Shown here piece by piece: positions 1 to 64,000 of a stretch of DNA of 64,000 nt. The position numbers were made by a program, and so were the translations under genes. The DNA comes from Azolla caroliniana (taxonomy: Eukaryota; Plantae; Polypodiophyta), in assembly GCA_043228905.1 (NCBI GenBank), contig JBHGNT010000016.1, positions 8,370,001 through 8,434,000 on the forward strand, given 5' to 3'. The notes below the pieces were generated by a model. It was not told where the DNA came from, did not search any database, and saw nothing but the letters and a program-made list of their open reading frames with translations. The first letter of the stretch is position 1; each line of letters starts with the position of its first letter.

Positions 1-84
1 TTTTCCGGTCAATTCAACGGTTATCTACAACAAATGGGAATTCGGCGCGAATTCAATTGTAGATACACGCTGGAGTAGAACGGC

Positions 85-3000
85 GTGGCTGAGAGGAAGA
101 ATCGGTTAGTTGTGGAAGCGGCACAGGCAATGTTGGAGGAGAAGAGCTTGCCCAAGTTCTATTGGGCCGAGGCGGTAAGGACTGCGGTATACATCCAGAA
201 CCGGATCGGAGACAAAGTGTCGGCGCATGAGCTATATTTCGGAACGAAGCCGAACTTGCGACACTTGAGGGTGTTCGGTAGCATTGCGTATGTGCATGTA
301 CCGAAGGAGAGAAGGAGGAAGCTGGACGCAAAGGCCGAGAAATGCATCTTGGTCGGTTACTCGGACGAGCAGAAGGGTTATAAGTGCTATAACCCTCACA
401 CCAAACAAGCGCGTGTCAGCCGCGACGTTGTGTTTGACGAGTCCGCGTCCTGGTACCTGCCCCCGATTACGAACCTCGACTCCAATCCGAGCTCTGACGA
501 TGAGGTCAGCGAGGCCGAGATGCCTCCGGATGGGCCCGAAATCGAGACCCGCGAAGAGAGTCCGATTTCACTCCGGTTAAGTGGACCGATTGGACGACTG
601 AGTCGGTACGACCAGTCTGATGAAAACCGGCGAGTAGTGGAGACTCGGCCGTGCATTCCCCGCGTAGGAAGCCGAGGAGACAGCTTACGCACAAAGAGAA
701 AGGGAAGAAGAAGGTGTCGGATTCCGGCACGGAAAGGAACGAGTCAGACCGACGCGAGTCCGACTCCGAGGGAACCGGTGATGGGTCTTTAAAGGTGAAG
801 GCCGCGTCGACCAAGAAGGCCTCGACATCGGCTAATGTGAGATTACGCCGATCTACCCGCCTGAAGAATCCTGTTTTGTGGTTCAGATACAACGAGTACA
901 TGGCGCATCATTATGCGTACATGACCCGTGTAGCGGAAGTGCGTGAGCCAGAGAGCTACGCAGAAGCGGCTAAAGACGCGAATTGGTGTGCCGCGATGGA
1001 GGAAGAGATGCACGCACTGGCGGAGAACGAGACCTGGGACCTGGTTGACGCACTGAAGGGTTTGAAGCCAATTGGGTGTAGGTGGGTGTACAAGGTCAAG
1101 TACAACACCGATGGCTCGGTCAACCGGTACAAGGCTCGGCTAGTGGCAAAGGGCTACGCGCAGAAACACGGCATCGACTACGATGAGACGTTTGCGCCGG
1201 TCGCGAAAATGACGACCGTCCGTGTTTTGCTCGCAGTAGCTGCGGTGAAGGGGTGGCACTTACATCAGATGGATGTAAAGAATGCGTTCCTACAAGGTGA
1301 CCTTGAGGAACAGGTGTACATGGTACAACCCCCCGGATTTCACTCCGGAACGAACTCGGCAGTATGCCGACTGAAGAAGTCCCTTTACGGACTGAAGCAA
1401 GCCCCGCGTGCCTAGAACGCGAAGATCACGCAACAACTGCGTCGGATGGGCTTCGTCACGTAAAAATCGGACTCTTCCCTGTTCATCTGGAAAGGTCGAC
1501 TCGGACCGGTTAGTATTCTACTATATGTTGATGACTTGGTCATCACCGGCGCCGACCTAGGTGAAATCAACCGCGTGAAGCTCCAGCTTGCGGCATCGTT
1601 CGACATGAAGGATCTGGGGGACCTTCATTACTTCCTCGAGATCGAAGTGATCTGTACCCCCGAAGGCATATTGATCAGCCAACGTCATTACGTGCTGAGT
1701 ATGCTCTTCAAACTCGGGATGGCCGACTGTAAGTCCGTCTCGACTCCTCTGGACAGAACCATCAAGCTTCGTCCCGATACGGGAAAGGTATGCGACCCGA
1801 TGAGGTTCCGACAAATTGTCGGAAGCCTCATATACTTGACCATCACCCGACCCGACCTCAGTTATCCGGTCGGGGTGATCAGTCAGTTCATGGCGCGACC
1901 TACCGAGGAGCACCTTCAGTGTGCGCAACGCGTATTGCGGTACGTAAGTGGCACTAAGGACCGCGAACTGCTATATCGGACCAGTGCAGCCGCGCAGTTA
2001 GTCGGCTACACCGATGCTGATTGGGCTGGCAACGCCGCCGATCGCCGATCCACGTCTGGATACGCGTTCTCCCTCGGGAGTGCCGCGATCGCATGGAGCA
2101 GTAAGAAGCAGCCGACAGTTGCACTATCGAGCACCGAAGCTGAGTACCGAGGAGCGGCTGTCGCGACATACGAAGCCATATGGTTGAAGCAGCTACTTAA
2201 GGACCTGTAGGTGGAGTTGTCAGATCTGACAACGATCTACTGCGACAACCTCAGCAGCATCCAGCTCGCGAAGAACCTCGTTTTCCACGCACGGACCAAG
2301 CACATTGAGGTGCACTACCATTTCGTCCATGAGCGTGTCCTTTCCGGTGAAGTCAAACTTCAGTACGTGCTGATGGATCGGCAGACTGCCGACATCTTCA
2401 CAAAGCCTCTTGGTCTGGACAAGTTGCGGCAATTCTCAAGTGCGCTCGGATTGCGTCACCTCGACGTGCCGAACTTGAGGGGGAGAATAGTCTCGAACGA
2501 TCAAGCAAGGCAGCAGGAAAGGAGCGGAGACCGCGACACCGAGCCGGTTGTCTGCGACACCGAGTCGGTTGTCCGCGACACCGAGTCGGTTGTCGAGTTC
2601 GACTTCGGATCGGCTGAAGAAGCCGAGGGCGGACCTGCGGAAAAGTCCGGAAGCGGACAGAAGGGGAGCAGCCGAAGGAGAGAGCCGAAGCCAACCACGC
2701 ATGGGGGAGATGACGCCATCGAGGGCGAGAAGACCGAAGACGAGTTGGAGACAGCCAACTCGGACGAGAGCGAAAACCGATTGGAGGTAGCCGAGTCGGT
2801 TCGGATGTTTGATTCAGACACGTTGAATCAACCGAGGCCCAAGCGGAAGAAAAGGCAGCAGAAGAAGTGTCGACACCGCAACAGCAGAAGAGCTGATAAG
2901 CCGACCGGAAGGGTCGAAGCGCGCAGAGTCGAACAGGTCGAGGAGCGCGAGCGAGGCGTGAAGCCAGGAGGAACCGGAGCTGTGAGTCCGAGGATCCCGA

Positions 3001-3134
3001 AGAGCCTCGAGTTGAGCTTGAGGGGGAGTGTTGAGAGACAAGCTCAACATCGGCTGGATCGGCTGAAGAAGCCGAGGACCGGATCGGTTGGGACCGATTG
3101 GTTAGGCCGAGTGCGTAAACCGGGAGGCCGTTAG
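85..3134 (+). pseudogene. Disrupted Copia pol of element A (ORFs 85-792, 651-1415, 1536-2210, 2211-3134)
   Basis: Collinear integrase C-term, RT and RNase H fragments separated by in-frame stops and one frameshift. Confidence 0.9.
2533..2593 (+). repeat. 21-bp tandem repeat x3 (CGACACCGAGTCGGTTGTCCG-like), encodes DTE(P/S)VV
   Basis: Direct inspection. Confidence 0.8.
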
Positions 3135-3368
3135 GAAAGATATTCCGTGAGGAATATATTTGGGAGTTAGTGTAGGAGCTCTTAATGAGCATTCAAGTAC
3201 TGTCAGTACTTCGGTCAGTCCTTCTAGGACTTGTATGAAAGTGTTCACCGAAGCACGTCTTATGTACAGATTGAGTATTATTGTTGAATATAGTTTTTTG
3301 TGTTTTCTCTCTCTGTCTCTCCTGCGTATACCGTGTAAGCTCAAGCTCTCCATTAAACCTGAGTTTCC

Positions 3369-3652
3369 TGTTACACTTGCGTGTTCCTCTAGTAGCTTTG
3401 ATGTGAACCATTTTCCCTATACATGGGCACTTTTTACTCTAGTGCTGGCTAGAGGTTTTTTCCCCATGTTACCACATACATGAGTCACTCATATGTGGTG
3501 GTACTTAGTACTTAGGGATATATATTTCAGCTCCTATTTTTTTTTAGGAACATTCATCAATAGAGAGCTATTCCAGCCATTGCCTTCCTTGTGTGAGTGC
3601 TTCTTTCTTTGAGCTTCTTGTGTGTTTCCCACTCTTCCTCACATACCCAACA
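3369..3652 (+). repeat. 5' LTR of element B
   Basis: Near-identical to 8257-8539. Confidence 0.95.
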
Positions 3653-3653
3653 G

Positions 3654-3666
3654 TGGTATCAGAGCC
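3654..3666 (+). promoter_or_regulatory. Primer-binding site for tRNA-iMet (element B)
   Basis: TGGTATCAGAGCC 1 nt after LTR end. Confidence 0.93.
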
Positions 3667-3938
3667 AAGTTCTTCATCCTCTCCATCTTCGGTTGTCCGC
3701 ATCGCGGTGTCGCGGCGCGCGCACACTTTTCATTGTGCAAATCAACTTCCGAATATAGAGAAGTGTATTTCAGCACTTGGAGCGCATTTTCAGCAGGTAC
3801 CCTGCTGTTTTACCCCCATTTCGAAGCCATTCGTGTAGTCGAAATCGTCATCCGAGTGATAGTTTGTGAGCTGCATTTTCAGCACTCATTTCCGATTCGT
3901 TGAGGTAATATTTTACCACTTTCTTGTTCTTTGGTAAA

Positions 3939-6900
3939 ATGGCAAACAATGGTGATTTGTTTGGCATGCTTCAAGCTGAAGATAAGCTTGATGGGACAAA
4001 CTATCCAATGTGGTCCTACATGATGAAACACGTTCTTGTTGCCAAACAACTATGGAACATAGTGGTAGATGTAGATCGACGCCCCGCCGGTCCTACTACT
4101 TCACAGTCTACTATCACAGATACAGGTTCATCTTCGAGCACAGTGACTTCATCTACTCCACCAACACAAGAGCAACTTAGATGGGATGGAAAAGATGCTC
4201 AAGCTCATGCATTGATTGCACTTTCTGTGAAGCGTCATATAGTTCCACATATTCGGTCATGCTCTACGTCCAAACAAGCATGGGACACTCTTGCTTCGTT
4301 GTATGCCGTGCATAACGAAGCACGTGTTGCATATTTGAGAAAGCAACTTGAGGATGTATATATGGCTGAAAATGAGTCGGTAGATGTGTATGTGACACGC
4401 ATTAAAGATTTGAAAGAGCAATTGGCAAACATTGATGAGATCATTTCGAATACATCACTTGTCTCTACGTTGTTGAAAGGATTACCCGAATCTTTTCAAA
4501 GCTTTGCTACTACTATTGGTTTGGTTGCAAAAGGGAATACGGATATGTACGCATTTGATGAGGTTGTGTCTCTTCTTTTGCAAGAAGAACAATCTAGAGT
4601 GAATAGAAGTGGTTTGATAGAGGGAACACAAGCACTTGCTATCTCACAAAAAGGAAAAGGCAAGCATGGTTCAGCTTTTGGTTCTTCAAAACCAAAGCCT
4701 CAACCTCCCTCTTTCACTTATTCCTCTAATGATGGTGATTTGCAAAAGAAGAAAAGATGCAAATATTGTCGAAAGGTTGGCCATACGATTGAAGAATGTA
4801 GAAAGCTTGTTAAGCGCAATGAGAAGAAGAAGGAATCCGGCATGACCATTTCTGAAAATGTTTCAAGTGCAAAGAGTGATGAGGCCAACATGGCTCAAGA
4901 TTATTGGGCATGTGTTGTTACATATCATTATGATGCATCATTGCACTCTAAATGTATGGTTGTAAGTGAGATTGATTCGGATTGGTTCTTTGATAGTGGT
5001 GCTTCAAAGCACATTACTTCATGCAAAAGTTTTTTTGCATCCTTGAAAGATGCACCCAAAGGTGGACATGTGGTGTGTGCAAACAATGCCTCTTATCCTA
5101 TCATTGGAGTAGGAGAAATTGAGCTTTCGGCTGCAAATGGAGGTGTTGTCATCTTAAAGAATGTATTGTATGTGCCCGGTATCAAGAAGAACTTAATTTC
5201 GGTTCCTTTGATTGCCAAAGCCGGACTTCATGTACATTTTGTTGATGATAAGTGCATGGTTCACGATTATAGCAATGGTGATGTTATTGTGATGTCCGGT
5301 ACATTATGCAATGGCTTGTACCGTTTAGATACATACAAGAGGGCTTCTCTAAATGCCTTGGCCGTACATACTTCTTCCATGGCTGAAATGGAGCTTTGGC
5401 ATGCTCGTTTTGGTCACTTGAACTTCAATAGTTTGCTTCACTTGCAAAAGAAGGATATGGTTATTGGGTTGCCTACACTTGAGTCCATTGAAAAACATGC
5501 ATGTGAAGGTTGCATTCTTGGAAAAATGCATCGTGCTTCTTTTCCAAAAGATAGTCATACACACACTACAAGAAAATTACAACTTGTTCATAGTGATGTG
5601 TGTGGTCCTGTAAAGACTCCATCGTTTGGAAAGCATGTATATTTTGTTACCTTCATTGATGATGCTACTCGTCATACATGGGTGTATCCTATGAAAGCAA
5701 AGAATGAAGTCTTTTCTTGCTTCAAATCATTTTTAGCTATGGCTGAAAATTTTTCCGCAAATAAGCTCTTGACTCTACGCACGGATCGTGGTGGCGAATA
5801 TATGTCACATGAGTTTAATGCTTTTCTTTGTGAAAGAGGTATTTTACATCAATGTACGGTGCCATATACACCTCAACAAAATGGTGTTGCAGAACGCAAA
5901 AATAGAACACTCTTAGAGATGGCACGATGTATGGTTAAAGGAAAGCATCTTCCTAACAAGTTTTGGATGGAAGCGGTTATGTGTGCAAATTATGTGTTGA
6001 ATCGTTGCCCTACAAAAGCGTTGAGAGTCATTACGCCATATGAGGCTTGGAATGGACATAAACCTATGGTTAGTCATATGCGTGTGTTCGGTTGTTTGGC
6101 ATATGCTCTTGTGCCATCACAACAACGTCACAAACTTGATGACAAGGCAAAGAAATGCATATTTGTTGGTTATAGTGCGGAAAGTAAGGGATATCGTTTG
6201 TATCATCCATTGACGGACACAATTATTGTGAGTCGAGATGTTGTATTTGCTGAAAATTCAGCTTTCCCTTTTCTTGAATGCAAAAAACAACCAACAGTTA
6301 GCTCACGAGATGTGTTTGATACACTCATGCCTTTGTTCCAAAGTGCTGCGCTTGACCATGGACATGTAGACCAGCCAAGTGAGTCTCAAAGGGATAAAAA
6401 TTTCCAGCAAATAAGTGTTGAAAATGCACGAAATGTCCAACCAAATGTGGCTGAAAATGAGCATGAAATTCAGCCCACGCATGATGTACATATTGAAGAT
6501 GTATTACATAATGAACGTATGGCTATCGAGAGGTCACAAACTATGCCGAGGTGGCTGAAACAAACTTTGCAAGATAGCAAATTGAGTGCACCTTTACTTG
6601 GTAAAACAAGATCAAGCTCTCGCCATGCATCAGGTAATTTTGTGGATTATTCTATTGTTGCAATAGCATGTAATGAGGAGCCACTTACTTTTGAAGATGC
6701 ATGTGATGATCCACATTGGATGAGTGCTATGCAATCAGAAATGGATTCCATTCATAAAAATGGTACTTGGGAGTTATGTGAATTGCCAAAAGGAAAGAAT
6801 GTGATTGGTACTAGGTGGGTTTACAAGATTAAACGAAAGCCCGATGGTAGTATTGATCGCTACAAAGCTAGATTGGTTGCCAAAGGATATGCCCAACAAT

Positions 6901-8210
6901 ATGGCATTGATTATGAGGAAACTTTTGCACCTACTTCACGCATGACTACCATTCGTACCGTGGTTGCATTGGCTGCCCAAAGAGGTTGGAAAATGCATCA
7001 ATTGGACATAAAAACAGCCTTTTTAAATGGTGATTTGCAAGAAGAGGTTTATGTGAAGCAACCTCCTGGATTTGCTACGAAAGAGAAAGAGCATATGGTT
7101 TGTCGTTTGCATAAGGCCTTGTATGGTCTCAAGCAAGCTCCGCGTGCATGGTATGAAAAAATCCATAAGCACTTGATTTCTCTTGGCTTCACATGTAGTC
7201 CGATTGAAAGCACACTTTATGTACGCAAAGATGGGGCTGATCTTCTAGTGCTCGTTCTTTATGTTGATGACATACTCTTGACTGGGTCATGTGATGCAAA
7301 ACTCGATTTTCTTATGGCTGATTTGCAGCATACTTTTGAAGTCACTTATCTTGGTCTTTTGAGCTACTATCTTGGCATCCAGTTTGTATCCGTTGAGGGG
7401 GGAATGTTTATGCATCAAGGAAAGTATGTTGAAAAACTACTTCAGCGTTTTGACTTTGAGGATTGCAAGCCGGTTTATACACCTGTGGAGACAGGATTTA
7501 GGTTCTCTGTTGAGGATTCTAGTGATGCGTTTGATACTTCTCTTTATCAACAAGCTGTGGGATGTCTTATATATGCATGCAATACAAGGCCGGATATACA
7601 GTATGCAGTCTCCCAATTGAGTCGATTCATGCATAGCCCTGGCACTAAGCATTGGCAAGCAGTGAAACGTGTGTTCAGATATCTTAGAGGCACTTTGAGC
7701 TTGGGTCTCTTTTATGGCAGAGATACTCAGCCATGCTTGCATGCTTTTACAGATAGTGATTGGGCTGGTTGTTATGATACTCGCGTGTCCACTAGTGGTA
7801 ATTGCTTTTTCTTTGGAAACTCATGTATATCTTGGTTGAGTAAAAAGCAACCTACAGTGGCGACATCAAGTTGTGAAGCTGAGTACAGGGCAGTTTTCAC
7901 AGCTACAGTGGAGTGTATATGGCTAAGACGCCTTTTGATGGATCTTTGCATGGAGATTGAAGTTGCTACACGTATTCTCACAGATAGTCAGAGTGCATTG
8001 GCTGTTGCACGAAATCCTGTATTTCATGCACGGACCAAACACATTGAGGTGCATTATCACTATGTGAGAGAGCGCTTTCATGCAGGAGATATTGATTTGG
8101 TATATGTGCCTACACAAGATAACGTGGCAGACATATTCACCAAAGCTCTTCCACGAGAAAAGTTTGAAGCTTTTCGCAAAGCTTTAGGCTTATTGCCTTG
8201 TGGGGGCTGA
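3939..8210 (+). CDS. Copia Gag-Pol polyprotein (gag, CCHC knuckle, protease, GAG-pre-integrase, integrase, RT, RNase H)
   Basis: First ATG 3939 within ORF 3924-8210; CKYCRKVGHTIEEC, WFFDSGAS, HSDVCGP/RTDRGGEY/VAERKNR, LYVDD, DSDWAG..EAEY..ADIFTK. Confidence 0.96.
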   Translation: MANNGDLFGMLQAEDKLDGTNYPMWSYMMKHVLVAKQLWNIVVDVDRRPAGPTTSQSTITDTGSSSSTVTSSTPPTQEQLRWDGKDAQAHALIALSVKRHIVPHIRSCSTSKQAWDTLASLYAVHNEARVAYLRKQLEDVYMAENESVDVYVTRIKDLKEQLANIDEIISNTSLVSTLLKGLPESFQSFATTIGLVAKGNTDMYAFDEVVSLLLQEEQSRVNRSGLIEGTQALAISQKGKGKHGSAFGSSKPKPQPPSFTYSSNDGDLQKKKRCKYCRKVGHTIEECRKLVKRNEKKKESGMTISENVSSAKSDEANMAQDYWACVVTYHYDASLHSKCMVVSEIDSDWFFDSGASKHITSCKSFFASLKDAPKGGHVVCANNASYPIIGVGEIELSAANGGVVILKNVLYVPGIKKNLISVPLIAKAGLHVHFVDDKCMVHDYSNGDVIVMSGTLCNGLYRLDTYKRASLNALAVHTSSMAEMELWHARFGHLNFNSLLHLQKKDMVIGLPTLESIEKHACEGCILGKMHRASFPKDSHTHTTRKLQLVHSDVCGPVKTPSFGKHVYFVTFIDDATRHTWVYPMKAKNEVFSCFKSFLAMAENFSANKLLTLRTDRGGEYMSHEFNAFLCERGILHQCTVPYTPQQNGVAERKNRTLLEMARCMVKGKHLPNKFWMEAVMCANYVLNRCPTKALRVITPYEAWNGHKPMVSHMRVFGCLAYALVPSQQRHKLDDKAKKCIFVGYSAESKGYRLYHPLTDTIIVSRDVVFAENSAFPFLECKKQPTVSSRDVFDTLMPLFQSAALDHGHVDQPSESQRDKNFQQISVENARNVQPNVAENEHEIQPTHDVHIEDVLHNERMAIERSQTMPRWLKQTLQDSKLSAPLLGKTRSSSRHASGNFVDYSIVAIACNEEPLTFEDACDDPHWMSAMQSEMDSIHKNGTWELCELPKGKNVIGTRWVYKIKRKPDGSIDRYKARLVAKGYAQQYGIDYEETFAPTSRMTTIRTVVALAAQRGWKMHQLDIKTAFLNGDLQEEVYVKQPPGFATKEKEHMVCRLHKALYGLKQAPRAWYEKIHKHLISLGFTCSPIESTLYVRKDGADLLVLVLYVDDILLTGSCDAKLDFLMADLQHTFEVTYLGLLSYYLGIQFVSVEGGMFMHQGKYVEKLLQRFDFEDCKPVYTPVETGFRFSVEDSSDAFDTSLYQQAVGCLIYACNTRPDIQYAVSQLSRFMHSPGTKHWQAVKRVFRYLRGTLSLGLFYGRDTQPCLHAFTDSDWAGCYDTRVSTSGNCFFFGNSCISWLSKKQPTVATSSCEAEYRAVFTATVECIWLRRLLMDLCMEIEVATRILTDSQSALAVARNPVFHARTKHIEVHYHYVRERFHAGDIDLVYVPTQDNVADIFTKALPREKFEAFRKALGLLPCGG

Positions 8211-8256
8211 TCTGTCACTCCTTGTACATGTTCACATCATTCGCTCCAGGGGGGTT

Positions 8257-8539
8257 TGTTACACTTGCGTGTTCCTCTAGTAGCTTTGATGTGAACCATT
8301 TTCCCTTTACATGGGCACTTTTTACTCTAGTGCTGGCTAGAGGTTTTTTCCCCATGTTACCACATACATGAGTCACTCATATGTGGTGGTACTTAGTACT
8401 TAGGGATATATATTTCAGCTCCTATTTTTTTTAGGAACATTCATCAATAGAGAGCTATTCCAGCCATTGCCTTCCTTGTGTGAGTGCTTCTTTCTTTGAG
8501 CTTCTTGTGTGTTTCCCACTCTTCCTCACATACCCAACA
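8257..8539 (+). repeat. 3' LTR of element B
   Basis: Near-identical to 3369-3652; followed by TSD TTTCC. Confidence 0.95.
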
Positions 8540-8594
8540 TTTCCTCCCTTCTGTTTGGTCTTCATACTTGCTTCCGCACGCTACTTTTTACACA

Positions 8595-11500
8595 GAGTTC
8601 TCTACTGCTTTGCATCCTGTGTGAGCGACCAGCTATTGAGCTATATTTGGGATGCTAAGACGCCAAAGGACGCGTGGGCGAATCTCAAAAAGCTTTTCGC
8701 CGCAAGCACAACGGCTAGGATGCTGCAGCTCAGACAGGAGCTCAGCAATGTTCGACAGAAAGATCTGTCTGTGGCCGATTATACGGCCCGAATCAAGGAA
8801 GTATGTGACTCTCTCGCCTCCGTCATCATGAACATCGAGGAGGATGAAATGGTGTAGGTTTACCTTGGTGGGCTAGTGTCCAGGTTCGGAGCCTTCCGAA
8901 TAGCGGTCTATACGAGGGAGAATACGCCTTCATTCTTCGAGCTTCAGTCAATGTTGCTAATGGAGGAAAATCACACGGAAGCTTCGACGAGTACACACGC
9001 CAACAACAAGATGTTGTACACGCAGGAAGATAGGCCCCGTGGTCATGGTGGACAAGGCGGATCGATGCGCAATGGAGGCGGCTGACAAGAGTAGAACAAG
9101 TGGCATAATCGAAATGCCGACAGCAGTTCCAGACCCTCCACAAGTAGGGGGAGCCATGGCGGTGCCGGAAGCTGGCAAGAGAAGGCCGCGTCGGAGTGTT
9201 GGTACTGTAGTAAGGAAGGCCACAAGGAGAGCGAGTGCTGGAAAAAGCGAGCCGATTCGGACAAAGCAAGATCGAGACAAAGAGACGCAGAGAGGCGTCA
9301 GAGATCGCACTACGCAGAAGGCTCTGAACGAGCCGGAAACAAATCGGGCCCAACCTTCGTAATGAAGCATAAGGCCAATCTTTGGCCGTGAACACCTCGA
9401 AATCAAGCGAGGTGTGGTATGTTGATTCCGGAGTGTCAAATCATACGACGAGTCACGAGGAATGGTTCTCGTACTTGGAGAAACCGGAATCACAAGGAGT
9501 GGTCGAAACGGGAGACGACACTCCGCATACCATCGAACATGTCGGCGAAGTTCCTCTCAGCCACGTCGGGAAGAAAGGGAAACTCATGAACGTGCTACAC
9601 GATTCGACAATAACGAAGAACCTGGTGTCGGTCGGTCAGATCGTCGATAAGGGAATGCATGTTCGATTCACACATTTCGGTTGCTTCATAGAAGAGGAAG
9701 GCAAAGTAATCGCGCAAGGGCGCCGTGAAGGGAGGATGTTTATCCTCGACATTAATCAAGCCGGAACCGTGTTGTACGCGAAAGGACAAAAGGTCGAATC
9801 GGATATCGACCTATGGCACAAGCGGTTCAGCCACGTAAATTTCCCTTGGCTTCATGAAATGCAGACGAAGAACATTGTTTTCGGGTTGCCGAAATTTCGT
9901 GGCCGGAATGGCCAAGTCTATGAAGCCTGTCAGATGGGAAAACATCACCGACTTCCATTCCCCAATGAGCGTAATCGTAGTCGAAGTCCACTGGATTTGA
10001 TCCATTCGGATGTGTGGGGTTCGACACAGAACGTTAGTCTTGGTGGGAGTTGATATTTCGTCTCTTTCATCGATGACTATACGCGGCACACGTGGATCTA
10101 CCTCATTGAGAAGAAGAGTGAAGTCTTCGACTGTTTCCGGGACCTCAAGAGTTTCGTCGAAAGGGAAACAGGAAGAAAGATCAAGTGCCTGCGGTCGGAT
10201 GGTAGAAAAGAGTACTTTTCCGGTCAATTCAACGGGTATCTACAACAGATGGGAATTCGACGTGAATTCAGTTGCAGATATACGCCAGAGCAAAACGGCG
10301 TGGCCGAAAGGAAAAATCAGTCCATTGTGGAAGCAGCACAGGCAATGCTGGAGGAGAAGAGCTTGCCCAAGTTCTATTGGGCCGAGGCTGTACGAACCGT
10401 GGTGTACATTCAGAATTGGATCGGAGAAAAAGTGTCGGCGCATGAGCTGTATTTCAGAAGAAACCCGAATCTGCGACACATGAGAGTTTTCGGTAGCATT
10501 GCGTATGTGCATGTGCCGAAGGAGAAACGGAGGAAGCTAGACGCGAAAGCTGAGAAGTGTATCTTGGTCGGCTATTTGGATGAGCAGAAGGGTTATAAGT
10601 GTTATAACCCATGCACCAAACAAGCGTGCGTGAGCCGCGACGTTGTGTTTGACAAGTCCGCGTCCTGGTACTTGCCTCTGACTCCGGACCTCACCTCCAA
10701 TCCGAGTTCTAATGATGAGGTTAGCGAGGCCGAGATGCCTCTGGATGAGCTTGAAATCGGGACCCGCGAAGAGAGTCCGATTTCGTTTCGGTTAAGCGGA
10801 CCGAATGGACGACTGAGTCGGTTCGACTAGTCCGATGAAGTGCCGGCGAGTAATGGAGACTCGACCATGCATTCCCCACGCAGGAAGCCGAGGAGACGGC
10901 TTACGCGCAAGGAAAAAGGGAAGAAGAAGGTGTCAGATTATGACACGGATAGGAATGAGTCGGATTTGCGTGAGTCCGACTCCGAGGGAAGTGATGACGG
11001 GTCTTCGAGAGCGAAGTCTACGTTAGCCAAGAAAGCCTCAACATCGGCTAATGAGCAATTACGCCTATCTACTTGCCAGAAGAACCCTGTTGTGTGGTTT
11101 GGTTACAACGAGGACATGGCGCATCACTATGCGTACATGACCCGTGTAGCGGAAGTGCGTGAGCCGGAGAGCTATGCAGAAGCGGTGAAAAACGCGAACT
11201 GGCGTGCCGCAATGGAGGAAGAGATGCACGCATTGGTTGAAAATGAAACCTGGGACCTAGTTGATGCATCGAAAGTTGTGAAACCGATTGGATGTAGGTG
11301 GGTGTACAAGGTCAAGTACAACACTGATGACTCGGTCAACCGATACAAGGCCCGGTTAGTACCGAAAGGCTACGCGCAACAACACGGCATCGACTATGAT
11401 GAGACATTTGCACCGGTTGCAAAGATGACGACCGTCCGTGTTTTGCTTGCGGTAGCTGTGACAAAGGGGTGGCACTTACATCAGATGGATGTAAAGAATG

Positions 11501-13262
11501 TGTTCTTGCAAGGTGAGCTTGAGGAACAGGTGTACATGGTACAACCCCCCAAATTTCACTCCGGAACGAACACTTCGGTAGTGTCCCGATTGAGGATGTT
11601 CCTTTACGGACTAAACCAAGCCCCGCGTGCCTGGAACGCGAAGATCACACAGCAATTGCATCGGATGGGCTTTGCGACGTCAAAATCGGACTCCTCACTA
11701 TTCATCCGGAAAGGTCGACTCGGGCCAGTCAATATTTTACTTTATATTGATGACTTGGTCATCACCGGCGCCGACCTAAGTGAAATCGACCGCGTGAAGG
11801 TCCAACTTGTGGCATCATTCGACATGAAGGATCTGGGGGACCTTCATTACTTCCTCGGGATCAAAGTGATCCGTACCCCCGAAGGCATATTGATCAGCCA
11901 AAGTCATTACGCGCTGAATATGCTCTTCAAGTTCGGGATGGTGAATTGTAAGCCCATCTCGACCCCTTTGGATAGAAACGTAAAGCCTCGCCAAGATTTG
12001 GGAAAGGTATGCGACCCGACATGGTTTCGACAGATTGTCAGAAGCCTCATCTATTTGACGATCACTCGGCTGGACCTCAGTTACCCGGTCGGCATGATCA
12101 GTTAATTCATGTCGCAGCCTATGACTAAACACTTTTAGTGCGTGCAACGGATATTGTGTTATGTCAGCAGCACGAAAGACATGGTGTTGTTTTATCGGGC
12201 AGGCATAGCCGAACAGTTAGTCGGCTACACGGATGCCGATTGGGCCGGAAACGCCCATGATCGTCGATCCACATCTGGATACGCATTCTCATTGGGAAGT
12301 GCAGCGATCGCATGGAGCTGCAAGAAGTAGCCGATAGTAGCACTGTTGAGCAAGGAGGCCGAATATCGAGGGGCGACTATCACTACGTGCGAAGTCATTT
12401 GGCTGAAACGGCTATTACGGGATCTGCAGGTAGAGGTGTTTGATCCGACGACGATCCATTGTGACAACCTTAGCAGTATCCACCTTGCGAATAAACCCGT
12501 TTTCCACACCTGGACCAAGCACATTGAGGTGCATTACCATTTTGTCCGCGAGTGGGTCCTTTAAGGTGAAGTCGAATTGGTGCATGTTTCGATTGATCGG
12601 CAGATTGCCGACATCTTCACAAAACCTCTTGGTCTCGACAAGTTACGACATTTCTCATGTGCGCTTGGGTTGTGTTACCTCGACACGCCGAACTTGAGGG
12701 GGAGAAAGGAAGAACAGGGACAAGAGCGTGAAAGGAGAGGAGGTAAGCATCATGGCGGAAGTGACCGTGATGCGGAGTCGGATGGAGAATTCGACTTCGA
12801 ACCGGTTGAAGAAGCCGTAGACGGAAGCAAGGGCCGTAAGCATAAGAAGGAGCCGAGGACAGCCGAAATAGGGGGAGATAAGGCCAAGACTAAGACATGG
12901 TCGGATGTTGTCAGGTGCGTAAATCGGGTGTGCAATGAGAAGCCGTAGCGGTGCGTAAACCGCGAGTCCGTTGGAAAGATATTCCGAGTAGGAATATATT
13001 TTGGGAGTTAGTGTAGAGCTCACTTATGAGCATTGAAGTACGTGTCAGTACTTCAGTCAGTCCGTATGGACTTGTATAAAAGTGCTCACTGAGCACATCC
13101 CATGTATAGAGAGTCATTATTTTGAATCTGAGTTTTCTGTTGTCTGCTCTCTTTGTCTCTGTCTCTCCCTCTCCATCTCCATCTTTGCGTTTTCTGTGTT
13201 TTACCGAACTGTTGTATTCCCCCGAACTGTGTACTCTGTGTTTACGCACAGGCTTACGCACA
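8595..13262 (+). mobile_element. Degenerate Copia C (same family as A): gag remainder, protease, integrase, RT, RNase H, partial 3' LTR
   Basis: Starts mid-gag (RVLYCFASC) directly after A's LTR; WYVDSG, HSDVWG, YIDD, DADWAG; many stops; ~12950-13262 resembles A's LTR but lacks its start and the second PPT. Confidence 0.88.
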
Positions 13263-13341
13263 ATGTATTCTTTTACACTCTACAATTCTAAAACATTACT
13301 TTCAATCGTGAAGCACTTATAGTCCCATAGGTCGTTGCTTG

Positions 13342-14066
13342 CTATGCCTTTTGATTTGCTTTCCTAGATGCATATGCTTGCCTTCTACGTTCTTGCTCTT
13401 GTGGAGTTTTATCCTCCGTCACAAAAAAACTTGTCCCTCGAGATGACTTTCCCACTAGTTGCTTTTTGTTAACCCTATGTGCGGCATATACAATAACATC
13501 TCGCATAGCAAAGTGATCTTTAAAGAATTTCGTAATATTCTCTCCAAGAGATAATGCATTCTCTGTTTCGTTCTCTTGCATACCTCTAATGACAATATTA
13601 TTCTTTCTTCTTTCGATTTCATATTGCTCCTTTGCATCTAACACATATTGCTCCTTTTCGGTGTTTCTTTCAAGAGACCATCTTTCCACCTTGTCATGAT
13701 CACATCTTCCTTCCCTTCAACTACAGATTTTATTTTCGCATTTGCCTTCATTAAAATCTCTTTTTCTGCTTCAAGACTCAACATTTTCCTTTCTATTTCA
13801 GGCATCCGATTATCTTGCATTTGAATAGTCATGTTCTTCTTTGCATGTAGTTCTTCATGCAAAGCTTTAATCTTTAACTTTTGCATTTCCATTGTATGTT
13901 GAAGAGTTAATTCTCTCTCCTTATAACCATACATTTCTCTTTGCATATGCATAATTGTCTCTTGCAATGAGATATACATAGCTGCCATCTTTTCCATTGA
14001 CAAAGTATGCATTTGATTGTTTGGGCTTTCAATCACATCATCATTGAGTTTTACTCCTCTTGGCAT
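13342..14066 (-). pseudogene. LINE ORF1p-like relic (coiled coil + RRM-like + C-terminal motif)
   Basis: Heptad-rich 13638-14066, frameshifted into RKNNIVIRG..AHRV..FVTEDKT (13342-13689), motifs typical of L1/CR1-type ORF1 proteins. Confidence 0.65.
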
Positions 14067-14289
14067 ATTTACTATTAATAAAATGATAGAAGAAGTAGAA
14101 TGTACCTTTCAATCGATTTAGGGTTTCAAAATCTACCTTGAGTTTGAGGAACCGCGGGACAAAGAGGGATGTAGACAAAAATGCTCATAACGTCTCACCA
14201 CGATAACAGAATTCAGCAAATAAACATTTGTTAGAAAGCTCTTTCCAATGAGCTATAGATGCCGAAAATGATGGCGGTAGAGAAATGGG

Positions 14290-14607
14290 CCCATAGGTAG
14301 AGAGAGATGAGAGATGAGAGAGATGGAGATAGACCAGACAACCAAAATTTCTATTATAGAAAAGACTCTTTGTACAGACAATGTGCTTAGTGAGAACTAT
14401 TTATACAATTCCTCAAAAGTACCAAAAAGTACATCAATGCTCATAAATGAGCTACTGACATTGATACCTAAAATATTCCAATAAGGAATATAGGTCCTAA
14501 CGGCTTGCCAACTCCCCGCCAATCCAGCCAAGTCAATTTGTCTCCACCCGATCTAGCTCTCGACTTCTTTAGCCGATCTGGCCCATGTTGAGCTTGCTCC
14601 CTCAACA
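14290..14607 (-). repeat. Solo or partial LTR of the A/I Copia family
   Basis: Minus strand starts TGTTGAGGGAGCAAGCTCAACA like the A and I LTRs; TATA-like site ~14400; left boundary approximate. Confidence 0.75.
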
Positions 14608-14748
14608 ATGATAATAAGTAATAGACAAAGACTTGGATGAATGTGCCACGTTCTTAATGTTCTCCTTCAATTTGTTTTAAAAGACACTCAAGTTTTGAGA
14701 AGTCCTGACATAATTTGTGAGATCATTATCATATGCTTGCCATCTCAT

Positions 14749-15964
14749 TGTTATGAATTAGGTCCCTTCAAATGGGAAGGAAAGCGCGAGTCGAAGAAAA
14801 GAGTAAGTTGAATAACTCGACAACAACTTGGTCGAGGCCGAAAAATCGATTGATTCCCAATTTGGTCGACGCCGACTCGAGGCTATATTTATAAATAGCC
14901 TCAATGTGCCCTTAGTGGGTTATATTTGTAAATAGCCCATATTGTGTATGAGTATAAATACACTTAGGGCAAATCATTAGATGGGTGATGAATCATTAGT
15001 GTAATAGAGTGTGTAACGTGTGTGTGTGTGTGTGTGGGAGAGAGAGAGTGAGAGTGAGAGTTGTAACCGTCACCAGATGAAGAGGAGCTCAAGGTTGTTG
15101 CCTTAGAGTCTCGTGTATTTCCTCCTACCATAGGGATATTATTCGGAGTTTGTGGACTCCCGTGACTTTTTCCCTCTCTAGGTTTTCCACGTTAAATATT
15201 GTGTCTCGGTGTTTTTTTCCTGACTTCAGTTTTTTGTTCTTTGTGTTCTCATCATTCTTCATTGTTGCTTGGGAACTGGTTGTGGCCGGTCCTATTTTCT
15301 AACAAACTAGTATCAGAGCAATGGACTAACATGTCAAAGGAATGTTCAAACTAACTGGCTCCAACTATTCAGTGTGGAAGTCGAAAATGAAGTGATATGT
15401 TGGTGGGTAGAGACCTTTGGCTGCATGTGTAGTTTGAGGATGGAAGGCCATACAAGATTGATGCGTCGACATGGGAGGTGATGCATATGAAAACGATGGT
15501 GTATATAAGATGTTTTATAAACATGAGTCTATATAGCAACTTTAATGAAGACACAAAGGCAGATGACCTGTGGAAGAAGATCGGGTTCATGTTTGAGAAC
15601 AAGAATGCCGTCAACAGAGTCTCAGTATTCCGGAAGATTGTGAGACTCCGGTATCAGGATGGCTCCAACATGGTGGAGCACCTGAACGCCTTCCAAGGAT
15701 TGATAAATTAATCCACCTCTCTGGAAGTACCTCTAGTTGACGAGATATTAACATCGTTGTTGCTGGGATCCCTTCTCGACAGTTGGGAGATGCTCATTAT
15801 CACTTTGGGCTACGCCAGACCGAAAGGGAAGCATCTATCCCTGGAGAGGGTGAAGTCGAGCTTGTTAAATGAGGAAGCTCGCCGGAAGGATAGGGTGTCC
15901 ATTTTCGACCCAGAGGCCCTAGTCACATAAGGTGACAGGAACTAGGGGAGAGGCCGCAATAGAA
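14749..15964 (+). mobile_element. Copia D (Tork/Tnt1-like): 5' LTR 14749-15304, decayed PBS, gag 5' part; interrupted by E
   Basis: TG..TAACA LTR, TAGTATCAGAGC, gag KLTGSNYSVWK; reading continues at 43485 after TSD TAGAA. Confidence 0.8.
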
Positions 15965-16226
15965 TGTCAGGAAACGAATCATCAATCCACAAGAAAAGGA
16001 ATATGCTGAAATGCACAACTTTGAAACACAGAAAATAGTGTACACAGATTTAACCTGGAAACCCTAAACGGAAAAAACCACGGGAACAGAGATTCCACTA
16101 TACACAAGAGAGTACAGAAAAACGGTTACTATCTTCTTTGACACACACACAGGATAACCCGCTTAGGGTTCTTACCAAGTTCGTTGAACCTTGCTACCGC
16201 TCTTGTTGGCCATTGACAACCAAGTA

Positions 16227-19200
16227 TGTAATGAGGAAGGGGCGAGTCGGGTTCCGGATATATAATGATATTATTAATTATAGGAATGGACAGATCCGGA
16301 ATAGGTATGTTGATCCGGATTCAGGCTGATTCGTACCCGGTTGCCGGTTAGGCATCGTTTTGTAACACAGACCCAGAGGCTTATAAAAGGATCCAGGTAT
16401 CGATGTATTAAGGGATGGAATGTTAATATAAGTTCAAAGCTTTGTTATTATATCTTGTGGATCTTTATGTTCTATTCCGTTCTGCGCGCAATATATGAAT
16501 CTTACGCGTGTAATTGGGGTGTGTTCTGAATACGAATACCGAACTGAAAGACAACCAGTTATGGGTGTTAAGTGCTTAATCTCTTACCGTAACCACCCTT
16601 TGATGAAGTGTTCCGAAGGGACACCTTGTGCTAGAGGCAAGTGCGGCCCAGGAATGACACATAATTTGGCGACCACGATTACTGCAGCAAGTAGCGAACA
16701 ACGGGGGGATGGATGACTAGGCCAACAAACGACCTAGTTGCTGAACGAGCAAGAAGACTAGCCGCGAGACTGCGGAGGCGGGAGGCTTACCAACAAGCGG
16801 CTGAGGAGATCTGATTAGATCGGTCTTTTTCCAGCGTGATTCGGTAGGTCGCGGAGGAGTCACTCTATCAATACCCGGACAAAGGAAGCAGTTTGAGCAG
16901 TTTGCGGAATGCAGAATCCATCCTTCAGACCCTCGCGGCGGGCGAGGGAGATTCGGGAGCGTTCTCGGCTATCGAATTGGATTCGGACGGGGAGCACAAG
17001 GTTCAATCCAACTATCGAAGCAGTCACAACACCCCGGAAGACCCGAACGATGACGATTCGGAAAACCTACCAACGATAGAACCAGAAACAACAAAACTGG
17101 CATCCCCGGTCAACGAAGCTGGTTCGAATGAGCAAGTACCTACACCACCACTCAACCACTTGGAGACTCAGGAGGAACACGCTTCGACACCACTACCCAA
17201 GTCACCGAAGAAACAGTAGGAGCGGGTACTAACACCACCTCTGGTAGAACCAATAGACGACAACACCATGCCATACTAGTATCCGAAATATTGGGATGAC
17301 TAGGACGCGGAGGCCCACATCTGCGCCTTTCTCCAAACATGGGAAGCGAACCATGTTTCACAACGGCTGACCGAAGTAGAGGCCGAACGCTCGAAGATAG
17401 CGGAATTCAGCATGACCTTGGAGGGACAGATGGCATAACAAGCACCTTCCTGACAGAAGCGCCACATTTAAAGAATTAAAGAAAATGTTTCTGCGCTTCT
17501 TCCACAGACAGGTGGAACAAAGGGAAATCGTCGGTCAATTCTACACGACCCGACATGACCCGACAAAAATCGTGTTGCATTTCATCATCTGGTTCCAGAC
17601 GCTGCACAGTCAACTCACCAGAGCTCCACTGGAAGGAGAAGTGAAAGCGATATTTTTGGTAGCGCTTCAGGAACCTCTCCGAACAATGTGTGCGGTAATA
17701 GATTTCCAAACCAACACCATAGACCAAGTCATGGACCGGGTAATGGAAATGGACAAGATTAGTTCGTGGCCGTCAATGGGGGCAGTCCAACGAGCACTCC
17801 CTACAGAAGAAGACCTCCGGTTTTGGCAGGCCGTACAATGCACAACGTGCCTTAACCCCAGACACTGAATGGTAGAATGCACAATGAGAGCACACACAAT
17901 GCATGATATGTCATTCCTGAGCACACACAATGGACTGATGTGAATATAATCTACTAAACCGACAGGTGGCACCATTCAGGCAGATCTAACCCCAGACCGA
18001 ATGGCAAAACGATGATGAACGGTTCAGGTGCGATGACCGCTACCGACCAATACAAGACATCCGATACGACAGACGAGAGTATGATCGGGATCATAGGGAT
18101 AGGAGCCGAGAATACAACCATGATAGGTATGATCGCGATTATTCCCCCAACTATAACAAAAGGAGGGATGACCAACGAGGAGAATATGCAGATTCGGATA
18201 GGCGCCCCTCAAACTGGCAGGTATATCAGAACAATTGGCACCATAATCGGAGGAGAAATTTGCGGAGAAACGAGCAGCGAGAACCGGCTAGAGATGATCA
18301 ATGGGAGCCCGATAGAAACATGACTGACGCCCAAGAGCCAAACCAGGCGATAATCAGCTTTCAGTCCGGTAACATGGGAAAAGCGGAATCGAGTAACACA
18401 CGAAAAGTGTATTGTTACTACTGCCGACAAGACGAACACTATAGCAGTCAATGCCCAATCAAGACCAACGAGAAATAACTGGCAGTGAATATGGTGATTG
18501 CGGAGGTGGCTAATATTCAACAGCTCACCACTCGATCAAAAGGAGAAATGACAGAATGGGAGGCTCAGGAAGCAATTCGAAAATAGGCCACCGAATGGAT
18601 AGAAAAGGCGAACGAACGAAACGTGACCGAATTATGAGAACGAATGAAACCTCTGGAGGAACAAACAGAGACCATGGACGAGAATTGAACGTGGCAGGCA
18701 TTACAAGTCTGCCAGATTATGCTACCACTAGGCCGTCTGCTGCAATTAGTGCCCCGATTCACCAACGGACTGAAATCAATATTGGCTGCACAAAACCCCA
18801 TACCGGCTCTGACATTCTTTTCAAATCCGGAAGAAGGACCGAACGTCGTGGACACGAGCAGCCTTGCAATCATAGTCATCGTCAAAGGACGACGAATCGG
18901 GAGTGAACGTAATTAGCCAACGTACATGTGATACGTTAGGGATCTGGGAATGGGAACCATGCCCATTCTGGCTCCAGATGGCTGATACCAGTTCGGTCCG
19001 GCTACTCGGGCTGATCCGGGATTTGGAGGTCACAATTGGCGGACATGCATTCCAGATATCCGTAGTGGTGTTGCAGTTAAGAGCACAAGGAGCATATCCC
19101 TTGTTGCTAGGAAGACCATGGTTGCAGACGACACACATAAAACAAAATTGGCAGAGGAATATCATCACTTTCCGATGTGGCAAAGTAAAAGTGCGAGTAC

Positions 19201-19610
19201 CGATACACCCACGAATAGGAGCCAGTAAGGAGTGGATGCCACTATATGCGAAAAGCATTAACATACTAGAAGGACTAGCCGACGAATAGGTAGACCGATA
19301 CCTAGACGAACATCCAAGGATAGTGCCATTGTTCGAAGTAGACGTTGCAGAAGCAGTTACCCCGTATATTGTGCAACCAGAAGAAGTCGGTGATGAGCCG
19401 GATCGGGAAGCAATCTGAGAATTACATCAAGCACAAGAATCCTTGGAACGGGAAATGGCGGTATTGCAACGAGTAAAAGCGTTGCGGTTGGAGGACGTGA
19501 ACCTCGAAACCAGGGAGGAATCGAAACCAGTCAACACCGTTGAATAAAACAGCAATGGTGTCATTACTAAAAGAATTCCGAGATGTATTCGCATGGTCGT
19601 ACGAAGACAT
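16227..19610 (+). mobile_element. Truncated Ty3/Gypsy relic F (Tat/Athila-type non-chromovirus): LTR, PBS, gag with several zinc knuckles, protease, RT start
   Basis: LTR ~16227-16661, PBS TGGCGACCACG 16667-16677 (tRNA-Arg-like), CYYCRQDEHYSSQC, LLLGRPWL, EFRDVFAWSYED, then abrupt end. Confidence 0.75.
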
Positions 19611-19611
19611 T

Positions 19612-21084
19612 TGGTAACCCTAACCCTACAACACTAACAACACTATTTTGGCGACCACTAAGGCGACCCCCCTTTGGAGACGATGTTGATGACTAATACG
19701 CGACAAAGACATGGGAACGACGAAATGTGCGATAATGGTGACGGTGATTTGCGAGAAATCGAATTTATGATGTGTAGCAAATCAAATCGGTAATGTGCAA
19801 GAAATGGCGACCACAATGTGTTGGAAATGGCCATGATAACGAAAAAAAGAAACAGTCATAGCGACAACCGGAATGACGGAGAGATTGACAACGACAATGA
19901 TGGCCGAACCGACCAACCGACAACGGCCAAGAATAGCTAGCAACGGTAAACTGACGGCCAGATGCACAAACAATGACGAAAAAACACAACTGGACAATGA
20001 CGAAGACGATCGGGACGACAATCGGACAATTGGAAAGACATGGCCATTCGAGCCGAACAACAATGGAGATGACCGGGGACGACGACCTGGATGAACGAAG
20101 ACAGTTGGACAAGGTCGACAGCGACTGTTCTGCGAAGAGACAAAGACAGCTGAAGAGCATCGACGGCAGCCGGAGCCGAACAGAATAATGATGAATGGAT
20201 GGCTGGCCAGAGACAGCCAAGCAATAGTGACGGCCAGAGATGGCCGGACGGCAACCGAAATGGCCGAAATGGCCGAAGAAACGAAGAAGGAAAACACAAG
20301 AAGGAGATAGAAGAAGAAGAAAAGGATACATCAAAACAAGAAGAAGAAGAGGATGGTATCCAACTAGAGATCTAAGAAAGATACAGAGAAGAAACAGATA
20401 GAGAAGCGAGCGAGACAGAAGCAAGAGAGAGGAGGGGAATAATAATAATAATAAATCAACCAATAAAAAGAAAGAAAGGGCAAGCGAAGCGAGAATGATA
20501 GGGGTATCGAACATAATTTTAAAAACATGAGGGTACATAATACAATTTCCAAAACCTAAGGGCATTGCCATTAGTTTAGAAAATTTGAGGCTACAATACC
20601 TAAATTTAAAAACTCAACCACCTAAAAGAAATAGACGTGATCGACCACGACAACTCACACAAAATTAAAGGAAGAACACACATACACACAACATGCTTTT
20701 GGACGCATGACGAAGTTTGTGAACCGATAGAACAAGAATGTTCGTGTCGAGGAAGATTCGTTGACCGAAGGAGGTGTTCGAGTCAAGCGTTCTGATTGAG
20801 GGAGTCGATCGATGAGAGGACCGACGGAAGTTTCGGTCGAAGAAAGATGACGATCAAGGCATGTGGGATCGACGTGCAAGGCACTCTCCCACGGGCGTGC
20901 CATAATGTGTTGCCGTACGAGATGTATGGAGAGCGAGGGTGGAATGTTATGATGTTGTTTATGTGTATGTGTAAATGTGTAAGTGTAATTGTGAGTGTGA
21001 GTAATTACGTATGTGTACACATGCACACGTGTGTGCATGTGGACGGATACGAGGAGGTGTGAGTGAGCGATTGGTGTGAATGTT
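19612..21084. mobile_element. Partial non-coding LTR element G related to L; LTR from ~20908 interrupted by H
   Basis: 20650-21050 resembles the reverse complement of 47700-48130 (GTTCGAGTCAAGC, GTTTCGGTCG, LTR TG-rich tract); CCCACGGGCGTGCCA at 20888-20902. Confidence 0.65.
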
Positions 21085-24000
21085 TGTTAAAATGACTTGA
21101 ATTAATTGGTGTGGTTTATGGAAAGCCACATCTCTCATCTGCATGATCTACACAAAGCATGATGACTAATTGCAAAGTCATCACTCTTGGTGAATATATG
21201 AAGGCCACATGCATCATTAATATAAAAAGTTGGTGAAGTGAAGGCTATAAAAAGGCAGCCTTAATCGTTTGAAGGTGCATCAAAATAGAAGACCACCAAG
21301 AGTTGTAGGCTTGTGAGATGTAAGAGAATAAGAAAGTTTGGGAAACACTAGTAGGAGAAAATTCTTGTGAGAGAATTGTGAGGTTATTCTCTTGGGTGTT
21401 GGGTTTAATTAGAGAATATTTTCTCTAATTGTTGTAAACTCTCTGTTATATATTTTTATAGTGGAATCTCTCTCTTGTCCGTGGACGTAGGCTAATTTGG
21501 CCGAACCATGTAAATACTTGTGTCATTTATTTCTCCGCTCCTATATTATCATATTATTGTCATCTATTTAAACTGATGTACTATTTGATCCGAGTGCCAT
21601 CGTAACAAACTGGTATCAGAGCCCTGGTTGTTAGTACATTAGTTTTGGTATTATCTTGTCAAGTCAAGATGTCGATGACAAAATTTGATGTCGAGAAGTT
21701 TGATCGAAAAATCAACTTCTCTCTTTGGCAAGTAAGGATGCGCGCGATCCTTGTGCAGAACGGAGATCAAAAGGCTTTAGATGTAAGGCCCGACGGTATG
21801 ACAGACACCAGGTGGGAGGAGATAGATGAGAAGGCCTGCTCAGACGTGAAAGCAGATTAGAAGATTTCGAACTTTATAATGGTTTTGAATTCTGCGGAGG
21901 AATTTTAACAGGTTTTGTGAGGTTGAAGGAATTTCCAGACATCGCACAGTAGTTAAAACACCGCAGCAGAATGGCGTAACTGAGCACATGAACAAAACTC
22001 TTTTGGAGAGGGCTCATTGTATGTTTTCCAATGCTAGGTTGTCCAAAGACTTTTGGGCTAAAGCTGTTTCCACGGCATGTTTCCTGGTGAATCGCTCACC
22101 GTCAACGACGATTGAGTTCAAAACTCCTAAAGAGGTATGGTCTGGTAAACCTGCTGATTATTCAAATTTAAGAATATTTGGATGTCTTGCTTATATGCAT
22201 GTTAGTGAAGGAAAATTGGAGCCTCGAGCTAGAAAATGTATTTTTCTTGGTTATGCTTCTGGGGTGAAAGGATATAGGTTGTGGTGTCCTGATCCTAAGT
22301 CACCTAAATTTGCAATTAGTAGAGATGTTACTTTTGATGAATCTGCTCTATTGAATCCTAGAATGGAGCCTATGGTTTCTTCTGATACATATGAGACAGG
22401 AAGTATATCGAAGCAGGTGGAGCTTGAAGTTCCAAGTCCACCAGTGATGGCTGAAACACTTGCTCCTGAACCTGTAGAAGAGGAGCCTGATGTCGTAGAA
22501 GAAGCACCTCCCGAGGAAGAACGAAGTATTGCAAGAGATAGACCAAGAAGAGAAATTAGACCACCACAGAGATATGCTGATTTTGTTGCATATGCTTTAT
22601 TAGTTGGAGAAGAAACAAATTCTATTGGCGAGCCAACTTCTTACTCTGAAGCCGTTTCTTCTATTGATTCCACCAAGTGGTTGATTTCTATGCAAGAAGA
22701 AATTGAGTCTCTTTATAAAAACGAAACTTGGATACTTGTGAAGCCGCCATCTAGACAAAGGATTGTTGGCTGTAAATGGATCTTCAACATAAAGGAAGGA
22801 ATTCTTGGAGTGGAGAAAGCAAGGTAAAAGGCATGGCTAGTAGCTAAAGGCTACAGTCAGGTACCAGGTGTTGATTTTAATGATATTTTCTCACCTGTTG
22901 TGAAACATAGTTCTATTCATGTCTTGCTTGCATTAGTTGCTATGCATGATTTGGAGTTAGAACAACTTGATGTAAAAACCGCATTTCTACATGGTGAACT
23001 TGGCGGAGATATTTACATGCAACAACCAGAAGGTTTTGTTGTTGAAGGAAAAGAAGATCATGTTTTCCTGTTGAAGAAATCGTTGTACGGTTTAAAACAG
23101 TCTTCAATACAGTGGTACAAGCGATTTGATTCCTTTATGGTTGGCAGCGGATACTCAAGAAGCAGTTATGACAGTTGTGTTTATTTTAGGAAGACTCATG
23201 ATGGTTCATTTATCTTTTTGCTTCTTTATGTTGATGACATGTTGATTGCATCTAAAAATATGTTGGATATTGAAGAATTAAAGAAACAGTTGAACAGAGT
23301 GTTCGAGATGAAGGATCTTGGTGCAGCAAAAAAGATCCTTGGCATGGAAATCGAAAGAGATTGTAATGGTGGAAAGCTGTATTTAACTCAGAAGAGTTAT
23401 ATTGAGAAAGTGTTGGAGAGGTTTGGTATGAAAAATGCTAAACCAGTATCGACTCCGTTTGCAGCGCATTTTAAGTTATCAACTTCTTTATCACCAAAGT
23501 CTGATAATGAAAAGAGATACATGACAAGAGTTCCTTACTCCAATGTAGTTGGTAGCATGATGTATGCTATGGTTTGTACGCGTCCAGATATTTCACATGC
23601 TGTGAGTGTGGTCAACAGATATATGGCTTGTCCTAGAAAATCACACTAGAATTCAGTGAAATGGATTTTAAGATATTTGCGTGGAACTTCAGACGCTTGT
23701 TTGGAGTTTGGCAGGAGTAACAGTTCTCTAGTTGGCTATGTTGACTCTGACTACGTTGGTGATCTTGATAAAAGAAGATCACTGACAGGGTGTGTATTCA
23801 CTCTAGGTGGAAGTGCAATTAGTTGGAAAGCTTTGTTGCAGCTCGTGGTTGCGTTATCAACGACAGAGGCAGAGTACATTGCAGTGACAGAGGTGATTAA
23901 AGAAGGGATCTGGTTAAGAGGCTTGCTTGGGGAGCTTAGTTCTTGTTCGGACAAGATCGACATTTTATGTGATAGTCAAAGTGCCATTCATTTGACTAAA

Positions 24001-24310
24001 GATCAAATGTTCCATGAAAGAACTAAGCACATCGATATCAGGTATCACTTTGTTCGTGATGTTATTTCGCGGGGTGATATCTCAGTGAAAAAGATTTCAA
24101 CTCATGAGAATCTCGTAGATATGTTGACGAAGCCTCTTCCAAGAATCAAGTTCAAACATTGCTTGAATTTGATTGGTGTAGTCGATAATTAAGTTATCCG
24201 GCAAAGGTGGAGCGAGACTACTATGAAATTCAAGTCAAGGTGGAGATTTGTTAAAATGACTTGAATTAATTGGTGTGGTTTATGGGAAGCCACGCCTCTC
24301 ATCTGCATGA
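21085..24310 (+). mobile_element. Internally deleted Copia H (Tork/Tnt1-like)
   Basis: 5' LTR 21085-21607, PBS TGGTATCAGAGCC 21611-21623, gag start KFDVEKFD fused at ~21840 to mid-integrase, RT (YVDD) and RNase H to 24192, PPT AAGGTGGAG, 3' LTR 24249-~24310 truncated. Confidence 0.88.
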
Positions 24311-25129
24311 GTACTTGAGGTGCCTTTTAAATACCTGAGTATCCATTTCACTGCTGGTCAGTGTTCTCGTCCTGGATTACTCATGTATCAGCTTACTGTT
24401 CATACAACAAAAGCTATGTTTGGTCTTGTGCAGACCATAACATACATTAGACTGCCGATGACTGAGGCATATGGTACTTTCCTCATCTAAGCCTTTTCTT
24501 TCTCCCCTCTCAAGCATTGCTTTGCATTTAACTTGCAGTTAGTCGGTAACAAAGAGCCGACTAGCTTCACTTCCATCATGTTGAATCTTTCTAGGATGTT
24601 AGCAGGGTTGTAACACATGTAGCATACCGTACGTGTACAATACGTATGCTATGTATTTTATAAGTATTCTAATTTTTTTATTATAAGTTCTTAGAATACG
24701 TATTTAAGGGTAAAATACGTTGAATTTGTTGAGTACGTTTTGAATATGTTGTTGAATACGTTGAATACATCAAATCTTGAAAACCATTGATGTTGAATGC
24801 AAAGATACTTGGAATTTGAATACTATATAGTAAATACCAATTATCTTTATTGCCCATGGATAAATGGTTATCTATGTTTCAATATATTATACACATGATA
24901 TACATATTTTAAAATGAAAGTGGACACTGGAGATTCGAGAACACAATTGAAGTTTGAATCAAAAAACATATCATTTGAACCCTCAAATCATGGAAAATGA
25001 ATAGAGTAATCAAAAAACTATTAGAATTTAAAACTTTCTTCACGCTCATAGTTATTGGTTCTTAAATTCAAAATTAAACTAAATATGTAAAAACACGCAA
25101 TACATATCTCCATGCAATTTTCGATTATA

Positions 25130-28100
25130 TTTCTTCTTCTAAATCATCATAGTTGTCCACATAATCACTATCAGAAGGTGAATAAACAATGGCATTGTGA
25201 ATGTCTTCATCCTCTTGATCTCCATCATCATTACCAAATTAAGCATTGCAAGCCTCAGTTGTAGTTTGTCAAGTAATTATCCTTCTTGTACTTGCAACTC
25301 TCGCACAAGCATGACTACGAACATATCCACAACCTCTTCTAATAGTGCTAGAACTTGATCCCACCAATCCTTCATCCACTATCATAGCGGCAAACTTAGA
25401 TCTACTTCGAATAACCCGACCAATATGTGTAGCCTCAGCTTCCTCAAAATATTCTTGTGCGACTTGAGTATCAATATTGGTTGTTGATGGAGGCATTTCA
25501 GGAGTCTTGTCAATGTCTATCTCATTAGGATTTACCTAAATCAAATAATATTTTGGTATCATAATAATGATTCATAATATTTAAACCACAACCAATTAAC
25601 AAGTCTCGTTAATTAACCTACAAAATTCAAATGGTTTTCTAAACATCAAATGTCAACCATGAATAAGAATGATGTAGACTTGCATTGGAAGACCCGCATG
25701 AGTTTGAAAGCTTCAAACGAGCCTTAAGTTTTCTCTAACATATACTAATCTCTCCACTTGTTTCACCTTCAAACGGTTCCTCCTTTTTGTATGTGCCAAT
25801 GCATGTGCATTCCAATTTCTTTCAACAGCTCCAGAAGAGCAATCCTAGGACACAAAGTATTAAGCAAACAATACATGTCATTGTAGAAGATTAATAAAAT
25901 TGAAACATTAATAAAAAATGAACTATAATACCTGAGACAATACTCTACAAGCTAACGACTGTAGTAAGGATTGTCCCCATATCTTTCCCACCATGAGACA
26001 GGTTTACATTTTGCAATGTGTGATTTTGATAGTTCATTGCTAAATCGGCCCACACCATTCCTATACATGTCAAATTGATCTTGCAAGATTTCACATTCAT
26101 CTATAGAATATACCTTTTGAATATATGTGTGAATGTTAACGTGTGAAAGCGTTAGACAGAACCGGCTCAACCAGATAGCAACAGAGAATAAGATGAAGGT
26201 TTAATGAAGAACTTAACACAGAGAATACGCGTGGGAGAGATAGAGAGAGCAGAACATAAAATCAATTCAAAATAACACTCTAAAACTTTGTACATACAAT
26301 GTGCTTACAGAACACTATTTATACAAGTCCTCAGATGGACTGACAAAAGTACAATGTACTTCAATGTTCCTATGTGCGACTGACACTAACTACGAGAAAA
26401 TGATTACCTAGTAGTCTAGGCTACTACTAGGCTTCCGGTTCCCGCTCGAATCCAGCTCTCCGATCCGTCTCCCCGATCCGGCCGGTTGTTTCCGGATACC
26501 ATCTGGATACTGATTTGGCTCGTCCTTTCAGATGCCGATCCGACTCAGGCTTATTCAGCCGATCCGGATCCAGTTGAGCTTGCTTGCTCAACACTCTCCC
26601 TCAAGCTCAACTTGAGGCCGGATCGTGGCGTTAATGTCTGTGGCAGCATGTTCTTCTACTCGACTCCTTCTGACGTCGCTCCACCTTGCTCGCACTCCTC
26701 GTCCAGTCCAGTCCTGTTTGCCGCTACCCTTCTAGTTCTGCGCACCTCGACCTCCTCGGTCAGCTTGTCTGCTCAATAGGCCCATTTCAGCTCCCTCGCT
26801 GCTACCCGACGGTTCCTTCGTGTTGGCGTCGACTTTCGCTGCGTCCCTGTCTGCTTGGCCTTTAGTTGATCTAGCTCCTCTGAATCCAATTGTTGAAGTG
26901 AATCGGTTGTCTCCGATTTGTTCCCGCTCTTGTCCTAGTCGGTGTTCTCCAACTCATCTTCCGGTTTTAGGCTCTTTACCACATCAGACCATGTCCGGGT
27001 CTTGGCCTTCTCCTTCCGGTCGGCTCTGTCCTTCTTGACTTTGTCGCCGCTGCCTTCGTTGACTTGGCTTCCTTTTTCTGCTTATCTCCCCCTTTGTTGG
27101 TTCTTCCCTTTCCGGTTCCTTGTCCAGGGCCGTCATCAGTTTCTTTGACTTTGCCCGTTATGGCACCAATTTCTTTTCCTTTGCCCGTTCTCCCCCTCAA
27201 CTGCGGCACGTCGAGATGTTGCAACTTGTTCGATTTGAGCGGTTTCGTGAAGATGTCGGCAACCTACTGATCCGTCTGAACATACCGAAGTTCGACTTCA
27301 TCGCTCAAGACCTGCTCACGCACGAAGTGATAGTGCACTTCTATGTGCTTTGTTCGAGCATGGAATACGGGGTTCTTGGCGAGCTGAATGCTGCTCATGT
27401 TGTCACAGTAGATCAGGATTGGGGTGGATACCTCGATCCAGAGGTCACGCAGCAGTCGCCGAAGCCAGATGGCTTCACAGGTAGCAATGGTAGCGCCCCA
27501 GTACTCAGCCTCAGTGCTCGACAGAGCCATTGTTGGCTGCTCCATGCAACAACCGCGCTACCAAGAGAAAACATGTAACTGGAGGTGGATCGGTGATTCG
27601 ATGCATCACCAGCCCAGTCGGCATTTGTGTATCCAACTAGCTCTTTAGTTATACCATGCCGGTATAACAATCCCAGGTCCTTCATGCCGCAATATTCAAT
27701 GCGCACACTGAATGTGCTCCAGAGTTGGCTGATCACACCGACTAGATAACTGATGTCGGGTTGGGTGATTGTCAAGTATATTAGGCTTCCGACTATTTGT
27801 CAGAACCATTTCTCATCACAGGCCGGTTCGGAGTTGGGACAGAGCTTCTTGTTCCGGTCCAAGGGTGTGGAGACAGGTCGGGATTCCGTCATGCCGAACT
27901 TATACAACATATTGAACACATAGTGTTGTTGTGAGAGCAATATGCCGTCGGGGGTTCGGATTGCCTCGATCCCAAGGAAATAATGAAGGTCCCCCAGGTC
28001 CTTGATCTCAAATGCGTCCAACAGCTGGGCTTTGACACAACCGATTTCATTGAGTTCGGGTCCTATGATGACTAAATCATCTACATAAAGTAAGATTCAA

Positions 28101-31100
28101 ACCGAACTGTCCAGACCTTGCTGGATGAACAACGATGAGTTGGATTTACAGGTCATAAACCCCATCTTACGCAACTGGTGTGATCTTCGCATTCCAAGCT
28201 CGGGGGGCTTCTTTTAGACCGTAAAGTGACTTCATAAGATGGCACACCGCCGACTTGTTCATCTCCGATTGAAAACCAAGAGGTTGGATCATATAGACTC
28301 GTTCTTCAAGGTCACCTTGAAGAAACGCATTCTTCACGTCCATCTGGTGAAGACGCTACCCCCTTGCCACAACAACCGCCAGTACCACATGAACTGTCGT
28401 CATCTTCGCTATCGGAGCGAAGGTTTTGTCGCAGTCGATTCCGTGGGTCTGTGCGTATCCCTTCGCCACTAACTAGGCCTTGTATCGGTTAACCGAACCG
28501 TCAACATTGTACTTTACCTTGTACACCCATTTGCAACTGATCGGTTTACAGTGTTGGGGAGGGTCAACGAGGTCCCATGTGTCGTTGGCATCGATTGCCC
28601 GCATTTCTTCTTCCATAGCAGCATGCCAATTTGCATCCTTTGCCGCTTCTGTGTAGCTCTCCGGCTCACGCACTTTCGCCACTTTGGTCATGTACGCATA
28701 GTGATGCGCCATGTACTCATTGTACCCGTACCGCGTAACGGGGTTCTTCTGGTGGGAAGACCGGCATAACTTGTCATCACCCGGTCTGGGGCCCTTCTTG
28801 GCCGGTTCGGATTTCGTTCCCGAAGTTCTGCCTTCATCCTTTCCGAAGTCGGATTCGGTTCGATCCGACTCAACGTTGCCAGTTTCGTATTCTGGCATCT
28901 TCTTCTTCCCCTTCTCTTTGCGCGTGAACCGTCTCCTCGGTTGCTTGCGCGGGGAGAGCACAACAGAGTCTCCACTACTCACCGGTTTTTCATCCGACTG
29001 GTCATCTCGACTTAGCCACTCATTCGGTCCACTTAGCAGGAATAAGATCAGACTCTCTTCTAGAGTGCCGAAGTCTTCATCTTCTACCTAGACCTCCTTG
29101 GGTTCACTAGCCTCATCTTCCGGAATCGGGTCTTCGTTGGGAGTTGGAGTCGGTAAGGAGTACCATGATGCCGTCTCATCAAACTCGACATCTCGGCTTA
29201 CTCGGACCTGCTTATCTAGGGGTTATAACACTTATACCCATTTTGCTCATGCGAGTAACCGACTAGGATGCACTTCTCCGACTTCGGATCCAACTTCCTC
29301 TGCTTCTCATCCAGTACATACACATATGTTATGCTACCGAATATCCGAAGGTGCCTCAAATTCGGCTTCGGCCCGAAATACAGCTGATGTGCTGACACCT
29401 TGTCTCCGATCCGGTTTTGGATGTAGACGACCATCTGGACCGCCTCAGCCCAGTAGAATTGGGGCATGCTTTTCTCCTCCGGCATTGCCCTTGCCGCGTT
29501 GACAATCGACCGGTTCTTCCTTTCGGCCACACCGTTTTGCTTTGGTGTGTATATGCAGCTGAATTCTCTTTGAATTCCGTTTTGCTGCAGATAACTGTTG
29601 AATTGGCTGGAAAAGTATTGTTTTCGGCCATTTGACCGTAGGCACTTGATCTTCCTCTCTGTTTCCCGTTCAACTAAGCTTTGCAAGTTCCGAAAACATT
29701 CGAAGACATTGCTCTTCCGTTCGATGAGGTAGATCCACGTGTGCTGGCTGTAGTTGTCAATAAAGGAGACGAAATACCGACTCCTGCCAAGACTAACGTT
29801 TTGTGCCGGTCCCCATACATCCGAGTGGATTATGTCGAGCTTGTTATGGCTCTGGTTTCGTTCGGTGGGGAATGGAAGCCGTTGTTGCTTCCCGAGTTGG
29901 TAGGCTTCACAAATTTCGGCTTCCGACCGCTAAATTTTGGCAAATTGAAAACAACTTGTTTCGATTGTAGGTCTTGAAGCCTTTTGTAGTTGACGTGGCC
30001 GATCCGCTTGTGCCAGAGATTGATGTCCGATTCAATCTTCTATCCTTTGGTAAACATGGCGGTGCCGATGCCATTAGTGTTGAGGATGAACATACTCCCT
30101 TCCCTGTGCCCTTGCGCGATTATCCGGCCTTCTTCCTCGATGAAGCACCCGAGGTGTGTAAAGCGCACCTGCATTCCTTGGTCGACGATTTGTTCGACCG
30201 ATACTAGGTTCTTTGTGATAGTTGGAACATGTAGTACGTTCATCAGCTTCCACTTTTGTCCGACATGGCTTAAAGGCAATCGGGTGAGGGGTTTCGTCTC
30301 CGGTTTCGACAATCCTCGGTTGTCCCGGTTTCTCCAAAAAAGAGAACCACTCTTCATGGCTCGTCATGTGGTTGGATGCTCCGGAATCAACGTACCATAC
30401 TTCCTCCGATTTGGAAGTAGTCTTCTTCATCGAGTTAGCCTTGTGCTTCATCATGAACGTTGGCCCTTTACCGGTCTTCCCGGTTTTGGATCCTTCCAAT
30501 CCTTCCGTGTAGTGCGAGCTTTGCCGGTTTTCCTGACCGGTTTTGCCGGATCTGGATTTGTCTAAATCAGCATGCTTCTTCCAGCACTCGCTTTCCCTGT
30601 GGCCTTTCTTGCCACAATACCAACATTCTGTGTCGGCCTTCCCTAGCCGGTTCCTAGTGCCGCTTTGACTCCCCCTGCTTGTGGAGGGTCCAGAACTGTT
30701 GTCGGCACTACCTCTATGCCTACGGTCCTGCTCTTGCTCGCCGCCTCCATTGCGTGCCAACCCACCTCGTCCACCACATTCATGGGGCCAATTTGTCTCC
30801 GTGTACAACATCCGGCTGTTCGATTGAGTGGTCCTCGACCCCCTCGTGTGGTTTTCTTCGACCATCAACATTGATTGTAAGTCGAAGAAGGACGGTGGCT
30901 TCTCCTGGGTGCAGATTGCTGTCCAGATTGGCCCGTACCTTTGCGCTAGAACACCGAGGCAGATTTGGACCATCTCGTCTTTGTCCACTGTCACGTTGAT
31001 GGACCCGAGCACATCACAAATCTCCTTTATTTTGGTGGTGTAATCCGTAACCGACATGTCTCTTTGCCGTATGTTGTTCAACTCTTGCCGGAGCTGCAAC

Positions 31101-33620
31101 TTACGGGCTGTGGTACTCGTGGCGAAAATCTTCCTCAGATTTCCCTAGGCCCCCTTCGGCGTTTTTTGCATCCTTTATGTAGTCGAGCATCTGGTCGTGC
31201 ACACAAGACGTGAGGCAGTACAATACTCGGTTCGCTCCTTGCTCCCATACTGGGAAGTCCTCGTTTCTTCCACGAAGCTCCAATATCCATGCCCCAACAG
31301 GTATTGGTGCATCTTGTATGACCAGGACGCGTCGTTGCTCTAGTCGAGCTTCTCTGTTGGAAGTGAGCTCGCCATTCCTCTGTCCATATCTTCTCTTTAT
31401 TTGTTGTTACCCGGTTGTAGGGTTCGTCTACGAAAGCAAGTGTCGGTTGCAGAGGTTCTCAACCCTCGCGCTCTGATACCATGTGAATGTTAACATGTGG
31501 AAGCGTTAGACAGAACCAACTTAGCTAGATAGCAACAGAGAATAAGATGAAGGTTTAATGAAGAACTTAACACGAAGAATACACGTGGGAGAGATAGAGA
31601 GAGCAGAACATAAACTCAATTCAAAATAACACTCTAAAACTTTGTACATACAATGTGCTTATAGAACACTATTTATACAAGTCCTCAGATGAACTGACAG
31701 AAGTACAATGTACTTCAATGTTCCTACGTGCGACTGACACTAACTATGAGACAATGATTACCTAGTAGTCTAGGCTACTACTAGGCTTCCAGTTCCCGCT
31801 CGAATCTGGCTCTCCGATCCGGCCGGTTGTTTCCAGATACCATCTGGATACTGATCCGGCTCATCCTTTTGGATGCCGATCTGGCTCAAGTTTATTCAGC
31901 CGATCTGGATCCGGTTGAGCTTGCTCGCTCAACAATATGCAAGCCATCCATATGTCATCTCTTCATTCATAACTATTGGTTGATCTTTGGGCTTCCATAA
32001 AGGATGCAAAATATGTGCAACAATATGAATTGGCTTTTTGAACCACGACCAACGACAATCAAAACATTCCAAAACCTCTTTATATCTGCATTAACATTTG
32101 AATTTGAATCAAACTCGAAATTAGTTACCAAAATATGCATAACGTAGATGATATCAATGATTCAAAGAAATGAAAAAGATGCAATAAACATCAATTGTAC
32201 ATAGTATATAGTACATAGAAACATATTACTTGTCCTTGTTTAATGTGTCCTCTCTCGCTCCTTGTTGCAATCTGTCTCTAGCCCTCCTCATGAACTCATA
32301 AAGTAAGCCCATTGCAGATCCTTCACGATTAGTTAGCCGTAAAACAGAAAACAATGGACGCATAATTGAAATTACAATCATAATTGAAGGCAAAGTAGAG
32401 TTATCTTGCACAATGGACTTCACCTTGACAACATCTGGCTTTTTGGAGTCACTCCAATCCTCCCAATAGTTACTAACCACAGTTTGTTCAAGGGCTCTCC
32501 AAACTCTTAGCAGCTTCTCAAGGACAATAAGAATGTAGCCAAATCGAGTGACACTTGGCCTAAGGAGCACAAGAGATGAATAGTTGCTGAAATTTTTTCA
32601 TGCATTCCTTTTCTTGGTGAATAGCCTAACCACACAATTTGCTCTCTTGTGCACTTGACGAGCCCAACTCAACTTCCCAATATCCCCTAGCAATAAATCT
32701 AAACAATGTGATGCACAAGGAGTCCATACAAGGCTTGAGAATTCAGTCTCTAAAATGTGACCCATGCTAACACAATTATATGCATTATTCGTAACAATTT
32801 GCACCACATTTCTACTTTTACTTCCTTTATCACAATTGATAGCATTTCAGCCAACCATGAACCATCAACCCTTGTAGAAACACCACTACAATTAATAGTT
32901 TTAAGGTACATTGTGCCATAACAACATGAGCCCAAAATATTCACAAGTCCTCGTTTGCTAGTGTCAATCCATCCATATGAAAGTATGGTTCCTCCAACAT
33001 GACATTTTCAAAAGATTAAAAGATAGATTACCTTCCACAATGCATCTAACCAACACTGTGTTTGCATGGTCTTTCTTGATCAACATAGCGGCACTTGATC
33101 CTCTCCTTATCGTGCTTTGAGTGAGACTTTTACTTCTTGAACCTTCTGTATCTTCAATATCAATAGGAATTTGGTCTATTGAATCCTTCTTAGATGAGGC
33201 ACATATGCTACACATTGAAGGTTGTGATTGGAACATTGAATCAACCATTGAATCCACCATGACTTCTTGAAGCTCAATTTGTTTTTCCATGGCTTCTACT
33301 TCTTTAATGTGTTTTAGCTTCTTGCAAGTCAATTCACTTCTTGTGCTACTGCTATAGCATCTTGATATGCCTCTAGAGTTACTTGCACACACTTATCTAT
33401 ACCTTCACCTTTAATTCCAACAAGGTGAGCAACTAAACGTGTTAGTGTCCCAGACCCATGAAAATCACATTATTTGCAATCCCGATAATAGTTCCCAGAT
33501 GACTTCCCAACTTGTTTGTTCAAACAATATTTATCCCATAAGGGGGATTCCTTGCATGGCATAGTTGATTGAGGATGACAAGTTCTAGAGACCCGAAGTT
33601 GTCTTTTATATTGTCCTAAA
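25130..33620 (-). pseudogene. Decayed hAT transposase (BED finger, DUF659-type core, dimerisation domain), apparently intron-containing, interrupted by I
   Basis: VQIVTNNAYNC..WTPCASHCLDLLL, LLRPSVTRF, PVSWWERYG, SSGAVERNWN..RRNRL; ends approximate. Confidence 0.82.
26128..31934 (-). mobile_element. Full-length degenerate Copia I (A family) inside the hAT transposase
   Basis: LTRs 26128-26593 and 31482-31934, TSD ATATG, tRNA-iMet PBS 31470-31481, PPT next to 26594; gag-protease-integrase-RT-RNaseH fragments. Confidence 0.93.
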
Positions 33621-33896
33621 TTCATGAATCCACAATGTTAAATGTGTGTATAAGGAAATCATGTGATGTAACAATGCAGGAAGAAATTGTTTAAATGATA
33701 GGCATAAGCAAATGGCAAATCCGAATGGAAGATACCTACCTAAGAAAATGATATTCCATCCCCATCAAGAGGAAACAATTATTATTCATTACAAATGAAT
33801 GATAAAAGAGCACATAATCACGGAACTTTTACCTGTGATGTAAAGAGTGTCACAATTGTATGCATCACGAATCATACATGCATACAATACAATACA

Positions 33897-33902
33897 AACA
33901 CA

Positions 33903-33950
<48 letters not shown>
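33897..33950. repeat. (CA)n microsatellite
   Basis: Direct inspection. Confidence 0.9.
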
Positions 33951-33952
<2 letters not shown>

Positions 33953-36900
33953 ACAATAATGTACGTATATATGCATATATAATGTATGTGCTGTACATGC
34001 TCACTTCTTCTCTTCCTTTCTTTACTGCGTGGCCAAAGGAAGGCACAAGATAAAGAATGAGATAATGACCGCCTGTTACCGAGAGTTGAGCTTTAGCTCT
34101 TCCCCATCCCTCCGCTCTACCCCTCTCCATCTCACATAGAAGACATTCTCCAATGATGAGGCATTCCTCATCTCCCTCTTCTTTCTTCTCCAAATGGGGA
34201 GGCCTTTTAATGGCTACTTATGATTGAATTAACCAGCCATTAAAAGGCCTAAATTAAGCTTGATTGGATGTCTATTCCATGTCTATATGAATCATGATCA
34301 AGGATTAAAAATGTATCTACTGTATATAGTCTATGGTTCTACAATCAAATTAACCCTAAAATATGAACCTACCTTTGATAAGTTCTATGATTTTATGATC
34401 AAAATTGACTTCAAATTTTATGAAATTCTGGTAAAATTATGCCAAAAATAAAACTATGTTTTATGCTCTCTATGTGTGTAAGATCAATTAACACTAAAAT
34501 TTGAAAGCTCGAGTTTATTGTGTTCTGTGATTGTGTGATGGTATTAGGCCTAACCAAAATATTTACTACTCCTAGATGCATGAAAGCAAAGCTAAATTTT
34601 GACTGGTTAATATTTATTAGAGGTAGAAATTGACCTCCATTTTGTCTCCAGAGGTGGACCCATGTCCAGCCGCAAGGCTTATTCTTCCCCCCTAATTATC
34701 ATCACATTTCATCAATGTCAGAGCTCAACCATCTATTGTTTCTGGCTTGAAGAAAAGCAACTCTCCCAACCCTCAAAAGTTATCGAGGATAACAATAAAT
34801 CCAGTAATTACATTATTACACAAACTAAATAATTATAATTAATCATAAATACAATAGATACTGATAGTCTGTGTAACATTAAGATGATGGAAAATCACCA
34901 ATTTAGCGAAAATTTCAGCACTGAAAATTTCCCATCGAAATGAAGAAACACCTCAACAGAATTTATGCTCCTTGAGAGTTAATCCTATATAATAATATAA
35001 TGCATTCAAGAAGCAATATTAGTTCATATACCTGTGTAAAAACCTAGGTTGCTTGAAGCTTCAGAGTTTGGATTTCCTTTTTCTCTAGTAAAAAATACCC
35101 TAGAAAATTAAATTTTAAATTATTTACAAATTTAGGCTTAGAAAAAATGACAGTTCCAAAAGGTTGAATATGTTTAGAATACGTGTGGGTATTCTAAAAC
35201 ATACTCTATTTATAAAATACGCATTTTTTAACAACAATGGATGTTAGTCACGTATTTCTCTTGTGACAACCACAAGACTTTCTTAGTTCTATGTCAAACT
35301 ATGTGCATCCCTAAAATCTGTTTAACTGGTCCAACATCTTTCATGGCAAACAATTTGCCTAGAGCTTTCTTCAAGCTTTCGATCTTCCTTGTATCTTGAT
35401 CGACTATCAACATGTCATCTACATATAACAAGAGAATCAAGAAGTCACCTTTGTCGTACCTTTTGACGAACACACAATGATCAGCCTGTGTTTTCTAGAA
35501 CCTATGTTCAACCATGAAGGACTCGAACTTCTTGTACCATTGGTGTGGAGCTTGTTTCAACCCATACAAGGTTTTCTTAAGTCGACACACCAGGTTCTCT
35601 TTCCCTTTCTCCTCAAAACCTTCGGGCTGTTGCATGTAAATCTCTTCATTCAGCTCCCCATGCAAGAATGTTGTCTTGACATCCAATTGTTCGATCTCCA
35701 GATCCATACTAGCAACTATGCTCATAATAGTTCTAATGGATGTCATCTTCACGACTAGAGTGAATATTCAATCAAAGTCGACGCCCTTTTTCTGTTGGAC
35801 CGTTCACCACAATGCGGGCTTTATACCTAGGCGCACTGTCGACTTCTCTAGTCTTCACCTTGTAGACCCATTTGTTCCGGAGTGCTCTGTTACCTTTCGG
35901 TCATTCTACTAGGTCATAGGTGTAGTTTTCATGCAAGGAGTTTTTCTCGTCTTGCATTGCGCTCAACAATTTTCTCTGTGCTTGTCGGCAATGGCTTTGT
36001 CATAGCACTCGGGTTCACCTTCATCAGTCAAGAGGATGTATTGATTGGCATATGTCGTCGGTGCTCTCCTTTTTCTGAGTGGGCATCTCCTTCCACTTAT
36101 TGTTGGTCCTCGTTCGGATGTCTCTGCCAACTCTTCTCTCGGTTCATTCATGTCGATCGGTTGTCGGGTGTCCACTAACTCCGATTCGTATTAATCAATC
36201 AACTTTAACAGATCTGCCGACTCAAACTCATAATATGTCGGTCTCTCTGAGTCGACTGACTCGGATTCGGCTGTGCCGACTGGCGGTCTCCGAACAACCG
36301 ACTGTGTCGGTTCACTTGGCCTCAAGTCGATAATAGTGGAGGTTGATTGGTTAGTCGATTCCAACTTTTGTTGCTTCCAGTTCTCTATGGTCTTGTCTTC
36401 CAAGAAGACTACATCTTGACTCCTCACTACCTTCTTGTCGAGTAGATCACATAGCCTATAGCCAAACTCATCTTCTGAGTATCCCATGAATATGCCTGGT
36501 TTCGACTTACTGTCGAGTTTTGGCCTCTGATCCTTACCTACATGCATATACACTAGGCATCCAAACACCCTCAAGTGTCAGTAGGAGACATCCTTTCCTG
36601 TCCACACCCTTTGTGGGACATCACCTTTCAACGGTACTGAGGGGGACATGTTGATAAGATAAAAAGTTGTGTACATCACCTCAGCCCAATATATTTTCGG
36701 CAGTTTAGCATGCGACGACATGCTCCTTACTCTCTCCATGATTGTCCGGTTCATCCTCTCTGCAAGCTTGTTCAACTCAGGGGTCTTCGGTACTGTGTAT
36801 TCGATTCGAATACCTTGGACCTTGTAGTATTCCTCGAACTCCCCTTTATATTCGCCACCATTGTCAGTTCAGACAACCTTCAACTTCCGACCTGACTCCC

Positions 36901-37011
36901 GTTCAGCTCTTGCCTGGAACTCCTTGAAGAAGGACAGTACTTGATCTTTTGACTTTAGTACGAAAGCCCACAACTTCTGACTGTAGTCGTCGATGAAAGT
37001 CACAAAGTACT

Positions 37012-40000
37012 TGTTAAGAATTAGGTGATTAACTACGGGTTAATTAGTACCTAATTATGTGATTAGTTGATAAGCGGAAGATTAAGTGATATGTGTGTAT
37101 GTGTGTGAGAGGAAGTTAACACTTATGAACAACACAAGATGGGGGATGATTAACTCTATATTAAATTAACATCATCATCATCAAAAACAAAAATACCCAC
37201 AATGAGGTATATATACATCTCATGTCCAGGTGCACATGTGTGAGTAGAATATAGGTACTAAGGTGTAAGTCCTATATTAAATGTACTTAGGAGTGGAGGA
37301 TCTAGAATATCCCACCTAAGTACAAGGTCCTATTTAAGACGTTATAATCAACACTCCTAACTAGATTCTATCTAGGTAACTACGAAATTACATGGTTGAC
37401 TAAATAACTAAACTAAGTTGAGCTTGATCTCTCAACACACCCCCTCAAGCTCAAGTGTGAGGCATTTGACATCCGCTTTGGCTTTCTTCGGTTTCGTGTG
37501 CTTCTATTCAGCCTTTGGTTTTCTTCGGCCTTTCCGAGGCAATCTCGGTTCCTCCCCCTCAACCCGATGACAGAGGCTTGTAGAGTGTGGGCGAAGGTGG
37601 ACTACTTCCACCCATTGTGGGTTACGAGCCGCTTCGGTGGAGCTCTTGGGCTTGATTTGGCCGCTACCTTCATCGCGAAGGCATAGTGATGGGCCATGTA
37701 CTTGTTGTAGCCGAGCCGAGTGACGGGGTTCTTAGCTCTAGATGAGCGTCGAAGTTTTTCGCTCGCTGATGTGAGCGCCTTCTTTGCTCCAGGTGTCCGC
37801 ATGATGGGTACACCAAACTCACTGTCTAGTGAGCAAGCCGACACATCCGAATCACTATTGTCGGGGTGGTCGACTTTGTATTCAGGCATCTTACCTTTGC
37901 CTTTGTCCAAGTGCAGACTTGGCCGCGATGTGCTTGGGTCGCGCGGGGGCTCTTGTGGCCCACTAAGCCTTGTCATAATCGGACTTTGATCTCCATCTTC
38001 TACCTCTTGTTCGACAGATTTCGGTTCGAGCGGAGTCAGAGTCAAAGCTGTCTTTGGTGCGTACCAGGATGCAGACTCGTTGAAGACTATGTCTCGACTT
38101 ACCCGCACCGCTCGGGTAGAAGGGTTGTAGCACTTGTATGCCTTCTTCTCAGACGAGTATCCTATGAGGATACATTTCTCCGATTTCACGTCGGGCTTCT
38201 GTTGGTTTTCGTTCGGGATGCGTATATTCACAATGCTTCCAAACACTTTGAGGTGCGACAGGATCAACTTCCATCCAACGAGGAGCTCATATAGAGTTAG
38301 CTCATGCACTGGTGCACCGGTTCATGACATAGACGGTTGTGGATGCTACATCAGCCCAATAGAAGTTCGGCATGTGCTTCTCATGTAACATGGTCCGTAC
38401 TACCTTGAGTATTTGCAGATTCTTCCTTTCGGTGACTCCATTTTGTTGGGGTGTGTGTTGGCATGAGAATTCTCTCCGAAGGCCTTCACTTTGGAGGTAG
38501 GGGGTGAATTCATCGGAGAAGTACTCCTTGCCTCCATCCGATCGTAGGTATCGAATGTGTCGACCGGTTTCTTTTTCGACTTGGTCCTTTAGCTTTTGGA
38601 AGTGGGAGAACACTTCGCTCTTCTTCTTCTCGGGAAGATCCACGCGTAGCGCGAGTAGTCGTCGATGAAGGTGACGTAGAATCGGCATCCGCCGATCGTC
38701 GGCGTTTGAGCCGGTCCCCATACATCCGAGTGTATGATGTCGAGGAGGCCATTTCTTGCGTGGCTCTCCTTCGGGAATGGGAGTCGATGTTGTTTGCTGA
38801 GTTGGCATGCTTCACATACTCGGTCGACTCGAATGCCGAAAGTCCAATGCCGACTCCCTTTGATTGCATTGCTCGTAGCCCTTGGAGGTTTATGTGGCCA
38901 ATTCTTTTGTGCCACAACTCGATGCTTGTCTCGGTTTTGAGAGCTTTGGCATACATGGATGATTTCACCTTGTTCGAATCGAGGATGAACATTGACTGTC
39001 TCTTCGTCCCTTGGCTATGAGTCGGCCATCTTTCTCGATGAAACAACCTTCACTGTTGAAGCGGACTTGCATGCCTTGCTCAACGATTTGGCTGACGGAG
39101 ACCAAATTCGTCGTTATTGTGGGCACATGCAAGACATTCTTGATGGAAGTTTGCTCGCCTTCTTTCCCGAATGGGACATTGCCGATGTGCTGAATGGGAT
39201 GTGTGGTGTCGTCTTGCGTGTTTATTTACCCGGGTTGATCCGGTGTACGCAAGTCATTGAATCTCTCTTTGTGGGATGTAATGTGATGTGAGGCGCCGGA
39301 ATTGACGAACCACATGTCTTCCGAATTGGAGGTGCTTGCGAAGTAGAAGGTCGACATAGAGTTCACTCTATGCCTCATTACGAATAGTCCATCGTAGTCA
39401 TCGTATTCAGAGTTGGTGGCGTAATTCGTGAGTTGTCAACATGTTGAAGCCGACTCGCTTCTTCTATTTCGGCACTCCTCGTGGTGGCAGATTTTTCAAT
39501 AATTGTTGCAAGTTGCGGGCCTCATTTTCCAACCTTGTTCAGCATGGAAGCTCCCCCTTCTTCTGAAGGTTCCTAGATGGCTTCTGTGAAGGTTTGAGTT
39601 CCCTTCATGTGATGGGCCGAATTGACCTCTTCTATAGCTGTGACCTCGTCCTCAACCACCGTCTGAATTCGAGAAGAACATTTGTCCTTCCGACGTCTTG
39701 CATTTGGTTTAGACGTGGTTCTCTTCAACCAATAGCATTGATTGAATGTCGAAGAACAAAGGAGGGTTTTCTCTCCCCAAGATTTCCGTCCTTAATGGGT
39801 CGAATCGTTGTGCGAGGCCACCCAAGCATACTTGAACCATCTTGTCTTCATCGACATTTATGTTGATGGAGCCAAGTGAGTCACAAATGCTCTTGATTTT
39901 GGCGGTGTAGTCTGACACAGACATATCCTTTTGCCGAATGTTGTTAAACTCTAGTCGGAGTTGAAGCTTTTAGGCGGACATGTTGGCGGCGGACATGTTG

Positions 40001-41357
40001 GCGGCGAACATCTTCTTCAAGTTCCCCCATGCCTCTTTAGGCATCTCGGCGTCTCGAATGTGTCTAAGCATGTGATCGTCGACACATGTTGCCAAGCAAT
40101 ACATGACTCGACTCGCGGCTTGCTCCCATGTTGAGTAGTCAGTGTTCTTCAAGTCGGGTCGATGTTATTGTGCATCGTTGATGTAGCTCCAATACCCTTG
40201 GCTAACGAGGTTTTGGGTCCAGTCTAGCTTTTCACTAGGGAGCAAGCTACCCATTTGTGTGTTCATTTTGATGTAGTGTCTTCCTTTTTCGATTTACTTC
40301 CCTCGATCACTTACACGTGCCACGTAGCGGCACTATGGTAGCCGATAGTCGTATTTTATCATCGGCGTCTCGAACACACAATCATGGAGTCGGGTGGGCT
40401 TAGTGGATGTGCTAAACCACACACTCTGATACCATGTTAAGAATTAGGTGAGTAACTACAGGTTAATTAGTACCTAATTATGTGATTAGTTAATAAGCGG
40501 AAGATTAAGTGATATGTGTGTATGTGTGTGAGAGGAAGAGGGAGAGAGGAAGTTAACACTTATGAACAACACAAGATGGGGGATGATTAACTCTTTATTA
40601 AATTAACATCATCATCATCAAAAACAAAAATACCCACAATGAGGTATATATACATCTCATGTGTAAAGGTGCACATGTGTGAGTAGAATATAGGTACTAA
40701 GGTGTAAGTCCTATATTAAATGTATTTAGGAGTGGAGGATCTAGAATATCCCACTTAAGTACAAGGTCCTATTTGAAGTTAAATCGTTGCCGGCCACAAC
40801 CGGTTTTGCGTGTGCGGAATAATAGTCAATCTAATGGAAAAAAAAACAGAATACAGAAATTGAGAATGACACAGATTTTAATGTGGAAACCCGAACTGGG
40901 AAAAAACCACGTGGAGTCCACAAACTCCGAAACAGAACTCTATGAGAGAAAAGAATACAATTAGAGATCTCAGAGGCAACGCCCTTGAGATCCTGCTTCG
41001 CCAACAGGTGGCTATGGAGCTCACATGCTTCCACTCACACTCGTTCACTCTCACAGTCACAGAGGCAACAACCTCGTCGATAGTAACTTTACAAATAATG
41101 AACATCCTAATATGATTGCCCTAAGTACTTATATACTAATGTACCCTTTCGACTATTTACAATTTTAGCCTTCCGTGTTGGCTGTCTTCCGAGTTGCTCA
41201 TCAACACGGTTCTTCTCACTTCCCATCCGGAGGGACTTGTTTCCTAACACTATTTAAGGCGTTATAATCAACACTCCTAACTAGATTCTATCTAGGTAAT
41301 TATGAAATTACATGGTCGAGTAAATAACTAAACTAAGTTGAGTTTGATCTCTCAACA
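37012..41357 (-). mobile_element. Copia J lacking RT and RNase H, inserted in E integrase
   Basis: LTRs 37012-37437 and 40435-41357 (the latter split by K); PBS 40424-40434; PPT at 37438; decayed TSD GTACT/ATATT restoring GGQYFVTF; only gag, protease and integrase present. Confidence 0.88.
40774..41249 (-). repeat. Solo LTR K (D/E-related) in the 5' LTR of J
   Basis: TG..CA ends, TSD CTATT on both sides, shares GTCCCT..ATGGGAAG and TTTCCAC motifs with D/E LTRs. Confidence 0.9.
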
Positions 41358-43484
41358 ATATTGTCCACCTCGATGCGACAAAGCACCTACATAACACACA
41401 TCCGTGTGTACTAGTTCCAATGCAGCTTCTCGTCTTCTTGGTGGTCTTGAGTGGAATGCTGCTCTATTCTGCTTTCCAACTAAGCAGTTGACGCACTTCT
41501 CCAGGTGCACTCCCTTTACCTCTGGTAGAAGCTTCTAGTCGGCCAACAGATGCAATCCCTTCTCACTCATGTGGCCTAGCCTCTTATGCCATAAATCTCC
41601 ACTCAAGTCGGCTGCCATATTTAGTTCTGACTTGCACACTTGGGCATGCATCATATACAATGTGCCCTCTTTCTGTGCTCGAGCCACTATGAGATTTCCT
41701 TGGCAGAACTTCCATTTTCCGTTTTGGAAGCTACCACTATAGCCTTCGTCGTCCAATCTTCTTGTCAATATTAGATTGTCGAACAGTCTTCAGAGTCACT
41801 CGACACACTGTCAACGTCGTCAAACAAACACTTTCGACTCCGGCTATCTTGCACTCCCCATTGTCACCCAATGATCACCGGTTATGTAAGTCAAGAAATA
41901 CTCTCTCGACGGAGTTATGTGGAAAGATGCACCGGAGTTGATTACCCATGTGCATTCTTTGCTTGCAAGATTTGCACTTGTCTGTAAACAAATGAACAAA
42001 AGTTCTTCATTGCTCGTAGCAATGGCTGAAGTGTTCTTTTCTTTAGGAATCTTCTTGGCTTCGACATTATTATCGACACTCTTTTCCTTCTTGAGGTGTC
42101 GGTAGTCCTTCTGGAAATGTCCAGGATTTCCACAATAAAAGCATACAAGCTTACCTCGGGACTTCGACTTGGCTTGAGACTTTTCTCTCCTTGGTGGACT
42201 CCTTTGCCGGTTTCTTCCTCTGCCGGTGTGTTGAGTCAAATTTGACTTTGACTGTACTAGGACACCCTTGTCCTTCCTTCTTGTTTCCGCATTCAAGATG
42301 CTTGTCTTCACCGCTTGTAAAGACAAGTTCTCTTCTTGAAAGGAGGTGCTGAGAGTAACCACTAAGTTCTCCCAACTATCTGGCAGTGTGCACATCAGTA
42401 GGATGGCCTGCATCACATCATCAAGGGGAAACTTGGTTGCAGCAAGTTGATTCACATACCCCATGAATGTGCTAATGTGTTCGACGATTCTCTCACCGTC
42501 TCTGTATTTTAGCCGTACGATTTTTCTCATCAGTGAGGTTTTATTGAAGGCTTTCATCCTCTCATATAGACCTGACAGCTTCAACCACATCTCGTGGGCA
42601 TTTGTGTCGTTCGCCACATGTTGAAGGACCTCTTACATCGACACATTGTTAGATGGTGGCCACCACCTTTTTGTTAAGAAGTTTCCATTCCGACTCTAAT
42701 ACCCACATGGGTATTTCTGGTCTATCGATTGGCTCGTACAAGTCTTTGACTATGAGAAGGTCTTCCATTTTGATATTCCAGTCTGCATAGTTCTGTGAGT
42801 TCAAAACTATCATACTTGGCAAGCTATTCACACCTCCTTCCATGCTTGAACCTCAAGCTTTGATACTATTTTGTTGGGAAATGAATCATCAATCCACAGG
42901 AAAAGGAATATGTTGAAATACATAACTCTGAAACACAGAAAACAGTGTACACAGATTTAACGTGGAAACCCTAAACGGGAAAAACCACGGTCACAATCTT
43001 CTCTGACACACACAGAGGATAACCTGCTTAGGGTTCCTCGCAAGTTCGTTGAACCTTACCGCTCTCTCTCATGCTCACACCCTCTCTCTTCTCTGTCGCG
43101 CTATGCTACAGAGGCTCACGCAATATTCTGTTCTACGCTCAAATTGTTTGCCCTAAGTATATTTATACTTATACCTTGTATGGGCTATCTATAAATGTAG
43201 ACACTATTGTTGTCATTCCTATTATTATATAATATTAATAATAGTCTTACTAATTAGCCGACTCATCCATCGATTGTTGGGTCGGTCCGACTATTCATCC
43301 TGGTCATCGACCATTCGATTGGCCCGACTAGTCGGTCGTGTCTTTGACCTTGATCAACTCTCTCTGAGTCGACTCCTCAACCGTCGACTCTCATCCAATC
43401 AGTCAGCTACTCCCTATCCTCGACTATCGGCTCTCTCTGAGCAGTCGGCTCCTCTCACTGAAGGGACATATTCCTAACATAGAA

Positions 43485-43895
43485 GTCCCTAGAATAAGGA
43501 GAACTTGGGGACGAGGTCGAAGTCAAAGGGGAGACCCACCTGCTTCTATTGTGGGAAGCCGGGGCACATCCAAAAGAATTGCCAACACTTCCAGAAAGAG
43601 AAAGGGGGAATTGATGGTGTTAAGCCGAAAAAGATCTCGGACAGTAAGAACACCTCAGCCATTGCCGCGAGCGAGGAGTTATTGTTGATTAGTGAACACA
43701 ACAAAGCTAATCTCGTCGGTGATGAATCGACATTGGTGGTTGATTCCGGTGTGTTGTTTCACCTGACCCCCAATAGAGAGTGCGTCTCATCGTACACAAT
43801 CGGTGACTACGACTACGTGAAGATGGGGCATGCTGGATTGTGGGAATCGACAATGTATGTTTGCTGACATCGATAGGTTGCAGAATGGTACTTCA
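43485..43895 (+). pseudogene. Continuation of Copia D gag knuckle and protease, truncated
   Basis: RSKSKGRPTCFYCGKPGHIQKNC, VVDSGVLFH. Confidence 0.85.
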
Positions 43896-45818
43896 GTAAA
43901 TGCATCAAGGGAAGAGGTGTGATACCAATGAGCCACAATGGACTTAACCTGATTGCTTGATTTATCCTTCATTATTTACAAAATTTTAGCAATCCAAAAT
44001 GGATGGCCCAAATCACCATCCCTAGCTAATGTTGCACCCAACATCCCAACTTGTAGCTCATACAAAGTGCCTTGCCATCTTGCATCTACAATACACGATA
44101 TTCTTGGTCGCGCGTAAATATCTCTCTGTCGTGGGCAACCTAGATTATTGAGTTCATCATTATCAATTGATTGATGGTCAACAACTAAAAAAATTTACGG
44201 TACACCAATATTCCATGTGAATGCATTTTGGACTAGCCAATCTCCGGCAATGTAGTTTTTTAAAATTGTATGTTGATGGTTAAAGAAGGTATCCCACCAT
44301 TCAAAATTGTACACTCTGAAGAAGCCGAGGACGGAGCCAACCGAACAAGGGGGAGACTGAGCCAAAGAAGGCAAGGTAGGTGGTAGAGCCAAGAAGGAAG
44401 AGCCAAACTAAGAATGGAGGCCAAGACCAGGACATGGTCAGATGTAGTCAAGGGCCTACAAGAAGACGAGTCGGAGACAATTGACTCAGTTGATGGAAGT
44501 GATTTGGAAGAACCAAGTCGCATGAAGGCCAATTGAATGAGAAGGCGGCCAAAGACAATGCCAAGGCGGGAGAGGTGACGGATCAAGGGGTGCCGAAGTC
44601 GTCGAGGCAAGAAGAAGGCCGACGAGGGACTTAGCAACAGACAAGCCTACCAGATAGGTCGAGGAGCGCGGGGACCAGATAGGTCGTGGAGCACGAGCAC
44701 GGAGGCGTGAAGCTAGGAGAAGTCGGAGTGAAGAACCAACAAAGCAGGAGGAACCTCAAGTTGAGCTTGAGGGGGAATGTTGAGAAACAAGCTTGACATG
44801 AGCCGGATCAGCTAAAGACCGTCAGTTGGGTCGACTAAATAAGCCGACAGCCGAAGCGGCTAAGGAAAGTTGGCTGAATAAGCCGACAATTGGGCAACCT
44901 AGGAAAAGAGCCTATATTCATAGTCTTAGTATTAGGAATATTTTAGGGAGTTAGTGTCATAGGCTCTTTATGAGCTTTCAAGTACTAACAGTGCTTGTGT
45001 CAACCCGCTGTCAGGGCTTGTATAGAAAGTGCTCTTTGAGCACATTTGTATATACAAAGTGTATTTTTGAATAAAAAGTGCTCTCTAAGCACATTTGTAT
45101 GTATAGAGTGTATTTTTGAATCTGATTTTTCTAGTTTTCTACTCTCTCTATCTCTCTCTTGCTCCCGCTTACTGTATTTTTGTTTTCTCTGTGTTTTACC
45201 TAACTGTGGCTGAGCCGACTGTGTTGTTCTCAAGCTTCCGCATATGAAACCCTTTACACCCATCACCATCCATGCAGAAGCATTTAAAATCATACACTTC
45301 ATTCAATTGATGTACTTATGGCTTCAGGGTATAAGCGTCACTGATAAACTTTGTTAGTGTCGGCAGCGTGAAAGCATTGCATTGTGCTAATTTCTTTGAG
45401 AATCTACTAAACAGTTGATCTATATGATCATGGGTATGACCAACTAAACTAGTAAGAAGTTGACCGGGAGTTGACCTTAATCTTCTTAAATAAGCCCTTC
45501 TCTACTAGCATGCTTAAATAACCGAAAACAATCGAGTTTTTGTTTTCTCTATTGTTTTGTCGAGTTGCACGTATAGAAGGGGCAAGAGTATACCTAGCCA
45601 AGATTGTAACACTCTTTACATGACTGTGATTGTAAGATTAGGGTCGTTGTAGATATTAGGATAAGTTAAGAATACTTGAGGCCTTATTGTCTGACAATAC
45701 AACAAACAACCTACTAAATGCATTTGTACAAGGCATTCATCTCCAATTTCCTTTGGCAACCTTTGAAAGTGTGGCAAACAATGTCTTCTGATTAATGATG
45801 TCAATAATCATACACATT
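43896..45818 (-). pseudogene. Decayed DDD-type transposase relic, Sola/DUF7869-like, interrupted at 44312-45258
   Basis: Hand translation across frameshifts: CMIID..QKT.LPHFQRLPK, YNDPNLTITV, LYVQLDK..KNKN, FLLVGHTHDHIDQLFS, VYDFK; C-terminal WW..F and PFWIAKI..HWY; family assignment from recall. Confidence 0.65.
44312..45258 (+). mobile_element. 3' fragment of an A-family Copia (C-terminal extension, PPT, LTR 44778-45258)
   Basis: RTWSDVVKGL motif, GAGGGGGAA followed by TGTTGAGAAACAAGC, ends TTTACA. Confidence 0.85.
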
Positions 45819-45819
45819 T

Positions 45820-46700
45820 GCTTAGCTTCCAGTTCGTCGGTAGTGTCGAGCCGACCAGTTTGGCGCTTTCCATGCCTAATCTCTAGAGCACCTTTGTCAC
45901 GTATTTTTCTTGTGATAGCCACAACAATTTCTTTGTTCAATCCCAAACAATGTGCATCCCCAATATTTGCTTTGCCGAACCCATATCCTTCATTGAAAAC
46001 GATCTGCTCAAGGCCTTCTTTAGCACTTGCATCTTCATATGGTTCCGTCCGACAATCAATATGTCATCCATGTACAACAGAAGGATGAGGAAATCTCCTC
46101 CGTCGAGTTTCTTCATGAATACGTAGTGATCGGCCTACATTTTGTGGTACCCGTTGTCAGTCATGAAGGATTCGAATTTTTGGTACCATTACCGAGGTGC
46201 TTGCTTCAACCTCTACAAGATCTTCCTTAATCAGCATACCAGGTTCTCTTTACCTTTCTCTACAAATCCTTTCGGCTGGTGCATATAGATCTCCTCTTCG
46301 AGATCATTGTGTAGAAATGTCGTCTTGACATCCAATTGCTCGACTTTGAGATCCATGCTAGCCGCGATGCTCAGCACGGTTCGGATTGACGTCATCTTTA
46401 TGATCGGGGCAAATATTTTGTCAAAATCGACACCCTTCTTCTGCTTAAAATGTTTCACGACGATTCGTGCTTTGTACCTAGGTGGATTCCTGCCATCTCC
46501 TAGTTTCAACTTGTATACCCATTTATTCTGAAGTGCCTTCTTTCCTCTCGGCAACTCGGTCAGTTCATATGTGTGGTTCTCATGCAAAGAATTCATCTCT
46601 TCTTGCATGGCAGTCAACCCGTTTCGGTTGTGGGTATCTTCCTTGGCTTCTTCAAAGCTTTCCGCCTCCCCCTCATCGGTTAGCAGTACATGCTCGGTGT
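45820..46700 (-). pseudogene. Copia (Tork-like) RT fragment without LTRs
   Basis: AMQEEMNSL, KWVYKLK, QLDVKTTFLH, WLSQEKYV. Confidence 0.85.
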
Positions 46701-47327
46701 TTCATCGTGTAGTGGAGATTCTATTGGTATGCAACCTTCAACTGCATCGCATGCATGAATACGGTATAAAATCTCTAGCTGAAACTTATGGTACATTGAT
46801 ATATTTGTGATGGTAGAACTTCTCAAATCCTTTGGAAAACTTGACCTTGATAATGATAAGAAATCTACAATTGACCAAATAAAAGGTATAGTTGATGGTG
46901 ATTGCATCCTCTGTTCATATCCGAAGTTTAGAAAGACATTTTTTTAAAATTCGAATTGTTTCTTGATGCACATTGCAGATGGAGTAGATGAATGAAAATT
47001 AACAGTAGAGTTGTGTAAAGCTTATCTCCGTGAAAATGGGCTTTGACTTACTAGAACAAAAATTGTTCTCTTAGAACGGATTCCAGCACACAGACGGCAG
47101 TAGACGGCAATCGACGTCAGCAGACGGCAGCGCGGCAATAGACGGCGACAGACGGCAGCAGACGACAACGGACATCAAAGGCAGCAGCGCGGCAACAGAC
47201 GAGAGCACGATGGGGGGGAGAGAGAGAGAGTGCAGCACAGTAGCAGGCGACGACAAACGTCACAGACGGCATCGTGGCAACAGCAGCACGACTGTTGCAG
47301 AGAGAGGCAGCACGACCGTTGCAGAGA

Positions 47328-47331
<4 letters not shown>

Positions 47332-47371
<40 letters not shown>
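47332..47371. repeat. (GA)n microsatellite after a GACGGCA-rich low-complexity tract
   Basis: Direct inspection. Confidence 0.9.
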
Positions 47372-47375
<4 letters not shown>

Positions 47376-48815
47376 AGGATTCAAGAGTAAAAAACAGTTA
47401 GCTTGATTCGAGGGGCCTTTATTCCCCTATTATAAGCATTCAATTTAAAGGATGCCCTCCTTGACGAGCTGAAAACTCAATGAGCAAAACTAACTCGGCC
47501 TGTTAACGGGTGGGGGGTGAAGCCTAGATTGGCTCCACCCCCCTCCCAAAGGGGGTTACGTGTAAAGGAAAGAGAAGTAAAGAAAAATAGAAAATGACAC
47601 AAATGTGAGAGGGGAAAAATGTATCATCATTACATGCCCATAAGGGGTTTATATAATACATCTAATGTAACGGTTACATAACCATTATAAAGAAGACCGT
47701 TACACATTCTTATACACATGCACATAATTGTGCATGTGTCCATACACATACTCATCCTCACACACTCATTTACTTTACATAGACACATCAACCACATCAT
47801 TACACCTACCCTTATGCCTCCCCCTATATTCTTACGAGTAACACATGGCATGCCTATGGGACAATGCATTGCATAGTGAACCCACTCACCATGGCAACTC
47901 TTCCCGACCGAAACTCCATCAGTCGTCTCAACGGTCGGAAATCCCTTGACCAGATCATAGCTCTATGATCGGTAACTTCAATCGGAGCATTGCTTGACTC
48001 GAACCTTCTCGTTCGATCAGCACAAGTCATGATTGGATCATACACCAATTGGCTAGTTCAATGTGGTATGGGTCGTGAAATTGTGTTGTGTGTTTGTGTA
48101 AATTTTCTTTCGTCATGTGAAGTGAGTTTTATATTTTGTACCCTTTGGTCTTTAAAATTTTGCCCTCAAATTTTTAATTTTTTTTATCATAGGCCCTTCT
48201 GTTTTTTTTGACATATTCTCTTCTACCCTCCCGTTTTTTAAATTTCATCATCTGCCCTTGAGCTTTTGAAATTCCATTGATGTTGCCCTCGAGCTTCTAA
48301 AATTTCGTCAATACGTCCTCCGATTTTCGAAATTTTGCGTCTCATTTACTTCTCTCTGTTTCCTTTTCTTCCCATGTTCTTCTTTTCTGTTGTCGTCTCT
48401 TCTCTGTTTGTCTTCATCTTCATATCTACTCGTGCTATAACCATTGTGCATGTGCCATGCCTTTAACGTGTTTCTCTTGCTTCTCCTCTGTCTTCAGATG
48501 TGATATTGTCATCACTTTCTTGTTCTTTTTGGAGCTTCTTCTTCTATCTGCCTCTTTCTCTTCCAACAGAACAGGGGTTCTAGCTTGCTATCCCATGCAC
48601 AAGCTCTCGACCTTAAAAATTGCTGGCCATGATCTCCTGCATCCTTATCATCCTCAAAATTAGGATCGGCACTTATACTTATGTGGCGGCAGCGGCATCG
48701 ATGGCGCTGATGTATTTGATTTTACTACTGCGTGGCCAGATGAATCAGATTTCTAGGGTTTTAGGAGATGGCAGTGGCGGCGATGGCGCGAAGGCGGCTA
48801 TTGCGATGGCCCCTC

Positions 48816-49033
48816 GTTCTTGGCTCTCGACCCATGATGACTGCCCTTGGTACATATCGACCTCCAGTAGCCTCATTGAAATAAACATCGATCCTCTCTA
48901 GCTGAAGAACTGAATCTCCATGATACGAACCCGTGGGATCTATATCATGCTCGTCACAAATGACCTCCCAAAACTTTGAGCCAATCTGATTTCCATACTG
49001 ACCCCTTGATTGCAGAGAATCCCTTAGACTCAT
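48816..49033 (-). pseudogene. TUB: Captured beta-tubulin N-terminal fragment (~70 codons)
   Basis: [52 protein letters not shown]; damaged start. Confidence 0.93.
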
Positions 49034-49052
49034 TTTTCTTGCGAATACCATT

Positions 49053-49690
49053 AAAGAGCCATCTACTCCAGTTATGAGCACACCAGCCCACGAAGGAATG
49101 TAATCCTCAGACGAGATGCGCGCCGAGCAATGGCACTGTTGATGACCTCTTGGATATCAGCTCCGATGATGGCAACCCCAACCATACCATGATCCATAGA
49201 ACAATTTGAGCCTAGAAAGGGTATTTGTCTCTGCAGAGTTGAGCCAGGTCCCATTAGTAGCGATTCCAAGTTGAGCCGAATGCATCTGAAGAACGAAACC
49301 CATTGCAATGGTCCATAGGACGAGCCATAATAGGGAGTAACCGGCCACCACACCTGATTGCAGGGTACTTTCGATGTTCCCAGAATCTAGGTATGCGATA
49401 CTCATGAGGAATCAGGGCCCGTGAAGAGCCAGAGCTTCTTCCATGAGAAAGGGGGAACCTTCCATGGCCTCCCAAGACTTCCAATGCGGAGTGTGAGATT
49501 CGCTATAGGACTGCGCAGGGGCACAAGCTTGCGTAGTAAGCTTGATAGGAGCGACCTTCTCAGCTCTCAACTCCATGATGGGAGGATGCATCTTAAGCTT
49601 CCCAACCAGAGCCATGGGAATACTATTCTCAACATAAGAAATGCTCCTTTTCTCCTTATCATCGTCTTCTTCTTCAGGAAGCATACACAC
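49053..49690 (-). pseudogene. NRAMP: Captured NRAMP metal-transporter 5' fragment
   Basis: [55 protein letters not shown] across frameshifts; upstream limit approximate. Confidence 0.9.
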
Positions 49691-50567
49691 AAATACACAA
49701 AACACAACACAGACGCCGACGCAGACACAAACCTAGAGATCTGAAGACAGATAACTTCTGGGGTAGCTAGGGTTTTAGGCAGAGAGAGAGAGAGAGAGAG
49801 AGAAGTGAGGGTTTCTTCAAGAACCAGACACATGCTTTCTTTTATTAGGGGAGCTTCCTGTTCCATTTAGCTTTCTTCAGTTTTATACGCATCCTTCCTT
49901 ACTTCAAATCAATGGAGCAAAAACTTAAGCTTTCTATCTCTCATCACACACACAGAGACGACTCTCAACACACAATAGACAGATAGAAAAACACACAAAG
50001 AGGGAGAGAGCTATAGACTTCCTCTCAAGGGCGTGCCAGTGTTAATGGGTGGGTGGTGAAGCCTAGATTGGCTCCACCCCCCTCCCAAAGGGGGTTTACG
50101 TATGAGGGAAAGAGAAGTAAAGAAAAATAGAAAATGACACAAATGTGAGAGGGGAAAAATGTATCTTTATTACATGCCCATAAGGGGTTTATATAATACA
50201 TCTAATGTAACGGTTACATGACCGTTATAAATAAGACCGTTACACATTCTTGTACACATGCACGTAATTGTGCATGTGTCCATACACATACTCATATCCT
50301 CACACACTCATTTATTTTACACATACACATAAACCACATCATTACACCTACCCTTATGCCTCCCCCTATATTCTTACGCGTAACACGACTAAAATCGGGC
50401 GCACTAGGTGGCTGTAAAGTGTAAACAACGTCACCCCCTTTGACTCCTTAGTTCGAGACCCCTGTGGTCCCATTCAGTCTACACGCACATGCGAAATCAA
50501 CGCGATAACATAAAGACTCCTACGATTACTCAAAATATGGGCTCTAACCTTTAGTACACACATATGA

Positions 50568-52195
50568 TGTTGGATATTTACGTACTCTTTGATATCATCC
50601 TTTGAGTGTTGTAGCACATCAACACTTTACTCTTTCACCCTCATCACACTCAACTTTGTGTACATCTCGTACAATAACATTGAGTTCCTTGTCCATGCAA
50701 ATAGACACCCATAAACACACCCATGGATATATAGGTTAATAAATGTATCATATTAAGACGTTCACAATGTACTTTACTACATTTTACCTTGAATTGCATT
50801 AGATCTTAGGAATATAATAATCTCTAGTGTCTAACTCTATGGTGTCATCTGTGGAGCGTATTTAGGGGTAATGGAAACAAAGCACACTTGTCGAAGCTTG
50901 CCTCTCGTATCCACCCAGTCGTAGTTATTCCTTCATGCCTCTCACTCAAATTTTCAAAATTCAGATTTTATCACGCCATATCATGGCGCACTTCGTTAGC
51001 TCTAATTCGCCTATTTGAACTCTAAAATTCGATATCATACGAGGAAGGTATGAGCTTTCTGATTCACATAGCGACTCTAGTTAATCCCTACATGATTTCT
51101 ACCACAAGTTTACTTTTTCCTTCATGTCTCTCGCTCTAAATTTCACAATTCAGATTTTATCACGCCATATCATGGCGCACTTCGTTAGCTCTGATTCACC
51201 TATTTGAACTCTAAAATCCGATATCATACGAGGAAGGTATGAGCTTTCTTATTCACTCATGCGCTCTTGTCTCTCCTTACATGATTTCTACCACAACTTT
51301 ACTTTTTCCTTCATATCGCTCGCTCTAAATTTCAAAATTCAGATTTTATCCGCCATATCATAGATCACTTCCTTAGCTCTGATTCACCTATTTGAACTCT
51401 AAAATCCGATATCCTACGAGGAAGGTATGAGCTTTCTGATTCACTCAGGCGCTTGTGTCTCTCCCTACATGATTTCTGCCACAAGTTTACTTTTTCCTTC
51501 ATGTCTCTCGCTCTAAATTTCAAAATTCAAATTTTATCATGCCATATTATAGACCACTTCCTTAGCTCTGATTCACCTATTTGAATTCTAAAATCTGATA
51601 TCACACGAGGAAGGTATGAGCTTTTTAATTCACTGAGGCGCTCTTGTCTCTCCCTACATGATTTCTGCCACAAGTTTACTTTTTCCTTCATGCCTCTTGC
51701 TTTAAATTTCAACTGTGCTTTCGTACTTTTTTCTTCATGCCTCTCGTATCCACCCAATCAGGTGAAGATTGTTGCCAAGGCTGTTGCCTTGAGGCTAGTA
51801 CATACTCTCTAGTCAAAACCTAGAGAGTTTGTACTCAATTGTATTTGCTATTGTGTAGCCAAGGCTATTGCCTTGAGATTTGTACGTTCCTCTAGTCCAA
51901 ACCTAGAGAGGTCGTACTTAGTTTGTAATCTTTGTTTTCTATCCACCCGATTGGGTGAAGGTTGTAACCAAGGCCATTGCCTTGAGGTAGATACACTCCT
52001 CTAGTGAGGTCGTATTCCATTCTACTCAAAATTATAGTGAAGTTTTTTGGAACTTATGGTTCTCGTGGTTTTTCCCTACTTTGGGTTTTCCACGTTAAAA
52101 TTTTTGGTGTACTCTCATTTTCGTCTTGTGGTTTCATCAAGTGTTAATTGTGTTTGAAGTTTAAATCATCCCGATTCAATCTCATATTCCCAACA
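50568..52195 (+). repeat. Probable long solo LTR containing a tandem array
   Basis: TGTTGG..CCAACA ends and U5-like GGTTTTTCCC..GGGTTTTCCACGTTAAA; no matching TSD found, so left end uncertain. Confidence 0.45.
50928..51710. repeat. Tandem array of ~189-bp units, ~4.1 copies
   Basis: TTCCTTCAT anchor at 50928, 51117, 51306, 51494, 51683. Confidence 0.93.
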
Positions 52196-55100
52196 TGTAC
52201 TACTAGCTCTTCAAGAATTAGAGTATTAGTGTGGCATGGAGGAAGAAGGTGAAGGGCATGGCATGCATTTGTTGATACCATTAACCCGAATCAGAGTTAG
52301 AGCATATACATTTATAGGTATCTATTGCATCTATGTGTCTATACATACATATAAGTAGATAGACGAACATATATACATATATGTTTTACGTATATACATT
52401 TATATGTTTGTTTATGTACATCTATACTGTAATTTGAATTGTATGTCTATGTATAAGTACTTAGGTGTATACATGTATCAATAAATATGGATGTCACTAA
52501 CGTGGATTAGTAGTGTTGATTTGTTACCATCTCAATCAATCTCAAGTTCAAGTGGTTTATTTTAGTATCCACTCATTATGGAAAGTACTTCCTTTTTCTA
52601 GGACATCATTGCCTGCTTCCAAAGGTGAGACGAAGACATCAAACAAATTCAAGGATGGCAAAGAAAACAAACACTCTTCTAGTGCTGTAATTGAAGCTTT
52701 TGAAAGTTAACTAGATTTGCCACCATCTCCTTTTGAAGTCTCTTTATTTCTTTATATTCACACATCTCGTTATACATTAAGATGTTTAGTAGTTTGTATA
52801 CACAAATAATGACTAGGAAGATATGTCATGAGACATCAACAATCAAGTATTAGCACATCCTGCGATATGTTAGGGTGTTTCTTTATTTATAACGTTCATT
52901 AAGGACAAGGAAAATGAAATTCATGCCAAGCTAAGCCTTTGAAACGTCTCGTTTGAAGCTAAGTGTTCATAATTCAGGTTAAATGTTTTACACTTTACCA
53001 ATTAAGTGTTGGAACATCTAGTGATACATTAGGGTGCTAAGACAACTTTTGTGTCAGGATACACATTTAAACATTCAAAAATAAAATATTAAAAGTTCTC
53101 CTGATATGTGAGGGTGTTTATTTTATTCGGAACATTTATGAAGCACAAAGAAGAAAGAAAGGAACATTTTTGAGATTATTAGCTGTCAAATATGTACATC
53201 AAGAGCGATGGTGACAATAGATATTAATGTAAGGCTTGTTCAAGAACTGCATCAAAATTATGGGAAGGAATATGTAGGTCAGGTGATGGAGGCACAATCT
53301 TCCCTCCATCACCCATGCATATATAAATATCATGTAAAACTATGGGCTGATTATTGTGTTAAACGTTGTCATGTCTTTCGGCGCCGGATCGTTTGCGTGT
53401 GTCGGTGGGAACCGTCGGGGTTTTGGACTAGGAGGAAGAACTTGAGACGAATCTAGTTATGAATATATTTTAAGAAAGAGATATAAAAACCTCGTGAATC
53501 CCACAAGTATAATGTATTTTATAAGATTAATCAATATTAAGATAATAATATGAATTTGGATTGAAAGAGAGAGATATAAAAACCTCGTGAATCCCACGAG
53601 TATAGTTTATTTCGTGGATCCCACGAATCTAATTTATTAATTGGTGTTTTTATAAATATATCCAATTTCCAAAAGATTTCACACCATTATTTATTTATTT
53701 ATTTATTTTCCCCCTTTATTACATTGTGCTCCTCATCCTTATATATGTCAAGACTCGTGGGTAGGAGATAGAGTGAGAGCGAGAGCGATAGGGAAAGAGA
53801 GAGGGTGTGTGTGTGTGTGCATGAGAGAGAGCGAGAGTGAGTGAGAGAGATAAGACTTCAAATAGAAATGAGATTATATTATGATGAAAAAAGATTACAA
53901 TGAGTAGGCCAAGGGCTAAAGACTGGTGTTGAACCGAATGAGTTGAAATAAATGTATGGACACTTATTTATAGATCCTTATGGAGTATTCTAGAATGTTC
54001 TAGAATATTTTAGATTTTTATGATAAGAAATATAATCATGAAATATTAAAGGATCTTCTAGAATAATCTAGAATGTTCTAAAATATTTTAATATCTCGTA
54101 ATAACTAAAAATATAATTATTATAATCACACAACATATATGTTATTACAATGGTTAAGGGTTTAACACATAGACCAAGAAGTCGTGGGTTCGATTCTTGA
54201 TAAGCCAAAATGTTGTCTTCATGACATTATCCCCCCTTTCGATGACGAGTTCCACGAGTCAGAAGACAAGAGTTCAAACATGGTTTATGGGGATATTTGT
54301 CGTGAAATGCAACAACCATGTTGGAGGCATTAGCAAGATGCTTGGCAGGTTCCCATGTTCGATCATTAGGTGTATAAACTAACCAATCAACCAAATAATA
54401 TAGTTTGTTGCGGATGAACTTGGAGTCGAGAATGGCAGCAACCTCATATTTAGAGCCATTGGAAACTTTGATTGGAGTGGGGGAGGTGTAAGACGACCCG
54501 AAATAGAGCTTGTTGTGTAGGGCTCCAAAAGTGAAACATGGAAGACCGGGTGAAGACGCATATGAGGAGGGAGATCAAGAAGAAATGTCACATCATTGAT
54601 CTTACCAGAGATCACATATGGGCCGAAACGTTGATAATCCAATTTGTAGCAAGGTCGGGTGGTTTTAATGCTACCTTGTAAGAGCCATCCACGATCTCCT
54701 ACTTGAAACGTAGTCGATGAATCACGCCGATGACGATCAACAATATTCTTTTGAGTGTTTTGGGCATCACATAAATGATGCAAAAGTATATCCTGAACTT
54801 CTTGGAGTCGAGTGAGCCGATCTTCAGCAGTCGGGTTTTTCGGGAGTTCGGGATGTTCAATCATCGTCCAATGAGGATGGTACCCAATGTTAGCAAAAAA
54901 TGGGGAATATCCAATAGAAGAATGTTCGGAGTTGTTGTAAGCAAATTCAGCCAAATGTAATAAATCCACCCAATCATCCTGTTGATAGTTGACAAAACAA
55001 CGTAGATATTGTTCGACTATTTGGTTGGTGCGCTCACTCTGCCCATTAGTCTTTGGATGATAGCCGGAAGAGAGTTTACAAGAAGTATGTAAGAGTTTGA

Positions 55101-55790
55101 ACATGTGCCGCCAAAATTTCGAGATGAATTGGGGACCCCGATCATTGATAATATCATCCGGAAGACCATGATGGCGAAACACCTCCCGCATGAGTAAATC
55201 AGCTATCTCTTGACTAGTAATGGTTTTCGTGCATGGAAGGAAATGCGCCATCTTCGTAAAACGATCGACTACCGAGAGAATAGAATCAAATCCCTTGGAA
55301 GGTGGAAGATCCGTAATAAAGTTCAAGGAAATAGAATTCCATGGGCTCTCCGGAATAGGCATTGGCTGTAATTGGCCATATGGATGATGTTGAGGCTTTT
55401 TTTATCAGCAACATGTATCACAACTACGAACATAATCCATTACAAAATGGCAAAGCCATGGCCACCAACTCAAAAGTCTTGTCGATGCTGGCATGTCCAG
55501 CCATTGGCGTGTCATGACATTGTTGCACAACTTTGAGTCAAGAAGGACCGTCAGGCACATACAAGAGAGTTTGTTGAAAAAGCAAACCATCATGCCAACT
55601 GAACTGGGTGTAGTCTAGATGAGGATTTTGAGATTGGGAGCTGGAAGCACGCTTTGGGATAATATGACTCAAAATCTCTTAGGTGAATGCATCGGTTGCG
55701 ATCTACTCCCGAATGGAATCAAGAAGCCTTGAATCTCCTGGTGCGTTGATAGTATGTATTGCCATTACTTGTAGACGATCAAGACCTAAG

Positions 55791-56199
55791 TGTCATGAAC
55801 ACATGACCATTATGGCATCACCCAGACTTGAACCTCGAACCTTGTAATTCATACTTGAAAACCTCAACCATTAAGATAGCTTATTGTTATATGAAACAAT
55901 AAAAGCTACTTCTTGTATTACATTGATTATTGTAAAAACTCTAGATTATTCTAGAATGTTCTAGAATGTCCTAGAGCATTCTAGGTCTAGAACATTCTAG
56001 AACATTCTAGAAATCTCTAAGCTATTCTATAGGAACCTATAAATAAGCGCATACATGTATTCTCAAATCAATTCGAATCAACACCAGTCTTTAGCTCTCA
56101 TTACATATCTTGTATCCATTCTCTTTCTTTCTCTATCTTATACATCCGTTCTTCTCTATCCTTCTTCCATCACTCTATCTTTTATCCTTGGTTCTGACA
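55791..56199 (+). repeat. Solo LTR O of a Tcn1-like family
   Basis: TGTCA..TGACA, TSD CTAAG, TTCTAGAA repeats and CTATAAATA as in M/N LTRs. Confidence 0.92.
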
Positions 56200-56562
56200 C
56201 TAAGAGGATTTGCTTTTGACTTTCAAATGCGGCCTCTCCTGGTTGAAGTTCCATATACGAACGTTGAGATAAAGCATCTGCTTTTCCTTGTTGCATCCCA
56301 GGGCGATATAGAATTACAAAATCAAAATGAGTTAAGAACTGTGCCCAACGAGCTTGTCGACGATTCAAGACTCGAGCACTTTGGAAGTATGTTAGATTTT
56401 TGTGATCATTGAAGACAATAATCTGTTGAGAAGAAGCCTCGAAAAAATGACGCCATTGTTGAAAAGAATCCACAAAGGCAAGAAGCTCTTTGTCGTGAAT
56501 CTCATAGTTGATTTCTGCGGCTTCAAATTTCCGTGAGTGAAAAGCTACAGGGTGCAATTCAA

Positions 56563-56930
56563 CATCTTCGCCAATCCGGGATAGTACATTTCCAAGTGCG
56601 AAATCAGATGCATCAGCTTCAAGTATAAAGCGCCTCATTGGATCAACATGCATCAAAATTGGTGCAAATGTAAACGCTTGCTTTAAACCCTTAAATGCGG
56701 AGTTCGCATCTATACCCCATACAAATGGTTGATTCTTGCGCATCGGTTCACCATCTTCGCCAATCTGGGATAGTACACTTCCGAGTGCGAAATTAGATGC
56801 ATCAGCTTCAAGTATAAAGCGCCTCATTGGATCGACATGCATTAAAATTGGTGCAAATGTAAACGCTTGCTTTAAACCCTCAAATGCAGAGTTCACATCT
56901 ATACCCCATACAAATGGTTGATTCTTGCGT
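56563..56930 (-). repeat. In-frame 189-bp tandem duplication in the RT/RNase H junction of M
   Basis: RKNQPFVWGID..ADAS.FALG repeated twice in ORF 56156-57025. Confidence 0.92.
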
Positions 56931-57850
56931 GTTAGTTGAGTGAGGGGCAATACAATCTTTGAATAATCTTTGATTAACTTGCGATAAAATTTTGCGAAAC
57001 CCAAAAAACATTGTACATCTCGCACAGACTATGGTGTTTGCCAATCCAAAATTGTTTGAACCTTTGATGGATCCATAGAGGTGCCATTTGAAGAGACTAT
57101 GTACCCCAGAAATTCCACTTGACACTGGTCGAAACTACACTTCTCCAATTTTGCATAGAGACCATACTCTCGTAACCGTTGCAAAACTTGGCGAACATGT
57201 ATCTCATGCTCCTCTTGATTTTTTGAGTAGATCAAGATATCATCTAGGTAAACTATGATGAAGATATCGAGGAAGTCCTGAAAAATGTCATTCGCCATAT
57301 GTTGGAAAACTGTTGGTGCATTCGTGAGACCAAATGGCATCACTGTATACTCAAAATGACCATAGCGAGTGCAGAATGCGGTCTTCCATTCAAACTGTCA
57401 TAACTAGACTCGAACCCATAACCTTTTGTTACACGGGTCGAGACTTTACCATTAGGTTATGAATTGTAATTTGAAGGATATTATTTTCATTTAGGTTTTA
57501 TTGGGAAATTGATGTATATTCCAGATTTCTCTGGAACATTCTAGAAACTTCAGGAGTATTCCTGAAGACACTATAAAAGGAGGCGCAAGGCATTAGTTCG
57601 AACCAAATCGGTTCAACGCCAGTCTTAAGCCTTCTAACTACTGTTGTATATCTTCCTTCATATAATACATATACCTTTCGCATCATCATTCTCTCTCTCT
57701 CTCTCTCTCTCTCTCACCCATTCCTTCTCTCAAAGTTCGACACCTCTCATAGTACTAATCCTTCTCTGTCTTAGTACTATTCCCCGACAATAGTACTAAT
57801 CCTTCTTTTAGTACTAATTCCTTCTCTGCCTTAATAGAGTTCCTGACAGT

Positions 57851-57862
57851 TTGAACCGATTT
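57851..57862 (+). promoter_or_regulatory. Self-priming PBS (Tf1 type) of N
   Basis: TTGAACCGATTT is the exact reverse complement of AAATCGGTTCAA (57605-57616), 33 nt after TATAAAA. Confidence 0.85.
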
Positions 57863-57949
57863 CCCGGTGCCTGTCTGGTCTTTTCTCTCCCTCTTCCTTC
57901 TGTCTCCCTCCTTTCCTATTAGTCTCTTATTTCCCTTTTCCTTCATCCC

Positions 57950-59119
57950 ATGGCCACCGTTAGCGCTGAAGAGTATCAATCCGTTTTCTCAGAATTTCAA
58001 TGCTTGAAAGAGAAGTTTCATGCTTTGGAACAAGAAAATCAACGCTTGTTGGGGGATCTTCAGCAAATTTCCTTAGAAAAGCAGCAAACACAACAACAGC
58101 ATGGGGAACTTGCGTTACGTGTGCAACAACTCGAAGCAACCATCGTAGCAATGCAACAACAAGGGCACGGAGCACAAGGGATTCATAAAGAACCCAAGAT
58201 TGGCCTTCCCACGAAGTTCGATGGAACGCGATCGCAGTTTAGAGGGTTTCTTAACCAGGTACGGTTAGTTATTCAAATGCATCCGTCCCGATATCCCACC
58301 GATGCATCACGAGTGGGTTTAGTAGGCACGTTGTTAAATGGCTCAGCATTAGCATGGTTCGCTCCGCTACTAGAAAAGGAATCTCCAGTACTAAATAATT
58401 TTGAAGAATTCATAAGTGAGTTTAAAGCATGTTTTGGAGATACTGACAGCATAAGGACTGCAATCAACAAAATCCGGCGATTACGCCAAGGTGACCGTCC
58501 AGCCTCCGCATATGCTGCAGATTTCCGCCTACTCGCCGCCGATATCCCCTGGGATGATCAAGCATTGATGGAGCAGTTCCGCTATGGTCTACGCAACGAT
58601 GTCAAGGATTTACTCTTGACTTTCCCTGAAGAGCCAAAATCATTAACAGAAGCAATCAGTCGAGCGGTCAGATGTGACAACCGCCTCTTCGAGCGACGTT
58701 CGGAACGACAATTTCAGATGCCGAGGGCAAGATCCGAGCCTACCTATGCCTCAGTGGTAGCAAAACCTTTTCAAAGGGAGTCACATAATGCGCCTCCAGT
58801 AAGTACTCCAACTCCAATGGAAATTGACACTACACGTCGTCGTGGGCCGCTATCGGAGGAGGAAAAGCAACGACGCCGAACAAACCGATTATGCCTTTAT
58901 TGCGGTGGACCAGGGCATATCGCGATAAACTGTCCCCATAGACCAAGAAGGCAGGTAAACCAAGTCATTGTTAGTTTCGATTATACTAAACCCGAGTCTA
59001 TTTCAGTAGGAATCTCTGATAGTCCTCATAGTCATAATAGTCCTAATAGTACTAATAGTCCGAATCTCGCAAACAAATTTGATGTCCTTAGCCAATTAGA
59101 AGAAGAGTTAAACGACTAA
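57950..59119 (+). CDS. Gag (coiled coil, capsid, CCHC knuckle) of N
   Basis: PTKFDG..FLNQ, LRQG..AYAADF, PMEID, CLYCGGPGHIAINC. Confidence 0.95.
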   Translation: MATVSAEEYQSVFSEFQCLKEKFHALEQENQRLLGDLQQISLEKQQTQQQHGELALRVQQLEATIVAMQQQGHGAQGIHKEPKIGLPTKFDGTRSQFRGFLNQVRLVIQMHPSRYPTDASRVGLVGTLLNGSALAWFAPLLEKESPVLNNFEEFISEFKACFGDTDSIRTAINKIRRLRQGDRPASAYAADFRLLAADIPWDDQALMEQFRYGLRNDVKDLLLTFPEEPKSLTEAISRAVRCDNRLFERRSERQFQMPRARSEPTYASVVAKPFQRESHNAPPVSTPTPMEIDTTRRRGPLSEEEKQRRRTNRLCLYCGGPGHIAINCPHRPRRQVNQVIVSFDYTKPESISVGISDSPHSHNSPNSTNSPNLANKFDVLSQLEEELND

Positions 59120-59160
59120 GTCCAGCCAAAATAGGAGCCGTTTGGTTGGACAGCCCTAGA
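59107..59160 (+). promoter_or_regulatory. Putative -1 ribosomal frameshift signal
   Basis: G_TTA_AAC heptamer, 6-nt spacer, stem GTCCAGCCAAA/TTTGGTTGGAC; pol lies in the -1 frame, open from 59092. Confidence 0.75.
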
Positions 59161-62100
59161 TCTGTGCAGCCCATTAGTGGTTCCATTCCCTCTAAGCAAG
59201 TTAGTGATGTGTTCGTAGCCCAAGTAGCAGTTAGTACTAAAAGTACCCCTCCAGTACATACCTTAGCCCTTCTAGATTCCGGAGCTAATTCTTGCTTCAT
59301 GGATAGGAATTTTGCCCGAGCTCATCAGATATCTCTCAGAAAGCTCCCATGTCCAGCCTCAGTAGTAGTCATTGATGGTCGTCCCATTGCTTCTGGTAAT
59401 ATCATAGAAGAGTCGGAACCCGTTAATATTGTCCTAGATAACTTAACATGTGTAGTATCATTTAATATTATTAGTATTCCAGAACATCCCATAGTTTTAG
59501 GATTACCATGGTTCGAGTTACATAACCCAGACATAGATTGGAGGACAAGGGAAATCCGGTTGCGACAAACCCAAGGATCTACCCAGAAGGTTGCAACCAT
59601 TTCGCTACGTCAGTTGCATGAGGAAGGGCGCAAGGAGGAAATGTTTCTCTTCGCAATATCAGTACAACCCTCCAGTACCACCAAAGAGGAGTCCACCGTT
59701 CAACTTCCCGAGAAGTATCGTCAGTATGCTGATGTGTTCGATAAAGTACAAGCCAACACACTTCCTCATCATCGGCCGTACGATTGCACCATCGACTTAC
59801 AACCGGGAAAAGAGCCGCCATGGGGGCCGATCTACAATTTGTCACCAACCGAGCTAGAAGTCCTTCGAGCCTATATAGAGGAGAATTTGGAGAACGGTTT
59901 CATTCGGCATTCGAAATCTCCAGCCGGCGCACCCATTTTCTTCGTCAAGAAAAAAGATGGCTCGCTTCGACTCGTTGTAGATTACCGTGGCTTGAATAAG
60001 GTCACAGTAAGAAATAGGTATGCTCTTCCCCTTATCTCAAGTCTTTTAGAACGGATCAACGGTGCCAGGTTCTTCACGAAGATCGACTTACGAGGAGCCT
60101 ATAACCTCGTACGGATCCGACCAGGAGATGAATGGAAGACCGCGTTTCGCACCAGATATGGGCACTTCGAGTATACGGTCATGCCGTTCGGACTCACTAA
60201 TGCGCCGGCAGTCTTCCAGCACATGGCGAATGATATATTTCGAGATCTCTTGGATGATTTTTTGATCATCTATTTGGATGATCTACTAGTTTATTCAAAG
60301 ACCCAAGAAGAACATGATTCTCATGTACTATTAGTACTAAAACGACTTCGAGAACATGGTCTGTATGCAAAGTTAGAGAAATGTAGTTTCGGGTGCAACC
60401 AAGTGGAGTTTCTCGGCTATGTCATCTCCTCAGAAGGCATATCTATGGACCCAGCCAAGGTCAAAACGGTGATAGAATGGCACACTCCGCGTTCGGTGCG
60501 GGATGTGCAATGCTTCCTAGGCTTTGCAAATTTCTACCGGAAGTTCATACAAAATTACTCAAAAATTGTGCTGCCTCTCACACAGCTCACCAGGAAGGGA
60601 CAATCATTCATTTGGTCTAAAGAGACGGACATGGCTTTCGAGAGTCTTAAGAAGGCGTTTACATCAGCTCCAATTTTAGGTCATGTGGATCCGGAAAAAC
60701 CATTCATTATCGAAGCTGACGCATCGGATTTCGCATTGGGGAGCATTCTGTCACAACAGGGTAACGACGAGAAGCTACATCCTGTGGCTTTCCACTCCCG
60801 TAAGTTTGACGTCGCCGAAATCAACTACGAAATTCATGATAAAGAGCTATTAGCAATAGTTGATTCTTTTATGCAATGGAGGCATTTCCTGGAGGGATCT
60901 CCTCATCAGGTCACTGTATTCAGTGACCATAAGAACCTTGCCTACTTTCAAGATGCTCGTGTACTGAATCGACGTCAAGCTCGGTGGGCCCACTTCCTCA
61001 CACGCTTCGACTTCAAAATTACATATCGTCCGGGGAAGCACCAAGGGAATGCAGATGCATTATCACGGCGTTCGTATCTAACACCACGTCCCGGTGAGCC
61101 AGCTTTCGATAACCAGAAGCAAGTAATCTTGGGTCCAGCACGACTGCAAGCAGCACAGGTCTTTGACATGCCCGTGGATTCCGACATTACCAATACTATA
61201 CGTGAGGACTTGAAGACTGACGCTTTCGCCCAAGCTATACTAGCACAAATTGACCCCTCTCGAGCGTCATGTTCACAATCACAATCACCAGGTACGGATT
61301 ATCGGCAATTCAAATACTGTGATGGATTACTCTTCTTTAAAGAACTTTTGTATGTTCCTAATGGTTCTTGCCGCCTTCGAGTAGTACAAAACTGCCATGA
61401 CACATATACAGCAGGACATTTTGGTAGTACTAAAACATTAGATTTAGTACAACGATCATTCTGGTGGCCCCGTATGCGACAATTTGTCGAAGATTTTGTT
61501 CGGACTTGCGATACATGCTGCAGAGCGAAAATGCCAAGACATCATCCATATGGTTTATTAGAACCATTACCAATTCCAAGCAAGCCATGGCAATCCATTG
61601 CTCTTGACTTCATTACAGATCTTCCAGTCTCTAAGGGATTCAGTGCGATTCTCACAGTGGTGGATCGATATACAAAGATGGCTCATTTCTTACCATGTAC
61701 TAAAGAAATATCTAGTGAAGACACCGCCGAAATTGTCATGCGGGAAGTATGTCGGCATCATGGACTCCCTGATAATATCATCAGCGATCGTGGACCCCAG
61801 TTTGTGTCAAAATTCTGGAAGCACCTTTTTAAAATGCTGAAGGTCACTTGTCACCTCTCCTCCGGCTACCACCCACAAACCGACGGTCAAGCTGAACGAA
61901 CAAATCAAACACTAGAGCAGTATCTGCGGTGCTTTCTCAACTATCATCAGAATGACTGGGCAGATATTCTTCAGTTCGCCGAATTTGCCTATAATAACGC
62001 TATCCACGCATCGACTAAAGTCACGCCATTCTACGCTTATACAGGATATCATCCCCGGTGGTGTGTCCTTGAAACCCCAGAAGTGTCCACAAATCCTTGC

Positions 62101-62703
62101 GCGGAGGATCGTTTGGAGCGGTTACGCAAGATACAAGCGGATTTATCTACTCAACTCCAGCAAGCTCAACAATCACACAAGGACTACGCAGATCGTCATC
62201 GACTTCCATCCAGTTTTAACATTGGAGATCGGGTGTGGCTGCTACGACGACACATCAAGACTACTCGCCCATGTGAGAAGTTGGATTATCGGCGATTAGG
62301 TCCTTTCCGTATTATCGGGAAGATTAATGATGTCGCTTTTCGTCTCGAGCTACCTCCGCAACTTCGGATACATCCGGTGTTTCATAGTTCTCTCCTCGAA
62401 CCCTATCACGAGAGCACTATCCCAGGACGTACTATACAACCACCACCTCCTATCGAGCTCGAAGATGGACCTGAGTATGAGGTCGCTGCCATCCTCGATT
62501 CCAAGATTGTTCGCAACAAGCTCTACTATCTAGTCGATTGGCTAGGATATAGTCCCAGCGAGCGTACTTGGGAACCGATCGAGAATGTGACCAATGCTCG
62601 TGCTCTTCTAGAAGACTTCCATCGACAATATCCCGAGAAACCGGGTCCTCAATCCAAAACGACTTGTGGAACTCGTCGTTTTAAAGGGGGGATAGTGTCA
62701 TAA
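59146..62703 (+). CDS. Pol (protease, RT, RNase H, integrase, chromodomain) of N, probably made as Gag-Pol by frameshift
   Basis: LLDSGA, YLDD, ADASD..DKELLA, HHCC, SDRGPQF, DGQAER, GPF, EYEVAAIL..YLVDWLGY..TWEP. Confidence 0.96.
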   Translation: MDSPRSVQPISGSIPSKQVSDVFVAQVAVSTKSTPPVHTLALLDSGANSCFMDRNFARAHQISLRKLPCPASVVVIDGRPIASGNIIEESEPVNIVLDNLTCVVSFNIISIPEHPIVLGLPWFELHNPDIDWRTREIRLRQTQGSTQKVATISLRQLHEEGRKEEMFLFAISVQPSSTTKEESTVQLPEKYRQYADVFDKVQANTLPHHRPYDCTIDLQPGKEPPWGPIYNLSPTELEVLRAYIEENLENGFIRHSKSPAGAPIFFVKKKDGSLRLVVDYRGLNKVTVRNRYALPLISSLLERINGARFFTKIDLRGAYNLVRIRPGDEWKTAFRTRYGHFEYTVMPFGLTNAPAVFQHMANDIFRDLLDDFLIIYLDDLLVYSKTQEEHDSHVLLVLKRLREHGLYAKLEKCSFGCNQVEFLGYVISSEGISMDPAKVKTVIEWHTPRSVRDVQCFLGFANFYRKFIQNYSKIVLPLTQLTRKGQSFIWSKETDMAFESLKKAFTSAPILGHVDPEKPFIIEADASDFALGSILSQQGNDEKLHPVAFHSRKFDVAEINYEIHDKELLAIVDSFMQWRHFLEGSPHQVTVFSDHKNLAYFQDARVLNRRQARWAHFLTRFDFKITYRPGKHQGNADALSRRSYLTPRPGEPAFDNQKQVILGPARLQAAQVFDMPVDSDITNTIREDLKTDAFAQAILAQIDPSRASCSQSQSPGTDYRQFKYCDGLLFFKELLYVPNGSCRLRVVQNCHDTYTAGHFGSTKTLDLVQRSFWWPRMRQFVEDFVRTCDTCCRAKMPRHHPYGLLEPLPIPSKPWQSIALDFITDLPVSKGFSAILTVVDRYTKMAHFLPCTKEISSEDTAEIVMREVCRHHGLPDNIISDRGPQFVSKFWKHLFKMLKVTCHLSSGYHPQTDGQAERTNQTLEQYLRCFLNYHQNDWADILQFAEFAYNNAIHASTKVTPFYAYTGYHPRWCVLETPEVSTNPCAEDRLERLRKIQADLSTQLQQAQQSHKDYADRHRLPSSFNIGDRVWLLRRHIKTTRPCEKLDYRRLGPFRIIGKINDVAFRLELPPQLRIHPVFHSSLLEPYHESTIPGRTIQPPPPIELEDGPEYEVAAILDSKIVRNKLYYLVDWLGYSPSERTWEPIENVTNARALLEDFHRQYPEKPGPQSKTTCGTRRFKGGIVS

Positions 62704-62985
62704 CTAGACTCGAACCCATAACCTTTTGTTACACGGGTCGAGACTTTACCATTAGGTTATGAATTGTAATTTGAAGGATATTATTTTCATTTAGGTTTTA
62801 TTGGGAAATTGATGTATATTCCAGATTTCTCTGGAACATTCTAGAAACTTCAGGAGTATTCCTGAAGACACTATAAAAGGAGGCGCAAGGCATTAGTTCG
62901 AACCAAATCGGTTCAATGCCAGTCTTAAGCCTTCTAACTACTGTTGTATATCTTCCTTCATATAATACATATACCTTTCGCATCA

Positions 62986-63037
<52 letters not shown>

Positions 63038-63722
63038 ATTCCTTCTCTCAAAGTTCGACACCTCTCATAGTACTAATCCTTCTCTGTCTTAGTACTATTC
63101 CCCGACAATAGTACTAATCCTTCTTTTAGTACTAATTCCTTCTCTGCCTTAATAGAGTTCCTGACACAAACAAGGTTGTAGGCACCTCGAAGATCTAACT
63201 TCATGAAATACTTTGCTCCACTGAGGCGTTCTAGAAGGCTTGAGATCAATGGTAGAACATATTGGTTTCTAATAGTCCCTTTATTCAAGCCCCGATAATC
63301 CATGACCATACGAAGCGTACCATCTTTCTTCTTAACGAAAAAGATGGGTGCACCAGTAGGAGATCTTGAATGTTGGGTAAAACCATTTGCCAGGTTCTCA
63401 TCGATATATTCTTGAAGAACCTCTAACTCCGTGGGCAAAAGGTTATAAATTGGCCCCCATGGAGGCTCTTTTCTTGGCTTCAAATCAATCGGGAAATCAT
63501 ATGGTCGATGTTCTGGTAATCTATTAGCCTTCACCTTATCGAACACATCGGAGAATTCTATGTACTTCTTTGGTAATTGGACCCCCAATTCTTGTGAGCT
63601 AGATGAGGGAGTTTCTAAAACCGCAAACACTAGCATGTCTTCCTTCCTTCCATCCTCTCATAACTGATGTATAGAGATTGTTGAAATCTTGTGGGATCTT
63701 AGATCTGTTAGAAAATGGAGTT

Positions 63723-64000
63723 TGTGATGATTGCAATGCAGCAGAAGGTGAACGTAGATGTGTGTATGTGTAACAACAAAGAGAGAGATAGAGATAGAGA
63801 GCTCAAGAGACAGAGATAGACAAAGCGTATATTATATTAACGAAATAAAATACATCCAACATTAACTAAGTTACAATGAGTTGGTTTATATACCAACTAA
63901 GCTAGGGCAAGCACCCTTTCTACTATTTACAAAACTAGCCTGGAATGTCCATGAGCTAGAGTGAAACCTATCTATGGGAAGTTGAGTTCGATTCTCAACA
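63723..64000 (-). repeat. Probable Copia-family LTR inserted in M at the window edge
   Basis: Starts TG; ends GTTGAGTTCGATTCTCAACA like the J/A-family LTR termini. Confidence 0.6.

What the first reader, a model, noticed from the sequence alone, without database searches (positions are those of the whole stretch)
47844..50039. LTR element with two inward-facing tRNA-Arg primer-binding sites and no PPT
Seen: 2 nt inside the left LTR is TGGCATGCCTATGGGAC (47846-47862). It differs from TGGCACGCCCGTGGGAC only by CpG-type transitions. 1 nt inside the right LTR is GGGCGTGCCA (50029-50038), i.e. TGGCACGCCC on the other strand. Neither LTR abuts a polypurine tract. Known: TGGCACGCCC(A)GTGGGAC is the tRNA-Arg(UCU) PBS of Tat-type elements, and plus-strand synthesis normally needs a PPT. 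Inference: the same tRNA might prime both DNA strands, or transcripts of either polarity might be substrates; the LTR TATA (TTTATATAA) is near-palindromic. I know no description of this architecture.
Basis: partly seen in the sequence, partly recalled or inferred. Interest (0 to 1): 0.85.

Follow-up and report, generated by a model that had tools for sequence, protein, structure and literature searches.

The report
Retrotransposon swaps polypurine tract for tRNA-end
This protein-less plant jumping gene, like its many relatives, lacks the purine-rich patch that normally starts the second DNA strand and carries a conserved copy of a tRNA's 3' end at that spot, so a second host tRNA likely primes that strand, a route that would be new for such elements.

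Summary
The element is a 2.9-kb non-autonomous Ty3/gypsy derivative that reads on the window's minus strand, as shown by gag direction in a relative, promoter layout and a captured, likely spliced NRAMP mRNA piece. So the 10-mer at 50038-50029 is the ordinary PBS. The anomaly is the site at 47846-47885, in the PPT position: a ~40-nt copy of a tRNA-Arg 3' end with CCA and an inserted hairpin. Of 31 U3-side LTR edges, 17 carry this cassette and 14 abut unique DNA; none shows a PPT. Its tRNA-like 16 nt are identical in 8 divergent copies whose neighbouring DNA is 71-80% alike. It is unchanged in 5 of 10 complete internal regions whose PBS uses another tRNA-Arg. Best reading (0.5, inferred, untested): a second host tRNA anneals to minus-strand DNA and primes the plus strand. 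Main rival (0.25): the element's own RNA copy serves as primer. The partner has no detected archaeal RNase H, so probably not Tat. Ten literature searches found no description. The scan noted the same architecture before on three other pieces of this genome.

The parts
50040..50385 (-). 5' LTR (346 bp); TATATAAA at 50195-50188 followed by a pyrimidine-rich stretch; U5 hairpin at about 50086-50047
   Evidence: orientation from L037
50028..50038 (-). Ordinary minus-strand PBS, tRNA-Arg(UCU)-type, 10-11 nt, 1 nt from the LTR; about 13 nt shorter behind the PBS than the L019 subfamily
   Evidence: anticodon label from a phage tRNA proxy, L110
49462..50027 (-). Leader with a CT-repeat and an unidentified piece; joined to NRAMP at a short shared motif
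   Evidence: origin not identified
49036..49461 (-). Captured, frameshifted NRAMP fragment, likely from spliced mRNA (runs across the place where the genomic relative's ORF stops)
   Evidence: Pfam Nramp E 4.9e-10
48830..49033 (-). Captured beta-tubulin N-terminal fragment, fused to the NRAMP piece
   Evidence: Pfam Tubulin E 1.7e-08; same chimera in P0121 and in contigs of three runs
47886..48250 (-). Family-conserved 3' non-coding region
47846..47885 (-). tRNA-3'-end cassette in the PPT position: T-stem 5' arm, T-loop-like part, inserted hairpin (47864-47874), T-stem 3' arm, acceptor strand and CCA; three CpG-type transitions in this copy
47844..47845 (-). 2-nt spacer between the cassette's CCA and the 3' LTR
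47501..47843 (-). 3' LTR (343 bp)
47496..47500 (.). Left copy of a likely decayed 5-bp TSD (right copy 50386-50390; 3 of 5 match)
19610..21083 (+). Sibling non-autonomous element in the same window: 5' LTR remnant, UCG-type PBS at 19649, intact cassette ending at 20902, 3' LTR cut by a copia element

Best explanation
This is a non-autonomous Ty3/gypsy LTR element with a conserved tRNA-Arg 3'-end cassette where the polypurine tract normally sits, and a second host tRNA likely anneals there on the minus-strand DNA and primes the plus strand. Steps. (1, shown) The element reads on the window's minus strand, encodes no retroelement protein and has an ordinary 10-11 nt PBS behind the 5' LTR. (2, shown) The family has the cassette, not a PPT, before the 3' LTR. 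(3, inferred) A non-chromovirus partner like L037/P0002 packages the RNA and makes minus-strand DNA from the PBS. (4, inferred) RNase H clears the RNA; the cassette's complement on the DNA then reads as a second PBS pointing into U3. (5, inferred) tRNA-Arg(UCU) pairs by its last 17 nt with a one-base bulge, perhaps also by its T-stem 5' arm with the DNA hairpin looped out, and RT extends from CCA through U3-R-U5. (6, inferred) The same tRNA-removal cut trims both ends, leaving similar overhangs for integrase. This copy is probably dead: its cassette has three transitions.
For: Position and exclusivity: 17 of 31 U3-side LTR edges carry the cassette (10 distinct sequences), 14 abut unrelated DNA (best pair 13 of 30 identical), none a shared pyrimidine tract. 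Constraint: the 16 tRNA-like bases are 100% identical among 8 divergent copies, against 71% in the LTR, 80% in the hairpin and loop, 75-76% further in, and 88% in the LTR's last 10 nt. It ends in CCA, which eukaryotes add after transcription (PMC6317226, passage), so it reflects mature tRNA. It matches the 3' end of an ARAGORN-called tRNA-Arg(TCT), one base short (L110, a phage proxy). It is independent of the element's own PBS: unchanged in 5 of 10 complete internal regions whose PBS is another tRNA end. Spacer lengths run together at the two ends: 2/1 here, 2/2 in L019, L052, L059, 5/5 in L062, L066, L079, L081, 5/6 in L045 and the window sibling. Non-autonomous copies with otherwise unrelated middles keep it, as expected of a cis signal. 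Inner hairpin: 2 of 4 pairs changed on both sides, 99 of 99 cells paired.
Against: No experiment and no cDNA ends were seen. I had no host tRNA sequence; the anticodon label rests on a phage proxy picked by pattern and on recall. I saw no contig joining integrase to the cassette, so its presence in autonomous copies is inferred from LTR homology. The T-loop-like part varies (five forms in 11 sequences), which full tRNA pairing would not favour. The conserved T-stem can fold within one strand and compete with annealing. The metagenome contigs may be chimeric across LTRs (6 of 14 LTRs seen whole have internal sequence on both sides), which weakens the PBS/cassette pairings and the spacer symmetry; the latter rests on about two lineages. 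The 14 'other' edges are read as outer edges; only 5 are shown to belong to an LTR with a PBS on its other side. One double change in the hairpin may be methylation decay; whole-region folds are not better than shuffles (z -0.13 and -0.39).
Confidence: 0.5

Rival explanations
1. The element's own RNA copy of the cassette is the plus-strand primer: it resists RNase H and is cut after CCA because it mimics the tRNA end that RNase H cuts during primer removal. It replaces the PPT without a second tRNA.
For: Same position, invariance and spacer symmetry. The RNA is already paired with the new DNA, as a PPT is. T-stem and inner hairpin are kept as RNA-type pairs, including a G-U in this copy. The loop does not track tRNA sequence.
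Against: A mixed-base RNA/DNA hybrid is normally degraded (own knowledge; PPT-mutant RNA failed to prime in vitro in HIV-1, PMC13332604 passage). An RNase H tuned to the primer tRNA would be expected to favour the PBS-type end, yet 39 of 46 PBS edges are the other type. The fold cannot form while hybridised to DNA.
Confidence: 0.25
2. The cassette is selected for something other than priming (pairing of the RNA's two ends, an RT pause, packaging, or escape from tRNA-fragment silencing), and the plus strand is primed by another RNA fragment, for example a non-adjacent purine run.
For: In UCU/UCU elements such as this one the cassette is complementary to the PBS over 10 nt (with one G-U in this copy). 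Drosophila gypsy uses a second tRNA site to bridge genome ends rather than to prime (PMC1635307, abstract and section 19). A conserved fold is present.
Against: End-to-end pairing is impossible in UCG-PBS elements (5 of 10 complete regions; 39 of 46 PBS edges). A precise U3 edge 2-8 nt from CCA in 17 of 17 cases needs a defined primer there. No adjacent purine tract exists.
Confidence: 0.2
3. A relic: one aberrant reverse transcription copied a tRNA end into the PPT position, and it spread by descent without function; or the 10-mer in this copy is a one-off.
For: The one-base gap and inserted hairpin look like an old copying accident. This copy's cassette is decayed (3 of 17 bases).
Against: 100% identity of the 16-mer amid 71-80% neighbours. 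The 10-mer recurs before the LTR in other copies (7 edges, plus L019, L052, L059; 8 of 32 listed contig pieces from four runs start matching at 50028-50030). The decay here fits CpG loss seen elsewhere in this copy (4 of 8 LTR CpGs differ; 4 of 12 conserved CpGs in the 3' region read TG or CA).
Confidence: 0.05

Closest known systems
Canonical LTR retroelement priming (tRNA at PBS; RNase H-resistant PPT), as in HIV-1 and most plant elements (PMC6317226, PMC13332604; passages)
   Same: TG...CA LTRs, tRNA PBS behind the 5' LTR, likely 5-bp TSD, partner with GAG-PR-RT-RH-INT.
   Different: No PPT; a tRNA 3'-end copy in RNA sense sits 2-8 nt before U3.
Plant non-chromovirus Ty3/gypsy (OTA, Phygy, Selgy of Neumann et al. 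2019, PMC6317226)
   Same: Partner P0002 has gypsy domain order and no chromodomain; tRNA-Arg PBS; groups with liverwort and fern polyproteins.
   Different: No archaeal RNase H detected, so probably not Tat. No named reference was in my tree, so the clade is unplaced. The passages I read report no PPT loss.
Drosophila gypsy with 5' and 3' tRNA-Lys2 sites (PMC1635307); Ty3 bipartite and Ty1 multipartite PBS as cited there
   Same: A second tRNA-related site near the 3' end of the genome.
   Different: There the second site is complementary to tRNA on the RNA, binds the anticodon and T stems, and is dispensable for cDNA synthesis. Here it has tRNA sense on the RNA, includes CCA and stands in place of the PPT.
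Non-autonomous LTR elements (TRIM/LARD); Helenus, with tRNA-like LTR sequence (PMC10886601)
   Same: No coding capacity; cis signals kept at both ends; tRNA-derived sequence.
   Different: Helenus keeps both PBS and PPT and its tRNA piece is read as a Pol III promoter inside the LTR. This element is 2.9 kb, between the TRIM (<1 kb) and LARD (>4 kb) limits quoted in bioRxiv 10.64898/2026.03.01.708851.
LTR elements that carry host mRNA pieces, such as maize Bs1 (recalled, no call)
   Same: Sense-oriented, likely spliced host gene fragments between LTRs.
   Different: Here two broken fragments (NRAMP, beta-tubulin) are fused; no sign of a working product.

Membership tests
LTR retrotransposon (canonical structure) | Two direct LTRs, TG...CA | tested here: met
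LTR retrotransposon (canonical structure) | Target site duplication | tested here: inconclusive
   3 of 5 bases match, both differences transitions
LTR retrotransposon (canonical structure) | tRNA PBS just behind the 5' LTR | tested here: met
   50038-50029; same position precedes gag in L037
LTR retrotransposon (canonical structure) | Polypurine tract just before the 3' LTR | tested here: not met
   0 of 31 edges
Ty3/gypsy (through the inferred partner) | Domain order GAG-PR-RT-RH-INT | tested here: met
   P0002; link to this element by LTR motif and PBS context in L037
Chromovirus | Chromodomain after integrase | tested here: not met
   none in P0002, P0005, P0008, P0017; the same scan finds it in the window's chromovirus
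Tat clade (TatI-III, Ogre, Retand) | Additional archaeal RNase H domain | tested here: not met
   none at E 0.1 in 4 of 4 polyproteins; no positive control, since the 6 proteins also lack it
Athila / Phygy / Selgy | Placement with reference RT-RH-INT sequences | not testable with these tools
   no labelled references available; tree of 26 rows shows only a liverwort/fern-associated group
Helenus (tRNA-derived TRIM) | tRNA-like Pol III promoter inside the LTR, with PBS and PPT | tested here: not met
   no tRNA by ARAGORN or Rfam; tRNA piece lies outside the LTR; no PPT
Retrozyme | Hammerhead ribozyme in the LTR | tested here: not met
   no Rfam hammerhead match at E up to 1

The most novel reading that the evidence does not exclude
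A whole, abundant lineage of plant Ty3/gypsy retrotransposons has abandoned the polypurine tract and primes both DNA strands from tRNA ends, often using one tRNA-Arg for the minus strand and another for the plus strand, with a T-arm-shaped cassette that unwinds the second tRNA; its non-autonomous passengers, like this one, keep only these two sites and ferry host mRNA pieces.
Probability: 0.5. Interest if true: 0.9.

Novelty: new variant of a known kind. Interest (0 to 1): 0.76.

Why it matters
PPT priming of the plus strand is treated as a fixed step for LTR retrotransposons and retroviruses. A natural, successful lineage without a PPT shows the step can be replaced, and gives a direct test of what RNase H and RT need in a plus-strand primer and of how the two cDNA ends are made alike for integrase. 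The architecture is well supported; the mechanism is inferred.

Tried and rejected
No whole genome is held for this window, and the metagenome loci could not be searched by handle, so no genome-wide count was possible. Viral contigs: 4 matches to the 16-mer, all chance hits in phage-like DNA; no RT relatives. Prokaryote genome contigs: 5 short RT-like loci of 557-1679 bp, not examined for LTRs. No RNA holder listed. Read depth over the LTRs is hundreds of times that of the unique flank, but the tool says depth is no copy number, so I give none. Rfam gave 3 sub-threshold hits only; ARAGORN found no tRNA in the window. My first reading, plus-strand orientation with a Tat-like antisense ORF, was dropped. 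My idea of an NRAMP intron at 49459 was wrong: the genomic ORF P0122 is continuous there and the element simply joins other sequence. tblastn of five partner polyproteins found no integrase next to a cassette. Whole-region folding of the cassette is not significant against shuffles; only short 46-nt windows gave z of -1.7 to -3.0 in relatives and +0.56 here. Duplex energies used RNA parameters and a proxy tRNA and are not used. TSDs did not match in L049, L061 or L075, probably from chimeric assembly. Supplements of PMC6317226: 5 files held as text (17,418 characters), no hit for either PBS 10-mer; its large element table may not be among them and could bear on lineage and PBS type.

Full report
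Observation. The window holds two direct repeats, 47501-47843 and 50040-50385, both TG...CA, with 326 identical columns, 11 transitions and 6 transversions (K2P 0.051); the flanks CGGCC and CGACT fit a decayed 5-bp TSD. The 10-mer next to the LTR start occurs in 0 of 100 shuffles. The 17-mer occurs 3 times at up to 3 mismatches against 0.06 expected. No purine tract abuts either LTR.

Orientation. A scan of metagenome contigs with a 20-base LTR motif gave 107 matches in loci L005-L109; a few are chance hits. In L037 the LTR end that corresponds to 50040 is followed by a 5-nt spacer, a 10-nt tRNA site and then a 1378-aa GAG-zinc knuckle-RT-RNase H frame running away from the LTR. In the window, a related gag (52-70% to P0002) likewise follows a site of that type at 16667, behind a different LTR. 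On the element's minus strand TATATAAA is followed by a pyrimidine-rich stretch (0.78), on the plus strand not (0.52-0.58). The captured host pieces also read on the minus strand. So the right LTR is the 5' LTR, 50038-50029 is the ordinary PBS, and the left site occupies the PPT position with tRNA sense on the genomic RNA.

Contents. The middle encodes no retroelement protein; Pfam finds NRAMP (E 4.9e-10) and tubulin (E 1.7e-08) fragments in 2 of the 8 frames from the element that I scanned. A genomic relative's ORF, P0122, ends at ITGADG; contigs in two runs stop matching at 49059 and run on unlike; the element reads on into a short stretch resembling the next NRAMP exon in full-length proteins P0123 and P0124. 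I infer capture of spliced mRNA. The same frameshifted chimera is in P0121 (75-89% identical) and is bridged by contigs of runs X2, X5 and X8, so it was copied as a passenger.

Family test at the PPT side. A profile of the LTR's last 110 nt, built from LTR sequence only (its 12 seeds came mostly from cassette-bearing copies), gave 38 hits; 7 were dropped for an incomplete end or under 25 nt beyond it. Of 31 left (27 contigs, 4 window), 17 are followed after 2-8 nt by the tRNA-end cassette (10 distinct sequences) and 14 by unrelated DNA; none by a pyrimidine tract shared between loci. Five of the 14 belong to LTRs with a PBS at the other edge, as 5' LTRs should; the rest are read as outer edges without proof. 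After collapsing 15 junctions to 9, the first 16 bases are identical in the 8 copies other than this one, while the LTR is 71%, the hairpin and loop 80%, the T-stem arm 96% and the region beyond 75-76% alike.

Family test at the PBS side. Of 107 motif hits, 79 had an assignable LTR edge: 39 carry a UCG-type tRNA end (20 distinct, spacer 5), 7 a UCU-type end (3 distinct, spacer 6), 33 other DNA, mostly unique, a few degenerate PBS regions. In four public runs 8 of 32 listed contig pieces (604 not shown) begin matching at 50028-50030 with 115-496 unlike letters before them, so other copies likely share the 10-mer. The UCG label is recalled; the UCU label rests on L110, an ARAGORN-called phage tRNA-Arg(TCT) found by pattern. 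Ten internal regions show both sites: five with UCU PBS (this element, L019, L052, L059, L045) and five with UCG PBS (L062, L066, L079, L081, window sibling 19649-20902); the cassette is UCU-type in all ten. Spacers at cassette/PBS are 2/1, 2/2 (three near-identical copies), 5/5 (four) and 5/6 (two). Contigs can be chimeric across LTRs; the two window elements are not subject to that.

Anatomy of the cassette. In RNA sense it runs: T-stem 5' arm, T-loop-like bases, an 11-nt hairpin, T-stem 3' arm, seven acceptor-side bases, CCA; L110 has eight bases there, so the cassette is one short. In 11 sequences all 99 cells of the 9 named pairs pair; two hairpin pairs changed on both sides, and 2 of 500 shuffles reach this, which is not a probability. 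The loop part varies. This copy has three transitions at two CpGs, in line with CpG loss elsewhere in it, so it is probably inactive.

Partner. P0002 (98% to L037, 1901 aa) has GAG-PR-RT-RH-INT, no chromodomain and no detected archaeal RNase H; I lacked a positive control for the latter. In a tree of 25 rows chosen from 120 hits plus the window's chromovirus, it falls in a 13-row group with liverwort and fern proteins (97/97), apart from seed-plant rows. No labelled references were available. I saw no contig linking integrase to the cassette.

Mechanism. A fixed U3 edge needs a fixed plus-strand primer; in HIV-1, loss of PPT priming shifts products to circles and cuts fitness sharply (PMC13332604, passages). 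The only invariant sequence at that place here is a mature tRNA end pointing into U3 on the minus-strand DNA. I put a second tRNA as primer at 0.5, the element's own RNA copy as primer at 0.25, a non-priming role at 0.2 and a relic at 0.05. The first two together, priming at the cassette, come to 0.75. End-to-end pairing of cassette and PBS cannot be general, because most PBSs are of the other type.

Literature. Ten full-text searches found no description; the library lacks most subscription papers. Seen: PMC6317226 (passages; 5 supplements searched), PMC10886601 (passages), PMC1635307 (abstract and section 19), bioRxiv 10.64898/2026.03.01.708851 (passages; its supplements are closed), PMC13332604 (passages). 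Other papers were seen only as search listings. The nearest cases are Drosophila gypsy's second tRNA site, which has the opposite polarity and does not prime, and Helenus, which keeps its PPT.

Earlier scan notes. Three unreviewed reports on other pieces of this genome reach the same reading, and two on fungal single copies describe look-alikes. They are not independent support. What this element adds is that a protein-less derivative keeps both sites, that the PBS tRNA can change while the cassette does not, and that the two spacers appear to change together.

Verdict. Real, conserved and not found described in my searches; a new variant of LTR retrotransposon replication whose mechanism is inferred. 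Interest 0.76.

Noticed in passing
window 16205-19610: Degenerate gag-PR-RT of the partner lineage (47-70% to P0002) behind a different LTR and a UCG-type PBS at 16667; the RT breaks off where the sibling non-autonomous element begins.
   Followed up: partly
L023, L035, L056, L058, L067, L074, L084: Family LTRs abut gag or pol of the same lineage in 7 loci, suggesting frequent insertion into kin or internal deletions; L067 has gag running straight into a U3 edge without the cassette.
   Followed up: no
window 50047-50086 and 47508-47547: G/C-rich U5 hairpin next to the PBS is shared by subfamilies whose LTRs otherwise differ; many relatives extend U5 with TTAGGG-containing repeats.
   Followed up: partly
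window 47714-47740 and 50251-50279: A second inverted repeat in U3, also present in the sibling LTR near 21020-21045.
   Followed up: no
window 50785-51750: About five tandem copies of a 189-bp unit.
   Followed up: no
window 50608-50679: Fragment of another family LTR end, 220 bp from the element.
   Followed up: no
window 57396-63166 and 3369-8539: An intact-looking chromodomain Ty3/gypsy element (gag 57923-59119, pol 59092-62703) and an intact-looking copia element (1433-aa ORF, LTRs 99.3% identical).
   Followed up: no
L015, L019, L043, L052, L062: LTRs with a PBS on one edge and the cassette on the other: tandem elements or collapsed assemblies.
   Followed up: no
L016 (oriented, before 912): PBS-side junction with a conserved leader but the tRNA-like end 13 nt away from the LTR and altered.
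   Followed up: no

What the first reader, a model, noticed from the sequence alone, without database searches (positions are those of the whole stretch)
48450..50030. Chimeric cargo of host gene fragments (NRAMP + beta-tubulin) inside element L
Seen: on the minus strand a CT-rich leader with a telo-box (AAACCCTA) is followed by the NRAMP N-terminal third, joined within ~20 nt to the beta-tubulin start. Then come a second GC-rich telo-box segment and unidentified sequence. Both recognisable pieces are 5' gene ends in the same orientation. Inference: serial capture of mRNA 5' ends by template switching, a Pack-type behaviour in a small LTR element. It could produce siRNAs or antisense RNA against the parent genes. 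No intron is visible, but that is not diagnostic for these exons.
Basis: partly seen in the sequence, partly recalled or inferred. Interest (0 to 1): 0.72.

Follow-up and report, generated by a model that had tools for sequence, protein, structure and literature searches.

The report
Retroelement carrying three spliced gene pieces
A small plant jumping gene with no protein genes of its own carries a chain of broken pieces of at least three host genes, two of them without their first intron, so it likely picked them up from messenger RNAs while being copied, a process already known from maize Bs1; its one odd trait is a tRNA-like site where the usual second-strand start signal should be.

Summary
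The chimera is real and richer than reported. Element L (47501-50385, minus strand, 94%-identical LTRs) is one insertion: an empty site exists in read data. The CT/telo-box leader is not NRAMP's: NRAMP lacks its first ~50 codons. The NRAMP match stops exactly where host genomic contigs enter a GTAAGT intron, and a likely exon-2 remnant follows. The Stm1 piece runs 17 nt past its inferred first intron position. A sister copy shares the junctions and frameshifts, so the cargo was duplicated as a unit. Two other family copies have different interiors. Best reading: Bs1-type LTR-mediated retroposition by template switching onto host mRNAs (0.72). DNA capture followed by splicing is not excluded. 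Microhomology, expression and small RNAs were not shown. The carrier has no polypurine tract: a tRNA-3'-end-like 17-mer sits there and is kept in other copies, which agrees with unreviewed notes on this genome. The cargo is a known kind; the carrier is an unusual variant.

The parts
50040..50385 (-). 5' LTR (346 nt, TG...CA), TATA-like and AATAAAG-like motifs on the minus strand
50029..50038 (-). PBS-like site TGGCACGCCC, 1 nt after the LTR; followed by a 17-column gap relative to family copies L004/L005
   Evidence: tRNA isotype (Arg) is recalled, not tested
49811..50028 (-). short family leader, then unidentified sequence; bin 49853-49963 is covered by a contig of the RNA-labelled run X14 (possible further donor)
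49631..49810 (-). CT run, telo-box (49775-49768), TG-rich stretch and acidic codons; donor unassigned; not the NRAMP 5' end
49490..49630 (-). Stm1_N / RGG RNA-binding protein fragment (residues 14-60 of P0011); crosses the inferred intron-1 position after 49507 without an intron
49059..49490 (-). NRAMP exon-1 fragment (residues ~50-191), frameshifted; ends exactly at the host splice donor
49038..49058 (-). 21-nt linker containing GGT ATT CGC AAG (G-I-R-K), likely a deleted remnant of NRAMP exon 2
48812..49037 (-). beta-tubulin start (ATG 49033) to codon 73; 4-nt insertion and 1-nt deletion near the start, shared with the sister copy
48600..48811 (-). GC-rich repeat, second telo-box (48761-48754) and unidentified low-copy sequence, also present in the sister copy
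48300..48599 (-). AG-rich unidentified stretch; similar in composition (not by alignment) to the same position in L004 and L010
47863..48299 (-). conserved, high-copy 3' backbone of the family
47846..47862 (-). tRNA-3'-end-like 17-mer ending in GCCA, 2 nt before the 3' LTR, in place of a polypurine tract
47501..47843 (-). 3' LTR (343 nt, TG...CA)
47496..47500 (+). left target-site copy CGGCC
   Evidence: (table 5c)
50386..50390 (+). right target-site copy CGACT (3 of 5 identical, two transitions)
   Evidence: (table 5c)

Best explanation
Element L is one 2.9-kb non-coding LTR element whose interior is a chain of sense-strand pieces of at least three host genes, likely gained when reverse transcriptase borrowed from an autonomous relative switched onto spliced host mRNAs packaged with the element's RNA. 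Shown: single insertion, three donors, no intron after the NRAMP exon end, and a sister copy with the same junctions. Inferred: loss of the Stm1 intron (from protein records), template switching, capture in several rounds, retrotransposition of the finished composite, and mobilisation in trans. This copy is a decayed pseudogene mosaic. The carrier has no polypurine tract and likely starts its second strand from the tRNA-like site before the 3' LTR.
For: LTRs 94.2% identical, TG...CA, K2P 0.051. One contig of run X2 joins 47491 to 50391 with 9 letters between, i.e. an empty site with one copy of the 5-mer. No retroelement domain among the 68 stop-free internal frames scanned. Host NRAMP genomic contigs in X1 and X2 leave the element at 49059 into GTAAGT, while a contig of the RNA-labelled run X14 leaves there into exon 2 (FIFLFLENYG). 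P0002/P0009 end in 'DG' at the same point. The only G-[IVM]-R-K coding match in the cargo lies 9 nt after the exon end; about 7e-4 is expected in 30 nt (pattern chosen after seeing it). Stm1 records P0014/P0015 end PAQS-GM, as an exon read into a GT intron would; P0011 and an X14 contig continue PAQSV.., and the element continues PAQS-YSESHT. All 3 of 3 identified pieces are in sense. The sister copy spans Stm1-NRAMP-tubulin (P0008) and tubulin-downstream (P0013), and a contig crosses the NRAMP/tubulin joint. In 49059-49300 both copies share 18 listed differences from the host gene and differ from each other at 10 (1 row hidden).
Against: Intron absence cannot separate mRNA capture from DNA capture followed by splicing in a later RNA round. 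Junction microhomology could not be measured: only 30 letters of each donor beyond the junction were visible. The exon-2 remnant needs a net 19-nt loss, and its first 9 nt fit exon 2 poorly. The Stm1 intron is inferred from protein records of possibly different paralogues; its DNA was not seen. The TSD is only 3 of 5 identical, and the empty site is one contig, perhaps a paralogue of the target. The LTRs and flanks of the sister copy were not seen, so segmental duplication or a homoeologue is possible. The host genes laid are 7-12% different from the element and may not be the true donors. The interiors of L004/L005 gave no Pfam match at E<=0.001 in the 65 frames scanned, so family-wide gene capture is not shown.
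Confidence: 0.72

Rival explanations
1. Genomic fragments with introns were captured at DNA level (gap repair or Pack-type filler), and the introns were spliced out in a later retrotransposition round.
For: The element has probably passed through RNA since capture (sister copy). The pieces are 5'-biased with telo-box leaders, as recalled for Pack-MULE cargo. The TG-rich stretch at 49732-49672 has GT..AG ends and could be a retained 5'-UTR intron (seen, untested).
Against: All 3 identified pieces are in sense. Two complete introns would have had to be captured with only ~17-40 nt of the next exon. No intron-bearing copy appeared among the 16 contigs laid on 48930-49300.
Confidence: 0.12
2. The NRAMP/tubulin joint was made by splicing: the NRAMP exon-1 donor was joined to an acceptor in another captured piece (for example a tubulin 5'-UTR exon) within the element's own transcript, or by trans-splicing.
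For: The NRAMP match ends exactly at the donor. The first 9 nt after it fit exon 2 poorly. The tubulin UTR of the true donor was visible for only 5 nt.
Against: The G-I-R-K codons 9 nt downstream match NRAMP exon 2 of homologues (P0003 GVRK, P0004 GMRK). The Stm1/NRAMP and tubulin/downstream joints are not at known exon ends.
Confidence: 0.12
3. The two repeats are independent solo LTRs that happen to flank an older processed-pseudogene mosaic.
For: The family is very abundant, many copies look solo or truncated, and the TSD is imperfect.
Against: An empty site skips both LTRs and the whole interior. The family's own PBS leader and 3' backbone lie directly inside the two LTRs.
Confidence: 0.03

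Closest known systems
Maize Bs1 (as described in PMC13317346 and PMC5131818; passages read; primary papers not read)
   Same: [quoted passage not shown]
   Different: Bs1 forms a transcribed and translated chimeric ORF. This copy has stops and frameshifts; the sister has a 191-253-codon predicted frame of unknown expression. Different donors; carrier without a PPT.
LTR-mediated retroposition by template switching (Tan et al. 2016, PMC5131818; passages read)
   Same: Partial, intronless, often multi-gene pieces replace the interior of an LTR element; secondary retroposition; one recurrent switch site was reported near an exon-exon junction.
   Different: Microsimilarity and co-transcription, central there, were not shown here. 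That study covers animals.
Gene-capturing TRIMs, e.g. soybean GmaRetroS15 (bioRxiv 10.1101/010850; passages read, supplements closed)
   Same: Small non-coding LTR elements carrying exon-only pieces of up to three genes including a 5' UTR, 5-bp TSD, further copies after capture.
   Different: Those elements are 1172-1449 bp; L is 2885 bp with 343-346-bp LTRs and no PPT.
PPT-less Gypsy lineage with a tRNA-3'-end copy (unreviewed earlier notes on this genome)
   Same: PBS-like site after the 5' LTR and a tRNA-end-like site 2 nt before the 3' LTR, behind a small hairpin.
   Different: L is non-coding and cargo-filled; its link to a particular autonomous element was not tested.
Pack-MULEs (features recalled; contrasted in bioRxiv 10.1101/010850)
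   Same: Multi-gene, 5'-biased fragments in a non-autonomous element.
   Different: Pack-MULEs have terminal inverted repeats and keep introns; L has direct LTRs and lacks the introns.

Membership tests
LTR-mediated retrocopy chimera (Bs1 type) | cargo flanked by both LTRs of one insertion | tested here: met
   empty site
LTR-mediated retrocopy chimera (Bs1 type) | partial pieces of host genes replace the element's coding region | tested here: met
   no retroelement domain in 68 frames
LTR-mediated retrocopy chimera (Bs1 type) | introns absent | tested here: met
   NRAMP by DNA and RNA-labelled contigs; Stm1 inferred from protein records; tubulin piece uninformative
LTR-mediated retrocopy chimera (Bs1 type) | microsimilarity at switch points | tested here: inconclusive
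   only 30 donor letters beyond junctions were visible, and only for NRAMP and the tubulin start
LTR-mediated retrocopy chimera (Bs1 type) | secondary retroposition with shared switch points | tested here: inconclusive
   sister copy shares the junctions; its LTRs and TSD were not seen
LTR-mediated retrocopy chimera (Bs1 type) | co-transcription from the LTR | not testable with these tools
   only contigs of a guessed RNA run were available
Canonical LTR retrotransposon cis signals | PBS after the 5' LTR | tested here: met
   TGG-starting site 1 nt after the LTR, kept in L005 and decayed in L004; tRNA isotype recalled only
Canonical LTR retrotransposon cis signals | polypurine tract before the 3' LTR | tested here: not met
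   8 of 17 purines with no run in L and L004, 9 of 17 in L010; control elements of the window show G-runs or 12 of 17
Canonical LTR retrotransposon cis signals | 4-6-bp TSD | tested here: inconclusive
   CGGCC/CGACT, 3 of 5; length of 5 supported by the empty site
TRIM | very small size (gene-carrying examples 1172-1449 bp) | tested here: not met
   2885 bp
Pack-MULE | terminal inverted repeats, longer TSD, introns retained | tested here: not met
   no such pair among the 25 of 44 inverted pairs shown; direct LTRs; introns absent
PPT-less dual-tRNA-site Gypsy lineage (unreviewed notes) | tRNA-3'-end-like copy 2 nt before the 3' LTR | tested here: met
   L, window element at 20902, L004, L010; decayed in L003. 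Rfam gave no tRNA match, so the tRNA identity is recalled.
PPT-less dual-tRNA-site Gypsy lineage (unreviewed notes) | shared LTR or RT ancestry with an autonomous member | not tested
   no genome held; no coding element with this LTR in the window

The most novel reading that the evidence does not exclude
L belongs to an abundant non-autonomous family that keeps only its LTRs, a PBS and a tRNA-like second-strand site, so both strands are tRNA-primed, and that refills its interior with host mRNA pieces. Reverse transcriptase enters those mRNAs just downstream of the first exon-exon junction (seen for 2 of 3 donors). This would be a rule-governed exon-shuffling vehicle, and the sister copy might express a Bs1-like Stm1-NRAMP fusion.
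Probability: 0.15. Interest if true: 0.8.

Novelty: new variant of a known kind. Interest (0 to 1): 0.47.

Why it matters
Multi-gene mRNA capture by LTR elements is known (Bs1, TRIMs, animal retrocopies), so the cargo alone is a clean new example with unusually direct intron evidence. Two points add value. A non-coding, cargo-filled and abundant family keeps the tRNA-like site at the PPT position while its interior differs between copies, which is what a required cis signal would do; this supports the untested idea of tRNA priming of the second strand. Also, two captured pieces end within about 17-40 nt of the first exon junction, a testable bias in where reverse transcriptase enters host mRNAs.

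Tried and rejected
No host genome is held, so no genome BLAST. No RNA holder listed for the stretch. In the guessed RNA run X14 no listed contig bridged a cargo junction; these are contigs only and say nothing on expression. X15 laid nothing. Segment 48811-48300: Pfam none, the homologue search found only the sister copy, Atlas no usable hit. The Atlas lead for the first coding piece (HAT repeats, scores under 0.9) was rejected after the Stm1 match; a word-indexed search for it found nothing, and Pfam did not hit the window fragment directly. Pattern scans that found nothing: LTR end plus tRNA-like site in metagenomes and viral contigs; LTR core in prokaryote genomes; tRNA-arm pattern in viral contigs. 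Rfam: nothing near a gathering score, no tRNA match. The idea that the two internal ends form a 16-bp inverted repeat was dropped: beyond 10 nt it results from a deletion in this copy. Troyka was considered as a precedent for two primer sites; its main text has 0 hits for PBS, tRNA, PPT and polypurine. Paper searches found no description of a tRNA site replacing the PPT; one search listed no fern-specific report of such cargo (listings only; most subscription papers are not covered). The E2 row was sliced at wrong coordinates and is ignored. Look-ups of earlier findings near this place and by sequence were empty.

Full report
Setting. The window is a plant repeat nest of Copia and Gypsy elements. 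The host is a plant: the NRAMP homologues include a Brassica protein. Earlier notes call this genome a fern, which I did not test. No assembly is held, so donors were traced through protein records and contigs of public runs.

The carrier. Two direct repeats, 50385-50040 and 47843-47501, are 94.2% identical, begin with TG and end with CA on the minus strand; K2P distance 0.051. The flanking 5-mers CGGCC and CGACT differ by two transitions. One contig of run X2 joins 47491 to 50391 with nine letters between, which is the flank with a single copy of the 5-mer (table 5c). So both repeats and the interior behave as one insertion, although the contig may come from a paralogue of the target. None of 68 stop-free internal frames matched a retroelement domain. 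Summed contig depth is 10^4 over the LTRs and 47855-48076 against about 100 over the cargo in X1; this is no copy number, but it marks an abundant family with rare cargo. A metagenome scan gave 11 family loci. Four (L003, L004, L006, L010) share the 3' backbone, two (L004, L005) show the 5' inner end, and none matches L's cargo. The interiors of L004 and L005 gave only two weak Pfam hits in 65 frames (E 0.038 and 0.0016).

The cargo. Nramp and tubulin are confirmed; the tubulin is beta, matched over residues 9-73, with its ATG at 49033. Host NRAMP proteins match only from residue ~54, and the host genomic contig has 249 unmatched bases upstream. Upstream of NRAMP lies a different gene: phmmer found P0011 (E 1.5e-5), a Stm1_N protein (PF09598, E 1.2e-21), aligning at 49630-49490 with 57% identity. 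Contigs of the RNA-labelled run X14 cover the same stretch. The order is therefore leader, Stm1 piece, NRAMP piece, tubulin piece, second telo-box segment. The two telo-box segments and 49963-49853 remain unassigned.

Introns. On 48930-49300, host NRAMP contigs of X1 and X2 leave the element at 49059 into GTAAGT, a splice donor, whereas an X14 contig leaves at the same base into exon 2. The element has no intron there. Nine bases on it reads GGT ATT CGC AAG, the G-[IVM]-R-K of exon 2 in homologues. This is the only such match in the cargo, with about 7e-4 expected in 30 nt; the pattern was chosen after seeing it, and a net 19-nt loss must be assumed. For Stm1, records P0014/P0015 end in PAQS-GM, as a gene call running into a GT intron would, while P0011 continues PAQSVKESRT. 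The element continues PAQS-YSESHT, 17 nt into the inferred exon 2. That intron's DNA was not seen. No joint was listed inside the tubulin piece, so it is uninformative.

History. A sister copy carries the same junctions and frameshifts: P0001 and P0005-P0008 span Stm1-NRAMP-tubulin, P0013 spans tubulin to about 48350, and an X2 contig crosses the NRAMP/tubulin joint. In X1 the window copy, the sister and the host gene all occur. Over 49059-49300 the two copies share 18 listed differences from the host gene and differ from each other at 10 (8 private to the window, 2 to the sister; 1 row hidden), so capture came well before their split, if the laid gene is the donor. A further frameshifted, apparently intronless Stm1 copy (P0012 cluster, 5 members) shares the element's derived residues and runs past the NRAMP switch point (11 of 13 residues compatible in the shifted frame). 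It may be an earlier stage; it has no DNA context here.

Mechanism. The simplest account is the template-switch model of LTR-mediated retroposition (PMC5131818, passages): host mRNAs are co-packaged, reverse transcriptase jumps onto them and back, and the product moves again as a non-autonomous element. Shown: anatomy, donors, absence of the NRAMP intron, shared junctions. Inferred: the switching, its order, and the helper. DNA capture followed by splicing, and a splice-made NRAMP/tubulin joint, remain possible (0.12 each).

The missing PPT. Before the 3' LTR there is no purine tract in either orientation. A 17-mer ending in GCCA, resembling a tRNA 3' end by my recall (Rfam gave no match), sits 2 nt before the LTR. 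It is kept in L004 and L010, in a 69%-identical window element at 20902, and is decayed in L003. I noted this before consulting earlier findings; those unreviewed notes describe the same trait in Gypsy elements of this genome and are not independent support. Neumann et al. 2019 (PMC6317226, passages) give a PBS plus PPT as the norm and tRNA-Arg as a common non-chromovirus primer; its supplements were not read. Searches found no description of this replacement.

Comparison and verdict. Bs1 carries pieces of three genes (PMC13317346, passages). Soybean TRIMs carry exon-only pieces of up to three genes (bioRxiv 10.1101/010850, passages; supplements closed). Gene-fragment capture is widespread in vascular plants (PMC13477047, passages). 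PMC11963269 (passages) was read for Retand 3' regions and did not bear on the result. L works like Bs1, is too large for the gene-carrying TRIMs described there, and is not a Pack-MULE. The cargo is a new member of a known kind; the PPT-less carrier makes the whole a new variant. Interest 0.47.

Noticed in passing
window 19640-21090: Truncated relative of the L family on the plus strand (69% over 257 nt) with the same tRNA-end-like site at 20902; no 5' LTR found.
   Followed up: partly
L004:836-1250: One LTR with the family's 3' backbone upstream and a PBS leader downstream: a tandem (three-LTR) arrangement or an assembly collapse.
   Followed up: partly
window 50785-51712: Array of about 189-bp tandem repeats (4-5 copies) just outside the element.
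   Followed up: no
window 57396-63166: Chromodomain Gypsy with long open frames, 96%-identical LTRs, matching CAAAC flanks, a PPT and no tRNA-type PBS (self-priming type possible).
   Followed up: no
window 3369-8539: Young Copia element: 99.3%-identical LTRs, a 1433-codon open frame, TTTCC flanks.
   Followed up: no
window 16226-19400: Gypsy-like element with a TGGCGACCAC primer-like site near 16660 and a zinc knuckle; similar motifs recur near 19650 and 19810.
   Followed up: no
P0005-P0008 (sister of window 49684-48957): The sister copy keeps a 191-253-codon predicted frame fusing the Stm1 piece to partly in-frame NRAMP, and has fewer private changes than the window copy (2 against 8 in 242 nt).
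   Followed up: partly
window 49853-49963: Covered by a contig of the RNA-labelled run X14; an ATG frame starts at 49866. Possible fourth donor gene, unidentified.
   Followed up: partly
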